Assembly: GCA_903910705.1 (NCBI GenBank)
Contig: CAIWAN010000104.1
Span: 2,453 to 66,452 of the forward strand
DNA length: 64,000 nucleotides
Source of the DNA: an uncultured Candidatus Marinamargulisbacteria bacterium
GTDB lineage: Bacteria; Margulisbacteria; Riflemargulisbacteria; GWF2-35-9
Direction of reading: 5' to 3'
In this document: positions 1 through 64,000 of the stretch, in pieces
Layout of the letters: the number at the start of each line of letters is the position of its first letter
How positions within the stretch are numbered: position 1 is the stretch's first letter
Position numbers and translations under genes: made by a program
The notes under the pieces: model-generated
The model's input: the letters and a program-made list of their open reading frames with translations, nothing else
Database searches by the model: none
What the model was told of the DNA's origin: nothing

Positions 1-46
1 TTTAAGAGAAGGAGAAAGCCTTTGTTCTTTTTGTCGTTCGTTTGAG

Positions 47-382
47 TTGGATGCCCAAAGACAACGTATTTTTCAGTTTCTACGGGAAGCACCATGGATT
101 AGATATCAAGATCTTGATGAAATAGACAGAAAACTCATAGACTATGAGGCTTTCATGAGAGAAAGAACATTTCAAATAAATAGAATCTATGATAAAATTG
201 GAATGGAGTATTGGTCCTGGCATCGAAATAAGAACGTAACGAGTCTGAACCAATTTAAGACAAGTATAGAAGAATACGTGATAACAAAACTAAACATTCA
301 TCCACAAGACTTAACAGGTGATCATATAAAGTCAAATGTATCAGCACGTTGGTACAAGCTGTATGAACAGCGAAACCACTAA
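47..382 (+). CDS. hypothetical small basic protein upstream of gyrB
   Basis: 111-aa ORF in origin-proximal position just before gyrB. No recognisable motif and no clear RBS upstream of the first ATG. Confidence 0.3.
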   Translation: MDAQRQRIFQFLREAPWIRYQDLDEIDRKLIDYEAFMRERTFQINRIYDKIGMEYWSWHRNKNVTSLNQFKTSIEEYVITKLNIHPQDLTGDHIKSNVSARWYKLYEQRNH

Positions 383-394
383 AAGGAGAAAACG

Positions 395-2752
395 ATGGTA
401 GAAAGCACCTATAAAGCGTCAGACATTAAAATATTAGAAGGTCTAGAAGCCGTTAGAAAAAGACCAGCTATGTATATTGGCTCAACCGATAAAAGCGGTC
501 TTCATCACTTGGTTTACGAAGTGCTGGATAACAGTATTGATGAGGCGTTGGCAGGCTACTGCAATGAAATTAAGGTCATTTTTGGTGCCGATGGTTCCTG
601 TAGTGTTGAAGACAATGGACGAGGGATTCCCATAGACCTTCACCCTGACCGTGGCGTTAGTGCAGCAGAGATTGTTTTGACGGTTCTTCATGCAGGTGGA
701 AAATTTGAAGGTAAAGGGTATAAGGTTTCGGGCGGTTTACACGGCGTTGGGGTTTCATGCGTTAATGCTCTTTCGACGAAATTGTTAGTCGATATTTATC
801 GCGACGGAAAAAACTACAAACAATCTTTTACAAAAGGTGACCCAGACGCACCGGGAATAACCACTGATTCGGACAAAAAATCAACCGGTACAACGATAAC
901 CTTTTTTCCCGACAACACTATTTTTGAAGAAGTAGATTTTGAATATCAGGTCATCGTCAGTCGATGTAAAGAAATGGCCTATCTAAATAAAGGGATCAAA
1001 ATTTCTTTAGTTGATAATCGCCCAGAAGAACCCCTTCATGATGATTTTCAGTTTGAGGGTGGAATCGTCTCTTACGTTCAAGCCCTTGACGCCAACAAGG
1101 AACCCCTTTTTAAAGACCCCTATTACATATCAAAAGAAAAAGATAATTCAGCTGTTGAAGTTGCCCTTCACTATAGTAAGAATTATTACGACGAGCACGT
1201 CATTTCTTTTGTTAACAACATTCGAACCAAAGAAGGCGGCTCTCATGTCGTCGGGTTTAGAACCGCTCTTACACGATCCCTCAATCTATTTGGCAAAAAA
1301 TATAAAATGTTTAAAGGTGATGAGATATTAACGGGGAATGATACGAAGGAAGGGTTGACCGCGATCATTTCGATTAAGATCCAAGACCCCCAATTTGAAG
1401 GACAAACAAAGGCCAAGCTAGGAAATAGCGAGGTTAGGGGACTTGTTGATGGAATCGTAGGCGAAGCGCTCGAGATGATCTTTGAACGCGACCCGTCAAC
1501 AGCACGTGAAATTATTAATAAGTCTTTATTAGCAGCAAAAGCACGAGAAGCGGCACGAAAAGCACAAGATCTTGCTCGACGGAAAAATGTATTGGAGAGC
1601 ACAACCCTTCCAGGCAAACTCGCGGATTGTTCAGAAGCAAACCCTGAATTAACAGAAATCTTCATTGTTGAGGGTGATAGTGCCGGAGGAAGTGCCAAGC
1701 AAGGACGAGACCGAAATTACCAGGCCATCCTTCCCTTAAAAGGCAAAATCTTAAATGTCGAAAAAGCACGACTGGACAAGATCTTGGAAAACACAGAAAT
1801 AAAGGCTCTTATTACCGCAATAGGACCAGATGTTATTGCCCGATTAGATCGAGAAGAGTCCTTATCTAGAGAAGAAGTTCTAAAAAAAGTTAGATATCAC
1901 AAAATTATTATTATGACCGATGCAGATGTCGACGGTGCCCATATTCGAACGCTTCTTCTCACCTTTTTTTATCGATATGCACGAGAGATTATCACAGAAG
2001 GTCTCATGTATATTGCACAACCGCCCCTTTACCTAGTTAAAAAGGGAAGCAGTAAAGAGTATGCCTATAATGAGGAACAAAAAAAAGAAATAATGAGTCG
2101 ATTTAATTTAGCGGGAATCACGCTCTATACAAAAAACAAAACCCAGAGCCTTCAGCAAAAAGATATCTTGTCTTTTGTTGAACGTTTATCACAACTAAAA
2201 GCCTTATTAGTCGATAGCGATAAACGACTATACAAAACAAGCGATGTTCTTAATGTTATTTTTGAGCTTGAGTTGCCCAGATTCCTTGAGATAAAACACC
2301 GAGTTTTAGAGGCGGGTGATTTATCTGATATTGTCGATGATACAGAGCTGTTTCTTATAAAAATTATTCAAGATGGTGAACTTGACATTAACAAGATAAA
2401 AGACTTTAAACACTCCCTTGATGATTTGAACGAGAGTAAAAATGCGCCCTATATTGTTGACATGAATGGGGATGAAAAAATCGTAGAAAGCAACGAGCTC
2501 CTTATCGAATTTATGGAACGAGTTTCAACCAAAGGAATTACGATTCAACGATATAAGGGTCTCGGAGAAATGAACCCAGAACAATTATGGGAAACAACCC
2601 TAGATCCGTCCCAACGGGCTATGCTTCAAATAAAGCTAGACGATGCAGAAATTGCCGACGAAATATTTACTATATTAATGGGTGGAGATGTCGCACCGCG
2701 AAAGAACTTTATTGAAACGTATGCTCGAAAAGTCCAGTGGCTGGATATATAA
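395..2752 (+). CDS. gyrB: DNA gyrase subunit B
   Basis: GHKL ATPase motif HHLVYEVLDNSIDEAL. Toprim motifs EGDSAGGSAKQGRDR and PLKGKILNV. Good RBS AAAAGGAGAAAA upstream. 785 aa including a roughly 170-aa C-terminal insertion of the type seen in E. coli GyrB. Confidence 0.95.
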   Translation: MVESTYKASDIKILEGLEAVRKRPAMYIGSTDKSGLHHLVYEVLDNSIDEALAGYCNEIKVIFGADGSCSVEDNGRGIPIDLHPDRGVSAAEIVLTVLHAGGKFEGKGYKVSGGLHGVGVSCVNALSTKLLVDIYRDGKNYKQSFTKGDPDAPGITTDSDKKSTGTTITFFPDNTIFEEVDFEYQVIVSRCKEMAYLNKGIKISLVDNRPEEPLHDDFQFEGGIVSYVQALDANKEPLFKDPYYISKEKDNSAVEVALHYSKNYYDEHVISFVNNIRTKEGGSHVVGFRTALTRSLNLFGKKYKMFKGDEILTGNDTKEGLTAIISIKIQDPQFEGQTKAKLGNSEVRGLVDGIVGEALEMIFERDPSTAREIINKSLLAAKAREAARKAQDLARRKNVLESTTLPGKLADCSEANPELTEIFIVEGDSAGGSAKQGRDRNYQAILPLKGKILNVEKARLDKILENTEIKALITAIGPDVIARLDREESLSREEVLKKVRYHKIIIMTDADVDGAHIRTLLLTFFYRYAREIITEGLMYIAQPPLYLVKKGSSKEYAYNEEQKKEIMSRFNLAGITLYTKNKTQSLQQKDILSFVERLSQLKALLVDSDKRLYKTSDVLNVIFELELPRFLEIKHRVLEAGDLSDIVDDTELFLIKIIQDGELDINKIKDFKHSLDDLNESKNAPYIVDMNGDEKIVESNELLIEFMERVSTKGITIQRYKGLGEMNPEQLWETTLDPSQRAMLQIKLDDAEIADEIFTILMGGDVAPRKNFIETYARKVQWLDI

Positions 2753-2764
2753 AGGAGTAACCAC

Positions 2765-5224
2765 ATGTCAGAACAATTAGAATTACTATCCGCTCAAAAT
2801 ATTAAACCCATAAACATAGAAGATGAAATGAAATCCTCTTACATCGATTACGCGATGAGCGTTATCGTTGGACGAGCCCTTCCTGATGTTCGAGATGGAC
2901 TAAAACCTGTTCATCGCCGGATTTTATATGCGATGTATGAACAAGGGATTACACCGGATAAACCGCACAAAAAAAGTGCTCGTGTTGTGGGCGAAGTATT
3001 AGGTAAATATCACCCCCACGGTGACTCAGCTGTTTATGAAGCGATGGTTCGAATGGCTCAACACTTTTCGCTTCGATATCCCTTAGTTGATGGTCAAGGT
3101 AATTTTGGGTCGGTTGACGGAGATAGTGCGGCGGCGATGCGATATACCGAATCCAGAATGAGCAAGATTGCTCTTGAATTACTCGAAGATATTGATAAAA
3201 ATACCGTCGAATTTACTCCCAACTTTGATGAATCCCTAGAAGAGCCCACCGTTATGCCCGCAAAGCTACCGAATTTGCTTATCAACGGAAGCTCTGGAAT
3301 AGCCGTGGGTATGGCAACGAACATTCCCCCGCATAATTTGACCGAGATTTGTGATGCGATCATAGCCTTGATCGAAGAACCGAACCTAACAGCCATGGAG
3401 TTAATGCACTATGTTAAAGGTCCCGATTTCCCAACGGGTGCTCAAATTTGTGGTCAACGAGGCATCATAGAGGCCTATCAAACCGGTAAAGGGATTATTA
3501 AAGTACAAGCCAAACATCATTTTGAGGAAAACAAATCAAAAAAACGTCGAGCCCTCATCATTACCGAGCTTCCCTATACGGTAAACAAAGCCATGCTTAT
3601 TCTAAAAATAGCTGATTTGGTTAAGTCAAAAGCGATTAATGGAATTGCCGATCTACGTGATGAATCTGATCGAAAAGGAATGCGTATTTACATAGAATTT
3701 AAGCGAGAAGCAAATGAGAGTGTTGTCCTGAATCAGCTCATTAAACATACTCAAATGGTTGTAAGTTATGGCATCAATATTGTAGCACTAGACAATGGAC
3801 AGCCCAAAACACTTGGGCTAAGAGAGTTGTTAACGAAGTACATTGAGCATCGAATAATCGTCGTTAAACGCGCTGTTGAGTTTGATCTTAAGAAAGCCCA
3901 AGCGAGAGCCCATATTCTGGAGGGATTAAGGATCGCTCTAGATAACCTTGATCGGGTCATTGAGTTGATTCGCTCAAGTAATACAGGCGAAGAGGCCAGA
4001 GAAGCCTTGATCCGCAACTTTGAACTTTCCGAGATTCAAGCTCAGGCCATTTTGGATATGCGACTTCAACGATTAACAGGTCTAGAACGTGAAAAAATAG
4101 AACTTGAACACAAGGAACTCTTAGAACGAATCGCAGATATGCTAGATATACTTGCCAAGCGAGAGCGAATACTCGATATCATCAAAGCCGATGCCGTTTA
4201 TTTAAGAGAGCGTTTTGGTGATAAGCGTCGGACAGAGTTGACAACGGATATTGAAGACCTTAACTATGAAGACTTGATCGAAGAAGAAACGGTTGCTGTA
4301 TTTATTACAAAATTTGGTTTTGTAAAACGATTGTCCGTCGATAATTTTCGAAACCAACTCCGAGGTGGCCGAGGGATTGGCGGGATGGTAACACGAGAGG
4401 GCGACATTATTGAGAAAGTCTTCATTGTTTCCACACATAGTACGCTCGTATGTTTCACCTCCAATGGAAAAGCCTACAAAACAAAAGTCTATAATATTTC
4501 AGAAGAATCACGGTATAGCAAGGGATCCAATATTTCGAGTATTTTAAATCTTCAAGAAAATGAACTGGTGACCACCGGAGTGATTATGGATAATTTTGAT
4601 GCAGAAAATCAATACTTTTTTATGACCACCCTTCGAGGTGTTGTGAAACGAGTCAAAGTAACAGACTTTAAGAATATCCGAACGAATGGGATTATTGCTA
4701 TCAACCTTGATGAGGGAGATACGTTGCGATGGGTTGAAATTACGGATGGCAACAAAGATGTCATGTTGCTAAGCCGAGATGGTATGGTTATCCGGTTCAA
4801 AGAAGACCAAGTCAGGCCAATAGGTCGTGCTGCACGAGGGGTTCGAGGGATGCAACTTAAGGGTAAAGATCGCATTGTAGATAACAGTGTCCGGTCTGTT
4901 GATGAGGAAAGCTCAAGCCTGCTTATCATTGCTGAGTCAGGGATAGGTAAGCGGATTAATATTAAAGAATTTCGTCTTCAAAAACGCGCGGGTCTTGGCC
5001 TTCGAAGTATTAAGTTAAGGGTCGGTGACTTCCTAGCGGGTGGAGCCATTGTAACGAATGACGATGAAGTCATCATCGTCAGCGAAAAAGGAACCGTGTC
5101 TCGTCAAAGCGTCAAACCTATTTCAAAGCAAGGTCGTGCTGCACGAGGCGTTCGGGTTCAAAAACTAGACAGTAAAGACAAGGTTGTTGCGTTTGCAAAA
5201 CTCCTTGATGAAGAAAAAGAGTAG
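2765..5224 (+). CDS. gyrA: DNA gyrase subunit A
   Basis: N-terminal [28 protein letters not shown] with the catalytic Tyr region. GyrA-box-like [11 protein letters not shown]-terminal beta-pinwheel repeats. 819 aa. Confidence 0.95.
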
Positions 5225-6325
5225 ATGGCTCTTTCTTTAGGCATTGTTGGACTGCCCAATGTTGGTAAATCGACATTATTTAATGCGATAACGCAGTCCA
5301 ATGTGGAAGCAAGCAATTATCCCTTTTGTACGATAGACCCAAATGTCGGGATCGTTACGGTACCGGATCATCGACTTAAGGTTCTTTCCGGCATCTCAAA
5401 GAGTCAAAAGATTATTCCTACCGCTATCGAGTTTTGGGATATTGCTGGCCTTGTCCAAGGCGCGTCAAAAGGCGAGGGACTTGGCAATCAGTTTCTTGCT
5501 AATATCCGAGAAGTTCAGGCTCTTTTGCATGATGTTCGTTGTTTTGAGGATGAGAACATTCTGCATGTAGAAGGTCGGATCGATCCTCTTTCTGATATTG
5601 ATATTATCAATCTAGAGCTTATATTAGCGGACCTCTCAACCCTTGAGAAACGAATACAGGGCAATAGTAAAAAAATGAAAAGTCAGGATAAAACGATTCT
5701 TGAGCAAATGGTTGTTTATGAGAAACTTAAAAATGCCTTAGATGCGGGAAAGCCAGCACGAATCGTCGAGTTAACGGATCAAGAGGAAAGTCATCTTAAA
5801 GATTTAAGTTTGCTTTCTCGCAAGCCGGTTATTTATGTCGCGAATGTGTCTGAAAATGACATTTCTTTCGGTTTAGAGCAGAAGTATGTAAAGAAAATTG
5901 TTCCAATCGCAAAAGAAGAAAAAGCACTGATTATCGTGATCTCCAGTAAAATAGAACAAGAAATAAGCCAATTATCTCCCGAAGAGGCGGCCGAGTATTT
6001 TTCTGCCATTGGTATTACCGAGTCAGGCCTTGATAAACTAGCCAAAGCCAGTTATGAATTGCTGGGCCTCATCTCCTATTTAACAACGGGCGAAAAAGAA
6101 ACCCGAGCTTGGGCGATCAAAAAGGGAACAAAGGGCCCACAAGCCGCAGCGGTTATTCACAGCGACTTTGAAAAAGGCTTTATTAAAGCTGAAGTTGTTT
6201 CATACGAGGATCTTGTTCGTTCAGGCAGCTTTCAAAAAGCCCGAGAAGAGGGCGTTCTTCGCCTAGAAGGCAAGGAATACGTTGTGCGCGATGGAGATTG
6301 TGTCGACTTCAAGGTTAACGCTTAA
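5225..6325 (+). CDS. ychF: ribosome-binding ATPase YchF (Obg-like GTPase family)
   Basis: P-loop GLPNVGKSTLFNAIT at the N-terminus. C-terminal TGS domain ending EGKEYVVRDGDCVDFKVNA. 366 aa, typical for YchF. Confidence 0.9.
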   Translation: MALSLGIVGLPNVGKSTLFNAITQSNVEASNYPFCTIDPNVGIVTVPDHRLKVLSGISKSQKIIPTAIEFWDIAGLVQGASKGEGLGNQFLANIREVQALLHDVRCFEDENILHVEGRIDPLSDIDIINLELILADLSTLEKRIQGNSKKMKSQDKTILEQMVVYEKLKNALDAGKPARIVELTDQEESHLKDLSLLSRKPVIYVANVSENDISFGLEQKYVKKIVPIAKEEKALIIVISSKIEQEISQLSPEEAAEYFSAIGITESGLDKLAKASYELLGLISYLTTGEKETRAWAIKKGTKGPQAAAVIHSDFEKGFIKAEVVSYEDLVRSGSFQKAREEGVLRLEGKEYVVRDGDCVDFKVNA

Positions 6326-6517
6326 TAGCTCAAAGCCTTGGCGTTATACGTTGAATCAACAACCCAACACGTTGATATTGGTGAATTATACGTGTTTCGG
6401 TTTCGGAAAGAATCAACCCATCCTTTATTTTATTCAATATGGGGGTTATTTTAGGTTGAAGCTCTTTGTGAACATCATTGAAGGCCGCTTTAGCTTGCGT
6501 TAGGCTGCTCAATGCGG

Positions 6518-7210
6518 TTAATGGATGAGTTTAACGGCTTTTAAGGGCCAAATAACCGCCCAAGCCTTACCCAAAATCTTGTCCTCAGGAACCACGCCCC
6601 AAACGCGACTATCACTGCTTCGAGGACGATTATCCCCCATAAAGAAATAGTGATGAGAAGGGATTTTTATAGGCCCGAAGTCGGAGTAGTCATTGTTTTT
6701 TACTTGCGGTTCATGCAGAAGTTGATCATTGATAAAGACATCCCCGCTGCGTATCTCAAGCTTTTCACCCGGAAGACCGATCAAGCGTTTAACATATCGT
6801 TCACCGATAAGTTGCGGGGGCTCAAAGTAGACGGGCTCCAATGCTTTATTGTCATTGAAATAGTATTCACGTCCCAAAACAGGGATTTCTGGAGGAAAGA
6901 AGACAATCACATCAAAACGATGAATGGGAGCCTTAAACGGAACGATGTATTTGTTGTTAGAGAAAGGCAAATGATTGTTGTATAGGGGGTTGTGGGCGAC
7001 AAGCATAATGGATTTTTTCATTTTTGCATTGTAAAGAGGGTTTTGAATGCCGTAATAAAAGCGATTAACGATAATACGATCTCCAACATTGATATTGGGG
7101 ATCATTGACCCCGTAGGGATCAAGTGGATTTCGATAATGAACTCTTTAATGAAAACAGCAATAGCGATGGCCATCAGAATGGCGCCAACATTTTGCCAGA
7201 ACTTTTTCAT
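6518..7210 (-). CDS. lepB: signal peptidase I
   Basis: SPase I boxes IPTGSMIPNINVGDRIIVNRF (catalytic Ser) and GDNRPRSSDSRVWGVVPEDKILGKA. Start taken at MKKFWQNV (7208-7210), right after the rplS stop. The ORF track's longer N-terminal extension is probably not translated. Confidence 0.8.
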   Translation of the reverse strand: MKKFWQNVGAILMAIAIAVFIKEFIIEIHLIPTGSMIPNINVGDRIIVNRFYYGIQNPLYNAKMKKSIMLVAHNPLYNNHLPFSNNKYIVPFKAPIHRFDVIVFFPPEIPVLGREYYFNDNKALEPVYFEPPQLIGERYVKRLIGLPGEKLEIRSGDVFINDQLLHEPQVKNNDYSDFGPIKIPSHHYFFMGDNRPRSSDSRVWGVVPEDKILGKAWAVIWPLKAVKLIH

Positions 7211-7220
7211 CAGCGAATGA

Positions 7221-7580
7221 CTAATTGAATCGCGGGTCGCGAGCTTTGATTTTGCTGGCTTTTGATCCAAGAATGCCTCTGAGATAGAAGAGTTTAGCGC
7301 GACGGGCTTTACCTTCGCGAAGCACCTTAAGCTCAGCAAGCAAGGGAGAGTTGATGAAATATGTTTTTTCAACGCCAACGCCTCCAACAACCTTACGAAC
7401 CGTAAAGTTTCTGTCGATCCCGCCATTTTGAATTTTAGTAACTACGCCTTCAAACCCTTGAATACGTTCTTTTTTGCCTTCTATAACTTTAAACCCCACC
7501 TTAACCGTATCACCAATGCGGATATCGGGTAGATCAGAACGGAGTTGATCTTGGGTAACCTCAGCGACTATTGAATTCAT
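7221..7580 (-). CDS. rplS: 50S ribosomal protein L19
   Basis: MNSIVAEVTQ...RIGDTVKV...GKKERIQGFEGVV is a canonical L19 sequence. A GGAGGA RBS sits 6 nt upstream of the ATG at 7578-7580. Confidence 0.9.
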   Translation of the reverse strand: MNSIVAEVTQDQLRSDLPDIRIGDTVKVGFKVIEGKKERIQGFEGVVTKIQNGGIDRNFTVRKVVGGVGVEKTYFINSPLLAELKVLREGKARRAKLFYLRGILGSKASKIKARDPRFN

Positions 7581-8313
7581 ATTTGTCCTCCTCAACGAAA
7601 AACTGTTGTAACAGATCTCGCTCTTCCTCGCTAAAAGGGTGTCGGGCCAAAAGGTCCGGGCGATATCGCCATGTATTCCCTAATGAACTTTTTATTTTCC
7701 AACGCTTAATGTTCTGATGATGACCAGAAACAAGCACATCTGGAACATTGAATATATCAAACTTTTGAGGACGTGTAAAGACGTCCCAGTCAAGAAGCCC
7801 ATTGTAAAAGGAATCCATTGCAGCGGACTCGTCATTTCCAAGAACGCCGGGAAGGAGTCGAATTAGGGCATCGGTTAAGGTCAGCGCGGGTAATTCTCCG
7901 CCGGTTAACACATAGTCACCAACCGAGACACAACGATCCACGTAGTTAAGTAAGCGTGAGTCAAAGCCTTCATAATGCCCCGACAATAAGACAAGATGCT
8001 CGTGTTGGACCAGTTCATGACAGAGCGGCATGGAAAGTTTTTCTCCCGCAGGGGTCAGAAGAATCGTTTGGCAAGCTTTTGTCTTAATAGTGGCTAAGGC
8101 TTGATAGATCGGTTCCATTTGAATGACCATACCCAGCTTTCCACCATAGGGGGTGTCATCAACCTGATGATGTTTATTGTGAGCAAAATTTCGTATATTG
8201 TGTGCACGAAGGTTAAGGTCTTGTCGTTGTTGCGCTCGAGCAAGAATGCTTGAGGTTAAATAGGGTTCGATAAGCTCAGGAAATAACGTCAGGATATCGA
8301 CACGTTTTAGCAT
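7561..8313 (-). CDS. trmD: tRNA (guanine37-N1)-methyltransferase
   Basis: MLKRVDILTLFPELIEPYL start and SPOUT-fold TrmD motifs. Conserved position between rimM and rplS. Confidence 0.9.
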   Translation of the reverse strand: MLKRVDILTLFPELIEPYLTSSILARAQQRQDLNLRAHNIRNFAHNKHHQVDDTPYGGKLGMVIQMEPIYQALATIKTKACQTILLTPAGEKLSMPLCHELVQHEHLVLLSGHYEGFDSRLLNYVDRCVSVGDYVLTGGELPALTLTDALIRLLPGVLGNDESAAMDSFYNGLLDWDVFTRPQKFDIFNVPDVLVSGHHQNIKRWKIKSSLGNTWRYRPDLLARHPFSEEERDLLQQFFVEEDKYEFNSR

Positions 8314-8819
8314 TACACGAGGATGGGTTTTTTTATTGATAGCGTTTGGTTTTTTGGATCAATCAAGAGAATATATTCTGGAATAACGGGAACAAGCCAT
8401 TCCTCGTCGTTCTCGTTTTTTATGGTTAAGATGTCATTGGCCTTGGTTTGTAACACATCGACGACGTTCCCAAGTACAAGGTTGTTTGCCATAACCACCC
8501 AGCCGATCCATTGTTCGGGGAGGTTGATGGGGGAAGGCGTAATGTTTTCTACTTCGCTAAAAGGGAACCAAATCTCCTGATTAACGTGGAACTGAGCTTT
8601 CTCTGGGGTGTATATGCCGGCGAAAGAAAGAAGCAAAAAAGAGGCTGTTTCTCGAAAATCAATCAGTGTCAGATGTTTGGTTCCAACTGTCACGACGTGA
8701 TTTTGTTTTAATAGATTGATGAAGAAGGGACGATAAGGACGAAAACGAATTTCGCCTTTTATCCCGTGTGTTTTACCCAGTTGGCCTATAGGAACGAGTC
8801 GAGAGGGTGACGTGCTCAC
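8313..8819 (-). CDS. rimM: 16S rRNA processing protein RimM
   Basis: LVPIGQLGKTHGIKGEIRFRPY N-terminal RimM motif and a PRC-barrel C-terminus. Stop/start overlap with trmD. Confidence 0.85.
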   Translation of the reverse strand: MSTSPSRLVPIGQLGKTHGIKGEIRFRPYRPFFINLLKQNHVVTVGTKHLTLIDFRETASFLLLSFAGIYTPEKAQFHVNQEIWFPFSEVENITPSPINLPEQWIGWVVMANNLVLGNVVDVLQTKANDILTIKNENDEEWLVPVIPEYILLIDPKNQTLSIKKPILV

Positions 8820-9247
8820 GTCCCTTCGGTGTCTCCTTTGATATCCAAAACGACCCCGTCTTTGACAATAATTTCTAGCCCACCAAGCTTTTGATAAAGA
8901 TTGTCGCCCGGCTTGATGGTAACAAAGCCATCAATGGTTCCCTGAACAAACTCCGAGTTAAGGGCAAGGGTTTGAGCCTCTTTGATTCTTGATTGTAAGT
9001 CCGCAATGACGCCGACTTGTTGTTGGCGTTCAAGCTTCAGTTGCTGCTCAACAGAGGCAATTTGCTCGCTGGCATTCTCGCTTTTTAAGGATTCTATAAG
9101 AAGTTGACCTTGCTTTTCAATGTCAGAAATTTTTGTTTGAAGATCTTTAATGGCGGTTTCCAGCTCATAGGCTAAATAACTCTTAAAATCATCCGTTACA
9201 ATTGCTTTAATCGTTACCGTTCTTTTTAGTGTTACGTTTTTTGCCAT
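8816..9247 (-). CDS. YlqD-family protein (coiled-coil, unknown function)
   Basis: 143-aa coiled-coil-rich protein sitting between the KH protein and rimM. This is the position ylqD occupies in the B. subtilis rpsP-ylqC-ylqD-rimM-trmD-rplS operon. Confidence 0.5.
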   Translation of the reverse strand: MAKNVTLKRTVTIKAIVTDDFKSYLAYELETAIKDLQTKISDIEKQGQLLIESLKSENASEQIASVEQQLKLERQQQVGVIADLQSRIKEAQTLALNSEFVQGTIDGFVTIKPGDNLYQKLGGLEIIVKDGVVLDIKGDTEGT

Positions 9248-9270
9248 GATGCCCCCGCTTTCAGAAGTTT

Positions 9271-9507
9271 CTACTCTTGTGTAATGATCTCGATGGTTAC
9301 TTTTTTGCCTTGCTTAGCGGCTGCTGCCTTAACGATCGCTCGAATAGCGTTGGCGATACGACCTTCTTTACCAATAACTTTTCCAACATCCTCTTGTGCA
9401 ACACGAATTTCATAAACAACAACGCTCTCACTTGCTGTTTCGGCAACCTCAACATTGTCGGGGTTATCTACGAGTGATTTAGTTAAGAGTTCGACGAGAT
9501 CTTTCAT
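9271..9507 (-). CDS. KH-domain RNA-binding protein (YlqC/UPF0109 family)
   Basis: MKDLVELLTKSLVDNPDNVEV...VGKVIGKEGRIANAIRAIV contains the GxxG KH motif. Start at the ATG at 9505-9507 with an AAGGAG RBS; the longer ORF-track version overlaps rpsP. Confidence 0.8.
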   Translation of the reverse strand: MKDLVELLTKSLVDNPDNVEVAETASESVVVYEIRVAQEDVGKVIGKEGRIANAIRAIVKAAAAKQGKKVTIEIITQE

Positions 9508-9529
9508 ACAGTGGACTCCTTGAACGAAA

Positions 9530-9832
9530 TTAGGCGGTAGGTGTGTCTTCTTTTGAGGGAACGGGTTTAATCGAAGGTTTTGCTTTTTCAGCAATAATCC
9601 CTTGACCAACGAGTAAGCGCTCAACGGTTTTTGATGGAAGCGCGCCTTTGGCGATCCAAGCAACAACTTTTGGGCCATCTATTTGAATAACGGCAGGCTT
9701 TTTGAGAGGGTTATACAAACCACACTGATCAATGACCTTACCATCGCGTGCAACGCGAGAATCTTGAACAACAACACGATAAACGGGTTGTTTTGTTTTG
9801 CCGCGTCGTTGTAAACGAATTTTAACTGCCAT
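9530..9832 (-). CDS. rpsP: 30S ribosomal protein S16
   Basis: MAVKIRLQRRGKTKQPVYRVVVQDSRVARDGK is a canonical S16 N-terminus. Confidence 0.9.
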   Translation of the reverse strand: MAVKIRLQRRGKTKQPVYRVVVQDSRVARDGKVIDQCGLYNPLKKPAVIQIDGPKVVAWIAKGALPSKTVERLLVGQGIIAEKAKPSIKPVPSKEDTPTA

Positions 9833-9897
9833 GAGCTCAACTCCTTGTAACGTATATAAAACAATTTATTATAGCATGTAAAAAAACAGACTAGCAA

Positions 9898-9974
9898 TGG
9901 TGCGCCTGAAGGGATTCGAACCCCCGGCCTCTTGATCCGTAGTCAAGTGCTCTATCCAGCTGAGCTACAGGCGC
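9898..9974 (-). tRNA. tRNA-Arg (anticodon ACG)
   Basis: The reverse complement folds as a cloverleaf: acceptor GCGCCTG/CAGGCGC, D-arm GCTC...GAGC, anticodon stem CTTGA/TCAAG with loop CTACGGA, T-loop TTCGAAT, 3' ACCA. Confidence 0.85.
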
Positions 9975-10088
9975 ATCCTTATGATTGCGGGCTTCATTAT
10001 AGCTTAAAACATAAAACCCGTAAAACCATATACAAAGGCAAATCATTTTGGGTAAAATCGAAACAATACAAAGAAAGAAGGCTTCGCC

Positions 10089-10874
10089 ATGGAATGGAAT
10101 GTATTACTTGCGCCAATTATGCTGTTATTGATTCTATTTATCGGCGTTCCGGAAATAGTCAGGTCACCCCAAGAGTATCTTCATGTTCCAGCGTTAATGA
10201 TCGTTTTGGGTGGTTGTGTTTTCGCCATGTTATTTGGGACCAAATTTAAGAATACATGGAGTCTATTAAAGGCTTATTCGTTTATTGTTATTCCTCAAAA
10301 ACGAATGTCACCACCAGAGGCTATACGGATTATCGTTGAGCTCTCTCGAATTGCATTAACACAAGGGAAAGCGGCCTTGATCCCTGAAATAGAACGGATC
10401 AAAGATCCCTTTCTTCAATATGGGATTTCTTTGGTGGTAGAAAAGTTCCAAGAGCCCTTTATTCGAGCGGCTTTATACAATAGCATCGAAGAAATGCAAG
10501 AACGACATATGACCATCGTGGGTATAAATAGAAACACTGCCGTCGTTGCGCCTATTGCAGGTATGGTGGGAACCATTGTCGGACTCATTCAGGTATTAAG
10601 GAACATGGCCGATCCCTCGCAACTGGGTAAGGCCATGGCCTTAGGACTTATTGCAACCTTTTATGGTGGATTTCTTTCGGGTATGGTGTTTACACCTATC
10701 GCGCAAAAATTAAAGATCATGAGCGATGAAGAGGTTGTATTAAAGCGCATGATGGCCGAGGGGATTTTATTTATTTCAAAGGGCGAAGTTCCGATTAAAG
10801 TTGAAAAATATTTACTTAGTTATCTTCACATGGGTGATGTTAATAAGGCAGCTTTAAGCAATCAATCCGTATGA
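10089..10874 (+). CDS. motA: MotA/PomA-family stator (proton channel) protein
   Basis: 261 aa with 4 predicted TM segments. The C-terminal TM3-TM4 region IAGMVGTIVGLIQVLRNMADPSQLGKAMALGLIATFYGGFLSGMVFTPIAQKL is typical of the MotA/TolQ/ExbB superfamily. Overlaps the downstream motB-like gene by 4 nt. Confidence 0.8.
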   Translation: MEWNVLLAPIMLLLILFIGVPEIVRSPQEYLHVPALMIVLGGCVFAMLFGTKFKNTWSLLKAYSFIVIPQKRMSPPEAIRIIVELSRIALTQGKAALIPEIERIKDPFLQYGISLVVEKFQEPFIRAALYNSIEEMQERHMTIVGINRNTAVVAPIAGMVGTIVGLIQVLRNMADPSQLGKAMALGLIATFYGGFLSGMVFTPIAQKLKIMSDEEVVLKRMMAEGILFISKGEVPIKVEKYLLSYLHMGDVNKAALSNQSV

Positions 10875-11605
10875 GCGGTAGAAAAAAACACGCAGAGGAG
10901 CATGGCGAAAGCCCCATAGGTTTTATTATGTTTGGGGACTTGATGTCCCAGCTTCTATGCTTTTTTATTTTATTGTTTGTTTTTGCCTCACAATATGTTT
11001 CAAAAACACAAGGAACGACCTATGAGGATTTTCTTAAAAAGATAAGCGAGAACTTCAAAAAAGTGGTTGATGAAAAGCAAAAACCTCAAAGCCAGAAGCA
11101 AACGAAAGAGAGCGAATCTGTAAAACAGGAGACGGCAACGGATGCCAAAACAAAGATCGCCCAACAAATCCAGAAACTGGTAAATGATGAAAAACTAACC
11201 GAATATGTAAGTGTAATTGTGGAGGAAAAAAAGGTTCGAATTGTATTAAAACAACCTGTTCTATATGATTCAGGCTCGGCAGAACTAAAACCAGAAGCGG
11301 GATCAATCCTTGCCGATATTGGTGCGATCATTCAGAAGACGCGTAACCCCATTGATATAGAAGGACATACTGATAATATGCCGATCCATACAAGCAAATA
11401 TGATTCGAACTGGGACTTGTCTTTCGATCGGGCCTATTCCGTTATTAAGTTTATGGTTAAAACCGCCGGCATTTCACCGTTGCGCATGAAAACCGTGGGG
11501 TATGGAGAATATCGACCTCTTGCCCCCAATGATAGTGCTGAGAATCGTAGCAAGAATCGACGGATCGAAATCAATGTATTATTTAACGAATCGTTTCGAA
11601 ATTAA
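10871..11605 (+). CDS. motB: MotB-family stator protein with OmpA-like peptidoglycan-binding domain
   Basis: Single N-terminal TM helix carrying the conserved Asp (FIMFGDLMSQLLCFFILLF). C-terminal OmpA_C-like domain (HTDNMPIHTSKY...FDRAYSVIKFMV...RRIEI). 244 aa is MotB size rather than TolR/ExbD size. Confidence 0.8.
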   Translation: MSGRKKHAEEHGESPIGFIMFGDLMSQLLCFFILLFVFASQYVSKTQGTTYEDFLKKISENFKKVVDEKQKPQSQKQTKESESVKQETATDAKTKIAQQIQKLVNDEKLTEYVSVIVEEKKVRIVLKQPVLYDSGSAELKPEAGSILADIGAIIQKTRNPIDIEGHTDNMPIHTSKYDSNWDLSFDRAYSVIKFMVKTAGISPLRMKTVGYGEYRPLAPNDSAENRSKNRRIEINVLFNESFRN

Positions 11606-13902
11606 TCTTTTACCTCTTTTTGAATGGGGGTAAAGGACAACGCATCGGCCTTGATCCCAACATTAACGATAGAGTGGTCTGGGATCTTTCGATCAATAAG
11701 CAGGTCAGCAACAGCATCTTCGATAGAATCCTGAATCATTTTTCTAAGTGGCCTAGCCCCTTTATTGGCTTTGTACCCTTTATCGATAATCCAGTTTTTC
11801 GCTGGCAAATTAAGCTTAATGGTGATGTCTTTGCTTTTTAATCGGTGATTAACATCAGCGATGAAAAGATCCATTATTTCTCGAAGACTGTCTTTACTGA
11901 GGGCCTTAAAAATAATAATGTCATCGATACGGTTGATGAACTCAGGACTAAAAGACTCCTTCACTTCAGCAAGGATCTTTTCCTTCATTCGACCATAGTC
12001 TTCTTTTTCGTCCACGTTGGAGTTAAATCCAATGCTTTGATTGCTTTCGATGGTCTTAGCACCCACGTTGGAGGTCATAATGATAATGGTGTTTTTGAAG
12101 TCAACCATTTTCCCTGTTGAGTCGGTCAGTCGTCCATCGTCCATAACCTGTAAAAGTAAATTATTGACTTCAGGATGAGCCTTTTCAATTTCATCAAACA
12201 ATACGATCGAATAAGGTTTTTTCCTGACGGGTTCAGTGAGAAGCCCGCCTTCGTTATAACCGACGTAACCCGGAGGAGATCCAACTAGGCGAGAAATCGT
12301 GTGTTTTTCGGTGTATTCACTCATATCAATGCGTACAAAGGCATCTTCTCGACCAAAAACATAGAGCGCCAACTGTTTGGCCATCTCTGTCTTACCCACA
12401 CCACTAGGCCCAAGAAATAAGAACGAGCCAGTAGGTCGTCCAGGATCTTTTAGCCCTGCCTTTGAGCGTTTAATCGCCTTTGCTAGGGATTCGATCGCTT
12501 CGGTTTGGCCAATGACTTTTTTAGCGAGGTCACTAGCAATGTGTTTGAGGCGAGAGGCTTCAGATTCGGATAGATCACGAAGGGGTACCCCCGTCCACGT
12601 TGAGACGACCGTGATGATAGACTCGCGAGTTACAGTCACTGTTTTTTCTTTGCCGGCTTTTTTCTTGTTTAGTCGACTGGCTTCAAGCATTTCTGTTGAG
12701 GCGGCTTCATCAATCAAATCAACCGCTTTGTCCGGCAGTTGTCGATTTGTAATATATCGAGTGGAATAATATACAGCCGCTTCAAGAGCGTCGTCCAATA
12801 TCTCAACTTTGTGATAGTCTTCATAGCGCTTTCGGATTCCAAAAAGAATGTGCATGGTGTCCTCTTCGGAGGGAGGATCGATCATGATAGGCTGAAATCG
12901 ACGTTCAAGAGCGGCATCGCTTTCAATGCTTTTTCGGTATTCGTTTAAGGTTGTTGCCCCGATGCATTGGATTTCCCCTCGAGCGAGAGCAGGTTTCAAC
13001 ATATTGGCAGCGTCGAGAGCGCCCTCTGAATTGCCGGTTCCAATGATGGTATGGATTTCGTCTATGAAAAGAATGGTTTGTCGATCGTTTTTAATTTCAT
13101 CGATTATTTTCTTGATCCGTTCCTCAAATTCACCCCGAAATCGAGTCCCTGCGACTAAAAGCCCCAAATCAAGGGTAATGACCCGCTTGTTAAGCAGGTT
13201 GGGTGGAATTTCTCCATTCACGATCCGTTGGGCTAACCCTTCGATGATCGCTGTTTTACCCACACCCGCTTCACCCGTTAATACAGGGTTGTTTTTATTG
13301 CGCCGACTGAGAATTTGAAGGATACGTTTTACCTCAAATTCACGTCCGATAACAGGATCAAGCTTCCCTTCTTTGGCCAGTTGGGTTAGGTCAAGTCCGT
13401 AGAGATCAAGCGTAGGGGTTTGTTGACGTGACGTACTACCTTCTTCCTCAGATGCTTCAGCGTAATTTTCACCCAAGATGTCCAGAATGGCTGTGCGAAT
13501 CTGAAGAATATCGATGCTTGCTTCGAGAATGATCGCTGTAATGGCAGGAGAGGTGTCTTTTAGCACAGAAAGAAGGAGGTGTTCTACGCTTACATGGCTA
13601 TGACCCAACTGCCTTGCTTCATCCCATGCTTGAGAAAGAGTGACTTTGACTTGGGGTGAAAAGGGGATATTGTCAAGCTTGAGCGAGGATTTTTGTGTTT
13701 GCAGATGTTCATTGATGATGCTCCGAAGAATAGTCGGGTCAACTTTAATTTTTTGAAGGGCGGTTTGAATAATGGTGTCTTCAACTTTTAGGAGTCCATA
13801 AAGTAGGAGCTCGTTATTGATATAGGGAATCTTAAGCTTTTTGGCTTTCTCTTGGGCATACATAATGACCTGAATCGCTTTTTGAGTGAATCGTGAAAAC
13901 AT
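11602..13902 (-). CDS. ATP-dependent Clp protease ATP-binding subunit (ClpA/ClpC family, double AAA+)
   Basis: Clp_N repeats at the N-terminus. Walker A motifs [15 protein letters not shown] (D1) and [15 protein letters not shown] (D2). Short D1-D2 linker without a UVR motif, i.e. ClpA-like. 766 aa. Confidence 0.85.
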
Positions 13903-14078
13903 GGCAACTCCTTTAATTTAAAGTTCATCTTACAATAACCTTTTGTCTAATTCAAGAACACTATGTCGCGTAAGGCTTTGACGACGGCTAGTCGCTCGAG
14001 GCTTAGGTGCGCTTGACTTTTCAAAATTGGCTCGTGTATAGTCCTTAATATATTAGTCATTTTTAGGAGGTGAAAGGC

Positions 14079-14351
14079 ATGAACAAGGGTCAGCTAATTG
14101 ATGCGGTTGCTGCAAATACCAAGTTGAAAAAGACAGAAGTAGCAAAGATTTTAGATTCGCTTCTCGACAGTGTAAAGGTTGCACTTAAAAAGGGTAACGA
14201 TGTTTCATTGGTTGGATTTGGAACTTGGAAGAAAAAGAAAAGGGCAGCGCGGACCGGACGCAATCCACAAACCGGTAAGTCAATCAATATCCCTGCAAAG
14301 AATACAGTAGTGTTTACGGCAGGCAAGAAGTTGAAGGACGCAGTTAATTAA
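14079..14351 (+). CDS. hup: DNA-binding protein HU
   Basis: MNKGQLIDAVA...GFGTW...RNPQTGK is a canonical HU/IHF fold. GGAGGTG RBS 7 nt upstream of the ATG at 14079. Confidence 0.9.
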   Translation: MNKGQLIDAVAANTKLKKTEVAKILDSLLDSVKVALKKGNDVSLVGFGTWKKKKRAARTGRNPQTGKSINIPAKNTVVFTAGKKLKDAVN

Positions 14352-14361
14352 AACTTGATTC

Positions 14362-14393
14362 AAAATGCCTCGTTAATATTGCGAGGCATTTTT
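14362..14393 (+). terminator. rho-independent terminator downstream of hup
   Basis: A 9-bp perfect stem AATGCCTCG/CGAGGCATT with a 9-nt loop, followed by TTT. Confidence 0.6.
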
Positions 14394-14506
14394 ATGCCCA
14401 AAATGCTTACGTAAAAAACAAACATAAAACTATATGTTGACGACCCATGTTTCTGTTTGTTATGATTGATCCTGTTGGCCAACAAAATATACTCGGAGGT
14501 GTCAAA

Positions 14507-14848
14507 ATGTCTTCATATAATCGAATAACGTTAGTTGGGAATTTAGTACGGGATCCGGAGATAAAGAAGTTGAAAAGTCAAACAAAGGCCGATTTTACTC
14601 TTGCAGTTGAACGATACATGGGAAAAGATAATAAGCCGGTTACTGATTTCTTCACAATCGTGACATGGGGAAAACTGGCTGAAGTTTGTGGCTCCTACCT
14701 TAGTAAGGGCAAAAAGGTTCTTGTTGATGGACACATCCAGATCAGAACATATATGAAAGACAAAGAGCGTCAATGGATTACGGAGATTGTTGCTGAGAAC
14801 CTAAAGTTTTTGTCCGCAAAATCAGAAGAGGTTGCGGTAGCAAAGTAG
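14507..14848 (+). CDS. ssb: single-stranded DNA-binding protein (OB-fold), no acidic C-terminal tail
   Basis: MSSYNRITLVGNLVRDPEIK...FFTIVTWGKLAEV...GKKVLVDGHIQIRTY is an SSB OB-fold. GGAGGTG RBS upstream of the ATG at 14507. Ends ...SEEVAVAK, so it lacks the usual D/E-rich tail. Confidence 0.8.
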   Translation: MSSYNRITLVGNLVRDPEIKKLKSQTKADFTLAVERYMGKDNKPVTDFFTIVTWGKLAEVCGSYLSKGKKVLVDGHIQIRTYMKDKERQWITEIVAENLKFLSAKSEEVAVAK

Positions 14849-14902
14849 AAATGTCTTTGAATTCCTCTTTTTGTGTGGGAAAAGAGGATTCAAAATATCC
14901 AA

Positions 14903-14928
14903 AATTATTGTCCCTTAGAAGTTTCTCT
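14903..14928 (+). promoter_or_regulatory. putative sigma70-type promoter (TTGTCC-N-TATACT) for the FliG-like operon
   Basis: TTGTCC ... TATACT with about 17-18 nt spacing, ending roughly 17 nt before the ATG at 14945. Sequence inspection only. Confidence 0.25.
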
Positions 14929-14944
14929 GTGTATACTTTGATTT

Positions 14945-16432
14945 ATGCGACGATCAATTATTAAATGGGGAAGCCTTGTTGTCATATTTATGACCCTTGC
15001 TTTTTCCCAAAATCTGCAGACCTATCAACAACATATTGAAGAGACCGTTCAATCGGCCCTCGATAGAATGTTGGGCGCAGGTCGATCGATAGTCTATATT
15101 TCTCTCATCTCAGAAGGTAATAAGTGGGAGATAAATTATACAAAAATCCCTGATATTCCCGGAATGTCTGATTATCAAGGAGGCGGAAAAGGCCAAAGTA
15201 CAGTTATGCCCGGTATTCCTTCATTAAAGTTTTTGTCTGGCGGGGGAAATGAGGGGGCGCCTCTTAACTATGAGGTGGTCGAACGTAGTCCGGTTGTCGC
15301 CAATAAAGATGTTGTTATTATTATGGATGCTAAGGTCAAGTTAGGTGAAATAAGAGCCGTACGGCAGTTTATTACTGGTTTTTTGAATTTAGATGAACAA
15401 AAGGGCGACAAGCTCTCAATATTAAAACAAAAATTTACCGATCTTTCGGCCGGTGGAAAAGAATCCATTTCCAAACAAAAACTTACTGCAAAAAACAAAC
15501 TGCCTCTTTCAACGATCATCCTTCTTTTAGTAGGACTTGCAGTTCTAGTTGCTATGCTTGTTCTTGTGTTGAAGTCGATGGGACGAAAAAAAGTAATAGA
15601 GGGATCGTCAGCCGAAACAGCGACGCAATTAGCCAATACGGAGGCCACGATTCCGGAAAAAACGGCTGATGAACTCCGAAAAGAAGAAGAAGATGCGCAA
15701 AAGAAAATGGAAGAACAAAAACTGATAGCCATGCGTAATGAAGTGTTAGGAAATGGGGCCAGATATTTTACTTTTGTTGATGATGAGAACACGCACAAGC
15801 TAAAGTTCTTATTGCAGATCAAAATTGCGCTTCAACAAGCGACACCACGAACGGTTGCGGTTGTTATGAGTTGTTTGCCCTCGAACTTAGCAGCATCAAT
15901 ATTGATTGAGTACCCAGTTAAAATTCAGGCAGAGATCATGAACAATATTTTAACCTTACAGCATTACCCAGAAAATGATCTGAGGCAGTTAGAAGAAGAG
16001 ATTAAGAACAGCATAGACTTTTTGTTTGGTGGAAAATATCGCTTAAAACAGGTGATGGATCAATTGTCAGGCGAGGCAAAGAAGCAGCTTCTTTCTTTGG
16101 TCGCTCGCCAAAACCCACCGATAGCTGATGAGCTTAACACGTTGGTTATTCTTTTTGAAGATATTTTAGAGCTAGATGAAAGCACGGTTGCGCGAATATT
16201 TGGAGATATTGATACCGAGATCATCGCGACATCGTTGGTTCATATGGATTCGGGCTATCAACGAAAAGTTCTCGAAACGCTTCCAAAAGGAGTGCAAGCC
16301 ATGGTAGACCAGTGGTTGAGCTTAAAAGGAAATACGGCCTCTCGAGTTGATGTTGACCAAGCCCGACAAGAAGTTATTCAGTACGCGCAAAATTTAGAAA
16401 AAGAAGGGTTTATTTTGATTAATCATGAGTGA
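14945..16432 (+). CDS. membrane-anchored FliG-like protein with FliF/YscJ-type periplasmic ring-building-motif domain
   Basis: Signal/TM1 MRRSIIKWGSLVVIFMTLAF. Periplasmic region resembles a secretin/FliF ring-building motif (SALDRMLGAGRSIVYISL ... VVANKDVVIIMDAKVKLGEIRAVRQFITGFLNLDEQKGDKLSIL). TM2 LPLSTIILLLVGLAVLVAMLVLVL. The cytoplasmic part has FliG-middle-like (AVVMSCLPSNLAASILIEYPVKIQAEIMNNILTL) and FliG-C signatures (ILFEDILELDE matching the MFxFEDL motif; C-terminus DQARQEVIQYAQNLEKEGFILI matching FliG ...EEAQQKI...RRLEE.GEIVI). Confidence 0.55.
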   Translation: MRRSIIKWGSLVVIFMTLAFSQNLQTYQQHIEETVQSALDRMLGAGRSIVYISLISEGNKWEINYTKIPDIPGMSDYQGGGKGQSTVMPGIPSLKFLSGGGNEGAPLNYEVVERSPVVANKDVVIIMDAKVKLGEIRAVRQFITGFLNLDEQKGDKLSILKQKFTDLSAGGKESISKQKLTAKNKLPLSTIILLLVGLAVLVAMLVLVLKSMGRKKVIEGSSAETATQLANTEATIPEKTADELRKEEEDAQKKMEEQKLIAMRNEVLGNGARYFTFVDDENTHKLKFLLQIKIALQQATPRTVAVVMSCLPSNLAASILIEYPVKIQAEIMNNILTLQHYPENDLRQLEEEIKNSIDFLFGGKYRLKQVMDQLSGEAKKQLLSLVARQNPPIADELNTLVILFEDILELDESTVARIFGDIDTEIIATSLVHMDSGYQRKVLETLPKGVQAMVDQWLSLKGNTASRVDVDQARQEVIQYAQNLEKEGFILINHE

Positions 16433-17255
16433 AAAATCCTTCAATCTTTTTCAGAAGCGAGAAGCTAAATCCCAATCGGTTGACGAAGCATCGAAATCAG
16501 CGGACATCCGAAGTGTTTTTCAAGAAAGTGGCAAGGAGGAGACACTAGCCCTTCAATACTTTAGCTATATAACGAAAGACAATACTTATCATACTGCCCA
16601 TGTGTTAAATAAAATCATCAAAGCGAAGCCCGAAAACTTAAAATATGCCTGCCTCGTTATTTCGTACGTTGACCCTGAGTTAGCGCAACGACTATTAGGG
16701 GAGTTTCCGGATGAGATCCAAGTTCATGTTGTTTCTGAATTGTTATCCTTGATCCAATATAGCAAGGCAGAGATCGAGAATTTTGATAAAATTCTGCGTC
16801 GATTGTTGACCGAACAATTTGGCGGGAAATATGTTGTGGCTAAGCTACTAGAAGAGCTTGATATAGAAAAAAAGATGCTTCTAATGCAAGAGTTCTCTAA
16901 ACGATATCCAGACGCAGCAACTTTATTTAGACGGATCATGATCTTATTTGAGGATCTACTCTCACTAAATGAGGTAAATTATCAGCGAATTTTTTCTGAA
17001 GTATCAAACGAAATATTATCCATGGCTTTTTGCAATCATTCCGTTGAACAACAAACTAGACTCTATAATATTCTTCCAAAAGGGCTAAAAAATATTGTTC
17101 AACAAGGTATAGAGCTTGGAAGGAAAAAATACTCAAGAACTGATATCAATAAGGCTCAACAATATATTATTGAGTACGCAAAACAACTCGAAAAGGATGG
17201 GTTTATTGATCCTATCTTAAAGGATGAAAACGCAAAGCCCCCGACATCAAGCTAG
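16425..17255 (+). CDS. soluble FliG-like paralog (FliG middle plus C-terminal domains)
   Basis: 276 aa. Contains ILFEDLLSLNE (the MFxFEDL-type motif) and the C-terminal DINKAQQYIIEYAKQLEKDGFI. Overlaps the upstream gene by 8 nt (ATGAGTGA), which suggests translational coupling. Confidence 0.55.
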   Translation: MSEKSFNLFQKREAKSQSVDEASKSADIRSVFQESGKEETLALQYFSYITKDNTYHTAHVLNKIIKAKPENLKYACLVISYVDPELAQRLLGEFPDEIQVHVVSELLSLIQYSKAEIENFDKILRRLLTEQFGGKYVVAKLLEELDIEKKMLLMQEFSKRYPDAATLFRRIMILFEDLLSLNEVNYQRIFSEVSNEILSMAFCNHSVEQQTRLYNILPKGLKNIVQQGIELGRKKYSRTDINKAQQYIIEYAKQLEKDGFIDPILKDENAKPPTSS

Positions 17256-17328
17256 CAGTGCCTTGCATTTGCTGCTCTATGTCGGTAAACTGGGGCGTAG
17301 TGTTGGTGAATAGGCACAGGGGTAAAAG

Positions 17329-20300
17329 GTGAGAAAATCTTCATGTCATTTCAGGGTAAGGTTCTTCGCACTTGTCGTGGGAATATTGCCGTTTGCCTTC
17401 ACCACGATTACAGACCTTTCCTTTTTTTCAGGAGGCACACAAACACAATATGTTCACGTGATGCAAAATCAGTCTATTGGGTTTAAAGATAGTGCAAACC
17501 AAGTAACCATTAATCTTTCGGATGAGATTCAATTTAAATTGAATTATTCCACAAAGCAATACACAGTATTAAAAGGAAGCGATTGGTTTGATGGAAACCC
17601 AACGATCACTTGGAACAATTTGGCCGAAATTAGTATTAACTACCGCCTAAAATGGACGAACCCTTTTGCTCAAAATATGCCAATTCTCGTGACGATAAAT
17701 GATAACGAAGCCTCGATTACGACATCAATCTTGACGTATAATCAAGAATTTGTTCTTACGGCTTTAACACTTAATGCTGATCAGCAATTCTTTGTCCAAG
17801 ATGCAAACGGGCCTTGGATAAAAGGGGGCATTGGGTCAGGAGAAGGTGTTGTTTGTTTGGGGAACCTCGCCTATAAATATGATACAACTTTGCATCCCTT
17901 GAAAGATGTATCCATGTGTCTATATTTTGACGGAGTGCCTGATGGCTCGCAAGTAAATGTGGGAACAGATGGAAAATTCCAATTTAATAATTTTTTGGTT
18001 CCTATATCTGCAACCGGAGTGAGCAAGAACTGCGAAATTAGGGTTGATTTGGCTGGCGCTATCGGAAGCGCAATCCTTTCATCAACAGTCATACCCAATA
18101 CCTTTAATGTTCAAATTGATAATATGCCACCAACATGGACTGAAACGAGCCTTATCCTTGTATCTGATAATAATTATGAGAGTCAAGGTCGACTGAAGCC
18201 CGACGATGGGTATTATGGCCAACTGACAGTTTCGGTTAAAGTAGACAAATTTAATCTGGTTACAGATAATGCTGGCGCAGGAGTCTCCACGATTCTTTCC
18301 TTTCGTGCCGAACAAGTCACGGTCGAAGGGCTAGACGTAACCACGAGCATTCAAACACGTGAAGGTGTTCGTGACATCCAAGTACTCATTTTTGATAAAG
18401 TCCATAATTCTGCAAGCTTGAGTGTACGCGTAAGTGTTGATGTCACTCCGCCTAGTTTGTTTTCTGTTTATTTGGGGCAGGACAATGATACTACAATCAA
18501 TCAAACCCTTCCTGCCGTTGGGTGGTTTAATGATGAAACCGTGAGTTTTTCGTGGACGACTCCTGCTGATTTTTCCCTTCGAGAATGGCCCTATCAAGTA
18601 AAAAACGACCCGTCTCCAAACTGGTCAGCTGAACAGGAAGGCATTTTATCAGATAATATGTTCCAGTTGACGCGAAATACAAATCAACTTTACATCGAAG
18701 CCGGAGGAAATCTTGCCAAAACCATTAAGGTTAGAGCCGTTGATCGTGCGGGCAATATTCGAGAGGCGAGTACAACCGTTTTTGTTGATAACACACCACC
18801 GACACTCAATGTTTTTAGGCTAAAACCTGATTTAACGCTTGAGGCTGATAGCCTAGAACTTCCCGAGGCAACGCCAAATATCTGGTACAACAATGGGGAT
18901 GAAGTCAATTGGACGTGGTCAGCAGAGGATAATGGTGAACTCCCGCAGAAACCCTATGCGTATTATTATAATAAGGGAAATCAGAATGTATTGACCTCAG
19001 ACTTTACCAATTTATCGGACATCATTATTCCTTCTGATGAAGCCCCAACAGGGAACATGTTAACCCTTTTAATTCGAGACAAAGCGGGGAATGTTGCCAT
19101 TTCAACGAAAAATGTTTTCGTGTCCGAAACGGCTCCCATCATGAGCTATAAAGACATTCTTTTTTTGTCCGACATGACGGATAATGGAGGGGATGGGGTT
19201 CTTGCTGAATCCCTCTGGTATGATCAAACGACATTAGATTTTGTCACAACGGTAAATCTTCAAAGCTTCTCCGCTCCCCTTTCCAAAATTTATTTCAAGC
19301 GGAGCATTGATAGCACGAAGAATATCTTGGATATATCAACCGTGCAGACGATAACTATTTCGAGCTTTGAGATCATATCCAATAGTCGAACAGATATAAC
19401 GTTTGAATTTGTGGATCGAGCGGGTCGTGGAAGCCAAGTTTTTAAAAATGTTGAGTCAACAACAATCGTGCCTATTAATCTAAATGCTGTCCTTGTCAGC
19501 GACAAAGACAGCAGTTTACAGCAAGATGGGATAGATCCCGAGCCAGGTTATTATGATAGTCCAACGATTAGTATCACTTGGCAAAAACCAAATTATTGGG
19601 GACGGCTTCGCGACCAACCGTACTCAACTAATATTAATGGAGAAGGCTGGGGAACCGAGTTCGGGACAGAGGGCCTGCAGCTATCTCTTACGCCAAACCA
19701 TGCTTTTTCGTTAATCATTCGTGCAGCAGATCGCGCTGGAAATGTGGTCACGAATCAACTTTTTGTGACGGTTGATGTCGAGGCCCCAACTGGTTCTTTT
19801 GAGTTTATTATTTCAGAGGATGTCCCCCATAATGGGGGGGTAACCCCTGACATCGGTTGGTATTCTAATCATTGGATCAAAGGTCAATTTCTGTCTGAAA
19901 ATGTGACGGATTTTTTTGGTCTTCGTGAAGCCCGATATTTTGTAAAAAATTTAGAGGTACCTTATGGGCAGGGATCATCCTCTTCTTTAAATGTTGAGAC
20001 TTTTTCTAATGAACGAGGCAGTGTTATCAATTATGTTTCGGGTGCAATTGCCGATCATGCGGGCAATATAATTTCACTCCAAAAACCGGTGTATGTTGAC
20101 ATGACCTCCCCTGGAGCTTTTTCTACAGAGATTTTGCCAGATGCGACTGACAATGGTTCCGATGGATTTTTCCCAGAGGTTGGCTGGTATGATGAAGAGG
20201 CGGTCAATGTTAAGTGGATGCATTCCAATGATGATGCGCAGTTGGCGGAAAAACCTTATAGACTTTCCAGCACGATGCGAGATTGGACCCCGTTCCAACT

Positions 20301-23300
20301 GGCACCTTTTTATGACGGACTTCCTGTTTCTGAGGGTGGCGATATGACGCGAGATGTATATGTTCAGGTCAGAGATAAAGCAGGTAATCTAACAACAGAA
20401 AGTATGACGATAAGAATTGATATTACCCCTCCTGAGATTCTGACGTTTAATATTCTTAATCAAGCACAAACCGTGGTTACTTGGGCTGAAAATAATGGAG
20501 CGGTCTGGCTCGATCAAAATTATTCTCTTCCTCTTCCATCTTGGTATAACACGTCAAACGTTACAATAGCATGGGTAACACCCTCGGAGAATGGGCAGTT
20601 AACGGATCGCCCCTATCGATATCGAGCGAAGTACGGACAAACATCTTTCTCAGAGTGGGTAAGTGGCGATGTGTTTTCTGCTGATATTCACGTATCAGCT
20701 AATGAAAATTCGCCTAATATAATTTATTTTCAGGCCCTAGATCGGGCAGGGAACTTGGCGGTTATAACTCGTTCGATCAACGTCGATTTCTCGCCCCCAT
20801 CAATGAGTGTTCAATATGTGGCGGTAAGCAACGATGTAATCAGAGAGTTTATCCGACCTTATGTCACAACCGGAGACGTTCTTTGGATAACCTTAAATAG
20901 CCAAGAAGTTCTTATTGTCACACCAACGCTTGTTGTTAATAATGGGGTTTATCCCTACGACTTTGTTGAATTTGTTGCGCTAGAACGAGCGTCCGATTAT
21001 GTCTGGACAGCGAGCATCGACCTAAAAAAGATAAATGGAGCGGATGGGTACTTCCTCTATCGTGACGGATCCTATCAATTGGATGTCAAAGCATATGATA
21101 ATGCAGGGAACAAGACCAATACCCTTAATGGGGATGTGTCTTTTGTTGTGAAAAATGACTCTGCACCACCAGGAGAAAATTTTAGTCTCTATGAGTATAT
21201 TGATCTTACACGTAGTGATACCTATACAAGGCATGAAATGGTCGAATTTTCTGTGACGATCGACTCTAAAATCGCCGAGCTCTATCTAACTGAACGGGCA
21301 GACCTCTCGACTTTTGAGAGAGTTAAGTCGTCACAGTCCTCTTTTCAAAGAATATCTAGGGATGCAGCTAAACTCTATACGTTTCAGCCTGACCTGAATA
21401 CGAATGAAGTTATGGATGGCATGAAAACAGTATTTTTATGGACAGTCCTTGAAAACGGGATCGGCTCCGATGTATCGGTAAGTGCAAGGATCCGATATGA
21501 TCATACGGCACCTTTCGTTAGTATTGAGCCTGATTATATGGCTCTTCAAGGTAGAACAGATGGGGTTTCTCTGTCGATAGGAACGTATCATTGCAGGATG
21601 ACACTAAGTTCAAATATTGTCGGGTATAGAGAGGAGGCGATTGAAACGCCCTCGTGGAAACTGCTTCTTCCTGCCGTAGGTGCAACGTTTATAACGGTTG
21701 ACCTAGTGCCCAGCTTAGAAGATCAATCCGATCGAAGCAAGTGGGTCGCTACGTATAATTCAGCTCTCTCAACGGCCAGTGGAAATGCCATATTCCTCAT
21801 AGCGGTAACCGATAATGCCTTAAACCCTACAAACCAAATAAAAGAAGGGGAACGCTTTAACATTGACTTACAAGCAGCAGGGAATCCTTCTTTTTCGGTA
21901 AGATCATTAGATGGTCGACAAGGGTATACTCGGTTCTTAACGGTGAATATTGAGATTCAGAATGATAGTTCTTCGACGACATACAATTATTATAAAATAA
22001 CGGAGGGCTTGCGTTATCGTCCAAGCTTTGAAGCCGTGAATACCCCCTGGGAAAGTTCGCCAACCATTGTAAGTTTTAGAATTGATGAATCGTTCCCACC
22101 AGATGAAGTTCTTGAAGGAGCGAAAACGATTTATGTCTGGAGTAGAATTAACTTTTACCTCAACCCTGAGATCATCGAAAGGCGTATCACTTATGACAAA
22201 ACCCCCCCCAGCCTCAATATTCTCGTTGCGCCTTATCTAAATAAGGCAGACAGTTCAGTCCCAGAATCCTTAAGAGTCACAATGTCGGTAAGCGAAGAAC
22301 TAGAAACAACAAATAGTCAGCTTCTCTTATTGAAAGATGAGAGCAGAAGTACACTCAGTACCTCTAATTGGGTTTTTGACAAGAAAAGTGGAGGTGTTTA
22401 TACCTATGTATCAACCCTAGATATACTCGGAGCGAACAAGTTTACTAATATATCAATTCAAACGATGCTTAGTGATTGGGCAGGCAATACAACGAACCAC
22501 ACACAGGCTGTTCGCCAATTGCTTTCCATTAAAGAACTTAAAGACGAGGTTCCTTCTGCAGCTTCCTTTGTAGAGCAAGGAAAACCCGACTTTCTGGTGA
22601 TGTCTTGTGTGCTTTCAGCGAATGATTTGGCTATTCACTTGCGGGGAATACGGGTTCAGTCAGCTGGATCATATCAGCCCATCGATTTTAATAATTTCAA
22701 GGTGTTTTTAGATGGGAATAATGATGGGCAATTCAATTATGATTCTGGATATGGGTTTGATTCTCTCAAAGGAATGAGTTCAGGTGGAATTGATCAGACG
22801 GGCATTGTTTCAATTTCATTTCTTAGTGAAGAAATGATCCCAAGCAATTCTTCAAAACGTTTTTTTATTGTTGCTGATGTCAGCGTTGGGGCGGTTCAAC
22901 GGGATACCTTTACGATGAAGTTTTTATCATATAACGCGTTTGAAGTTGCAGATAACGAAATGGTTGACTATGCAAATGCACCCAACGAATTTCGAACAAA
23001 ACAGATTATGATCGTTAAGACGATCAGTGGGGTATATTTGGTTCCGCAAATCGGCTCACAAAGTTCCGCCAACAGGGTCACACAAAATGTAAATCGAGGT
23101 GGATCCAACCAGCTTCTTAATAAGTTTACTCTGTATACAGACAAAGGCGTTGCTCTCTGGAGCGGAATAAAACTCCGATATAGCGGAACCATAGGAACCG
23201 AACACCTTAATCTTTCCTTGTATAAGGATACAAATCTAAATGGCCTTTTTGAACTAGAAGCGGATGGTCAGGTTAGCTATCCCAGTAATCGGTTTGAGGT

Positions 23301-25059
23301 TGGACAGTCAGTAATGACACTCAATCTCAAAGACAATCAGCTTATCAATGCGATCGACTCGGACAAAATGACTTATTTCCTTGTGGGGGATCTCTCGTTG
23401 GATAGCCCCCTATCCACTACGTTTGATCTAGCGATAGTAAGTAGTAATGAAGTGCTTGTTGAGACACCCAATCAAGTAGTTTCGTCTCTACTACCCTATA
23501 GAACGGCTGAATTTAAAGTACAAGATTATGTTTCAAAAATCGTAATGACTGTTGCAAACAACCCCCAACAAGATGTTTTTCAGGGAGATAGTATTATTCT
23601 TCAAAAAATGTTGTTTGATCTCGACTTGGCTAGCGCAGCACAATTTACCTATATTGATTATTATTTTGATGGGACGGCCCTGATTGCGGACTTTTTGGCT
23701 GATGGTAATGATTCAGGGATTGCTCTGTATGGGTTATCTTCAAATATGACCCTGACTCAAGATTTCGAAAGAGATGTATTGCTCGGGGCAACAAAGATTG
23801 AGGCAACCAATAGTTGGTCAGATGGAAATCATCGCCTTAGGATTAATTTCTTGACGGAACAACCCCTTGTAACTCACAACTTATTTGCCCTAGTGGTTAC
23901 GCTAAATGGCGGGTCAACACCCGGCCGGCAATTTAGTTTTACCTCCCATCTCGAAGTGGTTAGTCAAAATCCCTATATAGGTGTTGTAGGTGCCGTCGCA
24001 AATAAGGATCAAACCTTTTCTACGAATACCGTAGAGATTATTAGTGAGTTTAATCCAAGTCAACCCAAGGTTAGCATGAACTATTATAATCGTTTCCCCA
24101 CAAAACTACCTCTTTCGTTTGATACATACACAAAATATGGATTCATAAATCGCACATCCCTTCATGTTAATGATGTTGTTGGCTATAGCTATTTAATAGG
24201 AACCATTCCGGGGCTAGGCGATGTAGCTTCTGAGCCAAAAGTTGATCTGATCGAGCCGTCCCCTATTAAAGTGGATGTTCAGGCAGACATACAAAATATT
24301 AGCCTATTGCCGGATCAACTTTACTATTTAACGTTACGGTCGATCGCAACTCGATCGGATAATTCAGGAACGTTATATTCTAAGCCTGTGGTCATTCCTT
24401 TTATGACAGACTTTTCTCCACCGCACCTCCCCAATTACCCGATAGATGTTCAAATTGATGGGACAAAACATTTGTTAAGCTGGGAAGATTTTTCTGACCC
24501 TGTCTCGGGAATAAAACGTTTTTATATAGAAGAAAAGAGTAACTATATTCCCTCGTGGAACCTAATAACCGTTTTGCCGCCAGTGAGCGATCCTATGCAA
24601 CCTAAAATTAGCGAGAGATATTATTCTACTCAGTCCAGAAAACCAAACATGTCCTATACCTATCGTGTTAAAGCCGAGAATCAAGCGGGGTTGATGAGCG
24701 ACTATATTTACTCAACGCCCCTTACAACCGCGGATACAGATAAAGTTCTCAGTAGTGTTAGTAACTACCCCAATCCTTTTAATTCAAGAAAGGAAAAAAC
24801 CACATTATTTTATTATTTGAATCAAGATACAGGTATCGAGGTGCGAATCTACGATTCAATAGGTCATTTTGTGCGAAAATTTAACTATACAGCTGGAATA
24901 ATTGGCAAGACGGTAAAGGGTGATTGTACAATGGAGTGGGATGGCAAGAATGAGCAGGGTGAATATGTTGCAAAGGGTGGATATTTTGTTGTTATTGAGG
25001 CGCCAGACACAAAGGGTGAGGATAAAAAAATTGTTCGTATGGTTGGGGTGATCCACTAA
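17329..25059 (+). CDS. giant (2576 aa) repetitive cell-surface protein with T9SS/FlgD-Ig-type C-terminal sorting domain
   Basis: N-terminal signal-like MRKSSCHFRVRFFALVVGILPFAF. At least 11 repeats of roughly 115 aa bounded by DRAGN...V(D/N)x(T/S)(P/A)P junctions (DNMPPT, DVTPPS, DNTPPT, DVEAPTG, DMTSPG, DITPPE, DFSPPS, DHTAPF, DKTPPS, FSPPHLP), each with a GWY...W...PY core. The last roughly 90 aa (NYPNPFNSRKEKTTLFYY...IYDSIGHFV...EWDGKNEQGEYVAKGGYFVVIEA) match the Por secretion tail / FlgD Ig-like family. Confidence 0.7.
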   Translation: MRKSSCHFRVRFFALVVGILPFAFTTITDLSFFSGGTQTQYVHVMQNQSIGFKDSANQVTINLSDEIQFKLNYSTKQYTVLKGSDWFDGNPTITWNNLAEISINYRLKWTNPFAQNMPILVTINDNEASITTSILTYNQEFVLTALTLNADQQFFVQDANGPWIKGGIGSGEGVVCLGNLAYKYDTTLHPLKDVSMCLYFDGVPDGSQVNVGTDGKFQFNNFLVPISATGVSKNCEIRVDLAGAIGSAILSSTVIPNTFNVQIDNMPPTWTETSLILVSDNNYESQGRLKPDDGYYGQLTVSVKVDKFNLVTDNAGAGVSTILSFRAEQVTVEGLDVTTSIQTREGVRDIQVLIFDKVHNSASLSVRVSVDVTPPSLFSVYLGQDNDTTINQTLPAVGWFNDETVSFSWTTPADFSLREWPYQVKNDPSPNWSAEQEGILSDNMFQLTRNTNQLYIEAGGNLAKTIKVRAVDRAGNIREASTTVFVDNTPPTLNVFRLKPDLTLEADSLELPEATPNIWYNNGDEVNWTWSAEDNGELPQKPYAYYYNKGNQNVLTSDFTNLSDIIIPSDEAPTGNMLTLLIRDKAGNVAISTKNVFVSETAPIMSYKDILFLSDMTDNGGDGVLAESLWYDQTTLDFVTTVNLQSFSAPLSKIYFKRSIDSTKNILDISTVQTITISSFEIISNSRTDITFEFVDRAGRGSQVFKNVESTTIVPINLNAVLVSDKDSSLQQDGIDPEPGYYDSPTISITWQKPNYWGRLRDQPYSTNINGEGWGTEFGTEGLQLSLTPNHAFSLIIRAADRAGNVVTNQLFVTVDVEAPTGSFEFIISEDVPHNGGVTPDIGWYSNHWIKGQFLSENVTDFFGLREARYFVKNLEVPYGQGSSSSLNVETFSNERGSVINYVSGAIADHAGNIISLQKPVYVDMTSPGAFSTEILPDATDNGSDGFFPEVGWYDEEAVNVKWMHSNDDAQLAEKPYRLSSTMRDWTPFQLAPFYDGLPVSEGGDMTRDVYVQVRDKAGNLTTESMTIRIDITPPEILTFNILNQAQTVVTWAENNGAVWLDQNYSLPLPSWYNTSNVTIAWVTPSENGQLTDRPYRYRAKYGQTSFSEWVSGDVFSADIHVSANENSPNIIYFQALDRAGNLAVITRSINVDFSPPSMSVQYVAVSNDVIREFIRPYVTTGDVLWITLNSQEVLIVTPTLVVNNGVYPYDFVEFVALERASDYVWTASIDLKKINGADGYFLYRDGSYQLDVKAYDNAGNKTNTLNGDVSFVVKNDSAPPGENFSLYEYIDLTRSDTYTRHEMVEFSVTIDSKIAELYLTERADLSTFERVKSSQSSFQRISRDAAKLYTFQPDLNTNEVMDGMKTVFLWTVLENGIGSDVSVSARIRYDHTAPFVSIEPDYMALQGRTDGVSLSIGTYHCRMTLSSNIVGYREEAIETPSWKLLLPAVGATFITVDLVPSLEDQSDRSKWVATYNSALSTASGNAIFLIAVTDNALNPTNQIKEGERFNIDLQAAGNPSFSVRSLDGRQGYTRFLTVNIEIQNDSSSTTYNYYKITEGLRYRPSFEAVNTPWESSPTIVSFRIDESFPPDEVLEGAKTIYVWSRINFYLNPEIIERRITYDKTPPSLNILVAPYLNKADSSVPESLRVTMSVSEELETTNSQLLLLKDESRSTLSTSNWVFDKKSGGVYTYVSTLDILGANKFTNISIQTMLSDWAGNTTNHTQAVRQLLSIKELKDEVPSAASFVEQGKPDFLVMSCVLSANDLAIHLRGIRVQSAGSYQPIDFNNFKVFLDGNNDGQFNYDSGYGFDSLKGMSSGGIDQTGIVSISFLSEEMIPSNSSKRFFIVADVSVGAVQRDTFTMKFLSYNAFEVADNEMVDYANAPNEFRTKQIMIVKTISGVYLVPQIGSQSSANRVTQNVNRGGSNQLLNKFTLYTDKGVALWSGIKLRYSGTIGTEHLNLSLYKDTNLNGLFELEADGQVSYPSNRFEVGQSVMTLNLKDNQLINAIDSDKMTYFLVGDLSLDSPLSTTFDLAIVSSNEVLVETPNQVVSSLLPYRTAEFKVQDYVSKIVMTVANNPQQDVFQGDSIILQKMLFDLDLASAAQFTYIDYYFDGTALIADFLADGNDSGIALYGLSSNMTLTQDFERDVLLGATKIEATNSWSDGNHRLRINFLTEQPLVTHNLFALVVTLNGGSTPGRQFSFTSHLEVVSQNPYIGVVGAVANKDQTFSTNTVEIISEFNPSQPKVSMNYYNRFPTKLPLSFDTYTKYGFINRTSLHVNDVVGYSYLIGTIPGLGDVASEPKVDLIEPSPIKVDVQADIQNISLLPDQLYYLTLRSIATRSDNSGTLYSKPVVIPFMTDFSPPHLPNYPIDVQIDGTKHLLSWEDFSDPVSGIKRFYIEEKSNYIPSWNLITVLPPVSDPMQPKISERYYSTQSRKPNMSYTYRVKAENQAGLMSDYIYSTPLTTADTDKVLSSVSNYPNPFNSRKEKTTLFYYLNQDTGIEVRIYDSIGHFVRKFNYTAGIIGKTVKGDCTMEWDGKNEQGEYVAKGGYFVVIEAPDTKGEDKKIVRMVGVIH

Positions 25060-26604
25060 ATGAAGCCGATCTACATCACAACCCCCATTTATTACGTAAA
25101 CGATGTTCCACACATTGGGCATAGCTATACGACCATTTTGGCGGATATTTTATCTCGATATTATAAAATGACGGGTCATAACGTGTTTTTTCTTACGGGG
25201 ACGGATGAGCATGGCCAAAAGATTGAAAAAGCAGCTGAAGCAAAGGGGTTAAGTCCGCAAGAGCTCGTGGATCAAGTGGTTCTTCGATTTAGAGCGCTCT
25301 GGGATGTGCTAAATATCAGCTGCGACCGATTTATTCGAACAACCGACCCAGATCATAAAAAGGTCGTTCAAGATGTGTTTAAGCGAGTTTTCGACAAAGG
25401 ATATATTTATCTGGGTGAATACGCTGGATTATATTGTCGACCCTGTGAAACGTATTATACCGAAACACAGGCTGAGAATGGGCTTTGTCCTGAGTGCAAA
25501 CGTGAACTGACATTGCTTAAAGAAGAAGCATTCTTTTTTAGACTCTCCGCGTTTGAGAGCAATCTCCTCGAATATGTCGAGAAGTCTCCCGAATTTGTGC
25601 TTCCCTTAACACGTCGAAATGAGGTGATGAGTTTTATTCGAAGTGGCTTAAATGATCTTTGTATTACGCGCTCTGCCATTAACTGGGGAATAGAAATTCC
25701 AGAAATTGGTGTCGTGACTAAACAGAAACATTATATCTACGTTTGGTTTGATGCGTTGTTGAATTATTTGAGCGGAATTAAATATGGTCAAGACCCTGAA
25801 TTCTTTCGTCAATATTGGCCCGCAACTATCCAACTTCTTGGAAAGGATATCCTAAAATTTCATGCGGTTATTTGGCCTGCAATGTTGATGGCGCTTGATC
25901 TCCCCCTTCCTGAACATGTTTTTGGACATGGATTCATCTATCAAAGTGGCGAGAAAATGTCAAAGTCTAAGGGCAATGTTCTTGATCCCTATGTCCTGAT
26001 TGAGTCGTATGGAGCAGATGCTTTTCGATATTTTTTAGCCAGAGAAGTGGTTATGGGACTAGATGGTTCCTATAGTGATGAGAACATGAAGCAACGCTTT
26101 AATAGTGACTTAGCAAATGATTGGGGTAATCTTATCAATCGTACACTCAACATGATGAAACAATATTTTGATGGAGTTGTTCCTCAAACTGAAATGGTGT
26201 TCGGATTTGATGAATCGGCGGATGGATTACGATCAACCGCCGTTCTCTTGTTTGATAAGATTAAAGAGTTAATGGGTGAGTTTAAGTTGTCACACGTCCT
26301 TGAAGAGATCTTCTTGGTCATTAGGCAGTCTAATAAATATATCGAAGATCAAGCCCCATGGGTACTTGCCAAAAAAGGTGATATTGATCGGCTAGGGTAT
26401 GTAATGATTCAAGTTCTTGAGGCTATTCGCCTTGTTTCTCTGTTTTTGTTCCCCTTTATGCCCTCAACGGTCGAACGAGTTTATAAACAACTTCAGATCT
26501 CAGTTGATTTTACTCACGTAGACCCTTTGTTCTTTGATTGGGATTACTTCAAACCGAGCATGAGCTTGGGTGAGCCGGAGCCGCTGTTTCCCCGAAAAAT
26601 ATGA
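25060..26604 (+). CDS. metG: methionyl-tRNA synthetase (short form without C-terminal tRNA-binding extension)
   Basis: HIGH motif PHIGHSYTTILADIL. Zn knuckle CRPCETYYTE...CPECK. KMSKS motif. 514 aa. Confidence 0.9.
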   Translation: MKPIYITTPIYYVNDVPHIGHSYTTILADILSRYYKMTGHNVFFLTGTDEHGQKIEKAAEAKGLSPQELVDQVVLRFRALWDVLNISCDRFIRTTDPDHKKVVQDVFKRVFDKGYIYLGEYAGLYCRPCETYYTETQAENGLCPECKRELTLLKEEAFFFRLSAFESNLLEYVEKSPEFVLPLTRRNEVMSFIRSGLNDLCITRSAINWGIEIPEIGVVTKQKHYIYVWFDALLNYLSGIKYGQDPEFFRQYWPATIQLLGKDILKFHAVIWPAMLMALDLPLPEHVFGHGFIYQSGEKMSKSKGNVLDPYVLIESYGADAFRYFLAREVVMGLDGSYSDENMKQRFNSDLANDWGNLINRTLNMMKQYFDGVVPQTEMVFGFDESADGLRSTAVLLFDKIKELMGEFKLSHVLEEIFLVIRQSNKYIEDQAPWVLAKKGDIDRLGYVMIQVLEAIRLVSLFLFPFMPSTVERVYKQLQISVDFTHVDPLFFDWDYFKPSMSLGEPEPLFPRKI

Positions 26605-27362
26605 GGTGGTGGGATACCCATTGTCATGTAACGGATGCTCGTTTTGAGGATGTTTACTCATTACTAGCTCAATCGAAAGCGGCGGGGGTAGGGACGGTTA
26701 TTGTGCCCTCTACAGACCTAGAAGATGCAAAAAAGGCGTTAGTTTTAAGTGAATCACATAACCTTTATTTTGCTGCAGGCGTTCATCCCCATGAGGCAAC
26801 AATCCTTTCATCGGAGACACTCGACGGTTTTGATCGGATTCTTTCACATCAACAATGCGTGGCCGTGGGTGAGATCGGCTTAGATTATCATTATGAGGGG
26901 ATCGAGAAAGCGACACAGAAGAAAGTATTAATCCAAATGATGGAGCTTGCTGTTTTAAAGAGGTTACCGGTGATTCTACATACACGAGACGCCGAGGCAG
27001 ATGTTTTCGCCACAGCGACTGAATTTCCTTTGGTCGGAGGGGTCTGCCACTCCTATACCGGCGAGGTTTCCTTGCTTCGAAAGTATTTGGATGCGGGTTA
27101 TGACGTTTCATTTAATGGGATGCTGACGTTTAAAGGGAGCGAGAATATTCGTGAGCTTGCTCGGTTCGCACCTCTTGACCGTATTGTGCTGGAGACGGAT
27201 GCGCCGTATTTGGCGCCGACTCCCCATAGAGGTAAGATGAATGAGCCGGCCAATATCCCGTTGATCGCAAAGAGTCTGGCTGAGATCAAATCAATCCCTC
27301 TTGACACTATCGCTAGCCAAACGTCTCATAATGCAGCCCGTCTTTTTTCAAAAGTCCGATGA
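26601..27362 (+). CDS. tatD: TatD-family metal-dependent hydrolase/DNase
   Basis: WWDTHCHV start, VGEIGLDYHYE motif and TatD metal ligands. 4-nt overlap with metG. Confidence 0.85.
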   Translation: MRWWDTHCHVTDARFEDVYSLLAQSKAAGVGTVIVPSTDLEDAKKALVLSESHNLYFAAGVHPHEATILSSETLDGFDRILSHQQCVAVGEIGLDYHYEGIEKATQKKVLIQMMELAVLKRLPVILHTRDAEADVFATATEFPLVGGVCHSYTGEVSLLRKYLDAGYDVSFNGMLTFKGSENIRELARFAPLDRIVLETDAPYLAPTPHRGKMNEPANIPLIAKSLAEIKSIPLDTIASQTSHNAARLFSKVR

Positions 27363-28444
27363 ATACGGTCATTCTTTTTCATCCAAAAAAAGGACTTTTC
27401 TTTGCGGCGATGACGCCACAGCAGATGGAGCGATGGCAACACTTTAAAGGGTTTGTCCTTTTTTCTTGGGAATATCGGCAACCCAATGCGGATGACCTGA
27501 TATCGTTTCTTCAGTATCTCTCTGTCAGCCTTTTAGGAAATCCAGATTGGTCACGTTTGATCAACGATTTTGTTAAGACCCATCAGGGGATTCAATTTCG
27601 AAGGCTACTCCGAGACGTAAGCACTGGGCTTCAGCAAGGCGTGTCTTTTGACAATGCGTTACGACAATTTCTGCCCCCTCAGTTGATCACAGCCGTTCTT
27701 TCAGCCCAGAAAAGGGGGCAATTATCTGAGGAGATCTCAACGATTATTGAGCACTATCGAAAAGAGACCGAGGAATACGCTAAGCGTAGATCTAAGCAAG
27801 TTTACCCGTTAACACTGGCTCTAGGCCTCGTTGGGCTTATCGCTTTGGTGGATGTTCAATTTGTTCCTGTATTGCGATCCCTTTTTGATAGCTATGGACT
27901 AAAGCCACCGTTTATCTTGAGTTTATTTAATCTTAAGGTACAGCTTGGGATGATTGGTGTATTGTTTGGACTAGGCGTGATGGCTCGTTGGGTTTATCAA
28001 CGATTGTCCTTTCATCAAAAAGCCCTTGTCCCGATACTGGGGACCATATCGATCCTTCAGCTTCATCAACATCTTCTCGATGCGTATCAAGAGTCTTTGA
28101 TTCGTGAATGCTCCTACGATTTAGTATTAGAGGAGCGGGTCGCGTCGGAAAGAAACTCCTTTATCAAGTTTGGTTTAAGCACCATTTCGGGGCGACTGAA
28201 GCAAGGGAAATCCCTTTCCTTGGCGATCAAAGATATTCCATCGATACGTGGATGGGTGGGTGGATGGGTTCGGGGTGGCTCTTTGAGTGCCTATCAACAG
28301 CAACTTCGACAAAAGGAAGCAGCGTTGCGAGATCGCCTTCAGGCCCTCCTTGTCGCGACCTTAATTGCCCTCGTCTCGCTCGTAATCACCGGTTTAGGGT
28401 TTCTAATTACGCTGCCGCTTCAATATGCGGATAAGCTGATCTAA
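27359..28444 (+). CDS. polytopic inner-membrane protein, divergent GspF/PilC (T2SS-F/T4P platform)-like
   Basis: 361 aa. N-terminal cytoplasmic segment with a T2SSF-like motif LLRDVSTGLQQGVSFDNALRQFLPPQLITAVLSAQKRGQLSEEIS, followed by TM helices. A second, weaker repeat (LSTISGRLKQGKSLSLAIKDIP) precedes the last TM. The assignment rests on architecture, not on strong sequence identity. Confidence 0.35.
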   Translation: MNTVILFHPKKGLFFAAMTPQQMERWQHFKGFVLFSWEYRQPNADDLISFLQYLSVSLLGNPDWSRLINDFVKTHQGIQFRRLLRDVSTGLQQGVSFDNALRQFLPPQLITAVLSAQKRGQLSEEISTIIEHYRKETEEYAKRRSKQVYPLTLALGLVGLIALVDVQFVPVLRSLFDSYGLKPPFILSLFNLKVQLGMIGVLFGLGVMARWVYQRLSFHQKALVPILGTISILQLHQHLLDAYQESLIRECSYDLVLEERVASERNSFIKFGLSTISGRLKQGKSLSLAIKDIPSIRGWVGGWVRGGSLSAYQQQLRQKEAALRDRLQALLVATLIALVSLVITGLGFLITLPLQYADKLI

Positions 28445-31400
28445 AAAATCAATTTTCCGCTAAATACGAGCGAGGTTATGGTGTAGTTATAGAGGCCTCC
28501 CTCGGCAGTGAGGTCTTTCTTTTCAACAATATTTCCTTCGGCTATGAAAATAAACTTTTCGATATTGCCGTTACTTCGTTCGGCCATGGGAATCTCAACA
28601 TTGGCTTGAATATTTCCTAGCGAAGAGATGTTATCAAGGGTTAGAATGTCGGTGGCTAAGGTCGTGTTGTTGACTTGATTGTTTTCTAGTTTTGCAAAAT
28701 CGTTAAGCCCAACGCCCCAACTATGGTCACGTCGATAGGTCGCAACAATTTTGCTGGTGTATTTCGGGGTGCTGACGACAATGGGTGTATATTGGGCGAC
28801 AAAGGCATCCGCATAGTTCTGGAACCCGACATTAATGATCTCATTGATATTCATCTTGTAGGTGTACGTGTAGCTAAGACTGAGGTCAGGTATGGGGGTT
28901 GATTTGATGCCGACACCGAGGCTATGAATCGTGAACGCTTTGTTGTTTTCTGTGGCAGGAAGTGTTTGCGTCGTTTCAAGGATACGTTGGTAGCCGTAGT
29001 TGGCAAGAAGAGAGAAATAGTTGTTTAGGGGTTGAGTGCCATCGAGATTGAGTGCGGTGGTGCGACTATTTAGATACGAATTATAGTTTGTTTTAATTTG
29101 TTCGAGGCTTATATTATCGATAGACGTTCGGAGATATTGAACGGTCTGAGCATATGAAAATCGTGGGGTGAATTGGGCGCCCCATGCCGTGAAGGACGTG
29201 TCACTCGCAAGCGTTTGAGCCTCTCGATACTTTAGCCCTTTTGTACTATCAATATAATCATCATAGACCCTGCCTATGTTGATGTTGGTGGGCTGAATTT
29301 TCTGCAAAACAACATTATTGAGAGCAAATGAATCCAGATGGGTTGTATTGGTTAAACGATTGATCGTGAGAGGGGCAAAGTTGCTTGTTGCAAGGTAGGT
29401 TGTTTCGTTTACATTTTCTTGAAGATCGTAATCGCTCGCATAACTGCTTCTTATCCAGTCCTCTATGTTCCAATTAAGGCTATGTTTGATATGAGATCGG
29501 GGATAGGTTTGGGTCGTATAGGCAATATCGGTGGTTCGATTCTCGGTTGTGGTTGAATTGTTTTCTGCGACGACAAAATCCCAGTCGTAACGAATAAAGG
29601 AGAAGGGTGTCCATGAGAGGCCGTAGTGGCTATCGCTTGCATAAGCGCTTCCCTGTGAGTATATGGTTGAATTTCGAGGCAAATCGTTTCGATTGTTTGA
29701 ATGAGAAAAGCGTCTCGATGCGGGTTGGAGCGTTATCGGTGCGATGTCGGACAGTAACGTTATGCCACTGATACTGTAATCTTGCCCTGAACTTTCACGA
29801 GAAATGGCGCCATTGCTTTCATTCCCATTTGAATAGTTATCTCGAAGTGCAATATTGCTCAGACCGAGCAGGCGGAAACTCACTTGGTTTGCCCTATTGT
29901 TACTATCGTCTGGAGTTTGGTTGAGCAGTAAGGAGGCTTTTTCTGTGCGACCCACCGAGCCTTGATAGCTCGGGTTATCAAGAACTATCAAGTTTAGAGC
30001 GGGATAAAGCGACCATGAGTGTTGAAAGTTTTGAAGGATGGTTTGGCTCATGTTCTGTGAAGGAGCTACGTTATTTGCATCAAAACTCGAAATACTTTGT
30101 GTATACTCGTGAGAGTAGAAGTGATTCGTGTCCAAGAAGGGAAGGGGTTTTAAGGCGAGTAAATACTGAGACCGTTGGAAACGATTTTCATTGAGTTTAT
30201 GGTTCGAGGTGTTAGGGTCGGTTTCAAATCCAGACGACTCGGCAAAGCTTGATTTTAACGTGAGTCGCTTTTCAAGGAGAGCCAGTTGATTGTCGAGAGT
30301 CCAAGCCGAAGCTTTTTTTTCTGATAAATTCACTCGATCTAAAAAGTCGTTTGTATATTGATAGTCACTTAGCGTATAGGTGGTGTAAAAATCTTGGGGA
30401 CCCCCACCTACGGAGATATTGTTGCGGTAGGCTACATTATCGTTGGCGCGAAGATTTAGACTGGTAGTATTGTCGGGATCGGACGCACTGGTTAGTCGCT
30501 CCCAGTGATAATTGATGTTTAGGTTGCTATCAGGAACATATTTTATGTCACTAATAAGTGTTTCATCCGATTGATTGAGCTTTTTCCCCTGCAAATTGAA
30601 AGCGTCCAGTTTTCGCTGATTCGTAAAATAGGTGGTGTTAACTTGTATGTTTTTGTAGGGACTAAAAGCACTAACCCAGTTAATAATGTTGGATCCTCCC
30701 GAGTAGGCGCTGACACCAAAAGGTTGATACTCTGGGTCGATCGAAAAGAGTTCAAGCCGAGTGTCCCCGTAATCGCCCTGAAGGTGGGTATTAAACTTCA
30801 CGGCATTTCCTTGTTTGCTATATTTTTTGACATTTTCGCCAGAAGCCGTTGAATAATAAGAATATTTGACGACAACAATGTCTTGAGTGCTTGGGTTCAT
30901 ATTGATAAAGGTGATCTTACCTGAGGTGTAATTGATGTAGTAGTGTTCATTCTTTATCGCGTTTGGTTGATTGTTGATATAGACGATCTCAGAGTTTTCT
31001 ACAATATTCGGAAAGGCGAGAGCGTAAGTCATTCCGTACTGACCATTTGCCTGAAGGGTATTCGATGTAACCAAAAAGCTTTTGGCTGATTCTTGGTTGG
31101 TTCGAGCGACATCTAAACTCAAATCAAAATTGGAACCAAAGGATTGTTGATAAACAGCTTCTGTTTGATCGTGAACAATATCTCCTGGATCGGGAACATT
31201 GGATTTATTGTATTGATAAGTGACTTTAAATAAGTCATAACCCGATAAATTGGAGGGAACCCCGTAGATCATGCCATCGGTGCCCAGATACTCGTTGTAA
31301 AGGATCACTTGGATTTGACCGTTACCAACCCCTGAGTCCGTGTATAGAAGCGTATAATCTTTTCCGTAGAGAAGTGTTGAATATATGGGACTAGATATCT

Positions 31401-33435
31401 TTTTGTATTCGATCCGAATTAGGCTATTGATTTTGTCAAACTTGATGGGTTGCTCAACAGACGACTGTATTCGATGAGACAATAAGCCATTTACGAGCAT
31501 ATTGTTCTCAAAGTTGCTGTCAGATCCGGTAAAGAACCATTGGGCAGGACCGTACTCTTTGTAGTAATAGTAGGTCACATTGAGGGTTCCAATGTCAGGG
31601 AGCTGCTCTTTCGAGATGACGAGCACCCCTTTATAGGCATTGATGCTTGCGGTGATCGTGGCGCCATTATAGGCAAGGATGACGGGTTCATCGGCAACAA
31701 TAGGCCACGCGTTTAGGGTGATGGTGATATCTGTGTTTAATGTCGAGATCACGAAGGTTTCAGACAACAACTTGGTGTTCAGATCTTTTTGAGCCTTAGC
31801 AAATTCCCGAAAATAGCCAAATTGGAGCTTGTAGTTTGTATTTAGCGGATTGGTTTGTTTTAGGTCTTCCCCCAAAATGGTTTGCAAATAATCAATATGA
31901 ATAAGGGATGTTGCTGGAATAGGATACACAAACATCAATCGTCCTGTTTGGCTGTCAACCCGATAGTCAACATTTCGATTGAGAGAAAGCCCGCCAACGA
32001 CAACTGTTTCCGATCCATCGAGAAGGGGAACGTGACGAAGATAATAAACAGCTTGTCGACCTTGACCCAAAAACTCTTCGGTTCGAGAGTTGGTTTTATG
32101 GGTCTGGTAGTCAATGTCAATGTCACGGAGGAAGGGGTCGGTTATTGTAATCTTACCAGTCCCGTATTGAATGTAATAATCCCTGTTTTGTTGAAGTCGA
32201 TGACCGTTCGCGCTAATCGTTTCGCTGCCAAGGATCACGGGGGCATAGGCAAGGGCGATGGTTTTTGATCCTGAGTTGAGACGATGGGATTCGTGAACAT
32301 CTTGAAGAAGCGGAACGATGTCGGGGATCGCGGCCCGATTATATTCACCACTTATACCGAGAAAATTGACGTGACTGGCGATGGGAATAAAATCTTCTAG
32401 AGGGTTCGTGTATTCATAGGTAAAGGTTAAGTTGTCTTGGTTGGTTTTCGGTGTTTTGAATCCAATCGTCCCTTGAAAATAATTGATCAGATAGTCACTA
32501 TTTTCAACGACAAGTTTGTCGTTCACATATACTTTTACGGAATTTTCAAGAATAGGCTTATATCGCAACGGATAGTCTGTTCCCCCATTTCCTTGCCGAG
32601 AGTAGGTGTCTGTTTGACTTTTGGCTTGGCCAAATCCAAAATTGTAGGAGAACGGCCCTTCACTCCCCACAACAGAGATCCCATCGACACGTTTGCTTAT
32701 GTTTGTAAAAGCACCCAATGTATATGTTTTGGTTAAATCACCAAAATTGATTTGGGTTTTTCGTATCCGTAAACTGACATCGGTTTTCTGTGGCATATTG
32801 GGTTCTTGAACAATGTTATAGTTAACCTCGGCTTCTTCGTTGATCCGTGCTTGTAAGAGTAAGTTGAAACGAGATTCAATTTGAAAATCGACCTCGCGAA
32901 TTTGTTGAAGCATGGTGGTATAGGCCGAGTCTTTCACGGCACTGGCTCGATTCCCCCCGACTCGAAGCGAATAGGCCTTTATTTCACCAAAACCCGACAT
33001 ATAAGGGGTAATTCGAACAGCATCTGATTTCTTGTTCTCTTCCCAATCTTCCCACCGGAAATCTTTCCAGAAAGAATCATGACGATTGGGTTTATCAGGC
33101 AACGTATCACTTTTCTCTTTTGACGGATCGAGCGTAATCGCTTCAACCGTTAGGCGAGTTGAACTTTTAGTTAAGGTAAAATGTGCTTCTTCATCTTCCT
33201 TAACCTCTATATTTTCAGACGGAATCAGATTTTCAGTAGCGATAACCTCCGTTGATTGAGTTGGTGCTTCGTTTGCTGTTGTTAAGTTTTCGGCAACATC
33301 TTGGGTCGGCTCAACAACGCTGGTCGATATAATCGCAGAAGGGGTCTCAATTTTGCTCTCAATTGAGAGAACGCTCTCTTCAGCAAGGCTTAGGCCTAGG
33401 AGGGTGATGGCGATGAACAATAGGCGAAATTTCAT
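28441..33435 (-). CDS. very large (1664 aa) signal-peptide outer-membrane beta-barrel protein, possibly SprA/Sov-like
   Basis: Cleavable signal MKFRLLFIAITLLGLSLAEE. Composition rich in N, Y, T, S and G with alternating hydrophobic residues throughout. Terminal residue is Phe (..SLVFSGKLIF), typical of beta-barrel OMPs. No repeats comparable to the adhesin. Confidence 0.6.
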   Translation of the reverse strand: MKFRLLFIAITLLGLSLAEESVLSIESKIETPSAIISTSVVEPTQDVAENLTTANEAPTQSTEVIATENLIPSENIEVKEDEEAHFTLTKSSTRLTVEAITLDPSKEKSDTLPDKPNRHDSFWKDFRWEDWEENKKSDAVRITPYMSGFGEIKAYSLRVGGNRASAVKDSAYTTMLQQIREVDFQIESRFNLLLQARINEEAEVNYNIVQEPNMPQKTDVSLRIRKTQINFGDLTKTYTLGAFTNISKRVDGISVVGSEGPFSYNFGFGQAKSQTDTYSRQGNGGTDYPLRYKPILENSVKVYVNDKLVVENSDYLINYFQGTIGFKTPKTNQDNLTFTYEYTNPLEDFIPIASHVNFLGISGEYNRAAIPDIVPLLQDVHESHRLNSGSKTIALAYAPVILGSETISANGHRLQQNRDYYIQYGTGKITITDPFLRDIDIDYQTHKTNSRTEEFLGQGRQAVYYLRHVPLLDGSETVVVGGLSLNRNVDYRVDSQTGRLMFVYPIPATSLIHIDYLQTILGEDLKQTNPLNTNYKLQFGYFREFAKAQKDLNTKLLSETFVISTLNTDITITLNAWPIVADEPVILAYNGATITASINAYKGVLVISKEQLPDIGTLNVTYYYYKEYGPAQWFFTGSDSNFENNMLVNGLLSHRIQSSVEQPIKFDKINSLIRIEYKKISSPIYSTLLYGKDYTLLYTDSGVGNGQIQVILYNEYLGTDGMIYGVPSNLSGYDLFKVTYQYNKSNVPDPGDIVHDQTEAVYQQSFGSNFDLSLDVARTNQESAKSFLVTSNTLQANGQYGMTYALAFPNIVENSEIVYINNQPNAIKNEHYYINYTSGKITFINMNPSTQDIVVVKYSYYSTASGENVKKYSKQGNAVKFNTHLQGDYGDTRLELFSIDPEYQPFGVSAYSGGSNIINWVSAFSPYKNIQVNTTYFTNQRKLDAFNLQGKKLNQSDETLISDIKYVPDSNLNINYHWERLTSASDPDNTTSLNLRANDNVAYRNNISVGGGPQDFYTTYTLSDYQYTNDFLDRVNLSEKKASAWTLDNQLALLEKRLTLKSSFAESSGFETDPNTSNHKLNENRFQRSQYLLALKPLPFLDTNHFYSHEYTQSISSFDANNVAPSQNMSQTILQNFQHSWSLYPALNLIVLDNPSYQGSVGRTEKASLLLNQTPDDSNNRANQVSFRLLGLSNIALRDNYSNGNESNGAISRESSGQDYSISGITLLSDIAPITLQPASRRFSHSNNRNDLPRNSTIYSQGSAYASDSHYGLSWTPFSFIRYDWDFVVAENNSTTTENRTTDIAYTTQTYPRSHIKHSLNWNIEDWIRSSYASDYDLQENVNETTYLATSNFAPLTINRLTNTTHLDSFALNNVVLQKIQPTNINIGRVYDDYIDSTKGLKYREAQTLASDTSFTAWGAQFTPRFSYAQTVQYLRTSIDNISLEQIKTNYNSYLNSRTTALNLDGTQPLNNYFSLLANYGYQRILETTQTLPATENNKAFTIHSLGVGIKSTPIPDLSLSYTYTYKMNINEIINVGFQNYADAFVAQYTPIVVSTPKYTSKIVATYRRDHSWGVGLNDFAKLENNQVNNTTLATDILTLDNISSLGNIQANVEIPMAERSNGNIEKFIFIAEGNIVEKKDLTAEGGLYNYTITSLVFSGKLIF

Positions 33436-33454
33436 AAGCTGGTACGGTCCTCAT

Positions 33455-33691
33455 TTATTCTGCAAGGATGTCGATGACTTTGTGGCGAGTATTCGCCCCA
33501 CGAATTATTGTGAATCGAGACTTAGCCAGATGCAAGGCTTTTGACAAAAGCTTAATAACGGCTAAATTTGCTTTCCCCTTTTCAGCGGCAGCGGTGACCT
33601 TGATGATATAGGTATCTTGACTAATCTCTTCAAGCTTATTTTTACGAGCATGAGGCGTGACGTGAATAGAGAGAGTTTTCAAAATTGACAT
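33455..33691 (-). CDS. yggU: DUF167/YggU-family protein
   Basis: 78 aa. LSIHVTPHARKNKL...YIIKVTAAAEKGKANLAVIKLLSKAL is a YggU signature. Lies immediately after yggT. Confidence 0.75.
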   Translation of the reverse strand: MSILKTLSIHVTPHARKNKLEEISQDTYIIKVTAAAEKGKANLAVIKLLSKALHLAKSRFTIIRGANTRHKVIDILAE

Positions 33692-33954
33692 TAAAGAAAA
33701 AATCGAATGATCCGAAACATAACATCCGGAATCTTTCCAAGTACAAAGAAAGCAAGAAGCGGCGAAAAATCAATACCACCATATTGGAGCGGAAGTTGTC
33801 GAAAGAGTCGTAGGTAAGGCTCTGTTATGGAGGTCAAAAGACGAGCGAGAGGATGATAATAATTGTGCGGGATCCAAGACAGAATGATCTGAATAATGAG
33901 CAACACCTCATAAAGCTGGAATAAATAGGCAATCGATTGGGCGAAGGTGTTCAT
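33691..33954 (-). CDS. yggT: YggT-family integral membrane protein
   Basis: 87 aa. IQIILSWIP...ITEPYLRLFR...GGIDFSPLLAFFVL is a YggT/Ycf19 motif. Confidence 0.75.
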   Translation of the reverse strand: MNTFAQSIAYLFQLYEVLLIIQIILSWIPHNYYHPLARLLTSITEPYLRLFRQLPLQYGGIDFSPLLAFFVLGKIPDVMFRIIRFFL

Positions 33955-34754
33955 GAACGGCTCAGTTCATCTGCCCGATTATTGGCAGCATGAAGGGTAT
34001 TGTTGAGGATAAGTCCAAGATCAGATGCACCCAGTATTTTCATGGCAGCTTCGGTTGTTCCTCCTGGTGATGTGACTTGACGAATCAGCTCGGTAGGGGA
34101 CTTATCGGATTGCTGAAGCATGATAGCCGAGCCTAGCATGGTTTGGGTCAGGAGTTTTTTTGCTTCGTCATAAGAAAACCCTAGCTTCATCGACTCTGTG
34201 GCCATCGCGTCTATGAAATGATAGAAATAGGCTGGACCACTCCCGCTGATGGCGGTTAGCGCATTCATCAGCGTTTCTGGGATGGTGGTAATCTCGCCAA
34301 TAGACTGAAATAGAGATCGAACAAAGGCTTGGATCTCTGTGGGACAAGAGGCTCCAAAAGAGAGCCCCGTCATTCCTTTGCCAATGAGTGCAGGTGTATT
34401 GGGCATGACTCTTACGCAGACACAGGCAGGAAAAGCTTCCTGTATCGTTGAAAGGGTTATCCCTGCTGCGATAGAAATAATTACCGTTGTTGTTGAAATA
34501 CCTTTTCGTAGTTGCTCTGAAGCCTGCGCAAACTGTTGAGGCTTTACGGCGATAATGATGGCCTCATAGGTTCCTAAATCAGCATAAGAGTCTAGCGGTT
34601 TTATGCTAGGATAGCTTTTCTGAAGAAGCTGAGTGCGATCAACGTTCTTTTCAAGGACGCCGATCGAAAGATCAGGCGACGAGAAAAGAGCTCCTTTTAG
34701 AAGCGCTTCTCCCATATTTCCGCAACCTAACAATCCCAAGGATCGAATGGTCAT
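33951..34754 (-). CDS. proC: pyrroline-5-carboxylate reductase
   Basis: Rossmann LGLLGCGNMGEALLKG, the catalytic VTSPGGTTEAAMKIL motif, 267 aa. Confidence 0.9.
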   Translation of the reverse strand: MTIRSLGLLGCGNMGEALLKGALFSSPDLSIGVLEKNVDRTQLLQKSYPSIKPLDSYADLGTYEAIIIAVKPQQFAQASEQLRKGISTTTVIISIAAGITLSTIQEAFPACVCVRVMPNTPALIGKGMTGLSFGASCPTEIQAFVRSLFQSIGEITTIPETLMNALTAISGSGPAYFYHFIDAMATESMKLGFSYDEAKKLLTQTMLGSAIMLQQSDKSPTELIRQVTSPGGTTEAAMKILGASDLGLILNNTLHAANNRADELSRS

Positions 34755-34757
34755 CCT

Positions 34758-35210
34758 TTAGTTGTTGTTGATCAAATTAACGACGATCTCTTCGTTGGCG
34801 TTGGCTGAAACCGGCTCACCTGCTTGATGGAAATCTTCTGTAATTTGAGTTCGCTCAGGGGTAATGAGAACGAGGTTGTCGCCTAATTTTGCCATGTGAC
34901 CATTCAGCGAATAGATCGTACCTGAAATAAAATCCATAAACCGTTTCGTATTCATTTTGTCTAGATTTTCAAAATTCAAGATCATACAGGTGTCATCTTT
35001 GAGCATATTGGTCACGTGAAGTGCATCAGAATACTTTTTTGGGGTAAGGATCTTGATCTCTGAAGACGCCTTGTTCATGCTTACGGGGAACTTAATCATG
35101 GTTTGCCCCTTTGAACTACTAGGTTTTGATGCATTTGATTGTAAAGGCAGGGTATCCTCGAGACCTAAAAATACTTTAAACTTATCCATTAACTTGACTT
35201 CTTTTTTCAT
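34758..35210 (-). CDS. sepF: cell division protein SepF
   Basis: MILNFENLDKMNTKRFMDFISGTIYSLNGHMAKLGDNLVLITP is a SepF/YlmF core. Strong GGAGGAGAAAA RBS upstream of the ATG at 35208-35210. Confidence 0.8.
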   Translation of the reverse strand: MKKEVKLMDKFKVFLGLEDTLPLQSNASKPSSSKGQTMIKFPVSMNKASSEIKILTPKKYSDALHVTNMLKDDTCMILNFENLDKMNTKRFMDFISGTIYSLNGHMAKLGDNLVLITPERTQITEDFHQAGEPVSANANEEIVVNLINNN

Positions 35211-35221
35211 TTTTCTCCTCC

Positions 35222-35881
35222 TTAAGAAAATAGTTCGGTTCCGATTCGAACCATGGTTGCTCCGTCTTGAAGAGCAACCCTATAATCGTTGCTCATTCCC
35301 ATCGACAGTTGTATGTATTCAACGCCTTGATCATCACGAAGTTGGTCAGCCAGAGACTTTAAGCCAGCAAACACCGAATGTTGGATGTGTTCATCCGTTG
35401 TGTAGGGTGCCATGGTCATATAGCCAACAAAGTTGACGAACGTGTAATCGAAAACACGCCGAATGCTTAATTTAATGTCTTGGGGACTAAATCCGTGCTT
35501 ACTGGTTTCCCCTGAAATATTGATCTCTAGTAAAATATCAGGACGCTTTCCTTGAGAATGGGCTTCTTTGTTGACCGCCTCAAGGGTCTCCCAGCTACTA
35601 ATGGCGTGAATGACCGAAAAAAGGGCGACGATCTTTTTGGCCTTATTTCGTTGAACTGGACCAATAAAATGCCACGTAATCGAATAGGCCTCAAGGGCTT
35701 TAATTTTGGGTTCTGCAACTTGAAGGCGATTTTCCCCCAAGTGTGTCAACCCCGCCTGCACGGCCGCCTCGGTCTCTGCAAGAGATAGCGTTTTTGTGAC
35801 AGCCACAAGTGTGGCCGATGGTGCGGTTTGAGCGAGAGCGATTTGAGCTCGCACGTCCGCGATCTTATTGGCTAAAGACAT
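35222..35881 (-). CDS. yggS: YggS/YlmE-family PLP-binding (PLP homeostasis) protein
   Basis: HFIGPVQRNKAKKIV motif and alanine-racemase-like TIM barrel. 219 aa. Confidence 0.85.
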   Translation of the reverse strand: MSLANKIADVRAQIALAQTAPSATLVAVTKTLSLAETEAAVQAGLTHLGENRLQVAEPKIKALEAYSITWHFIGPVQRNKAKKIVALFSVIHAISSWETLEAVNKEAHSQGKRPDILLEINISGETSKHGFSPQDIKLSIRRVFDYTFVNFVGYMTMAPYTTDEHIQHSVFAGLKSLADQLRDDQGVEYIQLSMGMSNDYRVALQDGATMVRIGTELFS

Positions 35882-36032
35882 AAATCCCCCCTGTACCCCT
35901 TAGAAAGCGTACTGTTTGATTATACGTAGCTTAGCAGCAAAATCAACGCACGGATAATCACCGGTCAAGAGATAAACTCAAGCCGTAGTAGGCATCAAGA
36001 ATTTGGGGAAGCGTGTTGCCCTGTATATAGTG

Positions 36033-36899
36033 TTAAAAGGATAGCGCCCAAAGGGGCTCTGGGGCGATAAAGGTGACACGCTCGTTGCTTCGCGGGTGGT
36101 CAAAGGTAATCGAGTAGGCGTGAAGCAGTTGACGCTTTCCTCCTTTTCGTCCGTAGAGGCTATCACCTATTAAGGGGTGCCCAAGGTGGGCCATGTGAAC
36201 CCTGATCTGATGCGTTCGACCGGTGTAGAGCTGAAATTGAACAAGGCTTTTGTCGTTAGCAACACGTAAAACCTTATACCCCGTTCTGGCTTCTTTACCT
36301 CTAATAATATCGACGACAAACTTTTTATAATTCGACGCTTGTCGAGCAATAGGGGCTTCAATAAGGCCTTCCTCGGGAGTCAGCGTCCCGACAACAAGTC
36401 CTAGATATGTTTTGTCCACGTTTCGATCGGCAAAGCCTTTTGCTAATAGATGATGGGCTTCGTTGTTTTTAGTAACGACCATAACGCCCGAGGTGTCTTT
36501 ATCTAAGCGGTGGACGATGCCGGGGCGTTCGAATTGACTTCCGGTGGAGAGCGTTTTCCCATAGTGGAGAAGGGCGTTTACAAGGGTATTGTCTCGATTT
36601 CCCGCGCCTGGGTGTACGGTTAGCCCCGAAGGCTTGTTGATGACAATAATGTCGGCATCTTCAAAGAGAATGTCGAAGGGAATATTCGTGGCAGAAAGCG
36701 TAAGTGCTGACTCGCTTAGCGTGTAATTGATCTCGTCTCCTGTGTGAACAATGAAGCTAGGCTTGACCGGCGTTCCATTCACCAAGACATCCCCTTTTTG
36801 TAGGGCGCTTTGGATGAAAGCTCGACTACGACCGGTGTGTTGACTCAACCACTGGTCGATGCGAAGGGGGGAAATCTCAGGTACGTTGAGGACGGTCAT
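36033..36899 (-). CDS. rluD: RluA-family 23S rRNA pseudouridine synthase (RluD-like, with S4 domain)
   Basis: N-terminal S4 domain. Catalytic HRLDKDTSGVMVV motif. 288 aa. Confidence 0.85.
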   Translation of the reverse strand: MTVLNVPEISPLRIDQWLSQHTGRSRAFIQSALQKGDVLVNGTPVKPSFIVHTGDEINYTLSESALTLSATNIPFDILFEDADIIVINKPSGLTVHPGAGNRDNTLVNALLHYGKTLSTGSQFERPGIVHRLDKDTSGVMVVTKNNEAHHLLAKGFADRNVDKTYLGLVVGTLTPEEGLIEAPIARQASNYKKFVVDIIRGKEARTGYKVLRVANDKSLVQFQLYTGRTHQIRVHMAHLGHPLIGDSLYGRKGGKRQLLHAYSITFDHPRSNERVTFIAPEPLWALSF

Positions 36900-37287
36900 A
36901 GATTAGAAAATGAAAGAGAAAAAGGGCGATGCCCACATTGACCCAAATATCAGCAATATTGAAGGTTGGGATTGGCCCTAGCTGCAAAAAATCAACAACA
37001 TAACCCCGAGCTAATCGGTCGAATCCATTCCCAACGCCCCCAGCGAGGATGAACCATAAGGCAAGCGTCTGTACCCGTGATTGAGCAAATAATTTCTCTC
37101 GTAGCAACCAGATCGCCGCTAAAAAGGCAATATTTATGAGGACGATCACCGCCGTTTGATCTTGAAACAATCCAAAGGCGATCCCTGTGTTCTGAGCAAG
37201 AACAAGTCCAAACGAGTTGGCATGCTGAAGCACCCACCATTTGGCGACTTGATCAAGGAGAACAAGAATAGAGAAGAGGGCGATCAC
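36877..37287 (-). CDS. lspA: lipoprotein signal peptidase II
   Basis: NTGIAFGLFQD and FNIADIWVNVGIALFL motifs. Four TM helices. 136 aa. Confidence 0.8.
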   Translation of the reverse strand: MIALFSILVLLDQVAKWWVLQHANSFGLVLAQNTGIAFGLFQDQTAVIVLINIAFLAAIWLLREKLFAQSRVQTLALWFILAGGVGNGFDRLARGYVVDFLQLGPIPTFNIADIWVNVGIALFLFHFLIYDRPQRT

Positions 37288-38559
37288 TTATTTTTCAAGA
37301 AGTGCTGCTATTCCCGGAAGCACCTTTCCTTCGATCAGTTCGAGCGAGGCACCCCCGCCGGTTGAGATATGTGTCATCTTATCGGCAACGCCTGATTTGT
37401 TCACCGCAGACACGCTATCACCCCCACCAATGATTGTCGTCGCGTCGGGTAGTTCGGCAAGCGCTTTCGCAATGCCCATGGTGCCCTTTGAAAAGCGTTC
37501 AAATTCAAAGACCCCTAGTGGTCCATTCCAGAAAACGGTCTTCGCACCTTTTATCGCACCGATGAACTTTTCAATGGTCAGCGGCCCAATATCCATGCCC
37601 ATCCAACCATCATCAATATTGCCTCGGGCAACATGACGAGACTCTGCATCAGGAGAGAATTCGTTCGTTACGACGTGGTCAATGGGTAGATAGATATAAA
37701 TATGTTTTTCATAAGCGATTTGAAGAATTTCTCGAGCTTTGTCGAGCATATCATCTTCGACAAGGGAGTCGCCGATAGCGAGCCCCTTCGCTTTTAAGAA
37801 CGTATAGGCCATTCCGCCGCCGACGATAAGACGATCGACCTTAAGAAGGAGATTCTCAAGGACGGCAATTTTTGAAGAGACCTTTGCTCCGCCAATGATG
37901 GCAACAAAAGGACGATCAGGATCTTCCATGACTTTGCCTAGGTATTGGATCTCTTTTTCCATTAAAAGACCGGCAACAGCGGGTAGAAAATGGGCAACGG
38001 CTTCGGTTGAGGCGTGAGCTCGATGAGCGGTACCAAAGGCATCGTTCACAAAAAGATCGGCGTATTCGGCCAGTGCTTTGCCCATCTTTTCACGTTCGGC
38101 AGCATCTTTTGAGGTTTCTTCGGTGTGAAAACGAGTGTTCTCTAACATCAAAATGTCGCCTTCGATCAAATGGTTTACGATGGCTAGGGTTGGAGCGCCT
38201 ATCGCTGCTGGAGCAAGTTTAACCGAACGCTTTAGTAATTGGCCAAGGTGCGCTGCAATGGGAGCCATGCGGTGCTTGCTATTCAGGTATTTTTCTTCAT
38301 CAAACGTAACGCCAGCTTGAAGCGCTTTTTCCTTGGCTTTTTGGGTGTCTTTTTTTGGATCACCTAAGTGAGACATAAGGATGAGCGTTTTGGGTTGTTG
38401 AGCGAGGATGTACTCAAGTGTCGGAAGAGCCGCTTGGATGCGAGTATCATCTTGAATGACGCCATCCTTCATCGGTACATTGAAGTCGACGCGAACGAGG
38501 ATGCGTTTTCCATTAATGTCAGACACAGGGATATCTTTTATTGATTTTTTTGAGAACAT
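37288..38559 (-). CDS. pgk: phosphoglycerate kinase
   Basis: RVDFNVPM N-terminal motif and C-terminal GGGASLELIEGKVLPGIAAL. 423 aa. Confidence 0.95.
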   Translation of the reverse strand: MFSKKSIKDIPVSDINGKRILVRVDFNVPMKDGVIQDDTRIQAALPTLEYILAQQPKTLILMSHLGDPKKDTQKAKEKALQAGVTFDEEKYLNSKHRMAPIAAHLGQLLKRSVKLAPAAIGAPTLAIVNHLIEGDILMLENTRFHTEETSKDAAEREKMGKALAEYADLFVNDAFGTAHRAHASTEAVAHFLPAVAGLLMEKEIQYLGKVMEDPDRPFVAIIGGAKVSSKIAVLENLLLKVDRLIVGGGMAYTFLKAKGLAIGDSLVEDDMLDKAREILQIAYEKHIYIYLPIDHVVTNEFSPDAESRHVARGNIDDGWMGMDIGPLTIEKFIGAIKGAKTVFWNGPLGVFEFERFSKGTMGIAKALAELPDATTIIGGGDSVSAVNKSGVADKMTHISTGGGASLELIEGKVLPGIAALLEK

Positions 38560-38630
38560 GTCTTGCCTCCTAAGTAGTGCTATTGAACGCTATGAATTAT
38601 AGGGCACTAGGCTCGTTTTGAAAATGAGCG

Positions 38631-38662
38631 AAAAAAAACCCTCCATGACGGAGGGTTTTTAA
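38631..38662 (-). terminator. rho-independent terminator between gap and pgk (minus strand)
   Basis: On the minus strand, CCCTCCGTCATGGAGGG is a 7-bp GC-rich stem followed by TTTTTTTT, starting 24 nt after the gap stop. Likely an intercistronic attenuator. Confidence 0.6.
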
Positions 38663-38685
38663 GAACACAAAAAACAAAAAGAAGT

Positions 38686-39744
<1,059 letters not shown>

Positions 39745-39800
39745 CTATAGCATTGCAACCTATAATTGACAAGGGTTTGCCCCGTGCCTACACTGCCATT

Positions 39801-40514
39801 ATGCATATTTTTGTTGAGGATGTTTCAGGAGATAGTGTATGGGTTTTAGGTGACGACGCCCACCACCTTGTGGCTGTTCGACGTGTTCGATGTGGTGAGG
39901 TACTTCCACTAATCGAAGCGTCAGGTGAGCACTGGGCATTAGGTCGTATCTCCCGAGTATTAAAACATGAGGTTGAGTTCATTGTTGAATCAAGACAAAC
40001 AAAGCCGAAGCCGACAACCCCAAGACTAAGGTTAGTCCCCTCCATCCTTAAACGAGCCGCCATGGAAACCGTGCTTCAACGCTCGGTGGAGTTGGGGGTT
40101 CATTCGATTGTTCCGCTAAGGGCGAGTCGCTCGATCCCGGATACGGTCAATGAAAAACGATGGGGGTCTATCGTAAAGGAAGCGTCAATGCAAAGTCATC
40201 GTTATCAGATCCCCTCTATTGAGAAACCTCGCTCGTTGCCGGAACTGGTTGCTAGCGATGAGGCTTCGATGATTGTTTTGACGACACAAACAACGAGCCT
40301 TGATTTGAAAACGTGGGTGGATTCGCAAGAAAATCGCCCTTCATCCATTGGGATTCTTGTCGGTCCCGAGGGTGGTTGGACTTCTGCAGAAGAAGCACTT
40401 TTTCTTCAGAAGGGGTGGGGGCTTGTTTCTTTTGGGGCGAGTATTATGAGGGCGGACACGGCAAGCCTGAGTGTGCTTTCAGCTTTACGCTATGCCTATC
40501 ACACGGTATCATAA
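39801..40514 (+). CDS. rsmE: 16S rRNA (uracil1498-N3)-methyltransferase
   Basis: MHIFVED start. C-terminal ILVGPEGGWTSAEEALFLQKGWGLVSFGASIMRADTA SPOUT motif. Start chosen at the ATG at 39801; the ORF-track version is extended upstream. Confidence 0.8.
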   Translation: MHIFVEDVSGDSVWVLGDDAHHLVAVRRVRCGEVLPLIEASGEHWALGRISRVLKHEVEFIVESRQTKPKPTTPRLRLVPSILKRAAMETVLQRSVELGVHSIVPLRASRSIPDTVNEKRWGSIVKEASMQSHRYQIPSIEKPRSLPELVASDEASMIVLTTQTTSLDLKTWVDSQENRPSSIGILVGPEGGWTSAEEALFLQKGWGLVSFGASIMRADTASLSVLSALRYAYHTVS

Positions 40515-40522
40515 ACAGTAAG

Positions 40523-41791
40523 ATGGCTGTCGATAACATCATTTTGTTTGAAGATGGACGAGTGGCGCCATTTTTCCCGCTTCTTTATCCGCGTGCCGTT
40601 TTTGAGCTTAAAGTAGGGATGATGTCAGCCCTTGAGCGGACACACGTGTTCTTTCCGGATGCTAAATATAATTTGATGACTCGCGAAACGCTAAAACCCC
40701 TTCTTAGCCAACGATATCCTAAATATTTTATCAACAACCCCAACGTGGGACTAAAGGCCCTCGTCCTTAATGGTCGAGCGCTTCTTTCAGAGGCGTTGGT
40801 TTCAGTGTTGCAAGCCCCGTCTGATGATCAGATCGTTATCGTTCACGACCAAGAGTGGGTGGCAGGGCAGCTTCAGGGCGAGACCTTGATCCAATTTCTG
40901 AAGGTTGCAAACGAGACCACGTATGATGCCGAGGCGCTCTTTGAGTTTATTCGAAAACGTCCAGAGATTCGCATCGTTGATCATCCCACGCTTTGCTTTA
41001 AGTCGTTGGGTGAAATGATCAAACGAAATGGCGAGGTCATTAACTCAGACTTTACGCTGATGAACAAAGGGGGGCTCATTTTGGGTGAACTCTCACGCCT
41101 TGTAGAAATGACGAATGAAGCCCGTATCCATGTTGGCAAAAGAACACACATCGGTCCTTTTGTTCATATCGATGCGTCGAAAGGGGCTGTTTATATTGGA
41201 GAAGATGTGGTCATTAAGGCCAATGTCGTTATTGAAGGCCCAGTGTTTATTGACGACCATGTGATCATTCAACCTGCATTTGTAAGAGGCAACTCGTCGA
41301 TTGGTCATCATTGTCGCGTGGGGGGTGAGATTGAGGGCACGATCATGCTGCCGTATTCAAATAAATATCATGCGGGGTTTGTGGGGCATTCCTATCTGGG
41401 TGAATGGGTTAATCTGGGAGCGATGACAACCACTAGCGACCTAAAAAATACGTACGGAACGATTCAACTGCAAATGGGTCGGAGTCGTATTGATACGCAG
41501 CAACAATTTCTGGGCAGCTTTATCGGGGATCATGTAAAAACGGGGATCGGAACCCTTTTGTCGACGGGTTCGGTGGTTGGGTTCGGCGCGATGTTGGCTA
41601 CGGGCGGATTGGTTTCTTCGTGGACGCCTTCGTTTAGTTGGTTAACATCAAATAAATTTGAACGATATGACCTCAATAAGTTCCTTGAAACAACTGCTCG
41701 GGTTTGGCTCAGACGGGGCCGCACTTTGCTGCCGCACGATAGGGCTTTTCTAGAAGCCCTTTATCGACAAACCGAAGCAGAATTCACTTAA
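40523..41791 (+). CDS. nucleotidyltransferase-like / left-handed beta-helix (hexapeptide repeat) protein, GlmU-like architecture
   Basis: Start MAVDNIILFEDGRVAPFFPL at the ATG at 40523, just after the rsmE stop. C-terminal hexapeptide repeats VIKANVVIEGPVFIDDHVIIQPAFVRGNSSIGHHCRVGGEIEGTIM. About 422 aa. Confidence 0.5.
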   Translation: MAVDNIILFEDGRVAPFFPLLYPRAVFELKVGMMSALERTHVFFPDAKYNLMTRETLKPLLSQRYPKYFINNPNVGLKALVLNGRALLSEALVSVLQAPSDDQIVIVHDQEWVAGQLQGETLIQFLKVANETTYDAEALFEFIRKRPEIRIVDHPTLCFKSLGEMIKRNGEVINSDFTLMNKGGLILGELSRLVEMTNEARIHVGKRTHIGPFVHIDASKGAVYIGEDVVIKANVVIEGPVFIDDHVIIQPAFVRGNSSIGHHCRVGGEIEGTIMLPYSNKYHAGFVGHSYLGEWVNLGAMTTTSDLKNTYGTIQLQMGRSRIDTQQQFLGSFIGDHVKTGIGTLLSTGSVVGFGAMLATGGLVSSWTPSFSWLTSNKFERYDLNKFLETTARVWLRRGRTLLPHDRAFLEALYRQTEAEFT

Positions 41792-42361
41792 CTATTTTTC
41801 GGAGGCGACCAAGCTTTCAAGCTTAGCTAGAAAACGCTCGAGATCAACCTTCTCTGTCTTTTTTGGGCCAAGACTCATGGCTAGCATCCAGTCAGCTTTT
41901 GCTTGTTCATATTGGCCGAGCATATAATAACCGGACCCTCTACGAATCCACGAGAGCGTATTCTTTGGGGCAACCTTAATAACGGAATTACATTCTTCAA
42001 TGGTAAGCCAATACTTCGCCTCATAAAAGTAGACTAAGGCGAGATTGAGGTGACGAGAAATGTAGTCCATGGTTCCACCTGACAATTCCTCAGATACGGT
42101 TGGTTTCTTCTCGGTCGCCATTTTTTCAAGCATGTCATTCATTTTCTTTCGGGCAGAATCTTCCTTTTTCTGAATAACATATTCCATTTCATCGGCAGCC
42201 GTCGGGTTATCATCGACAAACTTCTTCAGCGATTCAATCAGCATCCGTTGGTCATCAATACCGGTAATCTCTGCTCCCACAGGGGTGGTTTCGCTCATCC
42301 CCATAGAACCCAAACATAGGGCGACTAATATTCCAATGACTAATGGTGACTTCTTTATCAT
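41792..42361 (-). CDS. secreted/lipoprotein TPR-repeat protein
   Basis: Signal peptide with lipobox-like MIKKSPLVIGILVALCLGSMG. TPR-like helices (ALVYFYEAKYWLTIEECNSVIKVAPKNTLSWIRRGSGYYMLGQYEQAKADWMLAMSL). 189 aa. Confidence 0.4.
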   Translation of the reverse strand: MIKKSPLVIGILVALCLGSMGMSETTPVGAEITGIDDQRMLIESLKKFVDDNPTAADEMEYVIQKKEDSARKKMNDMLEKMATEKKPTVSEELSGGTMDYISRHLNLALVYFYEAKYWLTIEECNSVIKVAPKNTLSWIRRGSGYYMLGQYEQAKADWMLAMSLGPKKTEKVDLERFLAKLESLVASEK

Positions 42362-42379
42362 GACGATCCTCCGTATTTT

Positions 42380-43612
42380 TTATTTAGCCTTCTCTGGATG
42401 GTTAATGAGCTCCATCAAGTGAAGGACGTTCGTGTTGTCGACGAACCGTGCAAGGAGCGGTTTGATCTCGATGGCAGCTTTATCGGTCTCGCCTCGCACA
42501 ACCATGGCTTTGATCCGAGAATAGTCGGGCCATATGGCTCTCTCGGCTTCAAGACTGAGTCCGAGTTTGTCGCTTAATTGTTCAAGCTTCTTGAGCTTGG
42601 CTATCTTTTTTACGACGTCTTCGTCATTGGGATTTAGGATATAGGCTTTTTTCATGTCTTCAAGGGCGAGCAGGAAGAACCCTTCTCGGTATTTTTCTAT
42701 GCCCGTTGCATGCCAATCGGAGGCCACATTTTGTTGAAGGTCATTGATGATCTGCCCAATTCCGAGATTAATCGAAAATCGATTGTTGGCACCGAGCTCA
42801 CTATTGGAGTAAGCATAATCAAAACGAAGCCCAGCGAGTTCACTGCTAAAGCCAAAATTAGTGGACTCATAGTTTAACCCCCCGCGGATCGTAAGCAACG
42901 GGTGAAGTTGATATTCTGCGCCCAAAAACCACGTGTTGGCGTCGTTCTCCAGATCATAAGAGAGGCAAAAGCCTTTATCCCGAAAGGCGACACCGCCACG
43001 AATAACGGGGGTAAACTTGTCCGTGGAAAATTTATCCATTTGATAATCAAGGATATTTTGAACCGTGCCTGCGATGGTCAGAAAGGATAAGGGCCGAAAC
43101 ATGACACCCAAATCGCCCACAATCCGAGCATCCGTATTCGTGTATAACGTGCGGGTTACATACTTTACAGAGGTGCCAATAGAGAGGTTCGGCAATAATA
43201 TGGGTTGGGCATACGAAAGTCCCATCGAGGTCTTTGAGTCATAAAACGTCCCCTGAGCGACGTTATATTGATCACGAAGTTCCATGGGTGAAGATTGAAG
43301 CGATACATACGAAAAACCGATATGATTATCCACCATAGGAATGACACAGTTAAATGCGGTAAGCTGATACTCGCCGAATAAGTCGGATTGAAAAAAACTT
43401 CCTTCGATATTTCCGATCTGTAACATTCCGGCCGGATTGCTGTATACCGCAGACGAATCGTTTGCCACAGCGACAAAGGCACTGCCCATCCCAATGCTTC
43501 GAGCACTGGCACCGTAACTCAGAAAGGCACTGGGTTGTCCCCCGTTAAGGCTAAAGCCAAACGAGAAAAGAAAAGCACTGAAAATACATAATTTAATTTT
43601 TGTGTTCAACAT
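42380..43612 (-). CDS. FadL/PorV-like outer-membrane beta-barrel protein with C-terminal helical extension
   Basis: Signal peptide MLNTKIKLCIFSAFLFSFGFS. N-terminal hatch-like motif SARSIGMGSAFVAVANDSSAVYSNPAGM (NPA motif as in FadL/PorV/PorQ). Beta-strand pattern over about 300 aa, then a roughly 100-aa charged helical tail. Confidence 0.35.
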   Translation of the reverse strand: MLNTKIKLCIFSAFLFSFGFSLNGGQPSAFLSYGASARSIGMGSAFVAVANDSSAVYSNPAGMLQIGNIEGSFFQSDLFGEYQLTAFNCVIPMVDNHIGFSYVSLQSSPMELRDQYNVAQGTFYDSKTSMGLSYAQPILLPNLSIGTSVKYVTRTLYTNTDARIVGDLGVMFRPLSFLTIAGTVQNILDYQMDKFSTDKFTPVIRGGVAFRDKGFCLSYDLENDANTWFLGAEYQLHPLLTIRGGLNYESTNFGFSSELAGLRFDYAYSNSELGANNRFSINLGIGQIINDLQQNVASDWHATGIEKYREGFFLLALEDMKKAYILNPNDEDVVKKIAKLKKLEQLSDKLGLSLEAERAIWPDYSRIKAMVVRGETDKAAIEIKPLLARFVDNTNVLHLMELINHPEKAK

Positions 43613-43764
43613 GTTCCCCCCACGGTCACGTTTTTGTTTTACTCTCAGATACGAGTATTCCCTCTGAAAAATTTCTTAAACATATTTTTATAAAATAGTT
43701 GAAATAGCAGAAAGATCCCTAAAAAGGAGGGTGAAAGATTAAGGGTTATTTTCCGAAAAGAGGT

Positions 43765-45627
43765 TTATCGAAGCAGCGTATCAAAGGCCTCGCCATCAAG
43801 AACTTCTTTCTCAATGAGAATGGCTTCGATCTTAACAAGTTTCGCTTTATTGGTTTTGATAATGGCTAAAGCGGCTTGATAGGCATCATCAAGAAGAGTG
43901 GATATTTTGTTGTCGATCTTTTCAGCACTTGATTCGCTGTAATCTTTGGCATGATCGTACATATCGCGTCCCATGAAGACGTTTTCTTGGTTTCGGCCAA
44001 AGGTTCGGTTGCCGAGATCCGTCATGCCATACTCACACACGATCTGATGCGCAATTTTGGTGGCTCGTTGGATGTCATTGCTCGCACCGGTTGTGATCTC
44101 ATCGAAGAAGGTTTCCTCGGCACATCGACCGCCCATTAATATCGTAATCTCGTTTAAGAGTTCGTTTTTGGAGACAAGATATTTATCCTTTTCGGGTAAT
44201 TGCAGCGTATATCCGAGTGCAAGCCCTCGAGGAAGAATCGAGATCTTATGAACAGGGTCGGTTCCTTTTAACATTTTGGCGACAATTGCATGGCCTAGTT
44301 CGTGGTAAGCCACGATATGTTTTTCTTGTTCGCTCATGACTTTGCTCTTTTTCTCCGGGCCGGCAATAACTCGGTCGATCGATTCTCCGATTTCACTGTT
44401 CCCAATGGTCTTTTTGTTGCGTCGAGCAGACAACAGTGCCGCCTCATTGATCAGATTGGCGAGGTCGGCACCCGAAAACCCTGCCGTTCGGCGTGCGATC
44501 ACGTCGAGATCAACGTCTTTGGCTAGTTTTTTCTTGTCTTTATGAATGGCTAAGATTTGTTGGCGACCAATAAGGTCCGGTTTATCAATCACAATTTGAC
44601 GATCGAAACGCCCCGGTCGAAGTAAGGCTTTGTCTAAAATATCAGGACGATTGGTGGCTGCGATAACAATGACACTTGATTTGTCATCAAACCCATCCAG
44701 CTCAACCAGGAGTTGATTTAAGGTCTGTTCCCGCTCGTCATGGCCCCCGCCCACACCGGATCCTCGGTGACGACCCACGGCATCCATTTCGTCGATAAAG
44801 ATGATGGAAGGCTGAGTTTTCTTGGCTTGAACAAATAGATCCCGAACCCGACTCGCGCCCACGCCCACGAACATTTCAACGAATTCGGAGGCGCTTATAC
44901 TATAAAAGGCAACATTCGCCTCACCCGCTATCGCTTTTGCAAGCAATGTTTTACCGGTTCCTGGTGGCCCCATCAGCAAGACGCCGCGTGGGATCTTGGC
45001 GCCGATCTTTAGGAATTTATCGGGCGTTTTGAGAAAGTCGACGATTTCCTGAAGTTCCTCGACAGCTTCTCCAATGCCGCCCACATCCTTGAAGGTTGTC
45101 TTTTTGTTTTCGTCTTTTTTCCATGTTTTGGCTCGGCTTCGACCAAAGGACATCGCTTGGCTGTTGGCGCCTTGGGCCTGCCGGAAGATAAAAAACCAGA
45201 TACCGATAATGATAACAAACGGTATCACTTGAATGAGAATATTGATGAGCAGGCTGTTATCTTCGTGTCGAATCGTGACCCGAACCCCGTTGATCCGAAG
45301 CCGTTCAAGTAGCCCTGAATCCATGACGATATTGGTGCGAAACTTGACGCCATTTAGGTAGGTACCTGTCGCGGAAGACGAGGCATTGTTTATAGAGACA
45401 TCTTTGATCTGCTTGGCGTCAATGGCATTAATGAGGTCGGAATAGATGACTTCTTTAAGGTCGGCTGTTTTGTTTTTCATCGGGGCAAAGAGCGACAGGA
45501 CAAACAGAAAAAGAATAAGCGCTAAGAAGAAATTCCGAAAGTTAAAGGACTTTTGTAAGGAGGGCGTGTTTTTCTTTTTTTGTTTGTCGGTGGGTTCGGT
45601 CTTTTTAGGTGCCTTCGGCATGGTCAA
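43765..45627 (-). CDS. ftsH: ATP-dependent zinc metalloprotease FtsH
   Basis: Two N-terminal TMs. AAA Walker [22 protein letters not shown]. Zn site HELGHAIV. 620 aa. Confidence 0.95.
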
Positions 45628-46129
45628 TGGCGTCCTCTCCGTTAATTTCTTTTAAGTACACTGATATGGTATCACGTGATCGTGTTTTTAGGATATGGCC
45701 AGTGTAATTAGCACAGAACGGAAGCTCTCGATGTCCTCGGTCGACGAGAACGGCCAGTTCGATGTGTTGGGGGCGGCCATAGTCAAGGATGTGGTCTATA
45801 GCGGCACGAACAGTTCGGCCATGAAAAAGAACATCATCAACCAAGATAATAGTCTTGTCATCGATAGAATCAGGAAGCCATGTTGCTTGAATTTCACGTG
45901 TAGACCCACTTAGGTTCAGGTCGTCGCGATAAAGCGTAATATCAAGTTTGCCCAGAGAAACGAGCGAGTTGGTTTGGGTTTTAATATATTTTTGTAATCG
46001 CTCCGCAATGGGTACGCCGCCCGACATAATGCCCACCAAGACCAATGAATCAAGGTTGTTGTGGGTCGCCATAATTTGTTCCCCAATATTTTCGATCAGG
46101 GTGTCTATAGAAAGGGCAAGGCGAGTCAT
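45605..46129 (-). CDS. pyrR: bifunctional pyr operon regulator / uracil phosphoribosyltransferase PyrR
   Basis: LVLVGIMSGGVPIAERL, DITLYRDDL, ILVDDVLFHGRTVRAAID and LVDRGHRELP are PyrR/PRTase motifs. Start at MTRLALSIDT (ATG at 46127-46129); the 311-aa ORF-track version is an upstream read-through. Confidence 0.8.
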   Translation of the reverse strand: MTRLALSIDTLIENIGEQIMATHNNLDSLVLVGIMSGGVPIAERLQKYIKTQTNSLVSLGKLDITLYRDDLNLSGSTREIQATWLPDSIDDKTIILVDDVLFHGRTVRAAIDHILDYGRPQHIELAVLVDRGHRELPFCANYTGHILKTRSRDTISVYLKEINGEDAIDHAEGT

Positions 46130-46139
46130 GAGGGCGAGA

Positions 46140-46730
46140 CTATAGAATCCCTTTGGTAGAGGGAATGCCTGTTTCGCGAGGATTAAGGGAAACGGCTGAA
46201 GCGAGGGCCTTGGCGAGGCCTTTAAAGATCGCTTCGATAATATGGTGGGCGTTGTCGCCGCTGAGCATCTTAATGTGAAGAGTAATCCCTGCATGATTAA
46301 CAAAAGCGGCGAAGAATTCTTTGATGAGGGCGACATCAAACTGATGAAGGCCATGTTCGAAAACAACCTCATATTCGAGGTGGGCACGATTGCTGATATC
46401 GAGCGCGATGAGGACGAGTGCTTCGTCCATGGGGGTAAGGTGCGACCCATAACGGGTAATCCCCTTTTTGTCACCCAAGGCTTCGGCGAAAGCCTGCCCC
46501 AGAACAATGCCGAGGTCTTCAGCAAGATGATGCCCGTCAACGTCCGTATCGCCGGTCGCCACCACCGTCAAATCGAAATAGCCATGACGAGCGAACAACT
46601 CGAGCATATGACTCAAAAAAGGAAGGCTTGTTTGGATCGAATGGATCCCCGTGCCATCTAATTCGAGAGTGGTGGTGATAGTTGTTTCTTTGGTTTGACG
46701 ACGAATAGTTGATGGTCTCATGGGTTTCAT
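46140..46730 (-). CDS. hisB: imidazoleglycerol-phosphate dehydratase
   Basis: RQTKETTITTTLELDG...HMLELFARHG...DTDVDGHHLAEDLGIVLG...GDNAHHIIEAIFKGLAKAL are IGPD motifs. Start at MKPMRPST. No other his genes in the window. Confidence 0.85.
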   Translation of the reverse strand: MKPMRPSTIRRQTKETTITTTLELDGTGIHSIQTSLPFLSHMLELFARHGYFDLTVVATGDTDVDGHHLAEDLGIVLGQAFAEALGDKKGITRYGSHLTPMDEALVLIALDISNRAHLEYEVVFEHGLHQFDVALIKEFFAAFVNHAGITLHIKMLSGDNAHHIIEAIFKGLAKALASAVSLNPRETGIPSTKGIL

Positions 46731-46731
46731 T

Positions 46732-47790
46732 TTACGGGGTGGGAGCGAGGTCGTCAAATAGTCTCGGTGATTCGGCCGTTGGAGGACGATGCGTATATTT
46801 CTTTCCAAGGTGCTTATAGGCGTTGGCTGTGGCGACGCGGCCTCGAGAGGTTCGGTCGATGAGGCCGAGTTGCAATAAGTAGGGCTCAAATACATCTTCG
46901 ATGGTGTTCGCATCCTCGGAGGTGGCGGCGGCGAGGGTGTCTAAGCCAACGGGCCCCCCATTAAACTTTTCGATAAGGGTTAGCATAAAGCGACGGTCTG
47001 CTTCATCAAGCCCCATGCTGTCGACCCCTAGGGCTGCCAAGGTTTCATCGACGATGGCGATTGAGATATGACTCAACTTTTGAACTTGAGCCCAGTCGCG
47101 AACCCGCTTTAATAGGCGAATCGTAATGCGAGGGGTTCCACGGCTGCGGCGGGCAAGGGCAAGACCGGCTTCTTTTTCGAGGGTAAACCCAAGGGTAAGG
47201 GCCGAATGATGAAGGATTTGCCATAACTCGTCATCGGTATAAAAGTTCAACTTGGCGACATAACCGAAACGATCTCGAAGCGGACTCGAGAGCATTCCTG
47301 CTTTGGTTGTCGCGCCGATAAGGGTAAACGGTGGGACATCGAGGCGAATAGAGCGCGCAGACGGCCCTTTGCCAATGATGATGTCGAGCTTAAAGTCTTC
47401 CATCGACGGATATAAGATCTCCTCAACACTTCGATTGAGTCGATGGATCTCGTCGATAAAAAGAATATCGTGTTCTTGAAGATTCGTCAGGATGGCCGCC
47501 AAATCGCCCGGCTTCTCGATCGCGGGTCCAGAGGTGGTTTTGACGTGAACCCCCATTTCGTGGGCGATGATGTTGGCGAGGGTGGTTTTGCCCAGCCCCG
47601 GTGGGCCATAAAACAGGCAATGGTCGATGGTTTCGCCCCGTTCCTTTGCGGCTTGGATAAGAATTTGTAGGTTGTTCTTGATACCGTCTTGCCCGATATA
47701 CTGGGCAAAGGTCTTGGGTCGAAGGGAGGTCTCGACGATAGGGTCTTCGGCGGTCTCGGAGGGGGTGGTAATGAGGTCGTTGTTGGTCAT
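46732..47790 (-). CDS. ruvB: Holliday junction branch-migration helicase RuvB
   Basis: Walker [20 protein letters not shown], sensor motifs and a winged-helix C-terminus. 352 aa. Confidence 0.9.
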
Positions 47791-47796
47791 GGTTAA

Positions 47797-48633
47797 TTAT
47801 TGTATCACAGACATTGTAGCTTCCGCATGATACGAACTTCTCACCAAAGGCCCCGCGATAACCTTTAACCCCAAGGATTCGCCCAGTTTTTTGTAATGTT
47901 CATATTCGCTGGGGTCGACGATGCGATCGACGGGGTAGGATTTTTTTGAGGGGGCCAAATATTGTCCGATGGTCAGAATCTGAACCGGAAGGCTAGCGAC
48001 CTCACGAATGAGCACCTCGACCTCGTCGGGGTTTTCCCCGAGTCCCACCATAATGCCCGTTTTCAATATTTGATGAGGAGCCCGTGTAGAGACGTGTTTC
48101 AACAGGTTGCTTGACCGCACATAATCCCCTTCAGGTCGGATCATCGGAAATAATCGGGGCACCATTTCGAGGTTATGATTAAACACGGTGGGCTGTGCAT
48201 CAACAACGACAGAAATAGCGTTTTCCTCACCCTTAAAATCGGGCACAAGAACCTCGATCTTTACCGTGGGATGAGCGTGACGAATAGCGGTCATGACGGC
48301 AACAAAGTGACCCGCACCGCCGTCAGGCAAATCATCACGGGTGACAGACGTTAAGACCACGTATTGTAAGTTGAAGTGGGCGATGGTTTCTAGGATCGCC
48401 TCGATCTCATCATCGGGAGTCTCGCCCTGAGAGCCATGATTTACCGCGCAAAACTTGCAATGTCGGGTACAGGTGTCGCCGAGCAGCAGAAAGGTAACGG
48501 TTTTCTGACTAAAACATTCGCCGCGATTGGGACACTTAGCCGATTCGCACACGGTATTCACGGGGCGGGGTAAGTCGCCAAGTTGGAAACGATGCTTTCG
48601 AATGGGGTTAATAAGGAAGGCAGGGAGGGTCAT
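47797..48633 (-). CDS. lipA: lipoyl synthase
   Basis: Radical-SAM CTRHCKFCAV plus an N-terminal auxiliary cluster CESAKCPNRGEC. Start taken at MTLPAFL. Confidence 0.85.
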   Translation of the reverse strand: MTLPAFLINPIRKHRFQLGDLPRPVNTVCESAKCPNRGECFSQKTVTFLLLGDTCTRHCKFCAVNHGSQGETPDDEIEAILETIAHFNLQYVVLTSVTRDDLPDGGAGHFVAVMTAIRHAHPTVKIEVLVPDFKGEENAISVVVDAQPTVFNHNLEMVPRLFPMIRPEGDYVRSSNLLKHVSTRAPHQILKTGIMVGLGENPDEVEVLIREVASLPVQILTIGQYLAPSKKSYPVDRIVDPSEYEHYKKLGESLGLKVIAGPLVRSSYHAEATMSVIQ

Positions 48634-49799
48634 TTGATAGTCTTTACTAGGTTTCGCAATCCGTTCCAGTTGACGATGACACACTCTTTATAGCTGAAAT
48701 GTTCTTTCTCGCCACCATATACAACGATTTTATTGGCCTGTTCGCCGTATAATTTTTCAAAATAATGAATTCCCGCTAGAAACTTATCGTTGAAGGTCGC
48801 AGAGGTTTTTACTTCAATAAGATCAACACCATTTGATTTCTCAAGAACAAAGTCGACTTCATTGCCTTGATGGTCACGAAAGAAATAAATATTGTCTGGA
48901 ATGGATTGATTGTAATGTTGTTTTAAGAGCTCTGAATAGACAAATGTTTCATAAACTGCCCCCCGCAATGGGTGAGAGGTGAGCTGGTCGACACTATAGA
49001 TGTTGAGCAGAAAACAGAGAAGTCCGGTGTCTAAAAAGTATATTTTCGGGTTCTTAATAACCCGCTTGTTGATGTTTTTATAATAGGGTCGTACGGTTTT
49101 AAGAATGTAGCTAGCCTCTAAAACAGAAATCCAACTTTTAATCGTATTATGACTAGTGCCACATTCGTTTCCCAGTGTTGTCGTGTTCAAGATTTGTCCG
49201 CTTCTGCCGGCGATAAGTTTCAAGAAAACTTCAAACTGGGACATATCTTTGATATTAATGAGTTGTCGTACGTCCCGTTCGATGTAGGTGTTTACATAAA
49301 AACGCATCGTTTCTGTTGGGTTTAGTCCTTGGTCATAAATCCTTGGATAAAACCCAGTGAAAAGGAGGTCATTTATCGTTTTGAACGGATGTGTTTTAAA
49401 TATTTCGCTATATTGAAAGGGGAGCAGGGTTATCATGGCGGTTCTACCTGCCAAGGACTGTGATAGTTGTTGCAGCATCTCGAATTGCTGGCTCCCTGTT
49501 AAGATAAACATCCCGTTGATTCTTTTTTTGTCGACTATCGTTTGGATATATGAAAACAAGTCGGGGCATTTTTGTACTTCATCAAGAATGGCTCCGTCAG
49601 GAAATTGGGCCAGAAATCCACGCGGGTCATCGGTTGCATAGCGTCTGGTTTCAATATCTTCCAAAGAAACGTATGGCTTTGATTTAAATAGTTGTTGGCA
49701 TAATGTTGTTTTTCCGGATTGCCTTGGCCCCGTAACGGTCAAAACAGGATATTGCGTTGCCAACCGAGCGGCGATGGGGGATATTTCTCGAGCAAGCAT
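48630..49799 (-). CDS. AAA+ ATPase, DUF4143-containing (COG1373 family)
   Basis: Walker A VLTVTGPRQSGKTTLCQQLF and a C-terminal DUF4143-like region. 389 aa. Confidence 0.7.
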   Translation of the reverse strand: MLAREISPIAARLATQYPVLTVTGPRQSGKTTLCQQLFKSKPYVSLEDIETRRYATDDPRGFLAQFPDGAILDEVQKCPDLFSYIQTIVDKKRINGMFILTGSQQFEMLQQLSQSLAGRTAMITLLPFQYSEIFKTHPFKTINDLLFTGFYPRIYDQGLNPTETMRFYVNTYIERDVRQLINIKDMSQFEVFLKLIAGRSGQILNTTTLGNECGTSHNTIKSWISVLEASYILKTVRPYYKNINKRVIKNPKIYFLDTGLLCFLLNIYSVDQLTSHPLRGAVYETFVYSELLKQHYNQSIPDNIYFFRDHQGNEVDFVLEKSNGVDLIEVKTSATFNDKFLAGIHYFEKLYGEQANKIVVYGGEKEHFSYKECVIVNWNGLRNLVKTIK

Positions 49800-49852
49800 C
49801 GTATTGTTTATTATGGTTGTTTTTTAAAAAAAGTCAATCCAACTTACAAACT

Positions 49853-51145
49853 TTAAATAAATATATCAGTGGCAGCACGTTCTATGGCTAACTTTAAAAT
49901 TTCACCATAAGAGGGATGGGGGGCAACCAGTGACGCAAGTGTCGACAGCGGAAACTTTTCCTGAATGGCAACCTGCATCAAGGGCACAAGGTCTTCGATA
50001 ACAACCCCAAACCCGTGAAATCCGAGCAAGCGATCATTTTGATGGATCAGACGAACCCACCCCTCACTGGATTCTTCCATCTGAGCTTTCCCGAGGACAT
50101 TATAGGAGGTGTTGGTGATGATAGCGCCTTTAGGTGTTTCGTTTGACTTAACCCCCACCGAGGCGACGGCTGGCAGGGAGTAGACCACATTTGGGATAGG
50201 TTTTTCGATGGGTTGTTTGTCATGAAGAAAGAAGTCAGCCAATTGAGCGGCTTGGTCGTTGGCGGCGTGAGCGAGGAGTGACCGTCCATTAATATCGCCA
50301 ATGGCATACCAATTAGGTTGGCTGGTTTGATAGGTCGCGCCGGTCTTGATGAAGCCGTTCTGGGTTAAATCGAGCGGCAGCATCTGGGCAGGCAATCGAG
50401 GCTTTCGACCTGTTGCGACAAGTACAGCATCGGCCAGAAAGAGTTCATCGGTCAGCGTTGCGCCTTCTATTACGGCTACTCGACTCAGCTTGAGTTGTCG
50501 TTTCACCTCTTTTGATAAATCGGCTTCGAGATTGCCTAAGATTGAAGGGGCGACTTCGACAAGGGTGACCTTACTTCCCAGTGCGCTAAAAATGAAGGCA
50601 AACTCAACCCCAATGGCGCCACCGCCAATAATGGTGATCGTTTTTGGGGTGGTGGTCAGAGAAAAAATGGTTTCATTGGTGAAGAGATTATGTTGTGCGG
50701 AATAGGCTTGCAGGGCGGGCGGTATCCATGGTGTTGTGCCGGTGGCAAGTACGCCCCGATCATAAGGGATCGTCATGCCTCCTGCGAGTGTGATGGAGGA
50801 GTTGTCAATCGAAACAACCGTATCGTTGATAACAGTGACGCCAACGCGTTGTAGGTCTTGTTCCATGGCGACTCGGAGTCGGCCGATCGTGCGAAAGGTT
50901 GCGGCTTGAATGGCCTCGAGCGTTAAGCTAGGGATAGACCCGACATCAAGCTTTAAGCCTTTTAAAGTTTTGGCGAGCTTGGCTTTTGCCAAATAAGCTT
51001 TGGTCGGGATACATCCAACATTTAAACAGGTCCCTCCCATGTGATTTGATTCGATAAGCGTGACAGATTGACCGTGCTTTCCTAAGCGGAGGGCAAGCTC
51101 GTGACCGGCTGGACCGCCACCAATGATGACGGTTTGATCAGCCAA
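49853..51145 (-). CDS. class I pyridine nucleotide-disulfide oxidoreductase, dihydrolipoyl dehydrogenase-like
   Basis: FAD fold VIIGGGPAGHELALRL. Redox-active disulfide GGTCLNVGCIPTK. Dimerisation domain with HPSYGE. 430 aa, slightly shorter than canonical Lpd. Confidence 0.75.
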   Translation of the reverse strand: MADQTVIIGGGPAGHELALRLGKHGQSVTLIESNHMGGTCLNVGCIPTKAYLAKAKLAKTLKGLKLDVGSIPSLTLEAIQAATFRTIGRLRVAMEQDLQRVGVTVINDTVVSIDNSSITLAGGMTIPYDRGVLATGTTPWIPPALQAYSAQHNLFTNETIFSLTTTPKTITIIGGGAIGVEFAFIFSALGSKVTLVEVAPSILGNLEADLSKEVKRQLKLSRVAVIEGATLTDELFLADAVLVATGRKPRLPAQMLPLDLTQNGFIKTGATYQTSQPNWYAIGDINGRSLLAHAANDQAAQLADFFLHDKQPIEKPIPNVVYSLPAVASVGVKSNETPKGAIITNTSYNVLGKAQMEESSEGWVRLIHQNDRLLGFHGFGVVIEDLVPLMQVAIQEKFPLSTLASLVAPHPSYGEILKLAIERAATDIFI

Positions 51146-51147
51146 CT

Positions 51148-52641
51148 TTAGTCTTCCTTTGCGTCGGGCTTGGTTTTTAAGTGAGGAAAAAGAAGCACAT
51201 CACGAATGGTTTGCGAATTGGTAAGCAACATCACCACACGGTCGATCCCAATGCCAAGTCCACCGGTGGGCGGCATGCCTTGTTCAAGGGCTTCTACAAA
51301 ATCGTCATCCATGCCGTGAGCTTCTTCGTCGCCGGCTTCTTTTTGTTTGAGCTGATCTTCAAACCGTTCGCGTTGATCAACGGGATCGTTCAACTCTGAA
51401 AAAGCATTGGCGATCTCGAGCGTATTAACGATCAATTCAAAGCGTTCAACAAGACCGGCTTTGCTGCGATGTTTTTTAGCGAGGGGTGAGGTCTCGATGG
51501 GGTAGTCGATAATATACGTGGGTTGAATAAGGTGATCTTCAACAAATTCGTCATAGAGATACATAATGAGCTGTCCTCGAGAGGTGTGGGTGGGGTCGAG
51601 CGGGATCTTTTTTTCCTTCATGGCGACTTGAAGAGCCTTGAAATCTTTACCCTCAATATTGATGCCTGCGTAGGTGTTGATCGCCTCAGCCATTGGCCAA
51701 CGCTTAAAGGGTGGCGTGAAGTCGATGGCAACATCCCCATAGGGCACCACATAGCTGCCGGTGATTTTTTTAGCGGCTTCGCTAAGGAGCGATTCCATCA
51801 ACTCCATCATATCGTTGACATCGGCGTAGGCCTGATACAATTCGAGTAGCGTGTACTCGGGGTTGTGTTTATAGGAAATGCCCTCGTTTCGGAAGACGCG
51901 ACCGATCTCGAAAACCTTTTCAAACCCACCCACGATGAGTCGTTTTAAATGAAGCTCTAAGGCAATGCGAAGGAACTGCTTCATATCTAAGGCGTTGTGA
52001 TGCGTAATGAAGGGCTTTGCTGCGGCGCCACCGGCCATCGTGTGAAGAACAGGGGTCTCAACCTCCATAAATCCCTTATTTTCGAGGAAGTGACGAATAA
52101 ACGAGACAATCAAACTCCGTTTTCGAAACACATCCATCACGTCAGGGTTGGCGATCAGGTCGACATATCGTTTTCGGTATCGAAGTTCTCGGTCTGACAG
52201 TCCGTGGAACTTTTCAGGAAGCGGGTTGAGTGCCTTTGACAGCAAGGTAAAGGACTGGACTTTGAGGGTGAGTTCTCCGGTGTGGGTAATAAAGGCAACG
52301 CCAGAGACGCCTACAATGTCGCCAACATCGAGGGTTCGGTATAAAGCGTAGAGGTCTTCACCGACCACATCAAGCTTCGTATAAATTTGCAGTTGGCCCG
52401 TTTCGTCTTGTAAATGGCCAAAGGACGCTTTTCCGTGACCGCGCTTCGTGATGAGACGCCCCGCTGTAACGAGGACGACGGTGGATTCTTTGTCGGATTC
52501 AAGGGTTGCATATTTTTGACGAATATCCGAAAGCGACCATTCTTTCTTATAGTAAACCGGATAAGGGTTTATGCCTTGGTCAATTAAGGTTTGTCGTTTC
52601 TCGCGTCGGATTGAAAACTCGTCTAAAGGTGATGTGTTCAT
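51148..52641 (-). CDS. lysS: lysyl-tRNA synthetase (class II)
   Basis: N-terminal OB anticodon-binding domain. Class II motifs 1-3 including FRNEGISYKHNPEYT and GGLGIGIDRVVMLLT. 497 aa. Confidence 0.95.
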   Translation of the reverse strand: MNTSPLDEFSIRREKRQTLIDQGINPYPVYYKKEWSLSDIRQKYATLESDKESTVVLVTAGRLITKRGHGKASFGHLQDETGQLQIYTKLDVVGEDLYALYRTLDVGDIVGVSGVAFITHTGELTLKVQSFTLLSKALNPLPEKFHGLSDRELRYRKRYVDLIANPDVMDVFRKRSLIVSFIRHFLENKGFMEVETPVLHTMAGGAAAKPFITHHNALDMKQFLRIALELHLKRLIVGGFEKVFEIGRVFRNEGISYKHNPEYTLLELYQAYADVNDMMELMESLLSEAAKKITGSYVVPYGDVAIDFTPPFKRWPMAEAINTYAGINIEGKDFKALQVAMKEKKIPLDPTHTSRGQLIMYLYDEFVEDHLIQPTYIIDYPIETSPLAKKHRSKAGLVERFELIVNTLEIANAFSELNDPVDQRERFEDQLKQKEAGDEEAHGMDDDFVEALEQGMPPTGGLGIGIDRVVMLLTNSQTIRDVLLFPHLKTKPDAKED

Positions 52642-52700
52642 GGGAGGGCATTATACTGGGTCTTGGGGGTTTACGCCAAGTCGGGGTATACTTTACTTAT

Positions 52701-53531
52701 ATGACTGACTATGAAGACCGAGAGGAAATGATCGATATCCCAACGCCCAGAAGGCGTAAGCCTAATTTCACCAAGAAAACGTGGCTCATTATCGGGGGCA
52801 TAATTGTGAGCGGTTTGCTCCTAGGTCTGCTTTATTCTCAGTTTATGTTTTTCGTTACGGGCATCCCCGAGACCAAAGTTCCCAATGTCGTCGGGATGGA
52901 AGAAGATGAGGCCGTCGCCGTTCTTCGTGAATTTAAATTGGAGTCTTTTTTGATCGGCAAACGATTCTCGGATGAGGTTTCCATGAATCGTGTGGTGGTG
53001 ACAAATCCCGAAATTGGCAGCAAAGTCAAAGCCGGACGAAAGATCGGCTATATCCTCAGCATGGGTCCCGACTCAGGGGAGGTTCCCGATTTTCGAGGGA
53101 AAACGGTTGAGGAAGTCATGGAGCTATTAAAAGAGAAACCCTATCAGATCCAAAAGGCAGGTGAGATCTACTCTTCAGACTTTGCAGAGGGTAAAATTGT
53201 TTCACAAGATCCCCAAGCAGGGTCTTATTTTCAAGAAAATACCGTGATCCGACTTTGGTTCTCGAAGGGATACCCTGTTTCGATCACGCTGAGTCCGGTT
53301 GGTCCAGAAAGCCCGAAGGTCTTGGCGAAGATCGACCTCAAGGTGATCGATCCAACCAACAAAACGCAAGTGAAGATCATCTCTATTCGGGGGGCGGATC
53401 GTGAGGTTCTTTATAATGAGTTGGTCGTTCCCGGCAAAGAATTGTACTTTGAGATCGAACAAATTGTGGGGTCTCGACTTGAGATTTATTACAATAATGA
53501 GCTCGCAGCGGGTCAAGACCTTCTCTTGTAG
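52701..53531 (+). CDS. membrane-anchored PASTA-domain protein without a kinase domain
   Basis: Short cytoplasmic N-terminus, TM helix WLIIGGIIVSGLLLGLLYSQFMFFV, then PASTA repeats (VPNVVGMEEDEAVAVL..., VPDFRGKTVEEVMELL...). Start at the ATG at 52701; the ORF-track N-terminal extension overlaps the lysS promoter region. Confidence 0.7.
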   Translation: MTDYEDREEMIDIPTPRRRKPNFTKKTWLIIGGIIVSGLLLGLLYSQFMFFVTGIPETKVPNVVGMEEDEAVAVLREFKLESFLIGKRFSDEVSMNRVVVTNPEIGSKVKAGRKIGYILSMGPDSGEVPDFRGKTVEEVMELLKEKPYQIQKAGEIYSSDFAEGKIVSQDPQAGSYFQENTVIRLWFSKGYPVSITLSPVGPESPKVLAKIDLKVIDPTNKTQVKIISIRGADREVLYNELVVPGKELYFEIEQIVGSRLEIYYNNELAAGQDLLL

Positions 53532-53534
53532 CCT

Positions 53535-54410
53535 TTGAATACTCAAACCGGAACCGTTCTTCGGGTTTTTAACACACTCTTTGACGTTGCTTTTCCCGAT
53601 TCGGCCCACCCCGTGGTTTGTCATAAGAAAAAGTCGGTGAAGGTTCTCTTTCCCGGAGACCGTGTTCTTGTTGAGCGAGACGAGCATCAAGCTCAGATTA
53701 CAGAGATTATCCCTCGCAAGAACCTCATTCCCCACCCGCGCATTGCTAATGTCGACGGCATTCTCTATATGGTGGCAGCAAAAGAGCCTCAGCCCGATGG
53801 CTGGATCATCGACCAATTTCTTCATTATTGGCAAATCAATGGGGTTCCGGTAACCATGTTGGTGAACAAAACTGATCTCATGGACGAGTCGTCCGCACGC
53901 CTCTTTAACCACTATGAGCGATTAGATGTTTCCATCCTTTATTTGGAGGCACTTCGGATCTCCGAAAAGGGGCTTTTGTCCGTTCTTGAACGGATTCAGA
54001 ATAAAACCGTGATGCTTGCAGGACAATCTGGGGTGGGTAAGTCTACGCTACTTCGATCGCTTGTTCCAGAAAGCGATGCTTTAACCGGATATGTCTCTAA
54101 AAAGAATCAACGAGGACGTCAAACCACCAAGCAAGCTAGCCTACATTATTGTCATCAAGCATCCGCGCAAGTCGTTGATACGCCTGGGTTTTCGATGGTT
54201 GATCCGACCGTGTTCACCCTTCAGTCAACGCAGCAATATTATTATGATGTTTTGCAGGTCTCAGGGCAGTGCCGGTTCCCCAATTGTCGCCATATTCATG
54301 AGCCGGATTGTGCGGTAAAACAGTCCTTGGAACGGGGAGAGATCTTTGATTTTCGGTATCAAAACTATTTGAAGACCCTTCGCTTGCTTGAAAAGAACCA
54401 AAAATGGTGA
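53535..54410 (+). CDS. rsgA: ribosome small-subunit-dependent GTPase A
   Basis: Circularly permuted GTPase: NKTDL before G1 LAGQSGVGKSTLLRSL. C-terminal Zn finger CRFPNCRHIHEPDCAV. Confidence 0.9.
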   Translation: MNTQTGTVLRVFNTLFDVAFPDSAHPVVCHKKKSVKVLFPGDRVLVERDEHQAQITEIIPRKNLIPHPRIANVDGILYMVAAKEPQPDGWIIDQFLHYWQINGVPVTMLVNKTDLMDESSARLFNHYERLDVSILYLEALRISEKGLLSVLERIQNKTVMLAGQSGVGKSTLLRSLVPESDALTGYVSKKNQRGRQTTKQASLHYCHQASAQVVDTPGFSMVDPTVFTLQSTQQYYYDVLQVSGQCRFPNCRHIHEPDCAVKQSLERGEIFDFRYQNYLKTLRLLEKNQKW

Positions 54411-54422
54411 GATTATAAAATC

Positions 54423-55073
54423 ATGATCAAAGTTGCCCCCTCGTTATTGTCAGCCGATTTTAATGACTTAGCCGGTACCGTAAAGGCGCTCGAAAACGCG
54501 GGTGCGGATTATCTTCATGTTGATGTGATGGATGGTCGTTTTGTTCCAAACATTACATTTGGCCCTGTTGTTTTTAAGTATATTCGAAAGATGACGACAT
54601 GTTTGCTTGATGTTCATCTCATGATCCTAGAGCCCGAAAAATATATCCCTGATTGGATCGAGATCGGAGCCAATATTGTTTCGGTTCATGTCGAATCGAC
54701 GGTTCATTTAGATCGAGCCCTGAGTTTGGTTCGACATTTAGGGGCGAAACCCTCTGTTGTCGTCAATCCTGCGACACCTATTGAAGCCGTCTTTCCTGTG
54801 CTTTCGATCGTTGACCAAGTCTTGGTCATGAGCGTTAATCCTGGGTTCGGTGGGCAGCGATTTATTCCGTACACCCTCGACAAGATCCGTTCGCTTCGAC
54901 AAGAAATAGACCGTCGTCAGCTAGAGGTAGACATTCAAATCGATGGTGGGGTCACCGAAATGAACGCCAAGTCGCTCTTAGAGGCCGGCGTTAACGTCTT
55001 GGTTGCCGGTTCTGCTATTTTTCAAAGCCATAATATGGCCGCCACAATAAAGGCTTTAAAATCCCCACTATGA
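54423..55073 (+). CDS. rpe: ribulose-phosphate 3-epimerase
   Basis: MIKVAPSLLSADF...HVDVMDGRFVPNITFGP are RPE motifs. 216 aa. Confidence 0.9.
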   Translation: MIKVAPSLLSADFNDLAGTVKALENAGADYLHVDVMDGRFVPNITFGPVVFKYIRKMTTCLLDVHLMILEPEKYIPDWIEIGANIVSVHVESTVHLDRALSLVRHLGAKPSVVVNPATPIEAVFPVLSIVDQVLVMSVNPGFGGQRFIPYTLDKIRSLRQEIDRRQLEVDIQIDGGVTEMNAKSLLEAGVNVLVAGSAIFQSHNMAATIKALKSPL

Positions 55074-56179
55074 TCGACGCTCATCACGATGAGCAGTGGA
55101 TGAGATTGGCACTTCGCCTCGCACGACGAGCACAAGGCAACGTTGCGCCCAATCCTCTTGTGGGGGCTGTGATCGTTAAGGATGGACGCTTGATCTCGAC
55201 GGGGTATCACAAAAAACAAGGAACGGCGCATGCTGAAGTGGTCGCGATTGTCGAAGCCGGCGAACGAGCACAAGGTGCAACGATTTATGTGACCCTTGAG
55301 CCTTGCTGTCATTGGGGTTCAACCCCTCCCTGTACAAAGTCCATTATTGATGCTGGTCTTTCGAGGGTGGTTTTTGCTCAAACAGATCCCAATCCAAAGG
55401 TGAGACAATGTGATTCAAAAAAAATTCTAATGGATGCAGGTATTCTTGTTCACTCGGGCGTTCTTTCTGCTCAGGCAGAGGAGATGAATCGTTTTTTTAA
55501 TACGAGTATTTTGACGGGGATTCCTTATGTCACCCTGAAACTGGGGTTGACCCTAGATGGAATGATCGCCGATCGGTACGGGGCGAGTAAGTGGATAACG
55601 AGTGAGCGTTCTCGACACTATGTTCAACGCCTTCGTCGACAGCATGATGCCATATTAGTCGGAATTGGGACGGTGTTGGCCGATGATCCTGAGTTGACGG
55701 TGCGCGATCGCAAAACAAAACAGCCGATCCGCGTCGTGCTTGATCCCCAGCTTGATATTCCTCTCAAGGCCAAGTTACTCAAGGCTTCCGGTCAAACGAT
55801 CTTGGTTGTACAAAAATTGTGCGAAGACAGTGAGAAAGCGAAGAATCTTCGAAATCGAGGGGTCGTCGTTTTGGGTCTTGACCTTACCAATAAACAATTT
55901 TCTATCGAGGAATTATTGGTTTCGCTCTCAAAGCAAGGTGTTTGGAGTGTTTTGGTCGAAGGTGGGGGGGGGGTCGCTCAGGCTTTTGAGCAATCAGGCC
56001 GGATCAATCGGTATGTCTTTTTTCAAGCCCCTAAAATTATGGCGGATAATTTAGCGAAACATGGGTTTTCTGGGAACTGGGATCATCCGCTGTCTTGCGT
56101 CTCAGCATTAACGTTGCTCGATGTGCGTCGATTTGGAGAGGATGTCATGCTCGTATACGAACCCAAAAAAGTGAGCTAA
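55070..56179 (+). CDS. ribD: bifunctional riboflavin biosynthesis deaminase/reductase RibD
   Basis: CMP/dCMP deaminase Zn motif HAEVVAI...TLEPCCHWGSTPPC plus a C-terminal RibD reductase domain. 369 aa. Confidence 0.9.
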   Translation: MIDAHHDEQWMRLALRLARRAQGNVAPNPLVGAVIVKDGRLISTGYHKKQGTAHAEVVAIVEAGERAQGATIYVTLEPCCHWGSTPPCTKSIIDAGLSRVVFAQTDPNPKVRQCDSKKILMDAGILVHSGVLSAQAEEMNRFFNTSILTGIPYVTLKLGLTLDGMIADRYGASKWITSERSRHYVQRLRRQHDAILVGIGTVLADDPELTVRDRKTKQPIRVVLDPQLDIPLKAKLLKASGQTILVVQKLCEDSEKAKNLRNRGVVVLGLDLTNKQFSIEELLVSLSKQGVWSVLVEGGGGVAQAFEQSGRINRYVFFQAPKIMADNLAKHGFSGNWDHPLSCVSALTLLDVRRFGEDVMLVYEPKKVS

Positions 56180-56188
56180 GATTAATCT

Positions 56189-56563
56189 ATGCTTAGAGGA
56201 ATACGTGGGGCTATTTCTGTTGAACACAACACACGGGAGGATATCCTTGTCCGAACGGAAGAGTTGCTTCGGGAAATGCTTCAACGCAACGACCTCGATC
56301 TGACGCGGATCGCCAGTGTATTTTTTACCCTAACCGCCGACCTAAATGCTGAATTTCCGGCCGTAGCGGCGAGGTTGATGGGCTGGACGACCATTCCCTT
56401 GATGTGTGTCAAAGAAATTGATGTCCCTGGGGCGTTGCCACGATGTATCCGCGTTTTGATCCATTATAATGCCGAAGATAATCAGGCGTTGACCCCTGTT
56501 TATCTGGGTCAGGCACTTCAACTTAGAAAAGATTTGCTGCCCGACGTGGGAGTGTTAGGGTGA
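56189..56563 (+). CDS. aroH: chorismate mutase, AroH class
   Basis: MLRGIRGAISVEHNT start and an overall 124-aa trimeric AroH-type fold, as in B. subtilis AroH. Confidence 0.8.
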   Translation: MLRGIRGAISVEHNTREDILVRTEELLREMLQRNDLDLTRIASVFFTLTADLNAEFPAVAARLMGWTTIPLMCVKEIDVPGALPRCIRVLIHYNAEDNQALTPVYLGQALQLRKDLLPDVGVLG

Positions 56564-57438
56564 AGGTCTGTATTGTCGGGTTGGGTTTGATCGGAGCTTC
56601 TTTAGCTTGGCAGCTTAAAGCAAAGGGACACACCGTTACTGGTATTGCAAGGCGGCAAGAAACACTCGATTTGGCCATTAGTCGAAAGGTGATCGATAAG
56701 GGATATGTGGAGGTTTGTCCTTCAGCCCTTCAGGTTGATCTTGTTATCGTTGCCTTACCCCTTGAATTAATCGTTTCAACTATTCTTCAGATTGAGGGTT
56801 GCTTATCAGCGCCCACAATCGTCATCGATGTCGGAAGCGTAAAAACTCAAATCATGAAGGACCTCGAAACGAGAAACCTCAATAAAACAATCTTTGTGGG
56901 GGGCCATCCCATGGCAGGGTCTGAAAAGACGGGCATCGATAACTTTCAAAAAGAGCTGTTTAAGAACAAACCCTTTATCGTTTGTTATCCAAGTATACCC
57001 GTACGTTTAAAAGCAACCAAGATCATAATGGAGTTGGTTCGAGAGCTTGAAGCCCGATATCTCGAACTTTCAGCCGAGGAACATGATCGACAGGTCGCCA
57101 TTATTTCGCATTTACCCTATCTCATGGCGAATATATTGTTTAATCTTTATTTGAAAGATGAAAAGACACTCAAACAAGTCGCCTCGACAGGGTTTATGGA
57201 TACGACCCGAGTGGCTCACTCTGATCCTTTGTGGGGCGCGATGGTCGTTTTAATGAACAAGCAATCGTTGATCCCTCAAATCGATGCGGTGATTTCATCG
57301 CTTCAGTCCTTAAAGGCGGATATATTAACCATTGACCCAAAGGCGCTCTTTAAGCGATTTAATGTTGATCATGTTAACGAAGATCCTGCAAAGATAGAGC
57401 TTATAAAAAAATGGATACAGGAATATCCCAAGGCTTAA
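56560..57438 (+). CDS. tyrA: prephenate dehydrogenase
   Basis: Rossmann MKVCIVGLGLIGASLA, catalytic His region HPMAGSE. 292 aa. Confidence 0.85.
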   Translation: MKVCIVGLGLIGASLAWQLKAKGHTVTGIARRQETLDLAISRKVIDKGYVEVCPSALQVDLVIVALPLELIVSTILQIEGCLSAPTIVIDVGSVKTQIMKDLETRNLNKTIFVGGHPMAGSEKTGIDNFQKELFKNKPFIVCYPSIPVRLKATKIIMELVRELEARYLELSAEEHDRQVAIISHLPYLMANILFNLYLKDEKTLKQVASTGFMDTTRVAHSDPLWGAMVVLMNKQSLIPQIDAVISSLQSLKADILTIDPKALFKRFNVDHVNEDPAKIELIKKWIQEYPKA

Positions 57439-57513
57439 ACTTTTTCTTGTAAAAACGACCATAGGTCGATATGATTGCTAAACATTCAGCCAATTCTATG
57501 AATGTCTTGTTTT

Positions 57514-57605
57514 GGAGGGTTACCCAAGAGGCTGAAGGGGCGGGTTTGCTAAACCTGTAGGGTGGTTATACCGCCGCGAGAGTTCGAATCTCTCACCCTC
57601 CGCCA
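57514..57605 (+). tRNA. tRNA-Ser (anticodon GCU)
   Basis: Acceptor GGAGGGT/ACCCTCC. 3-bp D stem. Anticodon loop TTGCTAA. Long variable arm. T-loop TTCGAAT. 3' GCCA. Confidence 0.85.
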
Positions 57606-57622
57606 GTTAATGAATACGAAAG

Positions 57623-57895
57623 TTGAGTGCTCAAATTAACGACCATTCATTATTTCTTTATGCCCTGAGTACTTGTGGATGGTGCAAAAAAACAAAACAA
57701 CTCCTTTCCGAATTATCCTTAGCCTACGATTTCATCGATGTGGACTTGTTGTCAGGTGATGAACAAGATGTCATCATCGCTGACCTGGAGCGATGGAATC
57801 CGGACGGATCTTTTCCCACCTTGGTCGTTGATAATCGTTTTAGCATTAATGGCTATCAACCCGAGCAGATCTCTGAGTTAAAGCAATCACGCTAA
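57623..57895 (+). CDS. thioredoxin-fold protein, glutaredoxin/NrdH-like (CGWC active site)
   Basis: 90 aa. LFLYALSTCGWCKKTKQLL...FPTLVVDNRFSINGY carries a redox CxxC in a glutaredoxin-like beta-alpha-beta context. Confidence 0.6.
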   Translation: MSAQINDHSLFLYALSTCGWCKKTKQLLSELSLAYDFIDVDLLSGDEQDVIIADLERWNPDGSFPTLVVDNRFSINGYQPEQISELKQSR

Positions 57896-58197
57896 TGGCG
57901 GCTATCTCAAAACAAAACGCCGTGATGATGAATCCTAACGAAACTCTAACCCATGAATTGCTTGAAGGGCTAGCTATTAATCAACGTCGATATGGCTATC
58001 GCGCTTGTCCCTGTCGATTGGCAAAAGGGACGATCGAGAGTGACCGTGATATCGTTTGTCCCTGCAACTATCGCGATCAAGACGTTGCCGAATTTGGGTC
58101 GTGCTACTGCGGCCTTTTTGTGAGCCCGCGCTTCATCGAGAGTGGGCTACCCTTAAAGTCTATTCCTGAAAGACGAAAGAACCATGGACCACATTAA
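57895..58197 (+). CDS. ferredoxin:thioredoxin reductase catalytic-subunit-like protein (FtrC family)
   Basis: 100 aa with the Cys pattern CPC-x14-CPC-x12-CYC. The FTR catalytic-chain signature is CPC...CPC...CHC. The ATG overlaps the stop of the upstream thioredoxin-fold gene. Confidence 0.55.
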   Translation: MAAISKQNAVMMNPNETLTHELLEGLAINQRRYGYRACPCRLAKGTIESDRDIVCPCNYRDQDVAEFGSCYCGLFVSPRFIESGLPLKSIPERRKNHGPH

Positions 58198-59743
58198 TAC
58201 TGATATTCTCATTATTGGTTCCGGTATAGCGGGCTTATATTGTGCGCTGAGTTGCCCTAAACATCTGTCCGTCACCATCGTGACAAAATCGCGCCTCCAA
58301 GGCGGAAACAGCTACTATGCGCAAGGCGGTATCGCCATGGCTGTTGCCAAAGAAGATAATGCAGAAATGCATAAACAGGACACCTTGAAGACGGGGTGTC
58401 GATTGTCCGACGAGGCGGCTGTCGATATTCTGGTGAGTGAAGGCCCCGTTTTACTGGAACATTTGCTTGAGTTGGGGGTTCCGTTTACGCGCTTAACCTC
58501 TGGCGGATTGGAATTGCTTAAAGAAGGGGCCCATTCTCGTCGTCGCGTCCTTCATATTCAAGACGAAACAGGCCGTTTTCTAGAGCAAAACCTGATCCAT
58601 CACGTTCGTCGTCAAAACAATATCACGGTGCTTGAGAATCATCACCTGTCTTCGTTGATGATTCAGGATGGCGTCTGCTTGGGTGCCTATATATTGAGCG
58701 AAAAGGAGCGCATACTCTGTATTCAAGCCCAATCAACGGTTCTTGCAACGGGTGGGGCCTCTGCCGTTTACGCAAAAAGCACGAATTGGAGTGGGGCGAT
58801 AGGGGATGGCGTGGTGGCCGCCTTTGATGCTGGGGCAGACGTGCGCGACATGGAGTTTATTCAGTTCCACCCGACGGCGGTCGATTTCGGTCGAGGGAAA
58901 AGACGGTATTTTCTGATCTCTGAATCCGTTCGTGGCGAAGGGGCCTTTGTCGTGGATGAAACAGGGAATCGTTTCTTGTTTGACTATGACTCGCGAGGTG
59001 AGTTAGCTTCACGAGATGAAGTGGCCAGAGCTTTGGCATCTCATGCGGCAAAGGGACATGCCATCTTCTTGGATTGTCGCCCGATCGGCCCTCAATTTCC
59101 GGTCAGATTCCCCGGAATCTATACAACCTGTTTAGAGAAAGGCCTTGATGCGACGGTTGATCTGATCCCGATCGGCCCAGTCGCGCATTACATGATCGGG
59201 GGGATCTCGACCACACCCGAGGGACAAACTTCTATTCCAAGTTTATATGCCTGTGGGGAGGTTGCCTCGACAGGCATCCATGGCGCCAATCGACTGGCGA
59301 GCAATTCACTGTTGGAGTGTTTGGTTTTTGGTCATCGTGTTGCGCGCGACATTGCGGATCAACCACTGATAAAAAAGGCGTTCAAAAAGACGGTCGTTCC
59401 CGTGATTTCGGATATCTCAACCTTAGGAAGAACCGCTAGGCAAGCAAAACGGATAAAACAAATGATGTATGAGCAGGTTGGCATTGTTCGGGAAGAGCAA
59501 AGTCTCATAAAAACGTTAAGCTATATTGAGGCAACGTTGGCTCCGTTCAACACATTAAAGGCAACGATATTGAGCCTCAATGCCGCGAACATCAGAAACC
59601 AGTTAATGGTGTCAAGATTGATCGTTCAGGCAGCCTTATCGCGAAAAGAAAGTCGTGGGACGCATTTCAGGAGCGACTATTCCGAAACGAATGCTGATTT
59701 AGACTATATCCATACCCTTAGCGCGAAACCGGTAGTTCAATAA
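58184..59743 (+). CDS. nadB: L-aspartate oxidase
   Basis: FAD motif ILIIGSGIAGLYCAL. Succinate-dehydrogenase/fumarate-reductase flavoprotein fold motifs (HYMIGGI, ARG/His active-site region). 519 aa. Confidence 0.9.
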   Translation: MDHINTDILIIGSGIAGLYCALSCPKHLSVTIVTKSRLQGGNSYYAQGGIAMAVAKEDNAEMHKQDTLKTGCRLSDEAAVDILVSEGPVLLEHLLELGVPFTRLTSGGLELLKEGAHSRRRVLHIQDETGRFLEQNLIHHVRRQNNITVLENHHLSSLMIQDGVCLGAYILSEKERILCIQAQSTVLATGGASAVYAKSTNWSGAIGDGVVAAFDAGADVRDMEFIQFHPTAVDFGRGKRRYFLISESVRGEGAFVVDETGNRFLFDYDSRGELASRDEVARALASHAAKGHAIFLDCRPIGPQFPVRFPGIYTTCLEKGLDATVDLIPIGPVAHYMIGGISTTPEGQTSIPSLYACGEVASTGIHGANRLASNSLLECLVFGHRVARDIADQPLIKKAFKKTVVPVISDISTLGRTARQAKRIKQMMYEQVGIVREEQSLIKTLSYIEATLAPFNTLKATILSLNAANIRNQLMVSRLIVQAALSRKESRGTHFRSDYSETNADLDYIHTLSAKPVVQ

Positions 59744-61601
59744 AGAACGTCGAGCCTTGACCCTGCTTGCTTTCGACCCATATGCGGCCATCATGAAGGG
59801 CGATCAAGTCTCTCGAAATAGATAGGCCGAGTCCAAGTCCCGAACGGAATCCGGCTTTTCCATCGGCATCCAGTTGAATAAAACGCTCGAAGATCTTGTC
59901 GACATTCGTCGCCTCAATGCCGATGCCGGTGTCTGAGATCTGGGTGATGATCTTATTCTTTTCAGTAGTGAACTTAATCGTCACATTCCCTTTTTCGGTA
60001 AAATGAATGGCATTATGAATGACGTTTAAAAAGGCACGGTGAATTTTTTCTCGGTCGGCTTGAATGCTCGGAAGATTGGTTGAGTTGTCGAAAAAAAGAT
60101 CAATGTTTTTTATCGCCGCTTGGGGCCTAAAGCTTTCGAGGATTTCCCCGACCAACGATTTGAGGCTGACCTCTTCAAATTGAATGGAGATCTTGTTGGC
60201 GGTAATGAGCGTGAACTCCAACAGGTCGTTGATAAGGCGACTCAGGTGAAGCCCCTCATCTAAAATGATCTTTATGTAATTTTTTTGGTCATCATTGAGG
60301 CTTCCTCGGCGTTCGTTGGAGAGCGTCTCGGTAAAGCCGAGAATGGTTGTAAGGGGTGTTTTAAGCTCATGTGAAATGGTTCGCATGAAGCCTGATTTTA
60401 GGTTTTCCAGCTCTTTTTCTTTCGTAATGTCTCGGATCAAGGTGATGATCCCAATGATGTTGCCTTTGGAGTCGGTGGAGAGCGAACTCCTTAAGTGAAG
60501 GTAATTGGACTGACGATCGGGATGGGTGAGCGTGAGTTCTTTGCTGATGAAACGAACTTTTTTAAGAATAATATGATGGATATCTTGAATATAGGATTTA
60601 TCTAACAGAACATCGAACAAGGAGGCGCCAATGACACTCTTTTCGATCCCTAAAAGGGTTTTAGCGCTAGTATTGATCATCAGAACGGTGTGACTAATAT
60701 TGCTGACGAGAATACCTTCTTCAAGGTTTTCGATCAGCGCATTGAGTTTTTCTTTTTCTTGATGAAGCATATAGTTTGAGTGAAAAAGTTCTTTATTGCT
60801 TGTGTAAAGCTCTTCGGTTCGCGATTTTATTTTCTCTTCGAGTTGGTCGTTTAGCCCCTCCACTTCATGGGTTGTCGAAGAAAGTTCGTGGATGATCGCA
60901 TCAAAGATATAGATCTCGATAAGCAAGTAGCCCAAAATGAGCAGAAGGTTGTACACCATAATGAATCGGATCAAAAAGGGGAAAAGGATCGAAAGGCTTT
61001 GAAACGTATTGGCAACCCAAAGACTAGCAATGGCTGATTTTAAATACGGGTCTGCTTTCTTTCGGCTAATAACGAAGAAAACGCCGGTCAAGATGAGGCT
61101 TGCGATATAGCCTCCCAATTGAGCCCAATTTGTGTCCAACAGCCATCGTTCGGCTAGTGGAGAGGTCCAAGGGAGTGCCATGAAGAGAATCACGAGCAGG
61201 ATGTAGCCGCCAAGAACCATGAAAAGGGTGTTAACAATTCGACGAACGATAGCGTGATGGGTAACCGCGATGATCAAGGTGGCCGCAAGGATCGTTTGAG
61301 CGGTGACTTCGATGACTCGGATAATGAAACTGAATACAGGCAACCATCGAGTCGGCAGAAAAACGCTACGTTTCGCAAGATAGAGGAAGATAAAAAATAG
61401 CCCCACATTGAGGATAATGGTGATAAACCCCACAAACAACACATAGAAGCGATCTTTAATATGAGGACTTGCGGGTAACTTCTTTAGACTAAAATAGGTT
61501 GAGAAGAGGATGAGCACAGAAAGAAGCGCCACAATAAAGAATTGGTAAAGCTGACCGATCGAAACGGCGGTCAAGGAGAGATAGGTAAATAAATCGATCA
61601 T
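59718..61601 (-). CDS. sensor histidine kinase with polytopic (about 7-8 TM) N-terminal sensor, PAS, HisKA and HATPase_c domains
   Basis: H-box ISHELKTPLTTILGF. N and G boxes in the C-terminal ATPase (GLGLGLSISRDL). Long multi-TM N-terminus. Confidence 0.8.
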   Translation of the reverse strand: MIDLFTYLSLTAVSIGQLYQFFIVALLSVLILFSTYFSLKKLPASPHIKDRFYVLFVGFITIILNVGLFFIFLYLAKRSVFLPTRWLPVFSFIIRVIEVTAQTILAATLIIAVTHHAIVRRIVNTLFMVLGGYILLVILFMALPWTSPLAERWLLDTNWAQLGGYIASLILTGVFFVISRKKADPYLKSAIASLWVANTFQSLSILFPFLIRFIMVYNLLLILGYLLIEIYIFDAIIHELSSTTHEVEGLNDQLEEKIKSRTEELYTSNKELFHSNYMLHQEKEKLNALIENLEEGILVSNISHTVLMINTSAKTLLGIEKSVIGASLFDVLLDKSYIQDIHHIILKKVRFISKELTLTHPDRQSNYLHLRSSLSTDSKGNIIGIITLIRDITKEKELENLKSGFMRTISHELKTPLTTILGFTETLSNERRGSLNDDQKNYIKIILDEGLHLSRLINDLLEFTLITANKISIQFEEVSLKSLVGEILESFRPQAAIKNIDLFFDNSTNLPSIQADREKIHRAFLNVIHNAIHFTEKGNVTIKFTTEKNKIITQISDTGIGIEATNVDKIFERFIQLDADGKAGFRSGLGLGLSISRDLIALHDGRIWVESKQGQGSTFFIELPVSR

Positions 61602-63226
61602 GCTTTTGGTAGTGTAATGATGAAGCGAGTTCCCTTTCCGAGTTCACTTTCGACAGTGACACTACCATTATGCAAACCAATAATCGATTTGACAATACTG
61701 AGTCCGAGGCCAAGACCATCGGCATTGTTCTTATAATTGTGAAGTCGAGAGTATTTATCGAAAATAAAGGGGATCTTTTCTTTCGGAATACCGGGACCAT
61801 TATCGTCGACATAAATGAGAATGTTGTCATTTTCTTTTTTAGCATGGAGCCTGACCTGTATGCCGGTTCCGAGCTTTATGGCGTTTCCGATCAGATTCAT
61901 GAAAACTTGCTTGAGCCGGTAAAAGTCGGCCGTGATCAAAAGGTCTTCAGGTTCGACACTGCACGTGATCGTGATGTTTTTATCGCTAATGGAGGGGGTG
62001 AAGAACATTTCAAGTTCATAGAAGAAATCGCCCAGGGGAAAGAGGAATTTGTTGAGCTGGATCTTATTGGATTCGAGCCGAACGAGGTCGGACAAGTCGG
62101 CGATCATCCGTTGAAGATCTTCACTAGAGTGAAGGGCAAAGTTTAGGAGCTTTCGATGACGCTCGCCAAGGGCGTCGTTTTCTGGGCCATGAAGAACCAG
62201 ATCAAGAAAGCCTAAAATGCTGGCAAGAGGATTCTTTAGATCGTGAGAAATAGCGTTAAAGAAATCGTTTCGAAACTGGTCGATTTGCTTGACGGCCGTA
62301 ATATCTTCAATGAGATAGATAATGAGGTCAAAGGAAGTTTTTTTGTCTTGAACAAAGGCGGCTTTGATGGCCAAATAATAATCTTTTCCTTTGGAGGCAA
62401 ATTGAACATCACGAACCAAGTGAAACGGGGTCTTTTTTATTTCGTTCAAAATAGTTTTGATGGAGGTTTTCAACTCATCAAAGGCAAGGACATCAAGGAT
62501 GGATCCTAAGTATCCATTCGCTTTATTGATATGAAGCAGGTTTTTAGCATTATTATTCATTTGAATAATGTTGCCAAGGGGGTCGGTGACGAGCATCCCT
62601 TCGACAATATTATCAATGATGAGGCGACTTTTGATGGTTTCACGTTGAAGCTCTCTGGAGCGTTCTTGAAGCTCTTTGGTTCGACCACTGACGGTTTCTT
62701 CAAGTGTTGAACTGTAGTGTTTGCTGCGTTGATAGTGGAACTGGATCGAGGATAGTAAATGGTTCAAAAAGATCTTCAGTTTTTCGGTTTCCTCTCGTTC
62801 GCGGGAGATGAACACGACACAATCGAAACATGGAATGGTCATCGGGTTTCTTTTTTCTAACGATTTAATGTTGAAATACTTCTCCCAACAATTGGTTTGG
62901 TTGGCCTTGTAATACGTGCAGGGGATGTTATCGATGTGCTTTATTTTTTTCTTGGAAATTATTTTTTTAAGAGGAAGCGGTCGAATATTTAGTGGATTTT
63001 CATGGGTATATTGTTCGAGATAGTTAATCACTTCGATGATGGGTTGGATGATCCGCCGCGCCAAGAAATAGGAGGCAAGAATGAGCGGAAAACAGAGGAT
63101 CCAATAGATAAATATAAACGATCGATCGGCCTTTTCCCCTAGGATCACAAAGGCAATAATGAAGACAAAGAGAGTAATGGCCGCAAAAATTAGCGGAATT
63201 TTTAACTTTATACTAACCGAAGACAT
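61598..63226 (-). CDS. sensor histidine kinase (2 TM, Cys-rich juxtamembrane segment, PAS, HisKA, HATPase_c)
   Basis: H-box ISHDLKNPLASILGF and G box GLGLGLSIVKSIIG. Cys cluster CTYYKANQTNCWEK...CFDCVV after TM2. Overlaps the downstream histidine kinase by 4 nt. Confidence 0.8.
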   Translation of the reverse strand: MSSVSIKLKIPLIFAAITLFVFIIAFVILGEKADRSFIFIYWILCFPLILASYFLARRIIQPIIEVINYLEQYTHENPLNIRPLPLKKIISKKKIKHIDNIPCTYYKANQTNCWEKYFNIKSLEKRNPMTIPCFDCVVFISREREETEKLKIFLNHLLSSIQFHYQRSKHYSSTLEETVSGRTKELQERSRELQRETIKSRLIIDNIVEGMLVTDPLGNIIQMNNNAKNLLHINKANGYLGSILDVLAFDELKTSIKTILNEIKKTPFHLVRDVQFASKGKDYYLAIKAAFVQDKKTSFDLIIYLIEDITAVKQIDQFRNDFFNAISHDLKNPLASILGFLDLVLHGPENDALGERHRKLLNFALHSSEDLQRMIADLSDLVRLESNKIQLNKFLFPLGDFFYELEMFFTPSISDKNITITCSVEPEDLLITADFYRLKQVFMNLIGNAIKLGTGIQVRLHAKKENDNILIYVDDNGPGIPKEKIPFIFDKYSRLHNYKNNADGLGLGLSIVKSIIGLHNGSVTVESELGKGTRFIITLPKA

Positions 63227-63272
63227 ATATATTCATAATCACGGACGTGCGAACCCCTCTTCTAATGAGGTA

Positions 63273-63302
63273 TTGTACAACATCAACAATGATTGCTAGA
63301 AT
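63273..63302 (+). promoter_or_regulatory. putative sigma70 promoter for the intron-containing tRNA
   Basis: TTGTAC, 18 nt, TAGAAT, ending about 20 nt before the tRNA 5' end. Sequence inspection only. Confidence 0.3.
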
Positions 63303-63357
63303 ACATTTCGTAATTTGGAGATTCCCCGGTAGCTCAGTCGGTAGAGCAGCTGGCTGT

Positions 63358-63928
63358 GAATGAGAAAATTGGAGTTTTATCACGACGGATAAACGCAAGT
63401 ACTCGGATCGAAGGGACTATCTAATTCAAGCTGTTAAAGCAAGAAGAAAGAGAGTACGACAGTTAGCGATTGAGTATTTGGGCGGAAAGTGTTGTGCTTG
63501 TGGATATCATAAGTGTGATGATGCTTTAGAGTTTCATCATCTTGATCGTTCTAAAAAGGACTTTGGAATATCTAGTAAGGGATACACTCGAAGCTGGCAA
63601 AAAGTGAAAGAAGAGTTGGATAAATGTCTTCTTCTTTGTGCGAATTGTCATCGTGAAGAACATACAAAGTTGCAGCCCATTCGTGAAAGCGAGTGTGGAA
63701 AAATCGGGTGAACTCATGGAACCCCTAACGTAAAGACGAGGGCAATCATGAGCCAAGCTCATCGAAGGCTAAAGAGTAGATGAGAAGGTGCAGAGACTAA
63801 GGGATGAGAAAGCCAATCAATAAGCCCTACTAGCGCCCGACGCCTAAATCAGTAGACGTTTACATCCAGATGTAAAGCTGACAGGGTGATGATATAGTCC
63901 AATCTTAGGTGAAAGCTTAAGGCAATTG
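63358..63928 (+). mobile_element. group I self-splicing intron carrying an HNH endonuclease ORF
   Basis: 5' splice site follows U (CUGU|G). 3' splice site follows G (CAAUUG|UAA). J6/7-P7 AGAGACUAA paired with J8/7-P7' GAUAUAGUCC, the same consensus as Tetrahymena ACAGACUAAA / AUAUAGUC. P9 hairpin CUUAGGU-GAAA-GCUUAAG with a GNRA tetraloop. ORF inserted in the 5' peripheral region. Confidence 0.55.
63478..63711 (+). CDS. intron-encoded HNH homing endonuclease (minimal, 77 aa, TTG start)
   Basis: CCACGYHKCDDALEFHHLDRSKKDFG....CLLLCANCHREEH has the His-His...Asn...His motif flanked by two CxxC zinc-knuckle pairs. The only start in frame is TTG at 63478. Confidence 0.55.
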   Translation: MGGKCCACGYHKCDDALEFHHLDRSKKDFGISSKGYTRSWQKVKEELDKCLLLCANCHREEHTKLQPIRESECGKIG

Positions 63929-64000
63929 TAACCAGCGGGTCCGTGGTTCGAGTCCGCGCCGGGGAGCCAAATTTACGTTTATTACCGATATAAAAAGCCT

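Follow-up and report, generated by a model that had tools for sequence, protein, structure and literature searches.

Divergent motAB genes near a FliF-FliG fusion in a marine Marinamargulisbacterium: the probable stator of a scattered flagellar-type motor

What does a MotA/MotB pair energize when it is encoded among housekeeping genes, with no hook, rod, export, or filament gene around it? The question is raised by a stretch of DNA of 64,000 nucleotides (the window) on a contig from a marine “Candidatus Marinamargulisbacteria” MAG; the Margulisbacteria, an uncultured phylum, are the sister group of Cyanobacteria. On the basis of homology, the domain makeup of the proteins, the conserved linkage of their genes, and the co-occurrence of genes in one MAG, we regard this pair as probably the ion-driven stator of a rotary motor of the flagellar type that is highly diverged and whose genes are scattered over several loci.

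The motA gene (positions 10089 to 10874, forward strand; 261 aa) was assigned from its open reading frame and Pfam, NCBIfam, and PDB matches, and motB (10871 to 11605, forward strand; 244 aa) from its open reading frame and Pfam and PDB matches. Direct reading of the sequence shows a 4-bp overlap (ATGA), typical of a translationally coupled pair, and a purine-rich ribosome-binding site, AAGAAGG, directly 5' of the motA ATG at 10089. The forward-strand region upstream of motA (10029 to 10088) also contains a weak sigma-70-like match, TATACA-18-TAAAAT, at 10029 to 10058; it comes from a consensus scan and, being a consensus match only, might serve as a promoter. Upstream lie the rpsP-KH-ylqD-rimM-trmD-rplS-lepB operon and a reverse-strand tRNA-Arg(ACG) gene (9898 to 9974), and downstream is clpC (11602 to 13902, reverse strand). 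These are the flanks described in an earlier reading made from the letters alone (the sequence-only reading), in which the downstream gene had been left as clpA/C. Two FliG-like genes follow, with motAB ~3.3 kb upstream of them and the housekeeping genes clpC, hup, and ssb in between. According to Pfam scans of the apparently real ORFs of at least 150 aa, all remaining genes of the window are housekeeping genes, and 14 flagellar proteins, taken from the organism's own cluster described below or from relatives, gave no tblastn match in the 64 kb at E ≤ 0.01. Thus, the flagellar genes of the window are motAB and the two FliG-like genes only, which bears out the earlier observation that hook, rod, export, and filament genes are missing from it.

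MotA matches the Pfam MotA_ExbB family (1.8e-21) and contains four hydrophobic segments by hydropathy (residues 1 to 27, 29 to 54, 149 to 171, and 182 to 201), as expected for a protein with four TM segments. Its top seven NCBIfam matches are all flagellar; the best ones, PomA, MotP, and MotA, are at ~4e-43, all under the equivalog cutoffs (the highest score is 147.6, compared to the PomA cutoff of 341). In phmmer searches of the PDB, PomA is matched at 4e-38 over residues 30 to 249 and MotA of Bacillus and Clostridium at ~1e-30, and matches at E ≤ 1e-13 are exclusively to PomA or MotA. An AF2 model (pLDDT 81) places four short cytoplasmic helices between TM2 and TM3 (residues 56 to 67, 75 to 92, 94 to 101, and 107 to 117) and an unbroken helix, 122 to 171, that spans TM3. 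All MotA family members aligned retain equivalents of PomA Pro151 and Pro199. The FIT/TGI4 class of flagellar stators has been defined by at least 4 cytoplasmic helices between TM2 and TM3 and an unbroken TM3 (PMC12505986). As modeled, the four cytoplasmic helices, continuous TM3, and prolines of MotA place it in this class.

MotB combines a plug (Pfam MotB_plug, 5.5e-8) with an OmpA domain (3.1e-20) and is matched over its full length by MotB of Clostridium sporogenes (1.1e-37) and Bacillus subtilis (2.3e-31) in the PDB; its best NCBIfam score, 162.9, does not reach the cutoff of 264 (MotB/MotS/MotD). Asp23, in the TM motif FGDLMSQL, aligns with Asp24 of PomB and with the channel Asp of the Bacillus and Clostridium MotB. 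The TM Asp and the OmpA-type domain had already been noticed in the sequence-only reading; with the plug, a single TM segment, and a gene directly 3' of motA, MotB has the features of a B subunit. On these comparisons, MotA and MotB are best seen as divergent members of the flagellar stator families and are confidently predicted to be flagellar-type stator subunits.

Among the characterized stators, PomAB of Vibrio alginolyticus, a Na+-driven stator of the polar flagellum (PDB 8BRD/8BRI), provides both the best solved match to MotA and the best match to the MotB TM segment (FGDLMSQLLCFFILL versus FADLMSLLMCFFVLL, with the Asp aligned), and shares the plug and the OmpA domain. In its looks, the TM segment is thus closest to that of Na+-type PomB. 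Thr158 and Thr186 of PomA have retained equivalents in the window MotA, whereas Thr185 is replaced by Ala and R88/K89 by L90/T91, and MotB has 244 aa compared to the 315 aa of PomB. The stators of C. sporogenes and B. subtilis (PDB 6YSF and 6YSL) are of similar size; however, they serve a canonical rotor made of FliF and a three-domain FliG, whereas the partner encoded in the window is a FliF-FliG fusion that lacks the FliG N-domain. A Tol-, Exb-, Gld-, or Zor-type energizer unrelated to FliG-ring rotation shares with MotA only the common Pfam superfamily MotA_ExbB and is highly improbable, and a TolQR/ExbBD, Gld, or Zor identity is rejected: no TolQ, ExbB, GldL, or ZorA chain from the PDB matches MotA at E ≤ 1, MotB has the plug and OmpA domain and aligns in full with MotB/PomB, and Pfam scans of the window ORFs do not find TonB, TolA, Pal, or Zor near motAB. 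In TolQR/ExbBD, by contrast, the B subunit has ~140 aa and no OmpA domain, the cytoplasmic domain of the A subunit is condensed rather than expanded, and the partner is TonB or TolA. The earlier choice of a stator over a TolQR/ExbBD pair therefore stands, given that all solved relatives found at E ≤ 1 are flagellar stators.

The more unusual half of the putative motor is its rotor. FliG-like1 (14945 to 16432, forward strand; 495 aa; Pfam FliG_M, 1.7e-12, and FliG_C, 9.3e-15) starts with an N-terminal signal/anchor, followed by a FliF RBM3-like periplasmic domain (residues ~24 to 165), a TM helix placed by hydropathy (~183 to 214), a charged linker, and the middle and C-terminal domains of FliG. 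In an AF2 model of residues 1 to 235, which is of moderate quality overall (mean pLDDT 64.6, with ~80 to 86 in the folded core), the N-terminal half adopts an alpha-beta-beta-(loop)-beta-beta-alpha-beta fold followed by the TM helix. The first 18 Foldseek matches of this half in the PDB are all FliF MS-ring chains (E values from 2.5e-7 to 5.6e-5, probability 1.00, TM-scores of ~0.5 on target length), most of them annotated as RBM3, S-ring, or collar, and SpoIIIAG and PrgK rank next. As modeled, this half has two TM segments and, in the periplasm, an RBM3/collar ring domain, as expected of FliF. Since distant members of the family match Pfam YscJ_FliF_C (2.7e-11 and 5.2e-7) along with FliG_M and FliG_C, and the alignment is conserved across 26 homologs, we consider FliG-like1 to be a naturally occurring fusion that joins a FliF RBM3-like domain and a TM segment to the middle and C-terminal domains of FliG. 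SctJ-like RBM1 and RBM2 are missing: the periplasmic part comprises ~140 to 160 aa with one RBM that contains an insertion.

FliG-like2 (16425 to 17255, forward strand; 276 aa; Pfam FliG_C, 4e-15, and FliG_M, 1.2e-6) overlaps the FliG-like1 gene by 8 bp and is always found 3' of it in relatives. It is a soluble paralog made up only of a FliG middle and a FliG C-terminal domain and matches the same domains of Thermotoga maritima FliG at 4.5e-18. The FliG N-domain is absent from both proteins: Pfam detects only FliG_M and FliG_C, and the TIGR00207 scores, 65 and 59, are well below the cutoff of 226.7, with alignments beginning at model position ~116 to 127.

In the literature searched, the only natural FliF-FliG fusion is the one from Chlamydiaceae, a protein of ~330 aa with an RBM2-like domain, one more RBM, and the FliG middle region (Bergeron 2016, PMC4768692). 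It has no SpoIIIAG-like (RBM3) domain, and its hosts are not thought to be flagellated (PMC4768692). The two fusions have in common a two-TM FliF-like part with a shortened periplasmic portion, a cytosolic FliG-like part, and a noncanonical flagellar gene set; in contrast to the chlamydial protein, FliG-like1 has an RBM3-like domain, keeps both the middle and the C-terminal (torque) FliG domains, and is encoded together with motAB. Engineered Salmonella and Vibrio fusions (e.g., PDB 8Z4D; PMC11481574) demonstrate that a covalent fusion of the MS ring with FliG can form rings. Entry 8Z4D matches FliG-like1 by structure in the N-terminal domain and by sequence in the FliG part; however, such laboratory constructs join full-length FliF with FliG, whereas RBM1, RBM2, and the FliG N-domain are all missing from FliG-like1. 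The stator belongs to an ordinary kind of protein, but the phylum-wide RBM3-FliG fusion rotor, with a second, N-domain-less FliG, does not.

Gene order in other Margulisbacteria indicates that the stator and this rotor belong together. In four other species (L009/L016, L017, L018, and L019), the genes for FliG-like1, FliG-like2, MotA, MotB, and a giant protein are contiguous on the same strand, so the functional link between motAB and the FliG-like genes, proposed earlier from their ~3-kb separation, is strongly supported. Two further loci, L001 and L014, have the window-type layout, with motAB 3.3 kb upstream. An FlgE-like gene is found ~4 kb (L001) or ~9.6 kb (L017) upstream of motA, adjoining lepB in both cases.

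Alternatively, the motAB of the window could encode a second, paralogous stator (compare MotPS and MotCD) that works with a different partner or under different conditions; its proximity to the FliG-like genes would then be a by-product of rearrangement. Such paralogy is possible because the window-type MotA is only 31 to 37% identical to the operon type, compared to 54 to 62% identity for FliG-like1; furthermore, one relative (L005) carries two motAB pairs on a single contig, and housekeeping genes do intervene in the window. However, the two motAB slots are complementary, in that loci with motAB beside clpC have none in the operon and the clpC-side slot of L017, which has motAB in the operon, is just 284 bp long. 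In a neighbor-joining tree, 200 of 200 bootstraps unite the MotA proteins of the window, operon, and L003 types in one clade; on the same grounds, we reject a recent horizontal transfer of the window-type motAB from another phylum. Each MotA subtype adjoins a gene for a TM-anchored FliG-MC protein in at least one locus, L005a being the exception, and this includes the closest MotA outside the window type, that of L003. We therefore find a paralogous stator rather improbable.

The organism's own genome provides further components of the putative scattered motor. A cluster on another scaffold (L028) encodes FlgD-like, FlgE-like, FliM-like, FliN, FliO, FliP, a protein X, FliQ, FliR, and FlhB, of which FliN, FlhB, and the FlgE-like protein (as FlgEFG) score above the NCBIfam cutoffs. 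The four sources of this FlgE-like protein (P0138), which heads the cluster, namely, ERZ18647913, MAG ERZ1426667, ERZ18647568, and ERR4194642, are exactly the four sources of the window's exact MotA, as established via sample and analysis identifiers. The cluster has a GC content of 0.45, and its tetranucleotide composition correlates with that of the window at r = 0.96, as opposed to 0.67 to 0.90 for other Margulisbacteria loci. Since hook-type, switch-ring, and export genes accompany it in one MAG and the same assemblies, motAB is not an orphan, and an orphan stator in a nonflagellated genome, which the sequence-only reading had implied, is not supported. That reading had also proposed that a complete flagellar gene set elsewhere, with no other motAB, would make the pair the ordinary flagellar stator; this came true in part, in that a flagellar-type set does exist elsewhere in the genome. 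The flagellar genes seen so far for this organism include no FlhA, FliI, rod, junction, flagellin, or cap gene, so the motor may fall short of a complete flagellum. Another FlgE-like protein, P0074 (35% identical, from TARA samples), was rejected as belonging to a different marine lineage, its charged neighbors being uninformative. A metagenome search for the FlhA of the window clade with the FlhA of one relative (L022) as the query was swamped by the universal DAMPGKQM motif, and among the 80 FlhA-scan loci, none had a window-like composition or Margulisbacteria markers, save two relatives of L022.

If motAB is the stator of such a scattered flagellar-type motor, the machine would work as follows. 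As in PomAB and MotAB, to which the pair is homologous, a MotB dimer would sit within a ring of MotA subunits, presumably in a 5:2 stoichiometry. Opening of the plug would allow the OmpA domain of MotB to anchor the stator to peptidoglycan, and the flow of ions at Asp23 would then turn the MotA ring, which would push on the C-terminal domain of the rotor FliG. In FliG-like1, the fusion would make the contact between the FliF tail and the FliG N-domain dispensable and fix the membrane ring and the torque ring at 1:1, a point of relevance to the long debate over how the symmetries of the MS ring and the C ring are related. FliG-like2 would be a co-encoded second FliG without the N-domain, and the hook-type (FlgD-like and FlgE-like), switch-ring (FliM-like and FliN), and export-gate (FliOPQR and FlhB) components would be supplied from the separate scaffold.

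What such a motor would drive is a matter of interpretation. The gene next to FliG-like2 (17329 to 25059, forward strand; Pfam FlgD_ig, 2.4e-7) encodes a giant protein of 2576 aa with a hydrophobic N-terminus (residues 9 to 33), a C-terminal FlgD-type Ig domain, and weak NCBIfam matches to FlgD regions at 2487 to 2571. Except in L011/L015, every relative with a contig that reaches far enough encodes a full-length ortholog (27 to 74% identical) directly 3' of FliG-like2 or MotB, and the gene closes the module as a conserved element throughout the phylum. The motor might be a flagellum-derived machine for purposes other than swimming, moving or tensioning this Ig-repeat surface protein in gliding, adhesion, or host attachment; the export cluster would then be a remnant that has undergone reduction or else a secretion device in its own right. 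GldLM with SprB and SiiAB with SiiE, MotAB-like motors that act with giant adhesins, are precedents for a motor of the MotAB superfamily encoded beside a giant repetitive secreted protein, although, to our knowledge, GldL and SiiB are not flagellar-type MotA proteins and neither system includes a FliG-like rotor or flagellar export genes. Also in line with this scenario, a single FlgE/F/G-type family was found in Margulisbacteria, with no typical rod or hook paralog under that label, the fusion lacks RBM1 and RBM2, the domains in which normal FliF accommodates the export gate, and the canonical FliG/MotA charge residues and the FliM-binding motif have been lost (see below).

On the other hand, the FlgD-like, FlgE-like, FliM/N, FliOPQR, and FlhB proteins are intact and conserved both in this organism and in the phylum, one relative retains FliK-like, FlhA, and sigma factor genes in the classical flagellar operon order, and a contact between the motor and the giant protein, whose N-terminus is of the Sec type, would be hypothetical. 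Flagellins have been reported from genomes labeled as Margulisbacteria (PMC7018530), with no Margulisbacteria entries given in the supplements of that paper. The literature searched contains no description of a margulisbacterial motility apparatus, and flagella and motility go unmentioned in Carnevali 2019 and in the Trichoplax symbiont paper. Overall, we deem the nonswimming machine unlikely, albeit the best of the alternatives. The same low likelihood applies to its more specific form, a filament-less flagellum-derived motor that retains a single hook-like axial protein along with a reduced export gate and whose rotation drives or tensions the giant surface protein. If true, a third, independent kind of motor for surface motility or attachment would exist in the sister phylum of Cyanobacteria; a motor driving a co-encoded giant protein instead of a filament would represent a new type of machine.

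Several residues at the predicted contact between MotA and FliG speak against the favored assignment, a stator acting on the FliG-like rotor of a scattered flagellar-type motor. The charged residues that contact FliG are R88 and E96 in PomA, which correspond to R90 and E98 of E. coli MotA. The window MotA has L90/T91 in place of PomA R88/K89, whereas Glu100, in the position of E96, is kept throughout the window-type clade. Equivalents of E. coli FliG K264, R281, D288, D289, and R297 are missing from both FliG-like proteins; the R281, D288, and D289 columns contain G, Q, and W in FliG-like1 and G, Q, and G in FliG-like2. The FliM-binding EHPQ motif is likewise missing, with ATPR in FliG-like1 and ENLK in FliG-like2. 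The canonical rotor-stator charge pairs are therefore mostly lost at the aligned positions, and their rewriting offers a natural experiment on torque transmission. Other charges are found close by: R87, K94, E102, and R103 in MotA and, in FliG-like1, K448 and D455, which are one residue out of register and have the correct 7-residue spacing.

The MotA/MotB pair is encoded on the plus strand by motA (10089-10874; 261 aa, Pfam MotA_ExbB at 1.8e-21, four hydrophobic segments) and motB (10871-11605; 244 aa, MotB_plug at 5.5e-8 and OmpA at 3.1e-20), which overlap by a 4-bp ATGA typical of translational coupling. Upstream are a minus-strand tRNA-Arg(ACG) gene (9898-9974) and the rpsP-KH-ylqD-rimM-trmD-rplS-lepB operon, and downstream is a convergent clpC. 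FliG-like1 (14945-16432) and FliG-like2 (16425-17255) are followed by the ORF of a 2,576-aa giant protein (17329-25059, plus strand), and the remainder of the 64 kb consists of housekeeping genes (gyrBA, ychF, metG, tatD, proC, sepF, pgk, gap, ftsH, ruvB, lysS, and others). A tblastn search of the window with 14 flagellar queries, drawn from the cluster of the organism itself or from relatives, gave no match at E<=0.01. The sequence-only reading had described the pair and its surroundings correctly in every checkable detail. We consider it likely that motAB encodes the stator of a flagellar-type motor that is highly diverged and whose genes are dispersed over the genome.

The organism itself is not devoid of flagellar genes. 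The exact MotA of the window is found in the ENA scaffold BUCK21-1_SAMEA6872892 scaffold_139 (66 kb), MAG ERZ1426667, ERZ18647568, and Logan run ERR4194642, and homologues are annotated as Candidatus Margulisbacteria; the FlgE-like protein P0138 comes from ERZ18647913 (scaffold_510, the flagellar cluster L028), MAG ERZ1426667, ERZ18647568, and ERR4194642, that is, from exactly the same four sources. The L028 cluster has a GC content of 0.45 and a tetranucleotide correlation with the window of 0.96, compared to 0.67 to 0.90 for other Margulisbacteria loci and 0.88 for the two halves of the window. Three of its products exceed the NCBIfam cut-offs: the FlgE-like protein (TIGR03506, 131.7 versus 70.25), FliN (TIGR02480, 85.3 versus 84.05), and FlhB (TIGR00328, 373.9 versus 349.25). 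A complete flagellar set elsewhere, with no other motAB, had been named as the finding that would make this an ordinary stator; a cluster from FlgD-like to FlhB in the same MAG goes part of the way, and the puzzle of an orphan stator is settled in the ordinary direction by its presence in the same MAG and assemblies. Genomes labelled Margulisbacteria have been reported to encode flagellins and FlgV (PMC7018530, PMC11607428); motility is not discussed in the Margulisbacteria papers of Carnevali 2019 and on the Trichoplax symbiont.

A 287-aa FlgE/F/G-like gene is found between ychF and lepB in the Margulisbacteria loci L001 (5261-6124, ~4 kb upstream of motA) and L017 (1822-2664, ~9.6 kb upstream); the corresponding gap in the window (6326-6517) is empty, and in the window's organism the FlgE-like gene heads the export cluster on another scaffold. 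The hook gene has therefore shifted from one flagellar locus to the other during the history of the phylum. This family is specific to Margulisbacteria and elsewhere heads the series FlgD-like, FlgE-like, FliM-like, FliN/Y-like, FliO, FliP, X, FliQ, FliR, FlhB; in one relative this series is preceded by a FliK-like gene and followed by FlhA and a sigma factor, in the classical flagellar operon order. A protein of 286 to 399 aa is always encoded between fliP and fliQ in the Margulisbacteria export clusters (L028, 13918-14952; L021, 13852-14712; L022, 13855-15054). It has conserved GNYGV, FTANGGPAR, and PLPGSNYP motifs, a lipoprotein-like N terminus (LLGC) in the L028 copy, and no Pfam or NCBIfam family save a faint DUF3370 match in one copy, and may be a lineage-specific basal-body component.

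Linkage of motAB to the FliG-like genes takes two forms. In L009/L016, L017 (GWF2_35_9), L018, and L019 (Termititenax sp.), the order is clpC (minus strand), hup, ssb, FliG-like1, FliG-like2, MotA, MotB, giant protein, with the genes from FliG-like1 onward tightly packed on one strand. In the window, L001, and L014, motAB lies between tRNA-Arg/rpsP and clpC, and the operon consists of FliG-like1, FliG-like2, giant protein, and metG. The two placements are complementary: in L017, whose motAB is part of the operon, the slot on the clpC side measures only 284 bp. The window-type (clpC-adjacent) and operon-type proteins share 31 to 37% identity in MotA and 42 to 50% in MotB, versus 54 to 62% in FliG-like1 and 72 to 75% in ClpC. 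In a neighbor-joining tree that included PomA and four flagellar-operon MotA from other phyla, window-type, operon-type, and L003-type MotA formed one clade in 200 of 200 bootstraps, and the L003 MotAB adjoins a 938-aa transmembrane-anchored protein that carries SLH and TPR domains in addition to the middle and C-terminal domains of FliG. The bond of this MotAB lineage with membrane-anchored FliG proteins is therefore old and robust, and this conserved association supports the earlier proposal that motAB and the FliG-like loci provide the two sides of a torque interface. The L003 gene (412-3228, minus strand) lies 1.4 kb from motAB; with P0183, it represents a second membrane-anchored architecture of 855 to 938 aa, in which SLH domains and then TPR repeats precede the FliG middle and C-terminal domains, and the P0183 match also takes in the RBM3-like region.

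FliG-like1 begins with a hydrophobic anchor at its N terminus, followed by a conserved ~140-aa region with an invariant PGIPSL(K/R)F motif, a transmembrane helix at ~183-214, a low-complexity charged linker, and the FliG middle and C-terminal domains; the FliG N-domain, RBM1, and RBM2 are absent. In an AlphaFold model of residues 1-235, the conserved region folds as alpha-beta-beta-(disordered insertion)-beta-beta-alpha-beta, with a core pLDDT of 80 to 86. Foldseek hits 1 to 18 in the PDB are all FliF MS-ring chains (E values of 2.5e-7 to 5.6e-5, probability 1.00), most of them Salmonella and Vibrio structures of RBM3, the S-ring, or the collar, with SpoIIIAG and PrgK next; as the monomer model leaves the collar insertion disordered, TM-scores reach only ~0.5 on target length. 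An exhaustive HMMER search of 1.84 billion cluster representatives found 347 relatives at E<=1e-10, and a large share of the best 150 were 470 to 500 aa long with full-length alignment. Two distant members, P0215 and P0249, match Pfam YscJ_FliF_C over the full model length (2.7e-11 and 5.2e-7), followed by FliG_M and FliG_C. Fold and sequence evidence agree in identifying FliG-like1 as a natural FliF RBM3-like/FliG fusion. The only other natural FliF-FliG fusion found in the literature is chlamydial, the remaining ones being engineered; it differs in lacking the SpoIIIAG-like (RBM3) domain, its cytosolic part is homologous to the FliG middle region, and its carriers are thought not to be flagellated (PMC4768692). 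The paralogue FliG-like2 is soluble and also carries FliG middle and C-terminal domains, matching Thermotoga maritima FliG at 4.5e-18.

Named members of the FliG-like1 family are mostly from Margulisbacteria, including Marinamargulisbacteria single-cell genomes, with two labelled otherwise ("[bacterium]" and a Thermoproteota archaeon). Scanning one genome per GTDB species with the FliG-like1 alignment gave nine loci, all in Marinamargulisbacteria, Riflemargulisbacteria (including GWF2_35_9), or Termititenax. The Marinamargulisbacteria MAG GCA_964443005.1 (L005) has two motAB pairs ~5 kb apart (3499-5078 and 9959-11442), one of the window type; the other, of a third type, clusters with MotA encoded in flagellar operons of other phyla and is flanked by genes for a cNMP-binding protein and a PAS/HATPase protein.

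At the stator-rotor interface, the canonical charges are mostly gone from the aligned positions. Where PomA has R88/K89, window-type MotA has L90/T91 and operon-type MotA has Q with K/R, and an equivalent of E96 is retained, as E100, in the window type only. The FliG R281, D288, and D289 columns have G, Q, and W in FliG-like1 and G, Q, and G in FliG-like2, and the FliM-binding EHPQ motif reads ATPR and ENLK, respectively. In FliG-like1, K448 and D455 are nearly invariant, one residue out of register and with the same 7-residue spacing as R281/D288, and possibly form a shifted, analogous charge pair.

The loss of these residues, the absence of RBM1/2, the single FlgE-type family, and the constant presence of the giant protein would all fit a filament-less rotary device acting on that protein, the main rival reading; however, the FlgD, FlgE, FliMN, FliOPQR, and FlhB genes are intact, and we regard such a device as rather unlikely. 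The C-terminal 80 residues of the giant protein resemble the Ig-like domain of the hook cap FlgD (Pfam FlgD_ig, 2.4e-7; NCBIfam FlgD models, 7e-7); this domain is also a common C-terminal tag on secreted proteins in other phyla. That motAB is an alternative stator paralogue seems less probable still. On the favored reading, that of a dispersed flagellar-type motor, the machine combines a rotor built on a natural RBM3-FliG fusion with a further FliG devoid of the N-domain, a conserved giant partner protein, and rewritten charge pairs. It occurs across a whole uncultured phylum, and its rotor architecture is of interest to flagellar-motor specialists.

Among all PDB sequences, MotA matches flagellar stator A subunits only: Vibrio PomA over nearly the full length at 4e-38, MotA of Paenibacillus, Bacillus, Clostridium, and Aquifex type at 1e-26 to 1e-32, and that of Campylobacter at 3e-13, with no TolQ, ExbB, GldL, or ZorA even at E<=1. 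MotB aligns over its full length with Clostridium sporogenes (1.1e-37) and Bacillus subtilis (2.3e-31) MotB; its transmembrane segment is closest to Vibrio alginolyticus PomB (PIGFIMFGDLMSQLLCFFILLFVFA versus PLWMGTFADLMSLLMCFFVLLLSFS), with Asp23 falling on PomB Asp24, and the source organism of this PomB-like helix is probably marine. In NCBIfam, the A subunit scores best against PomA, MotP, and MotA and the B subunit against MotS, MotD, and MotB, and every score falls far short of its equivalog cut-off; the proteins are therefore divergent, and they are new members of a known stator family. Window MotA keeps the equivalents of PomA Pro151, Pro199, Thr158, and Thr186, with Ala for Thr185, whereas operon-type MotA keeps all three Thr at 158, 185, and 186, the Na+ site of PomA; given this difference in the middle residue, the coupling ion may not be the same in both stator types. 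The AlphaFold model of MotA (mean pLDDT 81) places four short helices in the cytoplasm after TM2, followed by a TM3 without a break. Taken with the plug and OmpA domains, these are the features by which Puente-Lelievre et al. (PMC12505986) distinguish flagellar stators ("FIT", TGI4-type) from generic Tol/Exb-like transporters. With PDB matches to flagellar stators only and both plug and OmpA present, a Tol/Exb-type role is effectively excluded, as the sequence-only reading had argued.

Elsewhere, the end of the window (59718-63226, minus strand) holds a pair of neighboring histidine kinases with PAS domains, of 627 and 542 aa, and no response regulator was seen within the window. The longest lepB ORF (6518-7426, minus strand) spans 302 aa and overlaps rplS; on the identical contig, gene callers choose a downstream start (230 aa), so its N-terminal 72 residues are probably not translated. 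A lone ComGB/PilC-like T2SSF gene (27359-28444, plus strand) adjoins a convergent 1,664-aa ORF (28441-33435, minus strand) with weak repeated similarity, below the cut-offs, to phage distal-tail/tail-tube proteins (DUF2460/TIGR02217, E ~1e-6).

Follow-up and report, generated by a model that had tools for sequence, protein, structure and literature searches.

Gene content of the window

The stretch of Candidatus Marinamargulisbacteria DNA analysed here (64 kb in full, hereafter the window) raises the question of whether a flagellar-type stator, two FliG-like proteins and a giant exported protein could together form a rotary surface machine that is not a flagellum, as an earlier note on this DNA had proposed. 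The stator genes, the FliG-like pair, the giant ORF and the intervening clpA/C, hup and ssb genes were all found where that note had placed them, as were the 8 nt overlap between the FliG paralog and the hybrid gene and the 73 nt gap between the paralog and the giant ORF. The relevant features are:

10089-10874, + strand: motA, flagellar-type stator A subunit of the "window type" (PF01618)
10871-11605, + strand: motB, stator B subunit with MotB_plug and OmpA domains
11602-13902, - strand: clpA/C, between motAB and the hybrid gene
14070-14351: hup, between clpA/C and ssb
14447-14848: ssb, between hup and the hybrid gene
14945-16432, + strand: hybrid, FliF(RBM3)-TM-FliG(MC) fusion, 495 aa
15008-15502, + strand: periplasmic RBM3/collar-like domain of the hybrid (sub-feature)
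16425-17255, + strand: FliG2, soluble FliG(MC) paralog, 276 aa
17329-25059, + strand: giant ORF, predicted to be Sec-exported, 2,576 aa
24760-25056, + strand: C-terminal domain (CTD) of the giant protein, T9SS type-A/FlgD-Ig-like
41792-42361, - strand: candidate TPR partner with a signal peptide, 189 aa
42380-43612, - strand: candidate outer-membrane PorV/PorQ-like (FadL/UPF0164-type) beta-barrel, 410 aa

No flagellar genes other than motAB and the FliG-like pair were found in the 64-kb window. Because the giant gene continues directly into metG-tatD, the co-direction of the genes in the window is weak support on its own. Their grouping is nevertheless not due to chance, as it recurs in at least nine species, with differing flanks and with three different placements of motAB.

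The hybrid and FliG2

The earlier description of a FliF-RBM/FliG hybrid proved correct. Homology shows this protein to combine a ring-building domain of the FliF RBM3/collar type, one TM helix and the FliG middle and C domains. A signal peptide (residues ~1-22) is followed by the RBM3-like periplasmic domain (23-165), with an invariant PGIPSL[RK]F motif on an inserted loop, and by the TM helix (~187-210), and the cytoplasmic part consists of a charged coiled linker, FliG_M (295-357) and FliG_C (388-491). Of FliF, the hybrid possesses the RBM3 and beta-collar ring-building domain, and only ~145 periplasmic residues separate its signal peptide from its one TM helix. It lacks RBM1 and RBM2, a second TM helix and the FliG_N-binding C-terminal tail. 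Pfam YscJ_FliF did not match the window hybrid, and distant relatives of the hybrid match YscJ_FliF_C directly (P0341 at 2.7e-11).

FliG2 (FliG_C 4e-15, FliG_M 1.2e-6) has neither an N domain nor a TM helix. It is 28% identical to the MC part of the hybrid, follows it in every type-1 locus reaching that far and, as shown by homology, supplies a second FliG(MC). In both proteins Pfam recovered FliG_M and FliG_C, with the Gly-Gly linker and an MFxF-type hinge, and neither matched FliG_N (PF14842). Alignment to the T. maritima FliG_MC gave 6e-23 for the hybrid and 4.5e-18 for FliG2 and matched up GGK and ILFEDxL; against NCBIfam TIGR00207, for which the cut-off is 226.7, the two scored 65 and 59 bits. 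In place of the FliM-binding motif EHPQ, the hybrid has ATPR and FliG2 has ENLK. In the torque helix (KGVQAMVDQWL in the hybrid, KGLKNIVQQGI in FliG2), the charged residues R281, D288 and D289 of E. coli FliG are conserved in neither protein. A family-specific motif, [DE]Q[WF], is kept across subfamilies instead, which implies a maintained interface.

The stator

The window motA and motB genes, which overlap by 4 nt, are shown by homology to encode a 5:2 stator of the flagellar type that is driven by ions, carries a plug and is anchored to peptidoglycan. MotA matched PF01618 at 1.8e-21 and its closest PDB relatives were PomA (4e-38) and MotA (6e-32). Matches to the NCBIfam PomA, MotP and MotA models reached 4e-43, under the equivalog cut-offs (147 vs 341). 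The protein has the four TM helices and the enlarged cytoplasmic domain of FIT-type stators, and MotB (MotB_plug 5.5e-8, OmpA 3e-20) has the plug, the OmpA-like domain and a TM segment that keeps the conserved Asp of "GDLMS". All the parts that touch each other in a flagellar motor had been claimed to be present. The MotA and FliG_C domains were indeed found, but the canonical contact charges were not conserved. In the alignment, the rotor-contact charges of MotA (R90/E98 in E. coli MotA, R88/E96 in PomA) are not conserved, with PomA R88 and E96 aligning to L and I in the window-type MotA and to Q and E in the MotA type encoded within the operon in other lineages.

The window motA is 73-95% identical to the motA in the same position in three other loci (L003, L006 and L025). 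Its product shares no more than 33-37% identity with the MotA encoded inside the operon (L001, L009, L010 and L011), from which the window type is as distant as it is from Vibrio PomA. Because of this difference in type, we only infer that the window motAB is paired with the hybrid. A C-terminal signature, [KR]G[ED][VI]P[IL]KVE, is common to three Margulisbacteria MotA types and is absent from PomA.

The giant protein and candidate outer-membrane partners

The giant protein has an N-terminal signal peptide, at least eight Ig-like repeats, marked by a DxAGN motif at ~110-aa spacing, and a C-terminal beta-sandwich domain, with matches to Big_13/Big_3_2/FlgD_ig. All eight of its orthologues have a signal peptide, and T9SS cargo likewise carries Sec signals (PMC12618676). 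The CTD is the best-conserved part. Scanned alone, it matched the PorU CTD (1.4e-8), the PorZ CTD (1.1e-6) and, equally well, the FlgD Ig domain (1.2e-8), and its score against TIGR04183 (7.2e-5, 22.7 bits) was just under the cut-off of 23. With the CTD of a 16,931-aa protein encoded beside the hybrid-motAB genes of locus L031 it shares 38% identity (E 2e-20). The domain is conserved across phyla and resembles the type-A CTDs of the T9SS. The earlier note called the protein an adhesin, and this is a putative function.

The beta-barrel gene lies 17 kb away from the module. Its product matched the PorV/PorQ family model NF033709 at 3.8e-20 (72.7 bits, under the cut-off of 90) and shares 36% identity (E 2e-58) with the N-terminal portion of a 515-aa PorV/Q-TPR fusion encoded directly upstream of hybrid-motAB in L031. 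The TPR gene immediately downstream of the barrel gene encodes a match to the C-terminal TPR part of that fusion (E 2e-14), as well as to TPR proteins encoded ahead of the hybrid in L019 and L029. The window thus has a split PorV/Q-like and TPR pair (41792-43612), and from these matches we infer that both proteins belong to the system.

Conservation and gene order in Margulisbacteria

The shared operon that had been suggested for the FliG-like genes and the giant gene is supported by a hybrid-fliG2-giant unit conserved in at least nine GTDB Margulisbacteria species. The giant gene follows either fliG2 or motB in L001, L003, L004, L005, L009, L011 and L012. In four lineages (L001/L008/L027, L009, L010 and L011), motA and motB lie between fliG2 and the giant gene, in the order hybrid-fliG2-motA-motB-giant. 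The placement of motAB is complementary across loci. When it is within the operon, the khpA-clpC site is empty, and when it is upstream of clpC, as in the window, L003, L006 and L025, the operon site is empty. In these four contigs its position beside clpC-hup-ssb-hybrid is kept. The cluster in L005 has no motAB within 10 kb. The torque helices of the hybrid and FliG2 are identical between lineages with window-type and operon-type motAB. A paralogous TPR-hybrid2-motA-motB module was found in Marinamargulisbacteria SAGs and in another MAG.

The wider fusion family

At E<1e-30 the fusion family comprised 72 clusters. In 118 of the 150 best clusters (clustered at 50% identity) FliG_MC was combined with the N domain and two hydrophobic segments, and by these clusters the fusion architecture is a large uncharacterised family. 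Among the neighbours of distant members are again motAB and the genes for TPR proteins, for outer-membrane barrels of the PorV/PorQ-like type and for giant proteins that carry the same CTD. In L031 the order is the 16,931-aa CTD giant, the PorV/Q-TPR fusion and hybrid-motA-motB, and in the vicinity are genes for a PilZ protein and for one more PorV/Q and one more CTD protein; the PorV/Q neighbours there score 116.5 and 119.4 bits, over the cut-off of 90. In L021 a PorQ-like protein (8e-11) and a small CTD protein adjoin a CheY-hybrid-FliG2-197aa-Kelch giant array. CheY, PilZ and KaiC-like neighbours occur at some hybrid loci. Co-occurrence in related genomes had been proposed as a check, and the hybrid/giant pair and motAB do recur together, including in unrelated lineages. 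No flagellar genes were found beside the hybrid in the loci examined, except for a hook-like gene 9 kb away in two of them.

The Elusimicrobiota protein P0358, with an RBM3-TM-FliG_MC architecture, is a member of the family. Many homologues of motAB and fliG, and no structural flagellar genes, have been reported in free-living Elusimicrobiota; the homologues were noted from KEGG counts only and their role was called unclear (10.1101/2022.07.08.499144). The combination is the same as the one found here, but the FliF-RBM3 fusion and the links to CTD giants and PorV/Q-like proteins were not described in that report.

Comparison with known systems

With the flagellar motor the module shares homologous RBM3/collar, FliG_M and FliG_C domains, a flagellar-type MotA and a MotB with plug and OmpA domains, and the expected logic would also be the same, an ion-driven stator turning a FliG ring on a FliF-type ring. 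Unlike the flagellar motor, the module has no RBM1/RBM2, FliF C-tail or FliG_N, its domains being joined directly by one TM helix, and it has a second FliG(MC). It keeps neither the EHPQ motif nor the FliG R281/D288/D289 and MotA R90 charges. Its locus has no export-gate, rod, hook or filament genes, and its partner in the operon is a giant CTD protein exported through Sec. Rings are formed by engineered FliF-FliG fusions (PDB 8z4d), but those from Salmonella and Vibrio (PDB 8z4d/8z4g) are laboratory constructs of full-length FliF and full-length FliG. The hybrid, by contrast, is a minimal fusion that occurs naturally, with RBM3 as its only FliF part and FliG_MC as its only FliG part, and its family is a large and separate one.

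The T9SS and gliding machinery of Bacteroidota (GldLM/PorLM, PorV/PorQ and SprB) resembles the module in its giant Sec-dependent cargo with a C-terminal beta-sandwich matching PorU/PorZ/type-A CTDs, in the PorV/PorQ-family outer-membrane barrels encoded beside or near motor genes, and in the genetic linkage of a 5:2 ion motor to surface proteins. The motor itself differs, being MotAB with a FliF/FliG rotor and not GldL/GldM. GldL/GldM (PorL/PorM), PorK/PorN and Sov/SprA had no match among all window ORFs and the neighbours examined, and neither the window nor the loci showed a PorU. The giant CTD and the window PorV-like protein score just under curated cut-offs. The T9SS is considered, to our knowledge, specific to the FCB group, and the carriers of the module (Margulisbacteria, Elusimicrobiota and others) lie outside it. 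The Agl-Glt gliding system of Myxococcus and the non-flagellar FT3SS of Lysobacter likewise put parts of motility motors or flagella to use in surface functions that are not flagellar. However, Agl has TolQR-type motors and no FliG, and the Lysobacter FT3SS has kept export-apparatus genes and not a rotor-stator module.

Alternative explanations

One explanation, which we consider unlikely, is a remodelled flagellar motor. The RBM3-FliG fusion and FliG2 would have replaced FliF and FliG in a Margulisbacteria lineage, MotAB would be the flagellar stator and the giant protein an accessory in the periplasm or outside it, for example a scaffold, a sheath or a disk. The flagellar type of MotAB, with its plug and OmpA domain, fits this, as does the RBM3/collar, the part of FliF that surrounds the rod. 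Furthermore, the earlier claim that no other flagellar genes are present does not extend beyond the window. In the Riflemargulisbacteria MAG GCA_037141875.1 the cluster (L012) occurs together with a hook-like FlgE gene, which on the identical contig L017 heads a FlgD-like-FlgE-like-FliMN (x2)-FliOPQR-FlhB operon, an arrangement repeated in L013. At least one cluster-bearing genome also has flagellar export-gate, FliN-like and hook-like genes. In L003 and L009 the cluster has a FlgE/G-like gene ~9 kb away, and ordinary flagellar operons occur in related Margulis/Saganbacteria. However, the hybrid lacks FliG_N as well as RBM1/RBM2, which house the export gate, and the FliM-binding motif is replaced in both FliG-like proteins. 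The operon partner is a Sec-exported CTD giant and no flagellar protein, a paralogous TPR-hybrid2-motAB module exists within the same class, homologous modules elsewhere adjoin PorV/Q-like and CTD giant genes and never flagellar genes, and Elusimicrobiota have the fliG and motAB homologues without the flagellar structure.

The lack of conservation of the canonical torque-helix and MotA charges could also point to a non-rotary use, in which the hybrid ring would be a static membrane platform and MotAB a TolQR/ExbBD-like proton-driven energiser or a peptidoglycan tether for secretion or anchoring of the giant, or in which the FliG domains would be a regulatory docking site. The CheY, PilZ and KaiC-like neighbours agree with this, and in the Tol, Ton and Agl systems 5:2 motors do work as energisers, linear or local (PMC12505986). 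We find it improbable, as the stator is of the FIT type (enlarged cytoplasmic torque domain, plug, OmpA) and closest to PomA/MotA and not to ExbB/TolQ, the [DE]Q[WF] motif indicates a maintained interface, and the FliG part keeps both of its domains (FliG_M and FliG_C) along with the Gly-Gly linker and an MFxF-like motif. Least probable of all, and quite doubtful, is that the window motAB is unrelated to the FliG genes and serves another machine, leaving hybrid-fliG2-giant alone as the unit. The equal distance of window-type MotA from operon-type MotA and PomA would be expected in this case, as would the separate transcription of motAB, convergent with clpC, the torque helices that are unchanged despite different neighbouring stators, and the L005 cluster. 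On the other hand, the four contigs that keep motAB by clpC-hup-ssb-hybrid are exactly the lineages with a motAB-free operon, and the [KR]G[ED][VI]P[IL]KVE signature, absent from PomA, is common to the Margulisbacteria MotA types.

A putative motor for giant surface proteins

The best reading, to which we give about an even chance on the strength of domain content and gene order, is a non-flagellar rotor-stator machine serving giant surface proteins. Comparative genomics favours the proposed rotary surface machine in the form of a dedicated stator-rotor-giant-protein machine with T9SS-like outer parts. The region would encode the inner-membrane core of a motor that is derived from or related to the flagellum and is not a flagellum. 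The hybrid would polymerise into an MS-ring-like ring, and its FliG domains, probably interleaved with FliG2, would form a cytoplasmic torque ring turned by MotAB units at the expense of an ion gradient. The window motAB, shifted 3.3 kb upstream over clpC-hup-ssb, is taken to be the stator in this lineage. The periplasmic collar with its PGIPSL[RK]F loop may pass the work across the envelope to the giant Sec-exported protein, whose T9SS-like CTD would be handled by the PorV/PorQ-like outer-membrane barrel and the TPR protein. As its output the machine could export the giant protein, attach it to the surface or move it, which would make the machine a functional analogue of the GldLM/PorLM-driven T9SS and of SprB gliding, but with a FliF/FliG rotor. 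Gene sets related to this one, found in other bacteria, point to a membrane motor not described before, whose task would be to serve giant surface proteins and not a flagellar filament.

The hybrid gene and its neighbours

The gene for the FliF-FliG fusion protein (the hybrid, 495 aa) lies downstream of a stator gene pair and is followed by genes for a FliG paralog (FliG2, 276 aa) and a giant protein:

10089-10874, motA, overlapping motB by 4 nt
10871-11605, motB, with a plug, a TM aspartate and an OmpA-like domain
downstream of motAB, in order: clpA/C (minus strand), hup, ssb, hybrid
14945-16432, hybrid
16425-17255, fliG2, overlapping the hybrid gene by 8 nt
17329-25059, giant ORF (2,576 aa), 73 nt after fliG2 and abutting metG with zero gap

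These ORFs and domains agree with the description in the earlier note, including the 8-nt overlap of the FliG genes and the 73-nt gap to the giant ORF. The remaining ORFs in the 64-kb window were housekeeping genes or sensors. Named homologues assign the window to Candidatus Margulisbacteria, the closest being from a Marinamargulisbacteria MAG (87% identity). The stop codon of the giant directly abuts the metG start (25057-25062) and metG, tatD and T2SSF overlap one another, so that the giant gene sits in a run of housekeeping genes that share its direction. Just 3′ of ssb is a 12-bp inverted repeat (GAATTCCTCTTTT...AAAAGAGGATTC, 14859-14892), after which a promoter-like TTGTCC-18-TATACT (14908-14937) directly precedes the hybrid gene. 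These two elements may indicate that a separate transcript begins here, the promoter and terminator scans having returned consensus matches only.

Three other loci in the window deserve mention. A second large Sec-exported protein (28441-33435, minus strand, 1,664 aa) had weak phage-tail-like matches and no C-terminal domain (CTD) of the kind found in the giant. Convergent with its gene is an orphan PilC/GspF-like (T2SSF) gene (27359-28444, plus strand), which overlaps tatD; the tatD-T2SSF adjacency was also found in a related contig (L003). The khpA ORF (9271-9678, minus strand) was called at 135 aa here versus 77 aa in all relatives, and the long form is probably a false upstream start overlapping rpsP.

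Architecture of the hybrid and FliG2

In the hybrid, FliF(RBM3) and FliG(MC) are naturally fused. An alignment of 23 homologues resolved a signal peptide, a conserved periplasmic domain (about 145 residues, in which the PGIPSL[RK]F motif was invariant), a single TM helix followed by basic residues, a charged linker, and FliG_M and FliG_C. The C-terminal half matched T. maritima FliG_MC (6e-23), with the Gly-Gly linker and the MFxF-like hinge aligned. In AF2 models the periplasmic fold was alpha-beta-beta-[insert]-beta-beta-alpha-beta, and a Foldseek search with the whole model matched both FliG_MC and FliF RBM3/S-ring structures. Using hhalign, the N-domain alignment matched residues 241-414 of a canonical FliF (87% probability, E 3.8e-6), and distant family members matched Pfam YscJ_FliF_C directly. 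RBM1/RBM2, the FliF tail and FliG_N were absent from the hybrid.

FliG2 is a soluble FliG(MC) protein with 28% identity to the hybrid. In both proteins the EHPQ motif and the equivalents of E. coli R281/D288/D289 were changed, and a family-specific [DE]Q[WF] torque-helix motif was conserved in place of the canonical residues.

Conservation of the gene set and placement of the stator

To reconstruct gene orders, the contigs encoding the homologues were looked up, GTDB species genomes were scanned and BLAST was run locally.

Gene order at loci carrying a hybrid-family gene (L numbers are contigs or loci from other genomes)
L001/L008/L027, L009 (GWF2_35_9), L010, L011 (Termititenax sp.): hybrid-fliG2-motA-motB-giant
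Window, L003, L006, L025: motAB 3.3 kb upstream, between khpA/tRNA and clpC; hybrid-fliG2-giant contiguous
L012 (Riflemargulisbacteria), L005: hybrid-fliG2-giant; no motAB in the flank covered
L007 (40% identity): hybrid-fliG2 only
L029/L030 (Marinamargulisbacteria SAGs) and another MAG: TPR-hybrid2-motA-motB
L019: two KaiC-like ATPases-TPR-hybrid
L021 (Margulisbacteria GWD2_39_127 type): CheY-hybrid-FliG2-197aa-Kelch giant (>3,700 aa)
L031 (2.9-Mb contig, GC 56%), 1-18551: 16,931-aa CTD protein-PorV/Q-TPR fusion-hybrid-motA-motB

Pure chance co-location was rejected, since the gene set recurs in different arrangements and lineages. The two motAB placements were complementary, no locus having both in the reconstructed gene orders. 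The best solved relatives of the window MotA were Vibrio PomA (4e-38) and then flagellar MotA proteins, and PomA/MotP/MotA were the top-ranking NCBIfam models. Window-type MotA (encoded upstream of clpC) and operon-type MotA (encoded between fliG2 and the giant gene) were 33-37% identical, as low as either versus Vibrio PomA. They have in common a C-terminal [KR]G[ED][VI]P[IL]KVE signature, and where PomA has R88/E96, the window type has L/I and the operon type Q/E.

Across both MotA lineages the hybrid kept an identical torque helix (16280-16320 in the window, compared with its L009 equivalent), and so did FliG2 (17090-17130, likewise), the MotA proteins themselves being only about 35% identical. 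If these residues touch the stator, such identity beside divergent MotA neighbours is surprising. It lowers our confidence that the window motAB is a simple relocated orthologue.

The giant protein and a candidate outer-membrane pair

A classical Sec signal peptide starts each of the eight giant orthologues, and type III export of the giant was rejected on this ground. At least eight Ig-like repeats, with a DxAGN motif recurring about every 110 aa, occur in the giant, which is putatively an adhesin, as the earlier note had named it. Its best-conserved part was the last 100 residues, the CTD. Scanned alone, the CTD matched the PorU C-terminal domain (1.4e-8), PorZ (1.1e-6) and, marginally, the T9SS type-A sorting model TIGR04183 (7e-5, 22.7 bits versus a cut-off of 23); FlgD Ig-like domains were matched equally well.

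The same CTD ends the 16,931-residue called gene of L031 (38% identity, E 2e-20), next to which a PorV/Q-family barrel (116.5 bits, above cut-off) is fused to a TPR part. A second PorV/Q protein, paired with another CTD protein, and a PilZ-domain protein were found in the vicinity. In the window, a PorV/Q-like barrel (42380-43612; 72.7 bits, below cut-off) shared 36% identity with the barrel portion of the fusion in L031 (E 2e-58), and a TPR protein directly downstream (41792-42361) matched its TPR part. Since both halves are matched, the window pair is a split version of the fused gene and thus a candidate outer-membrane module, which on sequence grounds may belong to the same system.

The wider hybrid family

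A word-indexed search had returned 26 relatives, all from Margulisbacteria, but a lineage-restricted family was overturned when 1.84 billion representatives were searched exhaustively with HMMER (3,390 matches, of which 818 had E<1e-10 and 72 had E<1e-30). Among the best 150 clusters, 118 combined FliG_MC with two hydrophobic segments and an N domain resembling RBM3. Named members came from Margulisbacteria, one Marinamargulisbacteria SAG and Elusimicrobiota, this spread being read from cluster names, with the majority of clusters unnamed. A metagenome scan with the family alignment yielded seven loci and little added context.

The Marinamargulisbacteria SAGs carry a second, paralogous module (L029:4899-8762, L030:4143-7988) with an RBM3-TM-FliG_MC protein of 481 aa and a motA-motB pair of a third MotA type, without FliG2 or a giant. 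In L019 (6984-11497), the hybrid-family gene is preceded by genes for a TPR protein and for a pair of KaiC/RecA-like ATPases, of which one carries a receiver domain, and no motAB was present within 10 kb of it. Divergently upstream in L021 are genes for a small CTD protein and for a barrel resembling PorQ (8e-11).

Flagellar genes

No further flagellar gene was present among the ORFs of the 64-kb window. Other flagellar loci in the group were as follows:

L014/L015: fliK-flgD-flgE-fliM-fliN-fliOPQR-flhB(-flhA)
L013:9406-16831, L017:802-8279 (divergent): FlgD-like-FlgE-like-FliMN x2-FliO-FliP-288aa-FliQ-FliR-FlhB

The divergent operon encodes a short FlgE/G-like protein, two FliMN_C-only proteins without a FliM domain, and a FliP sharing only about 65% identity with other FliPs from Margulis/Saganbacteria. 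The product of a gene between fliP and fliQ (286-288 aa) is conserved, secreted and rich in beta structure, and had no family match; given these properties it was rejected as the missing RBM1/2 of FliF. An isolated FlgE/FlgG-like gene (282-287 aa) was found between a permease and lepB (L003:272-1135, L009:1822-2670), about 9 kb from the hybrid cluster and with no other flagellar gene adjoining; its homologues in Margulis/Saganbacteria are usually within flagellar operons.

A FlgE-like protein (P0043) is encoded on JBAXBT010000113.1 of GCA_037141875.1, the MAG that also holds hybrid cluster L012, so that at least one hybrid carrier has flagellar export-gate genes too. The absence of other flagellar genes, claimed in the earlier note, therefore holds within the window but not beyond it. 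The anticipated co-occurrence was likewise borne out in part: the hybrid-fliG2 pair recurs with the giant and motAB among relatives, but flagellar genes are not always absent from them. A FliP search returned 7,993 matches, saturated by 70-84% identical sequences and not assignable to carrier genomes. Free-living Elusimicrobiota have been described as having many motAB and fliG homologues, of a role called unclear, and no structural flagellar genes (10.1101/2022.07.08.499144, preprint).

A proposed envelope machine

The domain homologies, architectures and gene neighbourhoods described here are what the sequences show. The association of RBM3-TM-FliG_MC proteins with motAB, TPR, PorV/Q-like and giant CTD proteins is hard to explain by chance, which is disfavoured by its recurrence across lineages. 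In the most economical model, MotAB would drive an inner-membrane rotor made of the hybrid, with or without FliG2, and the periplasmic collar of this rotor would couple to a T9SS-like outer module handling giant Sec-exported CTD proteins. We infer ring formation, rotation and coupling, as well as the roles of the window motAB and PorV/TPR pair, and judge this model about evenly poised between right and wrong. A remodelled flagellar motor is an unlikely alternative in our view; the export-gate genes of one carrier MAG speak for it, but an ordinary flagellar role does not easily account for the association with motAB, TPR, PorV/Q and giant CTD proteins. A non-rotary energiser or platform is likewise unlikely in our view. 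More narrowly, the window motAB could belong to something else, as the low identity between MotA types beside unchanged torque helices might suggest, although we would be surprised if it did.

In its working, the proposed MotAB-driven rotor may be likened to the rotor-stator pair of the flagellar motor, but several defining features of FliF and FliG were absent, as were, within the window, the other genes of a whole flagellum. Its cargo and PorV/Q-like proteins recall T9SS, their window matches falling below the model cut-offs; however, the GldLM/PorKN/Sov parts were absent from the DNA covered here and the organisms lie outside the FCB group. More broadly, and tentatively, with a chance slightly under even, we suggest a widespread class of envelope machine in Margulisbacteria, Elusimicrobiota and other uncultured lineages. 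Mixing flagellar-motor and T9SS logic, a minimal FliF(RBM3)-FliG rotor and a flagellar-type MotAB would power export, anchoring or surface movement of giant CTD proteins via PorV/PorQ-like proteins. Such a machine would either have descended from the flagellar motor or be related to the ancestor that preceded the flagellum.

Our literature search found no description of natural FliF-FliG fusions, of a link between FliG/MotAB and PorV/CTD proteins, or of such a system in work on Margulisbacteria motility. FliG and stators of the flagellar MotAB type are generally taken to be exclusive to flagella. The clade of flagellar-type stators was classed as flagellar in a recent evolutionary survey of MotAB (PMC12505986). 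If a minimal, naturally occurring FliF-FliG rotor that has a stator of its own serves giant surface proteins, and if it is found in organisms reported without flagellar structural genes, it would represent a new type of rotary or ion-driven machine in bacteria. For structural studies of how torque is generated, the 495-aa fusion is an appealing minimal system. If the flagellar alternative holds, the system would be a remarkable new form of flagellar basal body. If the proposed model holds, it would be a new kind of envelope machine, and the long-standing question of what rotor-stator pairs could do outside or before the flagellum could be tested on a concrete example. T9SS-like CTD/PorV sorting would then extend past the FCB group, and the machine would be a candidate means by which Termititenax ectosymbionts, marine Margulisbacteria and magnetotactic Elusimicrobiota, all uncultured groups, attach to surfaces or move without flagella.

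What the first reader, a model, noticed from the sequence alone, without database searches (positions are those of the whole stretch)
16425..17255. Second, soluble FliG paralog translationally coupled to the membrane-anchored one
The 276-aa protein repeats the FliG-M/FliG-C architecture (ILFEDLLSLNE; DINKAQQYIIEYAKQLEKDGFI). It overlaps the upstream gene by 8 nt (ATGAGTGA) and has no FliF-binding N-domain. The charged torque-helix residues corresponding to E. coli FliG R281/D288/D289 are only partly conserved: the Arg is present, but the DD pair is replaced by DQ in protein 1 and QQ in protein 2. Two stacked FliG-like subunits with divergent stator-facing surfaces are reminiscent of FliG1/FliG2 specialisation in spirochetes, but here they are linked to a surface adhesin gene.
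Basis: partly seen in the sequence, partly recalled or inferred. Interest (0 to 1): 0.6.

Follow-up and report, generated by a model that had tools for sequence, protein, structure and literature searches.

The report
Second FliG of a non-flagellar motor
This gene encodes a soluble copy of the flagellar rotor protein FliG that, in uncultivated Margulisbacteria, always sits behind a membrane-anchored FliF-FliG fusion and next to stator genes (MotAB) and a giant surface protein, which points to an undescribed motor-like machine built from flagellar parts but without the rest of a flagellum nearby.

Summary
The ORF at 16425-17255 is real and under strong purifying selection (dN/dS about 0.05). 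It overlaps the upstream gene by 8 nt. It has the FliG middle and C-terminal domains by Pfam, by PDB profile search and by predicted fold, and no FliG N-domain.

The residue-level claim needs correcting. There is no Arg at the R281 position: it is an invariant Gly preceded by Lys. All five classical torque-helix charges are lost in both paralogues, and the FliM-binding EHPQ motif is lost too.

The main new result concerns the upstream "membrane-anchored FliG". It is predicted to be a natural fusion of a FliF RBM3/collar-like periplasmic ring domain, a TM helix and FliG-MC.

The set anchored FliG, soluble FliG, MotA/MotB and a roughly 2,600-aa secreted protein is syntenic across Marinamargulisbacteria, Riflemargulisbacteria and Termititenax. 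The secreted protein carries a T9SS-CTD/FlgD-Ig-like C-terminus.

An exhaustive HMM search finds hundreds of anchored-FliG proteins elsewhere. They often sit beside MotAB (once with FlbD) and sometimes beside giant adhesins.

Best reading: a non-flagellar rotor-stator module coupled to a giant surface protein, with the 276-aa protein as its second rotor subunit. I found no description of it in the literature I could search. I could not check whether these genomes also carry true flagellar genes.

The parts
16425..17255 (+). FliG2: soluble 276-aa FliG-MC paralogue (the finding). It has a disordered, variable N-terminus (residues 1-43), a conserved YFSYI..N.YH helix, ARM-M, a GG linker, ARM-C and a C-terminal six-helix domain.
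   Evidence: ORF and translation. Pfam FliG_M and FliG_C above cutoff. PDB profile hit to FliG-MC at 2.4e-19. AF2 model and Foldseek. 28 orthologues. dN/dS 0.05.
16632..16817 (+). FliG2 middle (ARM-M) domain, residues 70-131. The FliM-binding EHPQ motif is replaced by E70-N71-L72-K73.
   Evidence: Pfam FliG_M. Alignments to T. maritima FliG.
16821..16826 (+). Invariant Gly133-Gly134, equivalent to the FliG Gly-Gly hinge between helix-MC and ARM-C.
   Evidence: Invariant columns. Alignment to T. maritima 'KVGGID'.
16893..17207 (+). FliG2 C-terminal domain, residues 157-261. It includes the MFxF-like hinge M172-I-L-F175-E-D.
   Evidence: Pfam FliG_C at 4e-15. Foldseek to 1qc7 and 8ucs_H with TM 0.82-0.86 and rmsd 2.2-2.5 A.
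17073..17132 (+). Torque-helix equivalent, residues 217-236 (LPKGLKNIVQQGIELGRKKY). The R281, D288, D289 and R297 positions are G220, Q227, G228 and Y236. G220, Q227 and G228 are invariant across the family and Y236 is nearly so.
   Evidence: HMMER and MAFFT registers agree. Invariant columns.
16425..16432 (+). 8-nt overlap ATGAGTGA between the FliG1 stop and the FliG2 start (translational coupling).
   Evidence: Sequence. Conserved junctions in relatives.
14945..16432 (+). FliG1: 495-aa membrane-anchored protein, predicted to be a natural FliF(RBM3)-TM-FliG-MC fusion.
   Evidence: Pfam FliG_M and FliG_C. AF2 model. Foldseek hits to both FliG and FliF. 25 orthologues.
15014..15439 (+). FliG1 periplasmic domain, residues 24-165. 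Topology is alpha-beta-beta, then a roughly 40-aa loop with invariant PGIPSL.F, then beta-beta-alpha-beta. This is a ring-building-motif fold most like FliF RBM3 plus collar.
   Evidence: 17 FliF MS/S-ring entries at E 8e-6 to 4e-4, probability 1.0, TM about 0.5; SpoIIIAG at 5e-2. Sequence searches alone do not detect it.
14966..15010 (+). FliG1 N-terminal hydrophobic segment, residues about 8-22: either TM1 or a signal peptide.
   Evidence: Sequence. Alignment. AF2 helix. Whether it is cleaved was not determined.
15500..15583 (+). FliG1 transmembrane helix, residues about 186-213. It is followed by a variable low-complexity, charged linker.
   Evidence: Sequence and alignment. AF2 helix 188-213.
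15782..16414 (+). FliG1 cytoplasmic FliG-MC, residues 280-490. Its torque-helix equivalent is LPKGVQAMVDQWLSLKG.
   Evidence: Pfam. Foldseek 1lkv at 1.9e-9; 8ucs_H TM 0.91, rmsd 1.5 A. Motif table.
10089..10874 (+). MotA: flagellar-type stator A subunit, closest to Vibrio PomA. The channel prolines are kept. At the PomA R88/K89 and E96 positions it has L/T and I.
   Evidence: Pfam and NCBIfam. PDB phmmer to 8brd at 3.9e-38. Alignment. In most relatives this gene lies between FliG2 and the giant gene.
10871..11605 (+). MotB: plug, a TM helix with the conserved Asp (FGDLMS), and an OmpA-type peptidoglycan-binding domain. It overlaps motA by 4 nt.
   Evidence: Pfam MotB_plug and OmpA. Sequence.
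17329..25059 (+). Giant 2,576-aa secreted protein. It has an N-terminal signal sequence and many Ig/FN3-like repeats with DRAGN / VD..PP motifs. It is orthologous across all loci examined.
   Evidence: Translation. Pfam Big_13 and FlgD_ig. tblastn over the full length in relatives. Conservation profile. In L016 its start overlaps the FliG2 stop by 4 nt.
24787..25056 (+). C-terminal beta-sandwich domain of the giant protein. It is the most conserved part (about 60% identity) and ends ..VRMVGVIH. It resembles both a T9SS C-terminal domain and the FlgD Ig domain.
   Evidence: Conservation profile. FlgD_ig at 2.4e-7. PorU and PorZ C-termini at 6e-8 to 4e-6; TIGR04183 at 20.6 bits against a cutoff of 23. 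FlgD in the PDB at 0.023.

Best explanation
The 276-aa protein is the soluble second subunit of a flagellar-motor-like rotor-stator module that is not part of a flagellum.

Proposed module:
- Its upstream partner, FliG1, is a membrane protein with a periplasmic FliF-RBM3-like ring domain covalently joined through one TM helix to a FliG-MC. This replaces the FliF-C/FliG-N handshake and explains why neither protein needs a FliG N-domain.
- FliG2 is made in fixed proportion by translational coupling. It joins the FliG1 ring in the cytoplasm, probably through the ARM-M/ARM-C stacking that polymerises FliG. This would give a two-component ring with no FliM/FliN switch.
- PomAB-like MotA5B2 stators, anchored to peptidoglycan, engage this ring through a rewired, largely uncharged interface.
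- The work is delivered through the periplasmic ring to the co-encoded giant secreted protein with its conserved C-terminal beta-sandwich. It might move, deploy, secrete or tension that protein on the cell surface. Functionally this would be analogous to GldLM/SprB gliding and type IX secretion.

Shown:
- Domain content.
- Paralogy of the two proteins.
- Translational coupling.
- Purifying selection.
- Conserved synteny.
- Loss of the torque-helix charges and the EHPQ motif.
- The predicted RBM3-like fold.
- A wide family of anchored FliGs next to MotAB.

Inferred:
- Ring formation.
- Co-assembly of FliG1 and FliG2.
- Rotation.
- The physical link to the giant protein.
For: 1. FliG-MC identity of both proteins.
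2. They are each other's paralogues: 28% identity, gapless, hhalign 2e-34. A rough NJ tree nests FliG2 inside the Margulisbacteria anchored-FliG clade, apart from canonical FliG.
3. The periplasmic domain of FliG1 matches 17 FliF RBM3/S-ring structures (E down to 8e-6, probability 1.0) and SpoIIIAG. A distant family member carries a precomputed YscJ_FliF_C Pfam hit (P0218).
4. Synteny. The order FliG1 | FliG2 | MotA | MotB | giant protein | MetRS holds in Riflemargulisbacteria, Termititenax and some Marinamargulisbacteria. In the window's clade motAB has moved about 3.3 kb upstream, but FliG1 | FliG2 | giant is kept. In L016 the FliG2 stop overlaps the giant gene's start.
5. A more divergent Margulisbacteria locus repeats the pattern: anchored FliG, then a soluble 225-aa FliG, then a Kelch protein of more than 3,722 aa.
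6. The exhaustive HMM search gives 3,390 hits, 72 at E<=1e-30. Most of the best 150 are 450-700 aa and match over both halves of the profile. Their contexts include MotA/MotB, FlbD plus a 1,656-aa cadherin/PKD adhesin, and a 16,931-aa ORF plus PilZ.
7. The stator looks functional. It has the MotB plug, the conserved Asp and an OmpA domain, and the MotA channel prolines are kept.
8. Rotor and stator lose charges together. The FliG R281/D288/D289 positions become G/Q/G or G/Q/W. The MotA position equivalent to PomA R88 becomes L in the window and Q in relatives.
9. Strong constraint: dN/dS 0.03-0.05, and an invariant VQQGI in the torque-helix position.
Against: - Nothing here is experimental.
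- Ring formation and FliG1-FliG2 contact were not modelled, because no multimer prediction was available.
- The RBM3 assignment rests on a medium-confidence AF2 model (pLDDT 65; the loop at 66-106 is below 50). Sequence profiles do not recover it.
- The FliG1 linker between TM2 and FliG-MC is long, variable and low in complexity. That is an odd feature for a torque-bearing connection.
- In the window motAB is not in the operon, and its MotA is only 37-39% identical to the operon-encoded MotAs.
- Some anchored-FliG loci have no adjacent MotAB or adhesin.
- Bins labelled Margulisbacteria are listed in the literature among taxa with flagellins and FlgV. Flagellar genes elsewhere in these genomes therefore cannot be excluded.
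- The giant protein could be a neighbour kept for reasons unrelated to the motor.
Confidence: 0.55

Rival explanations
1. FliG2 is a regulator rather than a structural rotor subunit. It would be a soluble FliG decoy, clutch or brake that binds MotA or FliG1 and so switches the machine on or off, or sets its direction, taking over the role of the missing FliM/FliN switch.
For: - It is soluble and has a disordered, variable N-terminus.
- Its stator-facing helix differs from that of FliG1, yet it is invariant within the family.
- Most anchored-FliG systems outside Margulisbacteria do without a second FliG. It is therefore an add-on rather than a core part.
Against: - Translational coupling by overlapping stop and start codons is kept across the whole phylum. 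That argues for stoichiometric co-assembly rather than regulated expression.
- All the FliG polymerisation elements are retained: ARM-M, GG hinge, ARM-C and the MxxF hinge.
- A second, divergent Margulisbacteria system has the same pair.
Confidence: 0.15
2. The two proteins are specialised FliGs of a genuine, if divergent, flagellum encoded elsewhere in the genome.
For: - FliG domains are present, and the MotAB is flagellar-type with PomA as its best hit.
- JGI annotates the orthologues as FliG.
- The literature lists 'Candidatus Margulisbacteria' among taxa with flagellin and FlgV homologues.
- FlbD lies next to motAB in one distant locus.
Against: - No other flagellar gene occurs in the 64-kb window or in any 20-kb locus examined.
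- FliG1 lacks FliF RBM1/RBM2, which house the export gate.
- Both proteins lack FliG-N and the EHPQ motif that binds FliM.
- They score 59-65 bits against the TIGR00207 cutoff of 226.7.
- The invariant partner gene is a giant secreted Ig-repeat protein.
Confidence: 0.12
3. The module is an ion-driven energiser for secretion or surface anchoring of the giant protein, without continuous rotation of a large ring. FliG1/FliG2 would act as an adaptor for MotAB, as SiiAB does for the SiiE type I system or TonB/TolA for ExbBD/TolQR.
For: - Conserved linkage to a Sec-signal protein whose most conserved part is a C-terminal sorting-type beta-sandwich resembling T9SS CTDs.
- MotAB-like SiiAB with the giant adhesin SiiE is a published precedent (title and abstract listed).
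- The flexible FliG1 linker suits a tether better than an axle.
Against: - The RBM3/collar-like domain is a ring-building fold.
- FliG-MC is only known as a rotor element.
- Some family members have MotAB but no giant protein nearby.

This rival overlaps the best explanation. It differs from it only in the mechanical mode.
Confidence: 0.15
4. These are MgtE-type N-domains, or a decaying remnant of a lost flagellum with no current function.
For: - FliG and the MgtE N-domain are homologous.
- A faint precomputed MgtE_N hit appears on some orthologues.
Against: - FliG structures score 2e-7, against E=4.6 for MgtE.
- There are no CBS or MgtE membrane domains.
- dN/dS is 0.03-0.05 and many columns are invariant over sequences 50% diverged.
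- Operon structure is conserved.
Confidence: 0.03

Closest known systems
Flagellar rotor protein FliG (middle and C-terminal domains; e.g. T. maritima 1LKV, Salmonella C-ring 8UMD)
   Same: It shares the ARM-M, helix-MC, Gly-Gly hinge, ARM-C, MFxF-type hinge and C-terminal six-helix bundle. Flagellar-type MotA/MotB are encoded nearby.
   Different: - It has no FliG-N domain and no EHPQ motif for FliM.
- All five charged torque-helix residues are replaced.
- It scores far below the equivalog cutoff.
- No FliM, FliN or export apparatus is encoded nearby.
- Its partner gene is a giant surface protein.
FliF MS-ring protein and engineered or mutant FliF-FliG fusions (e.g. PDB 8Z4D; FliF-FliG fusion rings, PMC6079021)
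   Same: The upstream partner has the FliF topology: TM, periplasmic RBM3/collar-like domain, TM, cytoplasmic tail. It is covalently joined to FliG, as in the laboratory fusions that still assemble rings.
   Different: - The fusion is natural.
- RBM1 and RBM2 are absent, and the collar insertion is short (about 40 aa, with a PGIPSL motif).
- FliG-N is deleted rather than retained.
- Homology to FliF is visible only in the predicted structure.
Spirochaete FliG1/FliG2 paralogues
   Same: Two FliG paralogues occur in one organism, with different stator-facing helices.
   Different: The spirochaete proteins are full-length soluble FliGs of periplasmic flagella (from background knowledge, not tested here). 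Here one paralogue is membrane-anchored, both lack the N-domain, and the genes are adjacent, overlapping and tied to an adhesin-like gene.
Bacteroidota gliding / type IX secretion motor (GldLM with SprB adhesin)
   Same: An ion-driven 5:2-type motor is genetically tied to a giant repetitive surface protein that carries a conserved C-terminal beta-sandwich domain. This is the closest functional analogy.
   Different: - The motor here is MotAB plus FliG, not GldLM.
- No T9SS genes were seen in the window.
- The CTD is below the TIGR04183 cutoff.
- No evidence of gliding exists.
Salmonella SPI-4 SiiAB with the T1SS giant adhesin SiiE
   Same: A MotAB-like proton channel is co-encoded with a giant Ig-repeat adhesin.
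   Different: SiiAB has no FliG partner and works with a type I secretion system. Here there is a Sec signal, and no T1SS components were seen.
MgtE N-terminal domain
   Same: It shares a distantly homologous all-helical ARM-like fold.
   Different: There are no CBS or transporter domains, and the structural match is much weaker than to FliG (E=4.6 against 2e-7).

Membership tests
FliG, flagellar motor switch protein (TIGR00207 equivalog) | Whole-protein score above the curated equivalog cutoff | tested here: not met
   59.2 bits for FliG2 and 65.1 bits for FliG1, against a cutoff of 226.7.
FliG, flagellar motor switch protein | FliG middle and C-terminal domain folds | tested here: met
   Pfam FliG_M and FliG_C are above gathering scores. 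The PDB profile hit is 2.4e-19. Foldseek's top 13 matches are FliG, and the C-domain superposes at rmsd 2.2-2.5 A.
FliG, flagellar motor switch protein | N-terminal domain that binds the FliF C-terminus | tested here: not met
   There is no FliG_N hit even at E<=10. Residues 1-43 are variable and predicted disordered.
FliG, flagellar motor switch protein | EHPQ(R) motif of ARM-M that binds FliM | tested here: not met
   The motif is ENLK in FliG2 and ATPR in FliG1.
FliG, flagellar motor switch protein | Gly-Gly hinge and MFxF hinge | tested here: met
   G133-G134 are invariant. M172-I-L-F175-E-D aligns with MFVFED. The second position of MFxF is not Phe.
FliG, flagellar motor switch protein | Charged torque-helix ridge (E. 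coli K264, R281, D288, D289, R297) facing MotA | tested here: not met
   The residues are C203, G220, Q227, G228 and Y236 in FliG2, and V432, G449, Q456 and W457 in FliG1. The E. coli numbering is mapped from memory via the T. maritima alignment.
FliG, flagellar motor switch protein | Encoded in a genome or locus with FliF, FliM, FliN, an export apparatus, rod and hook | tested here: inconclusive
   None occurs in the 64-kb window or in about 20 related loci. Whole genomes could not be scanned. The literature lists some Margulisbacteria bins with flagellin or FlgV.
FliF / MS-ring (for the upstream partner FliG1) | RBM3 plus beta-collar ring-building domain between two TM segments | tested here: met
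   This is met in the predicted structure only. There are 17 FliF entries at E 8e-6 to 4e-4 with probability 1.0, and the topology is TM, periplasmic domain, TM.
FliF / MS-ring (for the upstream partner FliG1) | Sequence membership (Pfam YscJ_FliF / YscJ_FliF_C) and RBM1/RBM2 domains | tested here: not met
   No Pfam or PDB sequence hit was found. The periplasmic part is only about 140 aa, which is one domain.
Flagellar-type stator MotA/MotB (for 10089-11605) | MotA_ExbB channel domain; MotB plug, conserved TM Asp and OmpA-type PG-binding domain | tested here: met
   Pfam. Best PDB hit is PomA at 3.9e-38. FGDLMS Asp. Scores are below the equivalog cutoffs (147 against 341).
Flagellar-type stator MotA/MotB | Conserved charged residues of the MotA cytoplasmic loop (PomA R88/E96, E. 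coli R90/E98) | tested here: not met
   The window MotA has L and I at these positions. The operon-linked MotAs of relatives have Q and E.
Type IX secretion substrate (for the giant protein) | C-terminal sorting domain (TIGR04183 type A CTD) | tested here: inconclusive
   TIGR04183 scores 20.6 bits against a cutoff of 23. PorU and PorZ C-termini score 6e-8 to 4e-6, and FlgD_ig scores equally well.
MgtE magnesium transporter N-domain | MgtE_N followed by CBS pair and MgtE membrane domain | tested here: not met
   No CBS or MgtE domain is present. The Foldseek match to MgtE is E=4.6.

The most novel reading that the evidence does not exclude
FliG1, FliG2, MotAB and the giant CTD-bearing protein constitute a previously unrecognised bacterial envelope machine. 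It would be a T3SS-less, switch-less rotor made from a FliF-RBM3/FliG fusion and driven by flagellar-type stators. It would move, reel or export a giant adhesin, giving a new kind of surface motility or attachment organelle. It would be present in Margulisbacteria (sister lineage of Cyanobacteria, including the spirochaete-attached Termititenax) and, in variant forms, in many other uncultivated bacteria. It could be either a derivative of the flagellar motor or a relative of its pre-flagellar ancestor.
Probability: 0.35. Interest if true: 0.92.

Novelty: new variant of a known kind. Interest (0 to 1): 0.78.

Why it matters
FliG is known only as the torque-receiving rotor of the flagellum. A conserved, strongly selected FliG pair would show that the flagellar rotor-stator core exists as an autonomous module used for something else. 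The pair described here is fused to a FliF-like ring domain. It is linked to MotAB and a giant surface protein. No export apparatus, rod, hook or switch is encoded nearby.

That bears on two open questions:
- How the flagellar motor originated, and whether a rotor and stator could function before the type III export apparatus and filament were added.
- How non-flagellated, uncultivated bacteria move or attach, for example Termititenax on spirochaetes.

The family also offers a natural experiment on rotor-stator coupling without the canonical charge pairs.

Tried and rejected
- MgtE or transporter-fragment reading: rejected.
- Pseudogene or relic reading: rejected by dN/dS of 0.03-0.05 and invariant motifs.
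- Sequence-only detection of FliF in the FliG1 N-terminal domain failed. The PDB profile search and a Pfam scan of 14 members at E<=10 gave only one weak YscJ_FliF_C hit (0.13). The FliF link therefore rests on the predicted fold.
- Literature searches found no description of this system. The terms were Margulisbacteria with FliG, MotA or flagella; FliG-like with non-flagellar; FliF-FliG fusion; Termititenax; and Rifle-/Marinamargulisbacteria.
- The Termititenax genome paper (Utami 2019) is not held.
- A fold search against AFDB, to obtain the taxonomy of the wider family, was not available.
- Cluster look-ups gave no organism names for the non-Margulisbacteria loci L019-L022. Their phyla remain undetermined.
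- The third word-indexed homology search, with a diverse alignment, returned mostly one TPR-bearing subfamily.
- The promoter and terminator scan gave nothing decisive. It listed no terminator-like site on the + strand between 14,900 and 17,500.
- I could not test whether the same genomes carry canonical flagellar genes, nor model FliG1-FliG2-MotA complexes.

Full report
**Observation**

The window has an ATG-started ORF of 276 aa at 16425..17255 (+). Its first 8 nt (ATGAGTGA) overlap the end of a 495-aa ORF at 14945..16432.

Pfam finds FliG_M (residues 70-131) and FliG_C (residues 157-261), both above their gathering scores. The same two domains occur in the C-terminal half of the upstream protein. 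No FliG_N is detectable, even at E<=10.

A profile of 22 orthologues hits T. maritima FliG-MC at 2.4e-19 over profile positions 63-254.

An AlphaFold2 model (mean pLDDT 69.8; residues 1-42 disordered) has FliG structures as its 13 best PDB matches. Its C-domain superposes on 1QC7 and 8UCS_H at 2.2-2.5 A. MgtE appears only at E=4.6.

The gene is not a chance ORF. It has 28 homologues at 54-93% identity and many invariant columns. Its dN/dS is 0.05 against two close relatives.

**Correction of the residue-level claim**

HMMER and MAFFT give the same register against T. maritima 'MSKRAAALLKDELEYMGPVR'. The mapping to E. coli numbering is from memory, via the T. maritima alignment.

| E. coli position | FliG2 (this protein) | FliG1 (upstream) |
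|---|---|---|
| K264 | C203 | V432 |
| R281 | G220 (invariant) | G449 |
| D288 | Q227 | Q456 |
| D289 | G228 | W457 |
| R297 | Y236 | not mapped |

- The conserved basic residue is the preceding Lys (K219/K448). It aligns with a non-critical Lys/Gln of FliG.
- There is no Arg at the R281 position.
- The EHPQ motif that binds FliM is ENLK in FliG2 and ATPR in FliG1.
- The Gly-Gly hinge is kept, as is an MxxF-ED hinge.

**What the upstream protein is**

The 495-aa protein has these parts:
- an N-terminal hydrophobic segment;
- a conserved periplasmic domain of about 140 aa;
- a TM helix (about residues 186-213);
- a variable low-complexity, charged linker;
- FliG-MC (residues 280-490).

In the AF2 model the periplasmic domain folds as alpha-beta-beta, then a loop, then beta-beta-alpha-beta. 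The roughly 40-residue loop carries an invariant PGIPSL.F motif.

After the FliG hits, Foldseek returns 17 FliF MS-ring / RBM3-collar structures (E 8e-6 to 4e-4, probability 1.0, about 160 aligned columns). SpoIIIAG follows at 5e-2.

Sequence methods alone do not see this relationship. One distant family member does carry a precomputed YscJ_FliF_C hit.

I therefore read FliG1 as a natural FliF(RBM3)-TM-FliG-MC fusion. It has the FliF topology, lacks RBM1/RBM2, and replaces the FliF-C/FliG-N contact with a peptide bond. Laboratory FliF-FliG fusions assemble rings (PDB 8Z4D; PMC6079021), so such an arrangement is mechanically plausible.

**Relationship of the two paralogues**

FliG2 aligns without gaps to FliG1 residues 269-491 at 28% identity (BLASTP 2e-36, hhalign 2e-34).

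A rough NJ tree, without support values, places the FliG2 clade inside the Margulisbacteria anchored-FliG clade. It places all anchored FliGs apart from canonical FliGs.

**Organism and synteny**

All close homologues come from Candidatus Margulisbacteria: Marinamargulisbacteria, Riflemargulisbacteria/GWF2_35_9 and Termititenax. The window is closest to a Marinamargulisbacteria MAG (85% identity, L007).

- In Riflemargulisbacteria, Termititenax and several Marinamargulisbacteria the order is ClpB(-) | HU | SSB | FliG1 | FliG2 | MotA | MotB | roughly 2,600-aa protein | MetRS.
- In the window's clade motAB has moved about 3.3 kb upstream (10089-11605, next to an inverted rpsP-trmD operon). FliG1 | FliG2 | giant | MetRS is unchanged.
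- In L016 the FliG2 stop overlaps the giant gene's start by 4 nt.
- The FliG1/FliG2 junction is an overlap or near-abutment everywhere.
- A more divergent Margulisbacteria locus repeats the design: response regulator | anchored FliG (549 aa) | soluble FliG (225 aa) | 197 aa | Kelch protein of more than 3,722 aa.

**The stator**

MotA is closest to Vibrio PomA (3.9e-38) and keeps the channel prolines. MotB has the plug, the TM Asp (FGDLMS) and an OmpA domain.

At the PomA R88 and E96 positions the window MotA has L and I. The operon-linked MotAs of relatives have Q and E. Charges are therefore lost on both sides of the classical rotor-stator pairs. That is compatible with co-adaptation of this MotA with these FliGs, but it does not prove it.

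**The giant protein**

- All orthologues have a signal sequence and Ig/FN3-like repeats.
- The C-terminal roughly 80 residues are the most conserved part, at about 60% identity against about 30% overall.
- That domain hits FlgD_ig, the C-termini of the T9SS proteins PorU and PorZ, and TIGR04183 just below its cutoff (20.6 against 23).

It looks like a sorted or anchored surface protein.

**A wider family**

An exhaustive HMM search of 1.84 billion cluster representatives with the FliG1 profile gave 3,390 hits at E<=1e-3, 818 at E<=1e-10 and 72 at E<=1e-30.

Most of the best 150 are 450-700 aa and match both the periplasmic and FliG halves. The sequences show the same design, with a conserved LPG.P loop motif.

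| Locus | Gene order |
|---|---|
| L019 | 16,931-aa ORF, UPF0164/TPR OMP, anchored FliG, MotA, MotB, 824-aa ORF, UPF0164, 461-aa ORF, PilZ |
| L020 | anchored FliG-TPR, FlbD, 56-aa ORF, MotA, MotB, 1,656-aa cadherin/PKD adhesin |
| L021 | TPR-like protein, anchored FliG, MotA, MotB |
| L025 | anchored FliG (855 aa), MotA, MotB |
| L022 | KaiC-like ATPases, anchored FliG, no adjacent MotAB |

I could not determine the phyla of the non-Margulisbacteria loci.

The soluble second FliG was seen only in Margulisbacteria.

**Interpretation**

The best-supported reading is a non-flagellar rotor-stator module.
- A ring of FliF-RBM3/FliG fusion subunits is complemented by the stoichiometrically made soluble FliG2.
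- The ring is engaged by peptidoglycan-anchored MotAB through an uncharged interface.
- There is no FliM/FliN switch.
- The module is coupled through the periplasmic ring to the giant CTD-bearing surface protein.

The closest functional analogies are GldLM/SprB gliding and type IX secretion, and more loosely SiiAB/SiiE.

Ring formation, FliG1-FliG2 co-assembly, rotation and the physical link to the giant protein are all inferences.

The rivals are that FliG2 is a regulator or clutch, that the pair serves a true flagellum encoded elsewhere, or that the module is a non-rotary energiser. They are weighed in the structured fields. The MgtE and relic readings are rejected.

**Limits**

- No other flagellar gene lies in the 64 kb or in the related loci, but whole genomes could not be scanned.
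- The literature lists some bins labelled Margulisbacteria among taxa with flagellin or FlgV.
- The RBM3 assignment depends on a medium-confidence model.
- No publication describing the module was found in the searchable library. Public annotation calls these proteins 'FliG C-terminal domain-containing protein' or 'FliG'.

**Verdict**

The finding opens onto what appears to be an undescribed, widely distributed use of the flagellar rotor-stator core. Interest is high, at 0.78. Its novelty is at least a new variant of a known kind, with a substantial chance (about 0.35) that it is a new kind of envelope machine.

Noticed in passing
window 14945-16432 (+): The 'membrane-anchored FliG' upstream of the finding has a periplasmic domain predicted to fold like FliF RBM3 plus collar. 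That makes it a natural FliF-FliG fusion lacking RBM1/2 and FliG-N. An invariant PGIPSL.F loop motif is conserved (as LPG.P) across hundreds of related proteins.
   Followed up: yes
window 6518-11605 compared with L001/L004 1-7300: Relative to Riflemargulisbacteria and Termititenax loci, the rpsP-khpA-ylqD-rimM-trmD-rplS-lepB operon is inverted. motAB has also been moved out of the FliG operon, to lie between that operon and clpB. The close relative L015 shares this rearrangement.
   Followed up: partly
window 28441-33435 (-) and 27359-28444 (+): A 1,664-aa protein has weak hits to phage distal-tail and tail-tube families (DUF2460, TIGR02217). It converges on a lone PilC-like T2SSF gene. The T2SSF gene after TatD is also present in L016. 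Function and any link to the FliG module are unknown.
   Followed up: no
window 41792-43612 (-): A 410-aa outer-membrane protein has weak FadL/Toluene_X and UPF0164 hits and sits beside a small TPR protein. UPF0164/TPR outer-membrane proteins flank the anchored-FliG/MotAB cluster in the distant locus L019. PorV of the T9SS is FadL-like (from memory). It is a possible outer-membrane partner for the CTD-bearing giant protein.
   Followed up: no
L019 1-8090 and L020 11890-12150, 14039-19009: Distant anchored-FliG/MotAB loci sit next to a 16,931-aa ORF and a PilZ protein (L019). In L020 they sit next to FlbD and a 1,656-aa cadherin/PKD/Big_9 adhesin. The organisms were not identified.
   Followed up: partly
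L024 10001-21650: A second, divergent Margulisbacteria system (GWD2_39_127 type) has an anchored FliG (549 aa), a soluble FliG (225 aa), a 197-aa secreted protein and a Kelch/beta-propeller giant of more than 3,722 aa. A response regulator precedes it and no motAB lies in the 20 kb.
   Followed up: partly
window 59718-63226 (-): Two tandem PAS-domain histidine kinases (627 and 542 aa) overlap by 4 nt. No response regulator was seen in the remaining window sequence.
   Followed up: no
window 9271-9678 (-): The mechanical ORF for KhpA is 135 aa, but relatives encode 77 aa and the KH domain starts at residue 59. The true start is probably internal.
   Followed up: no
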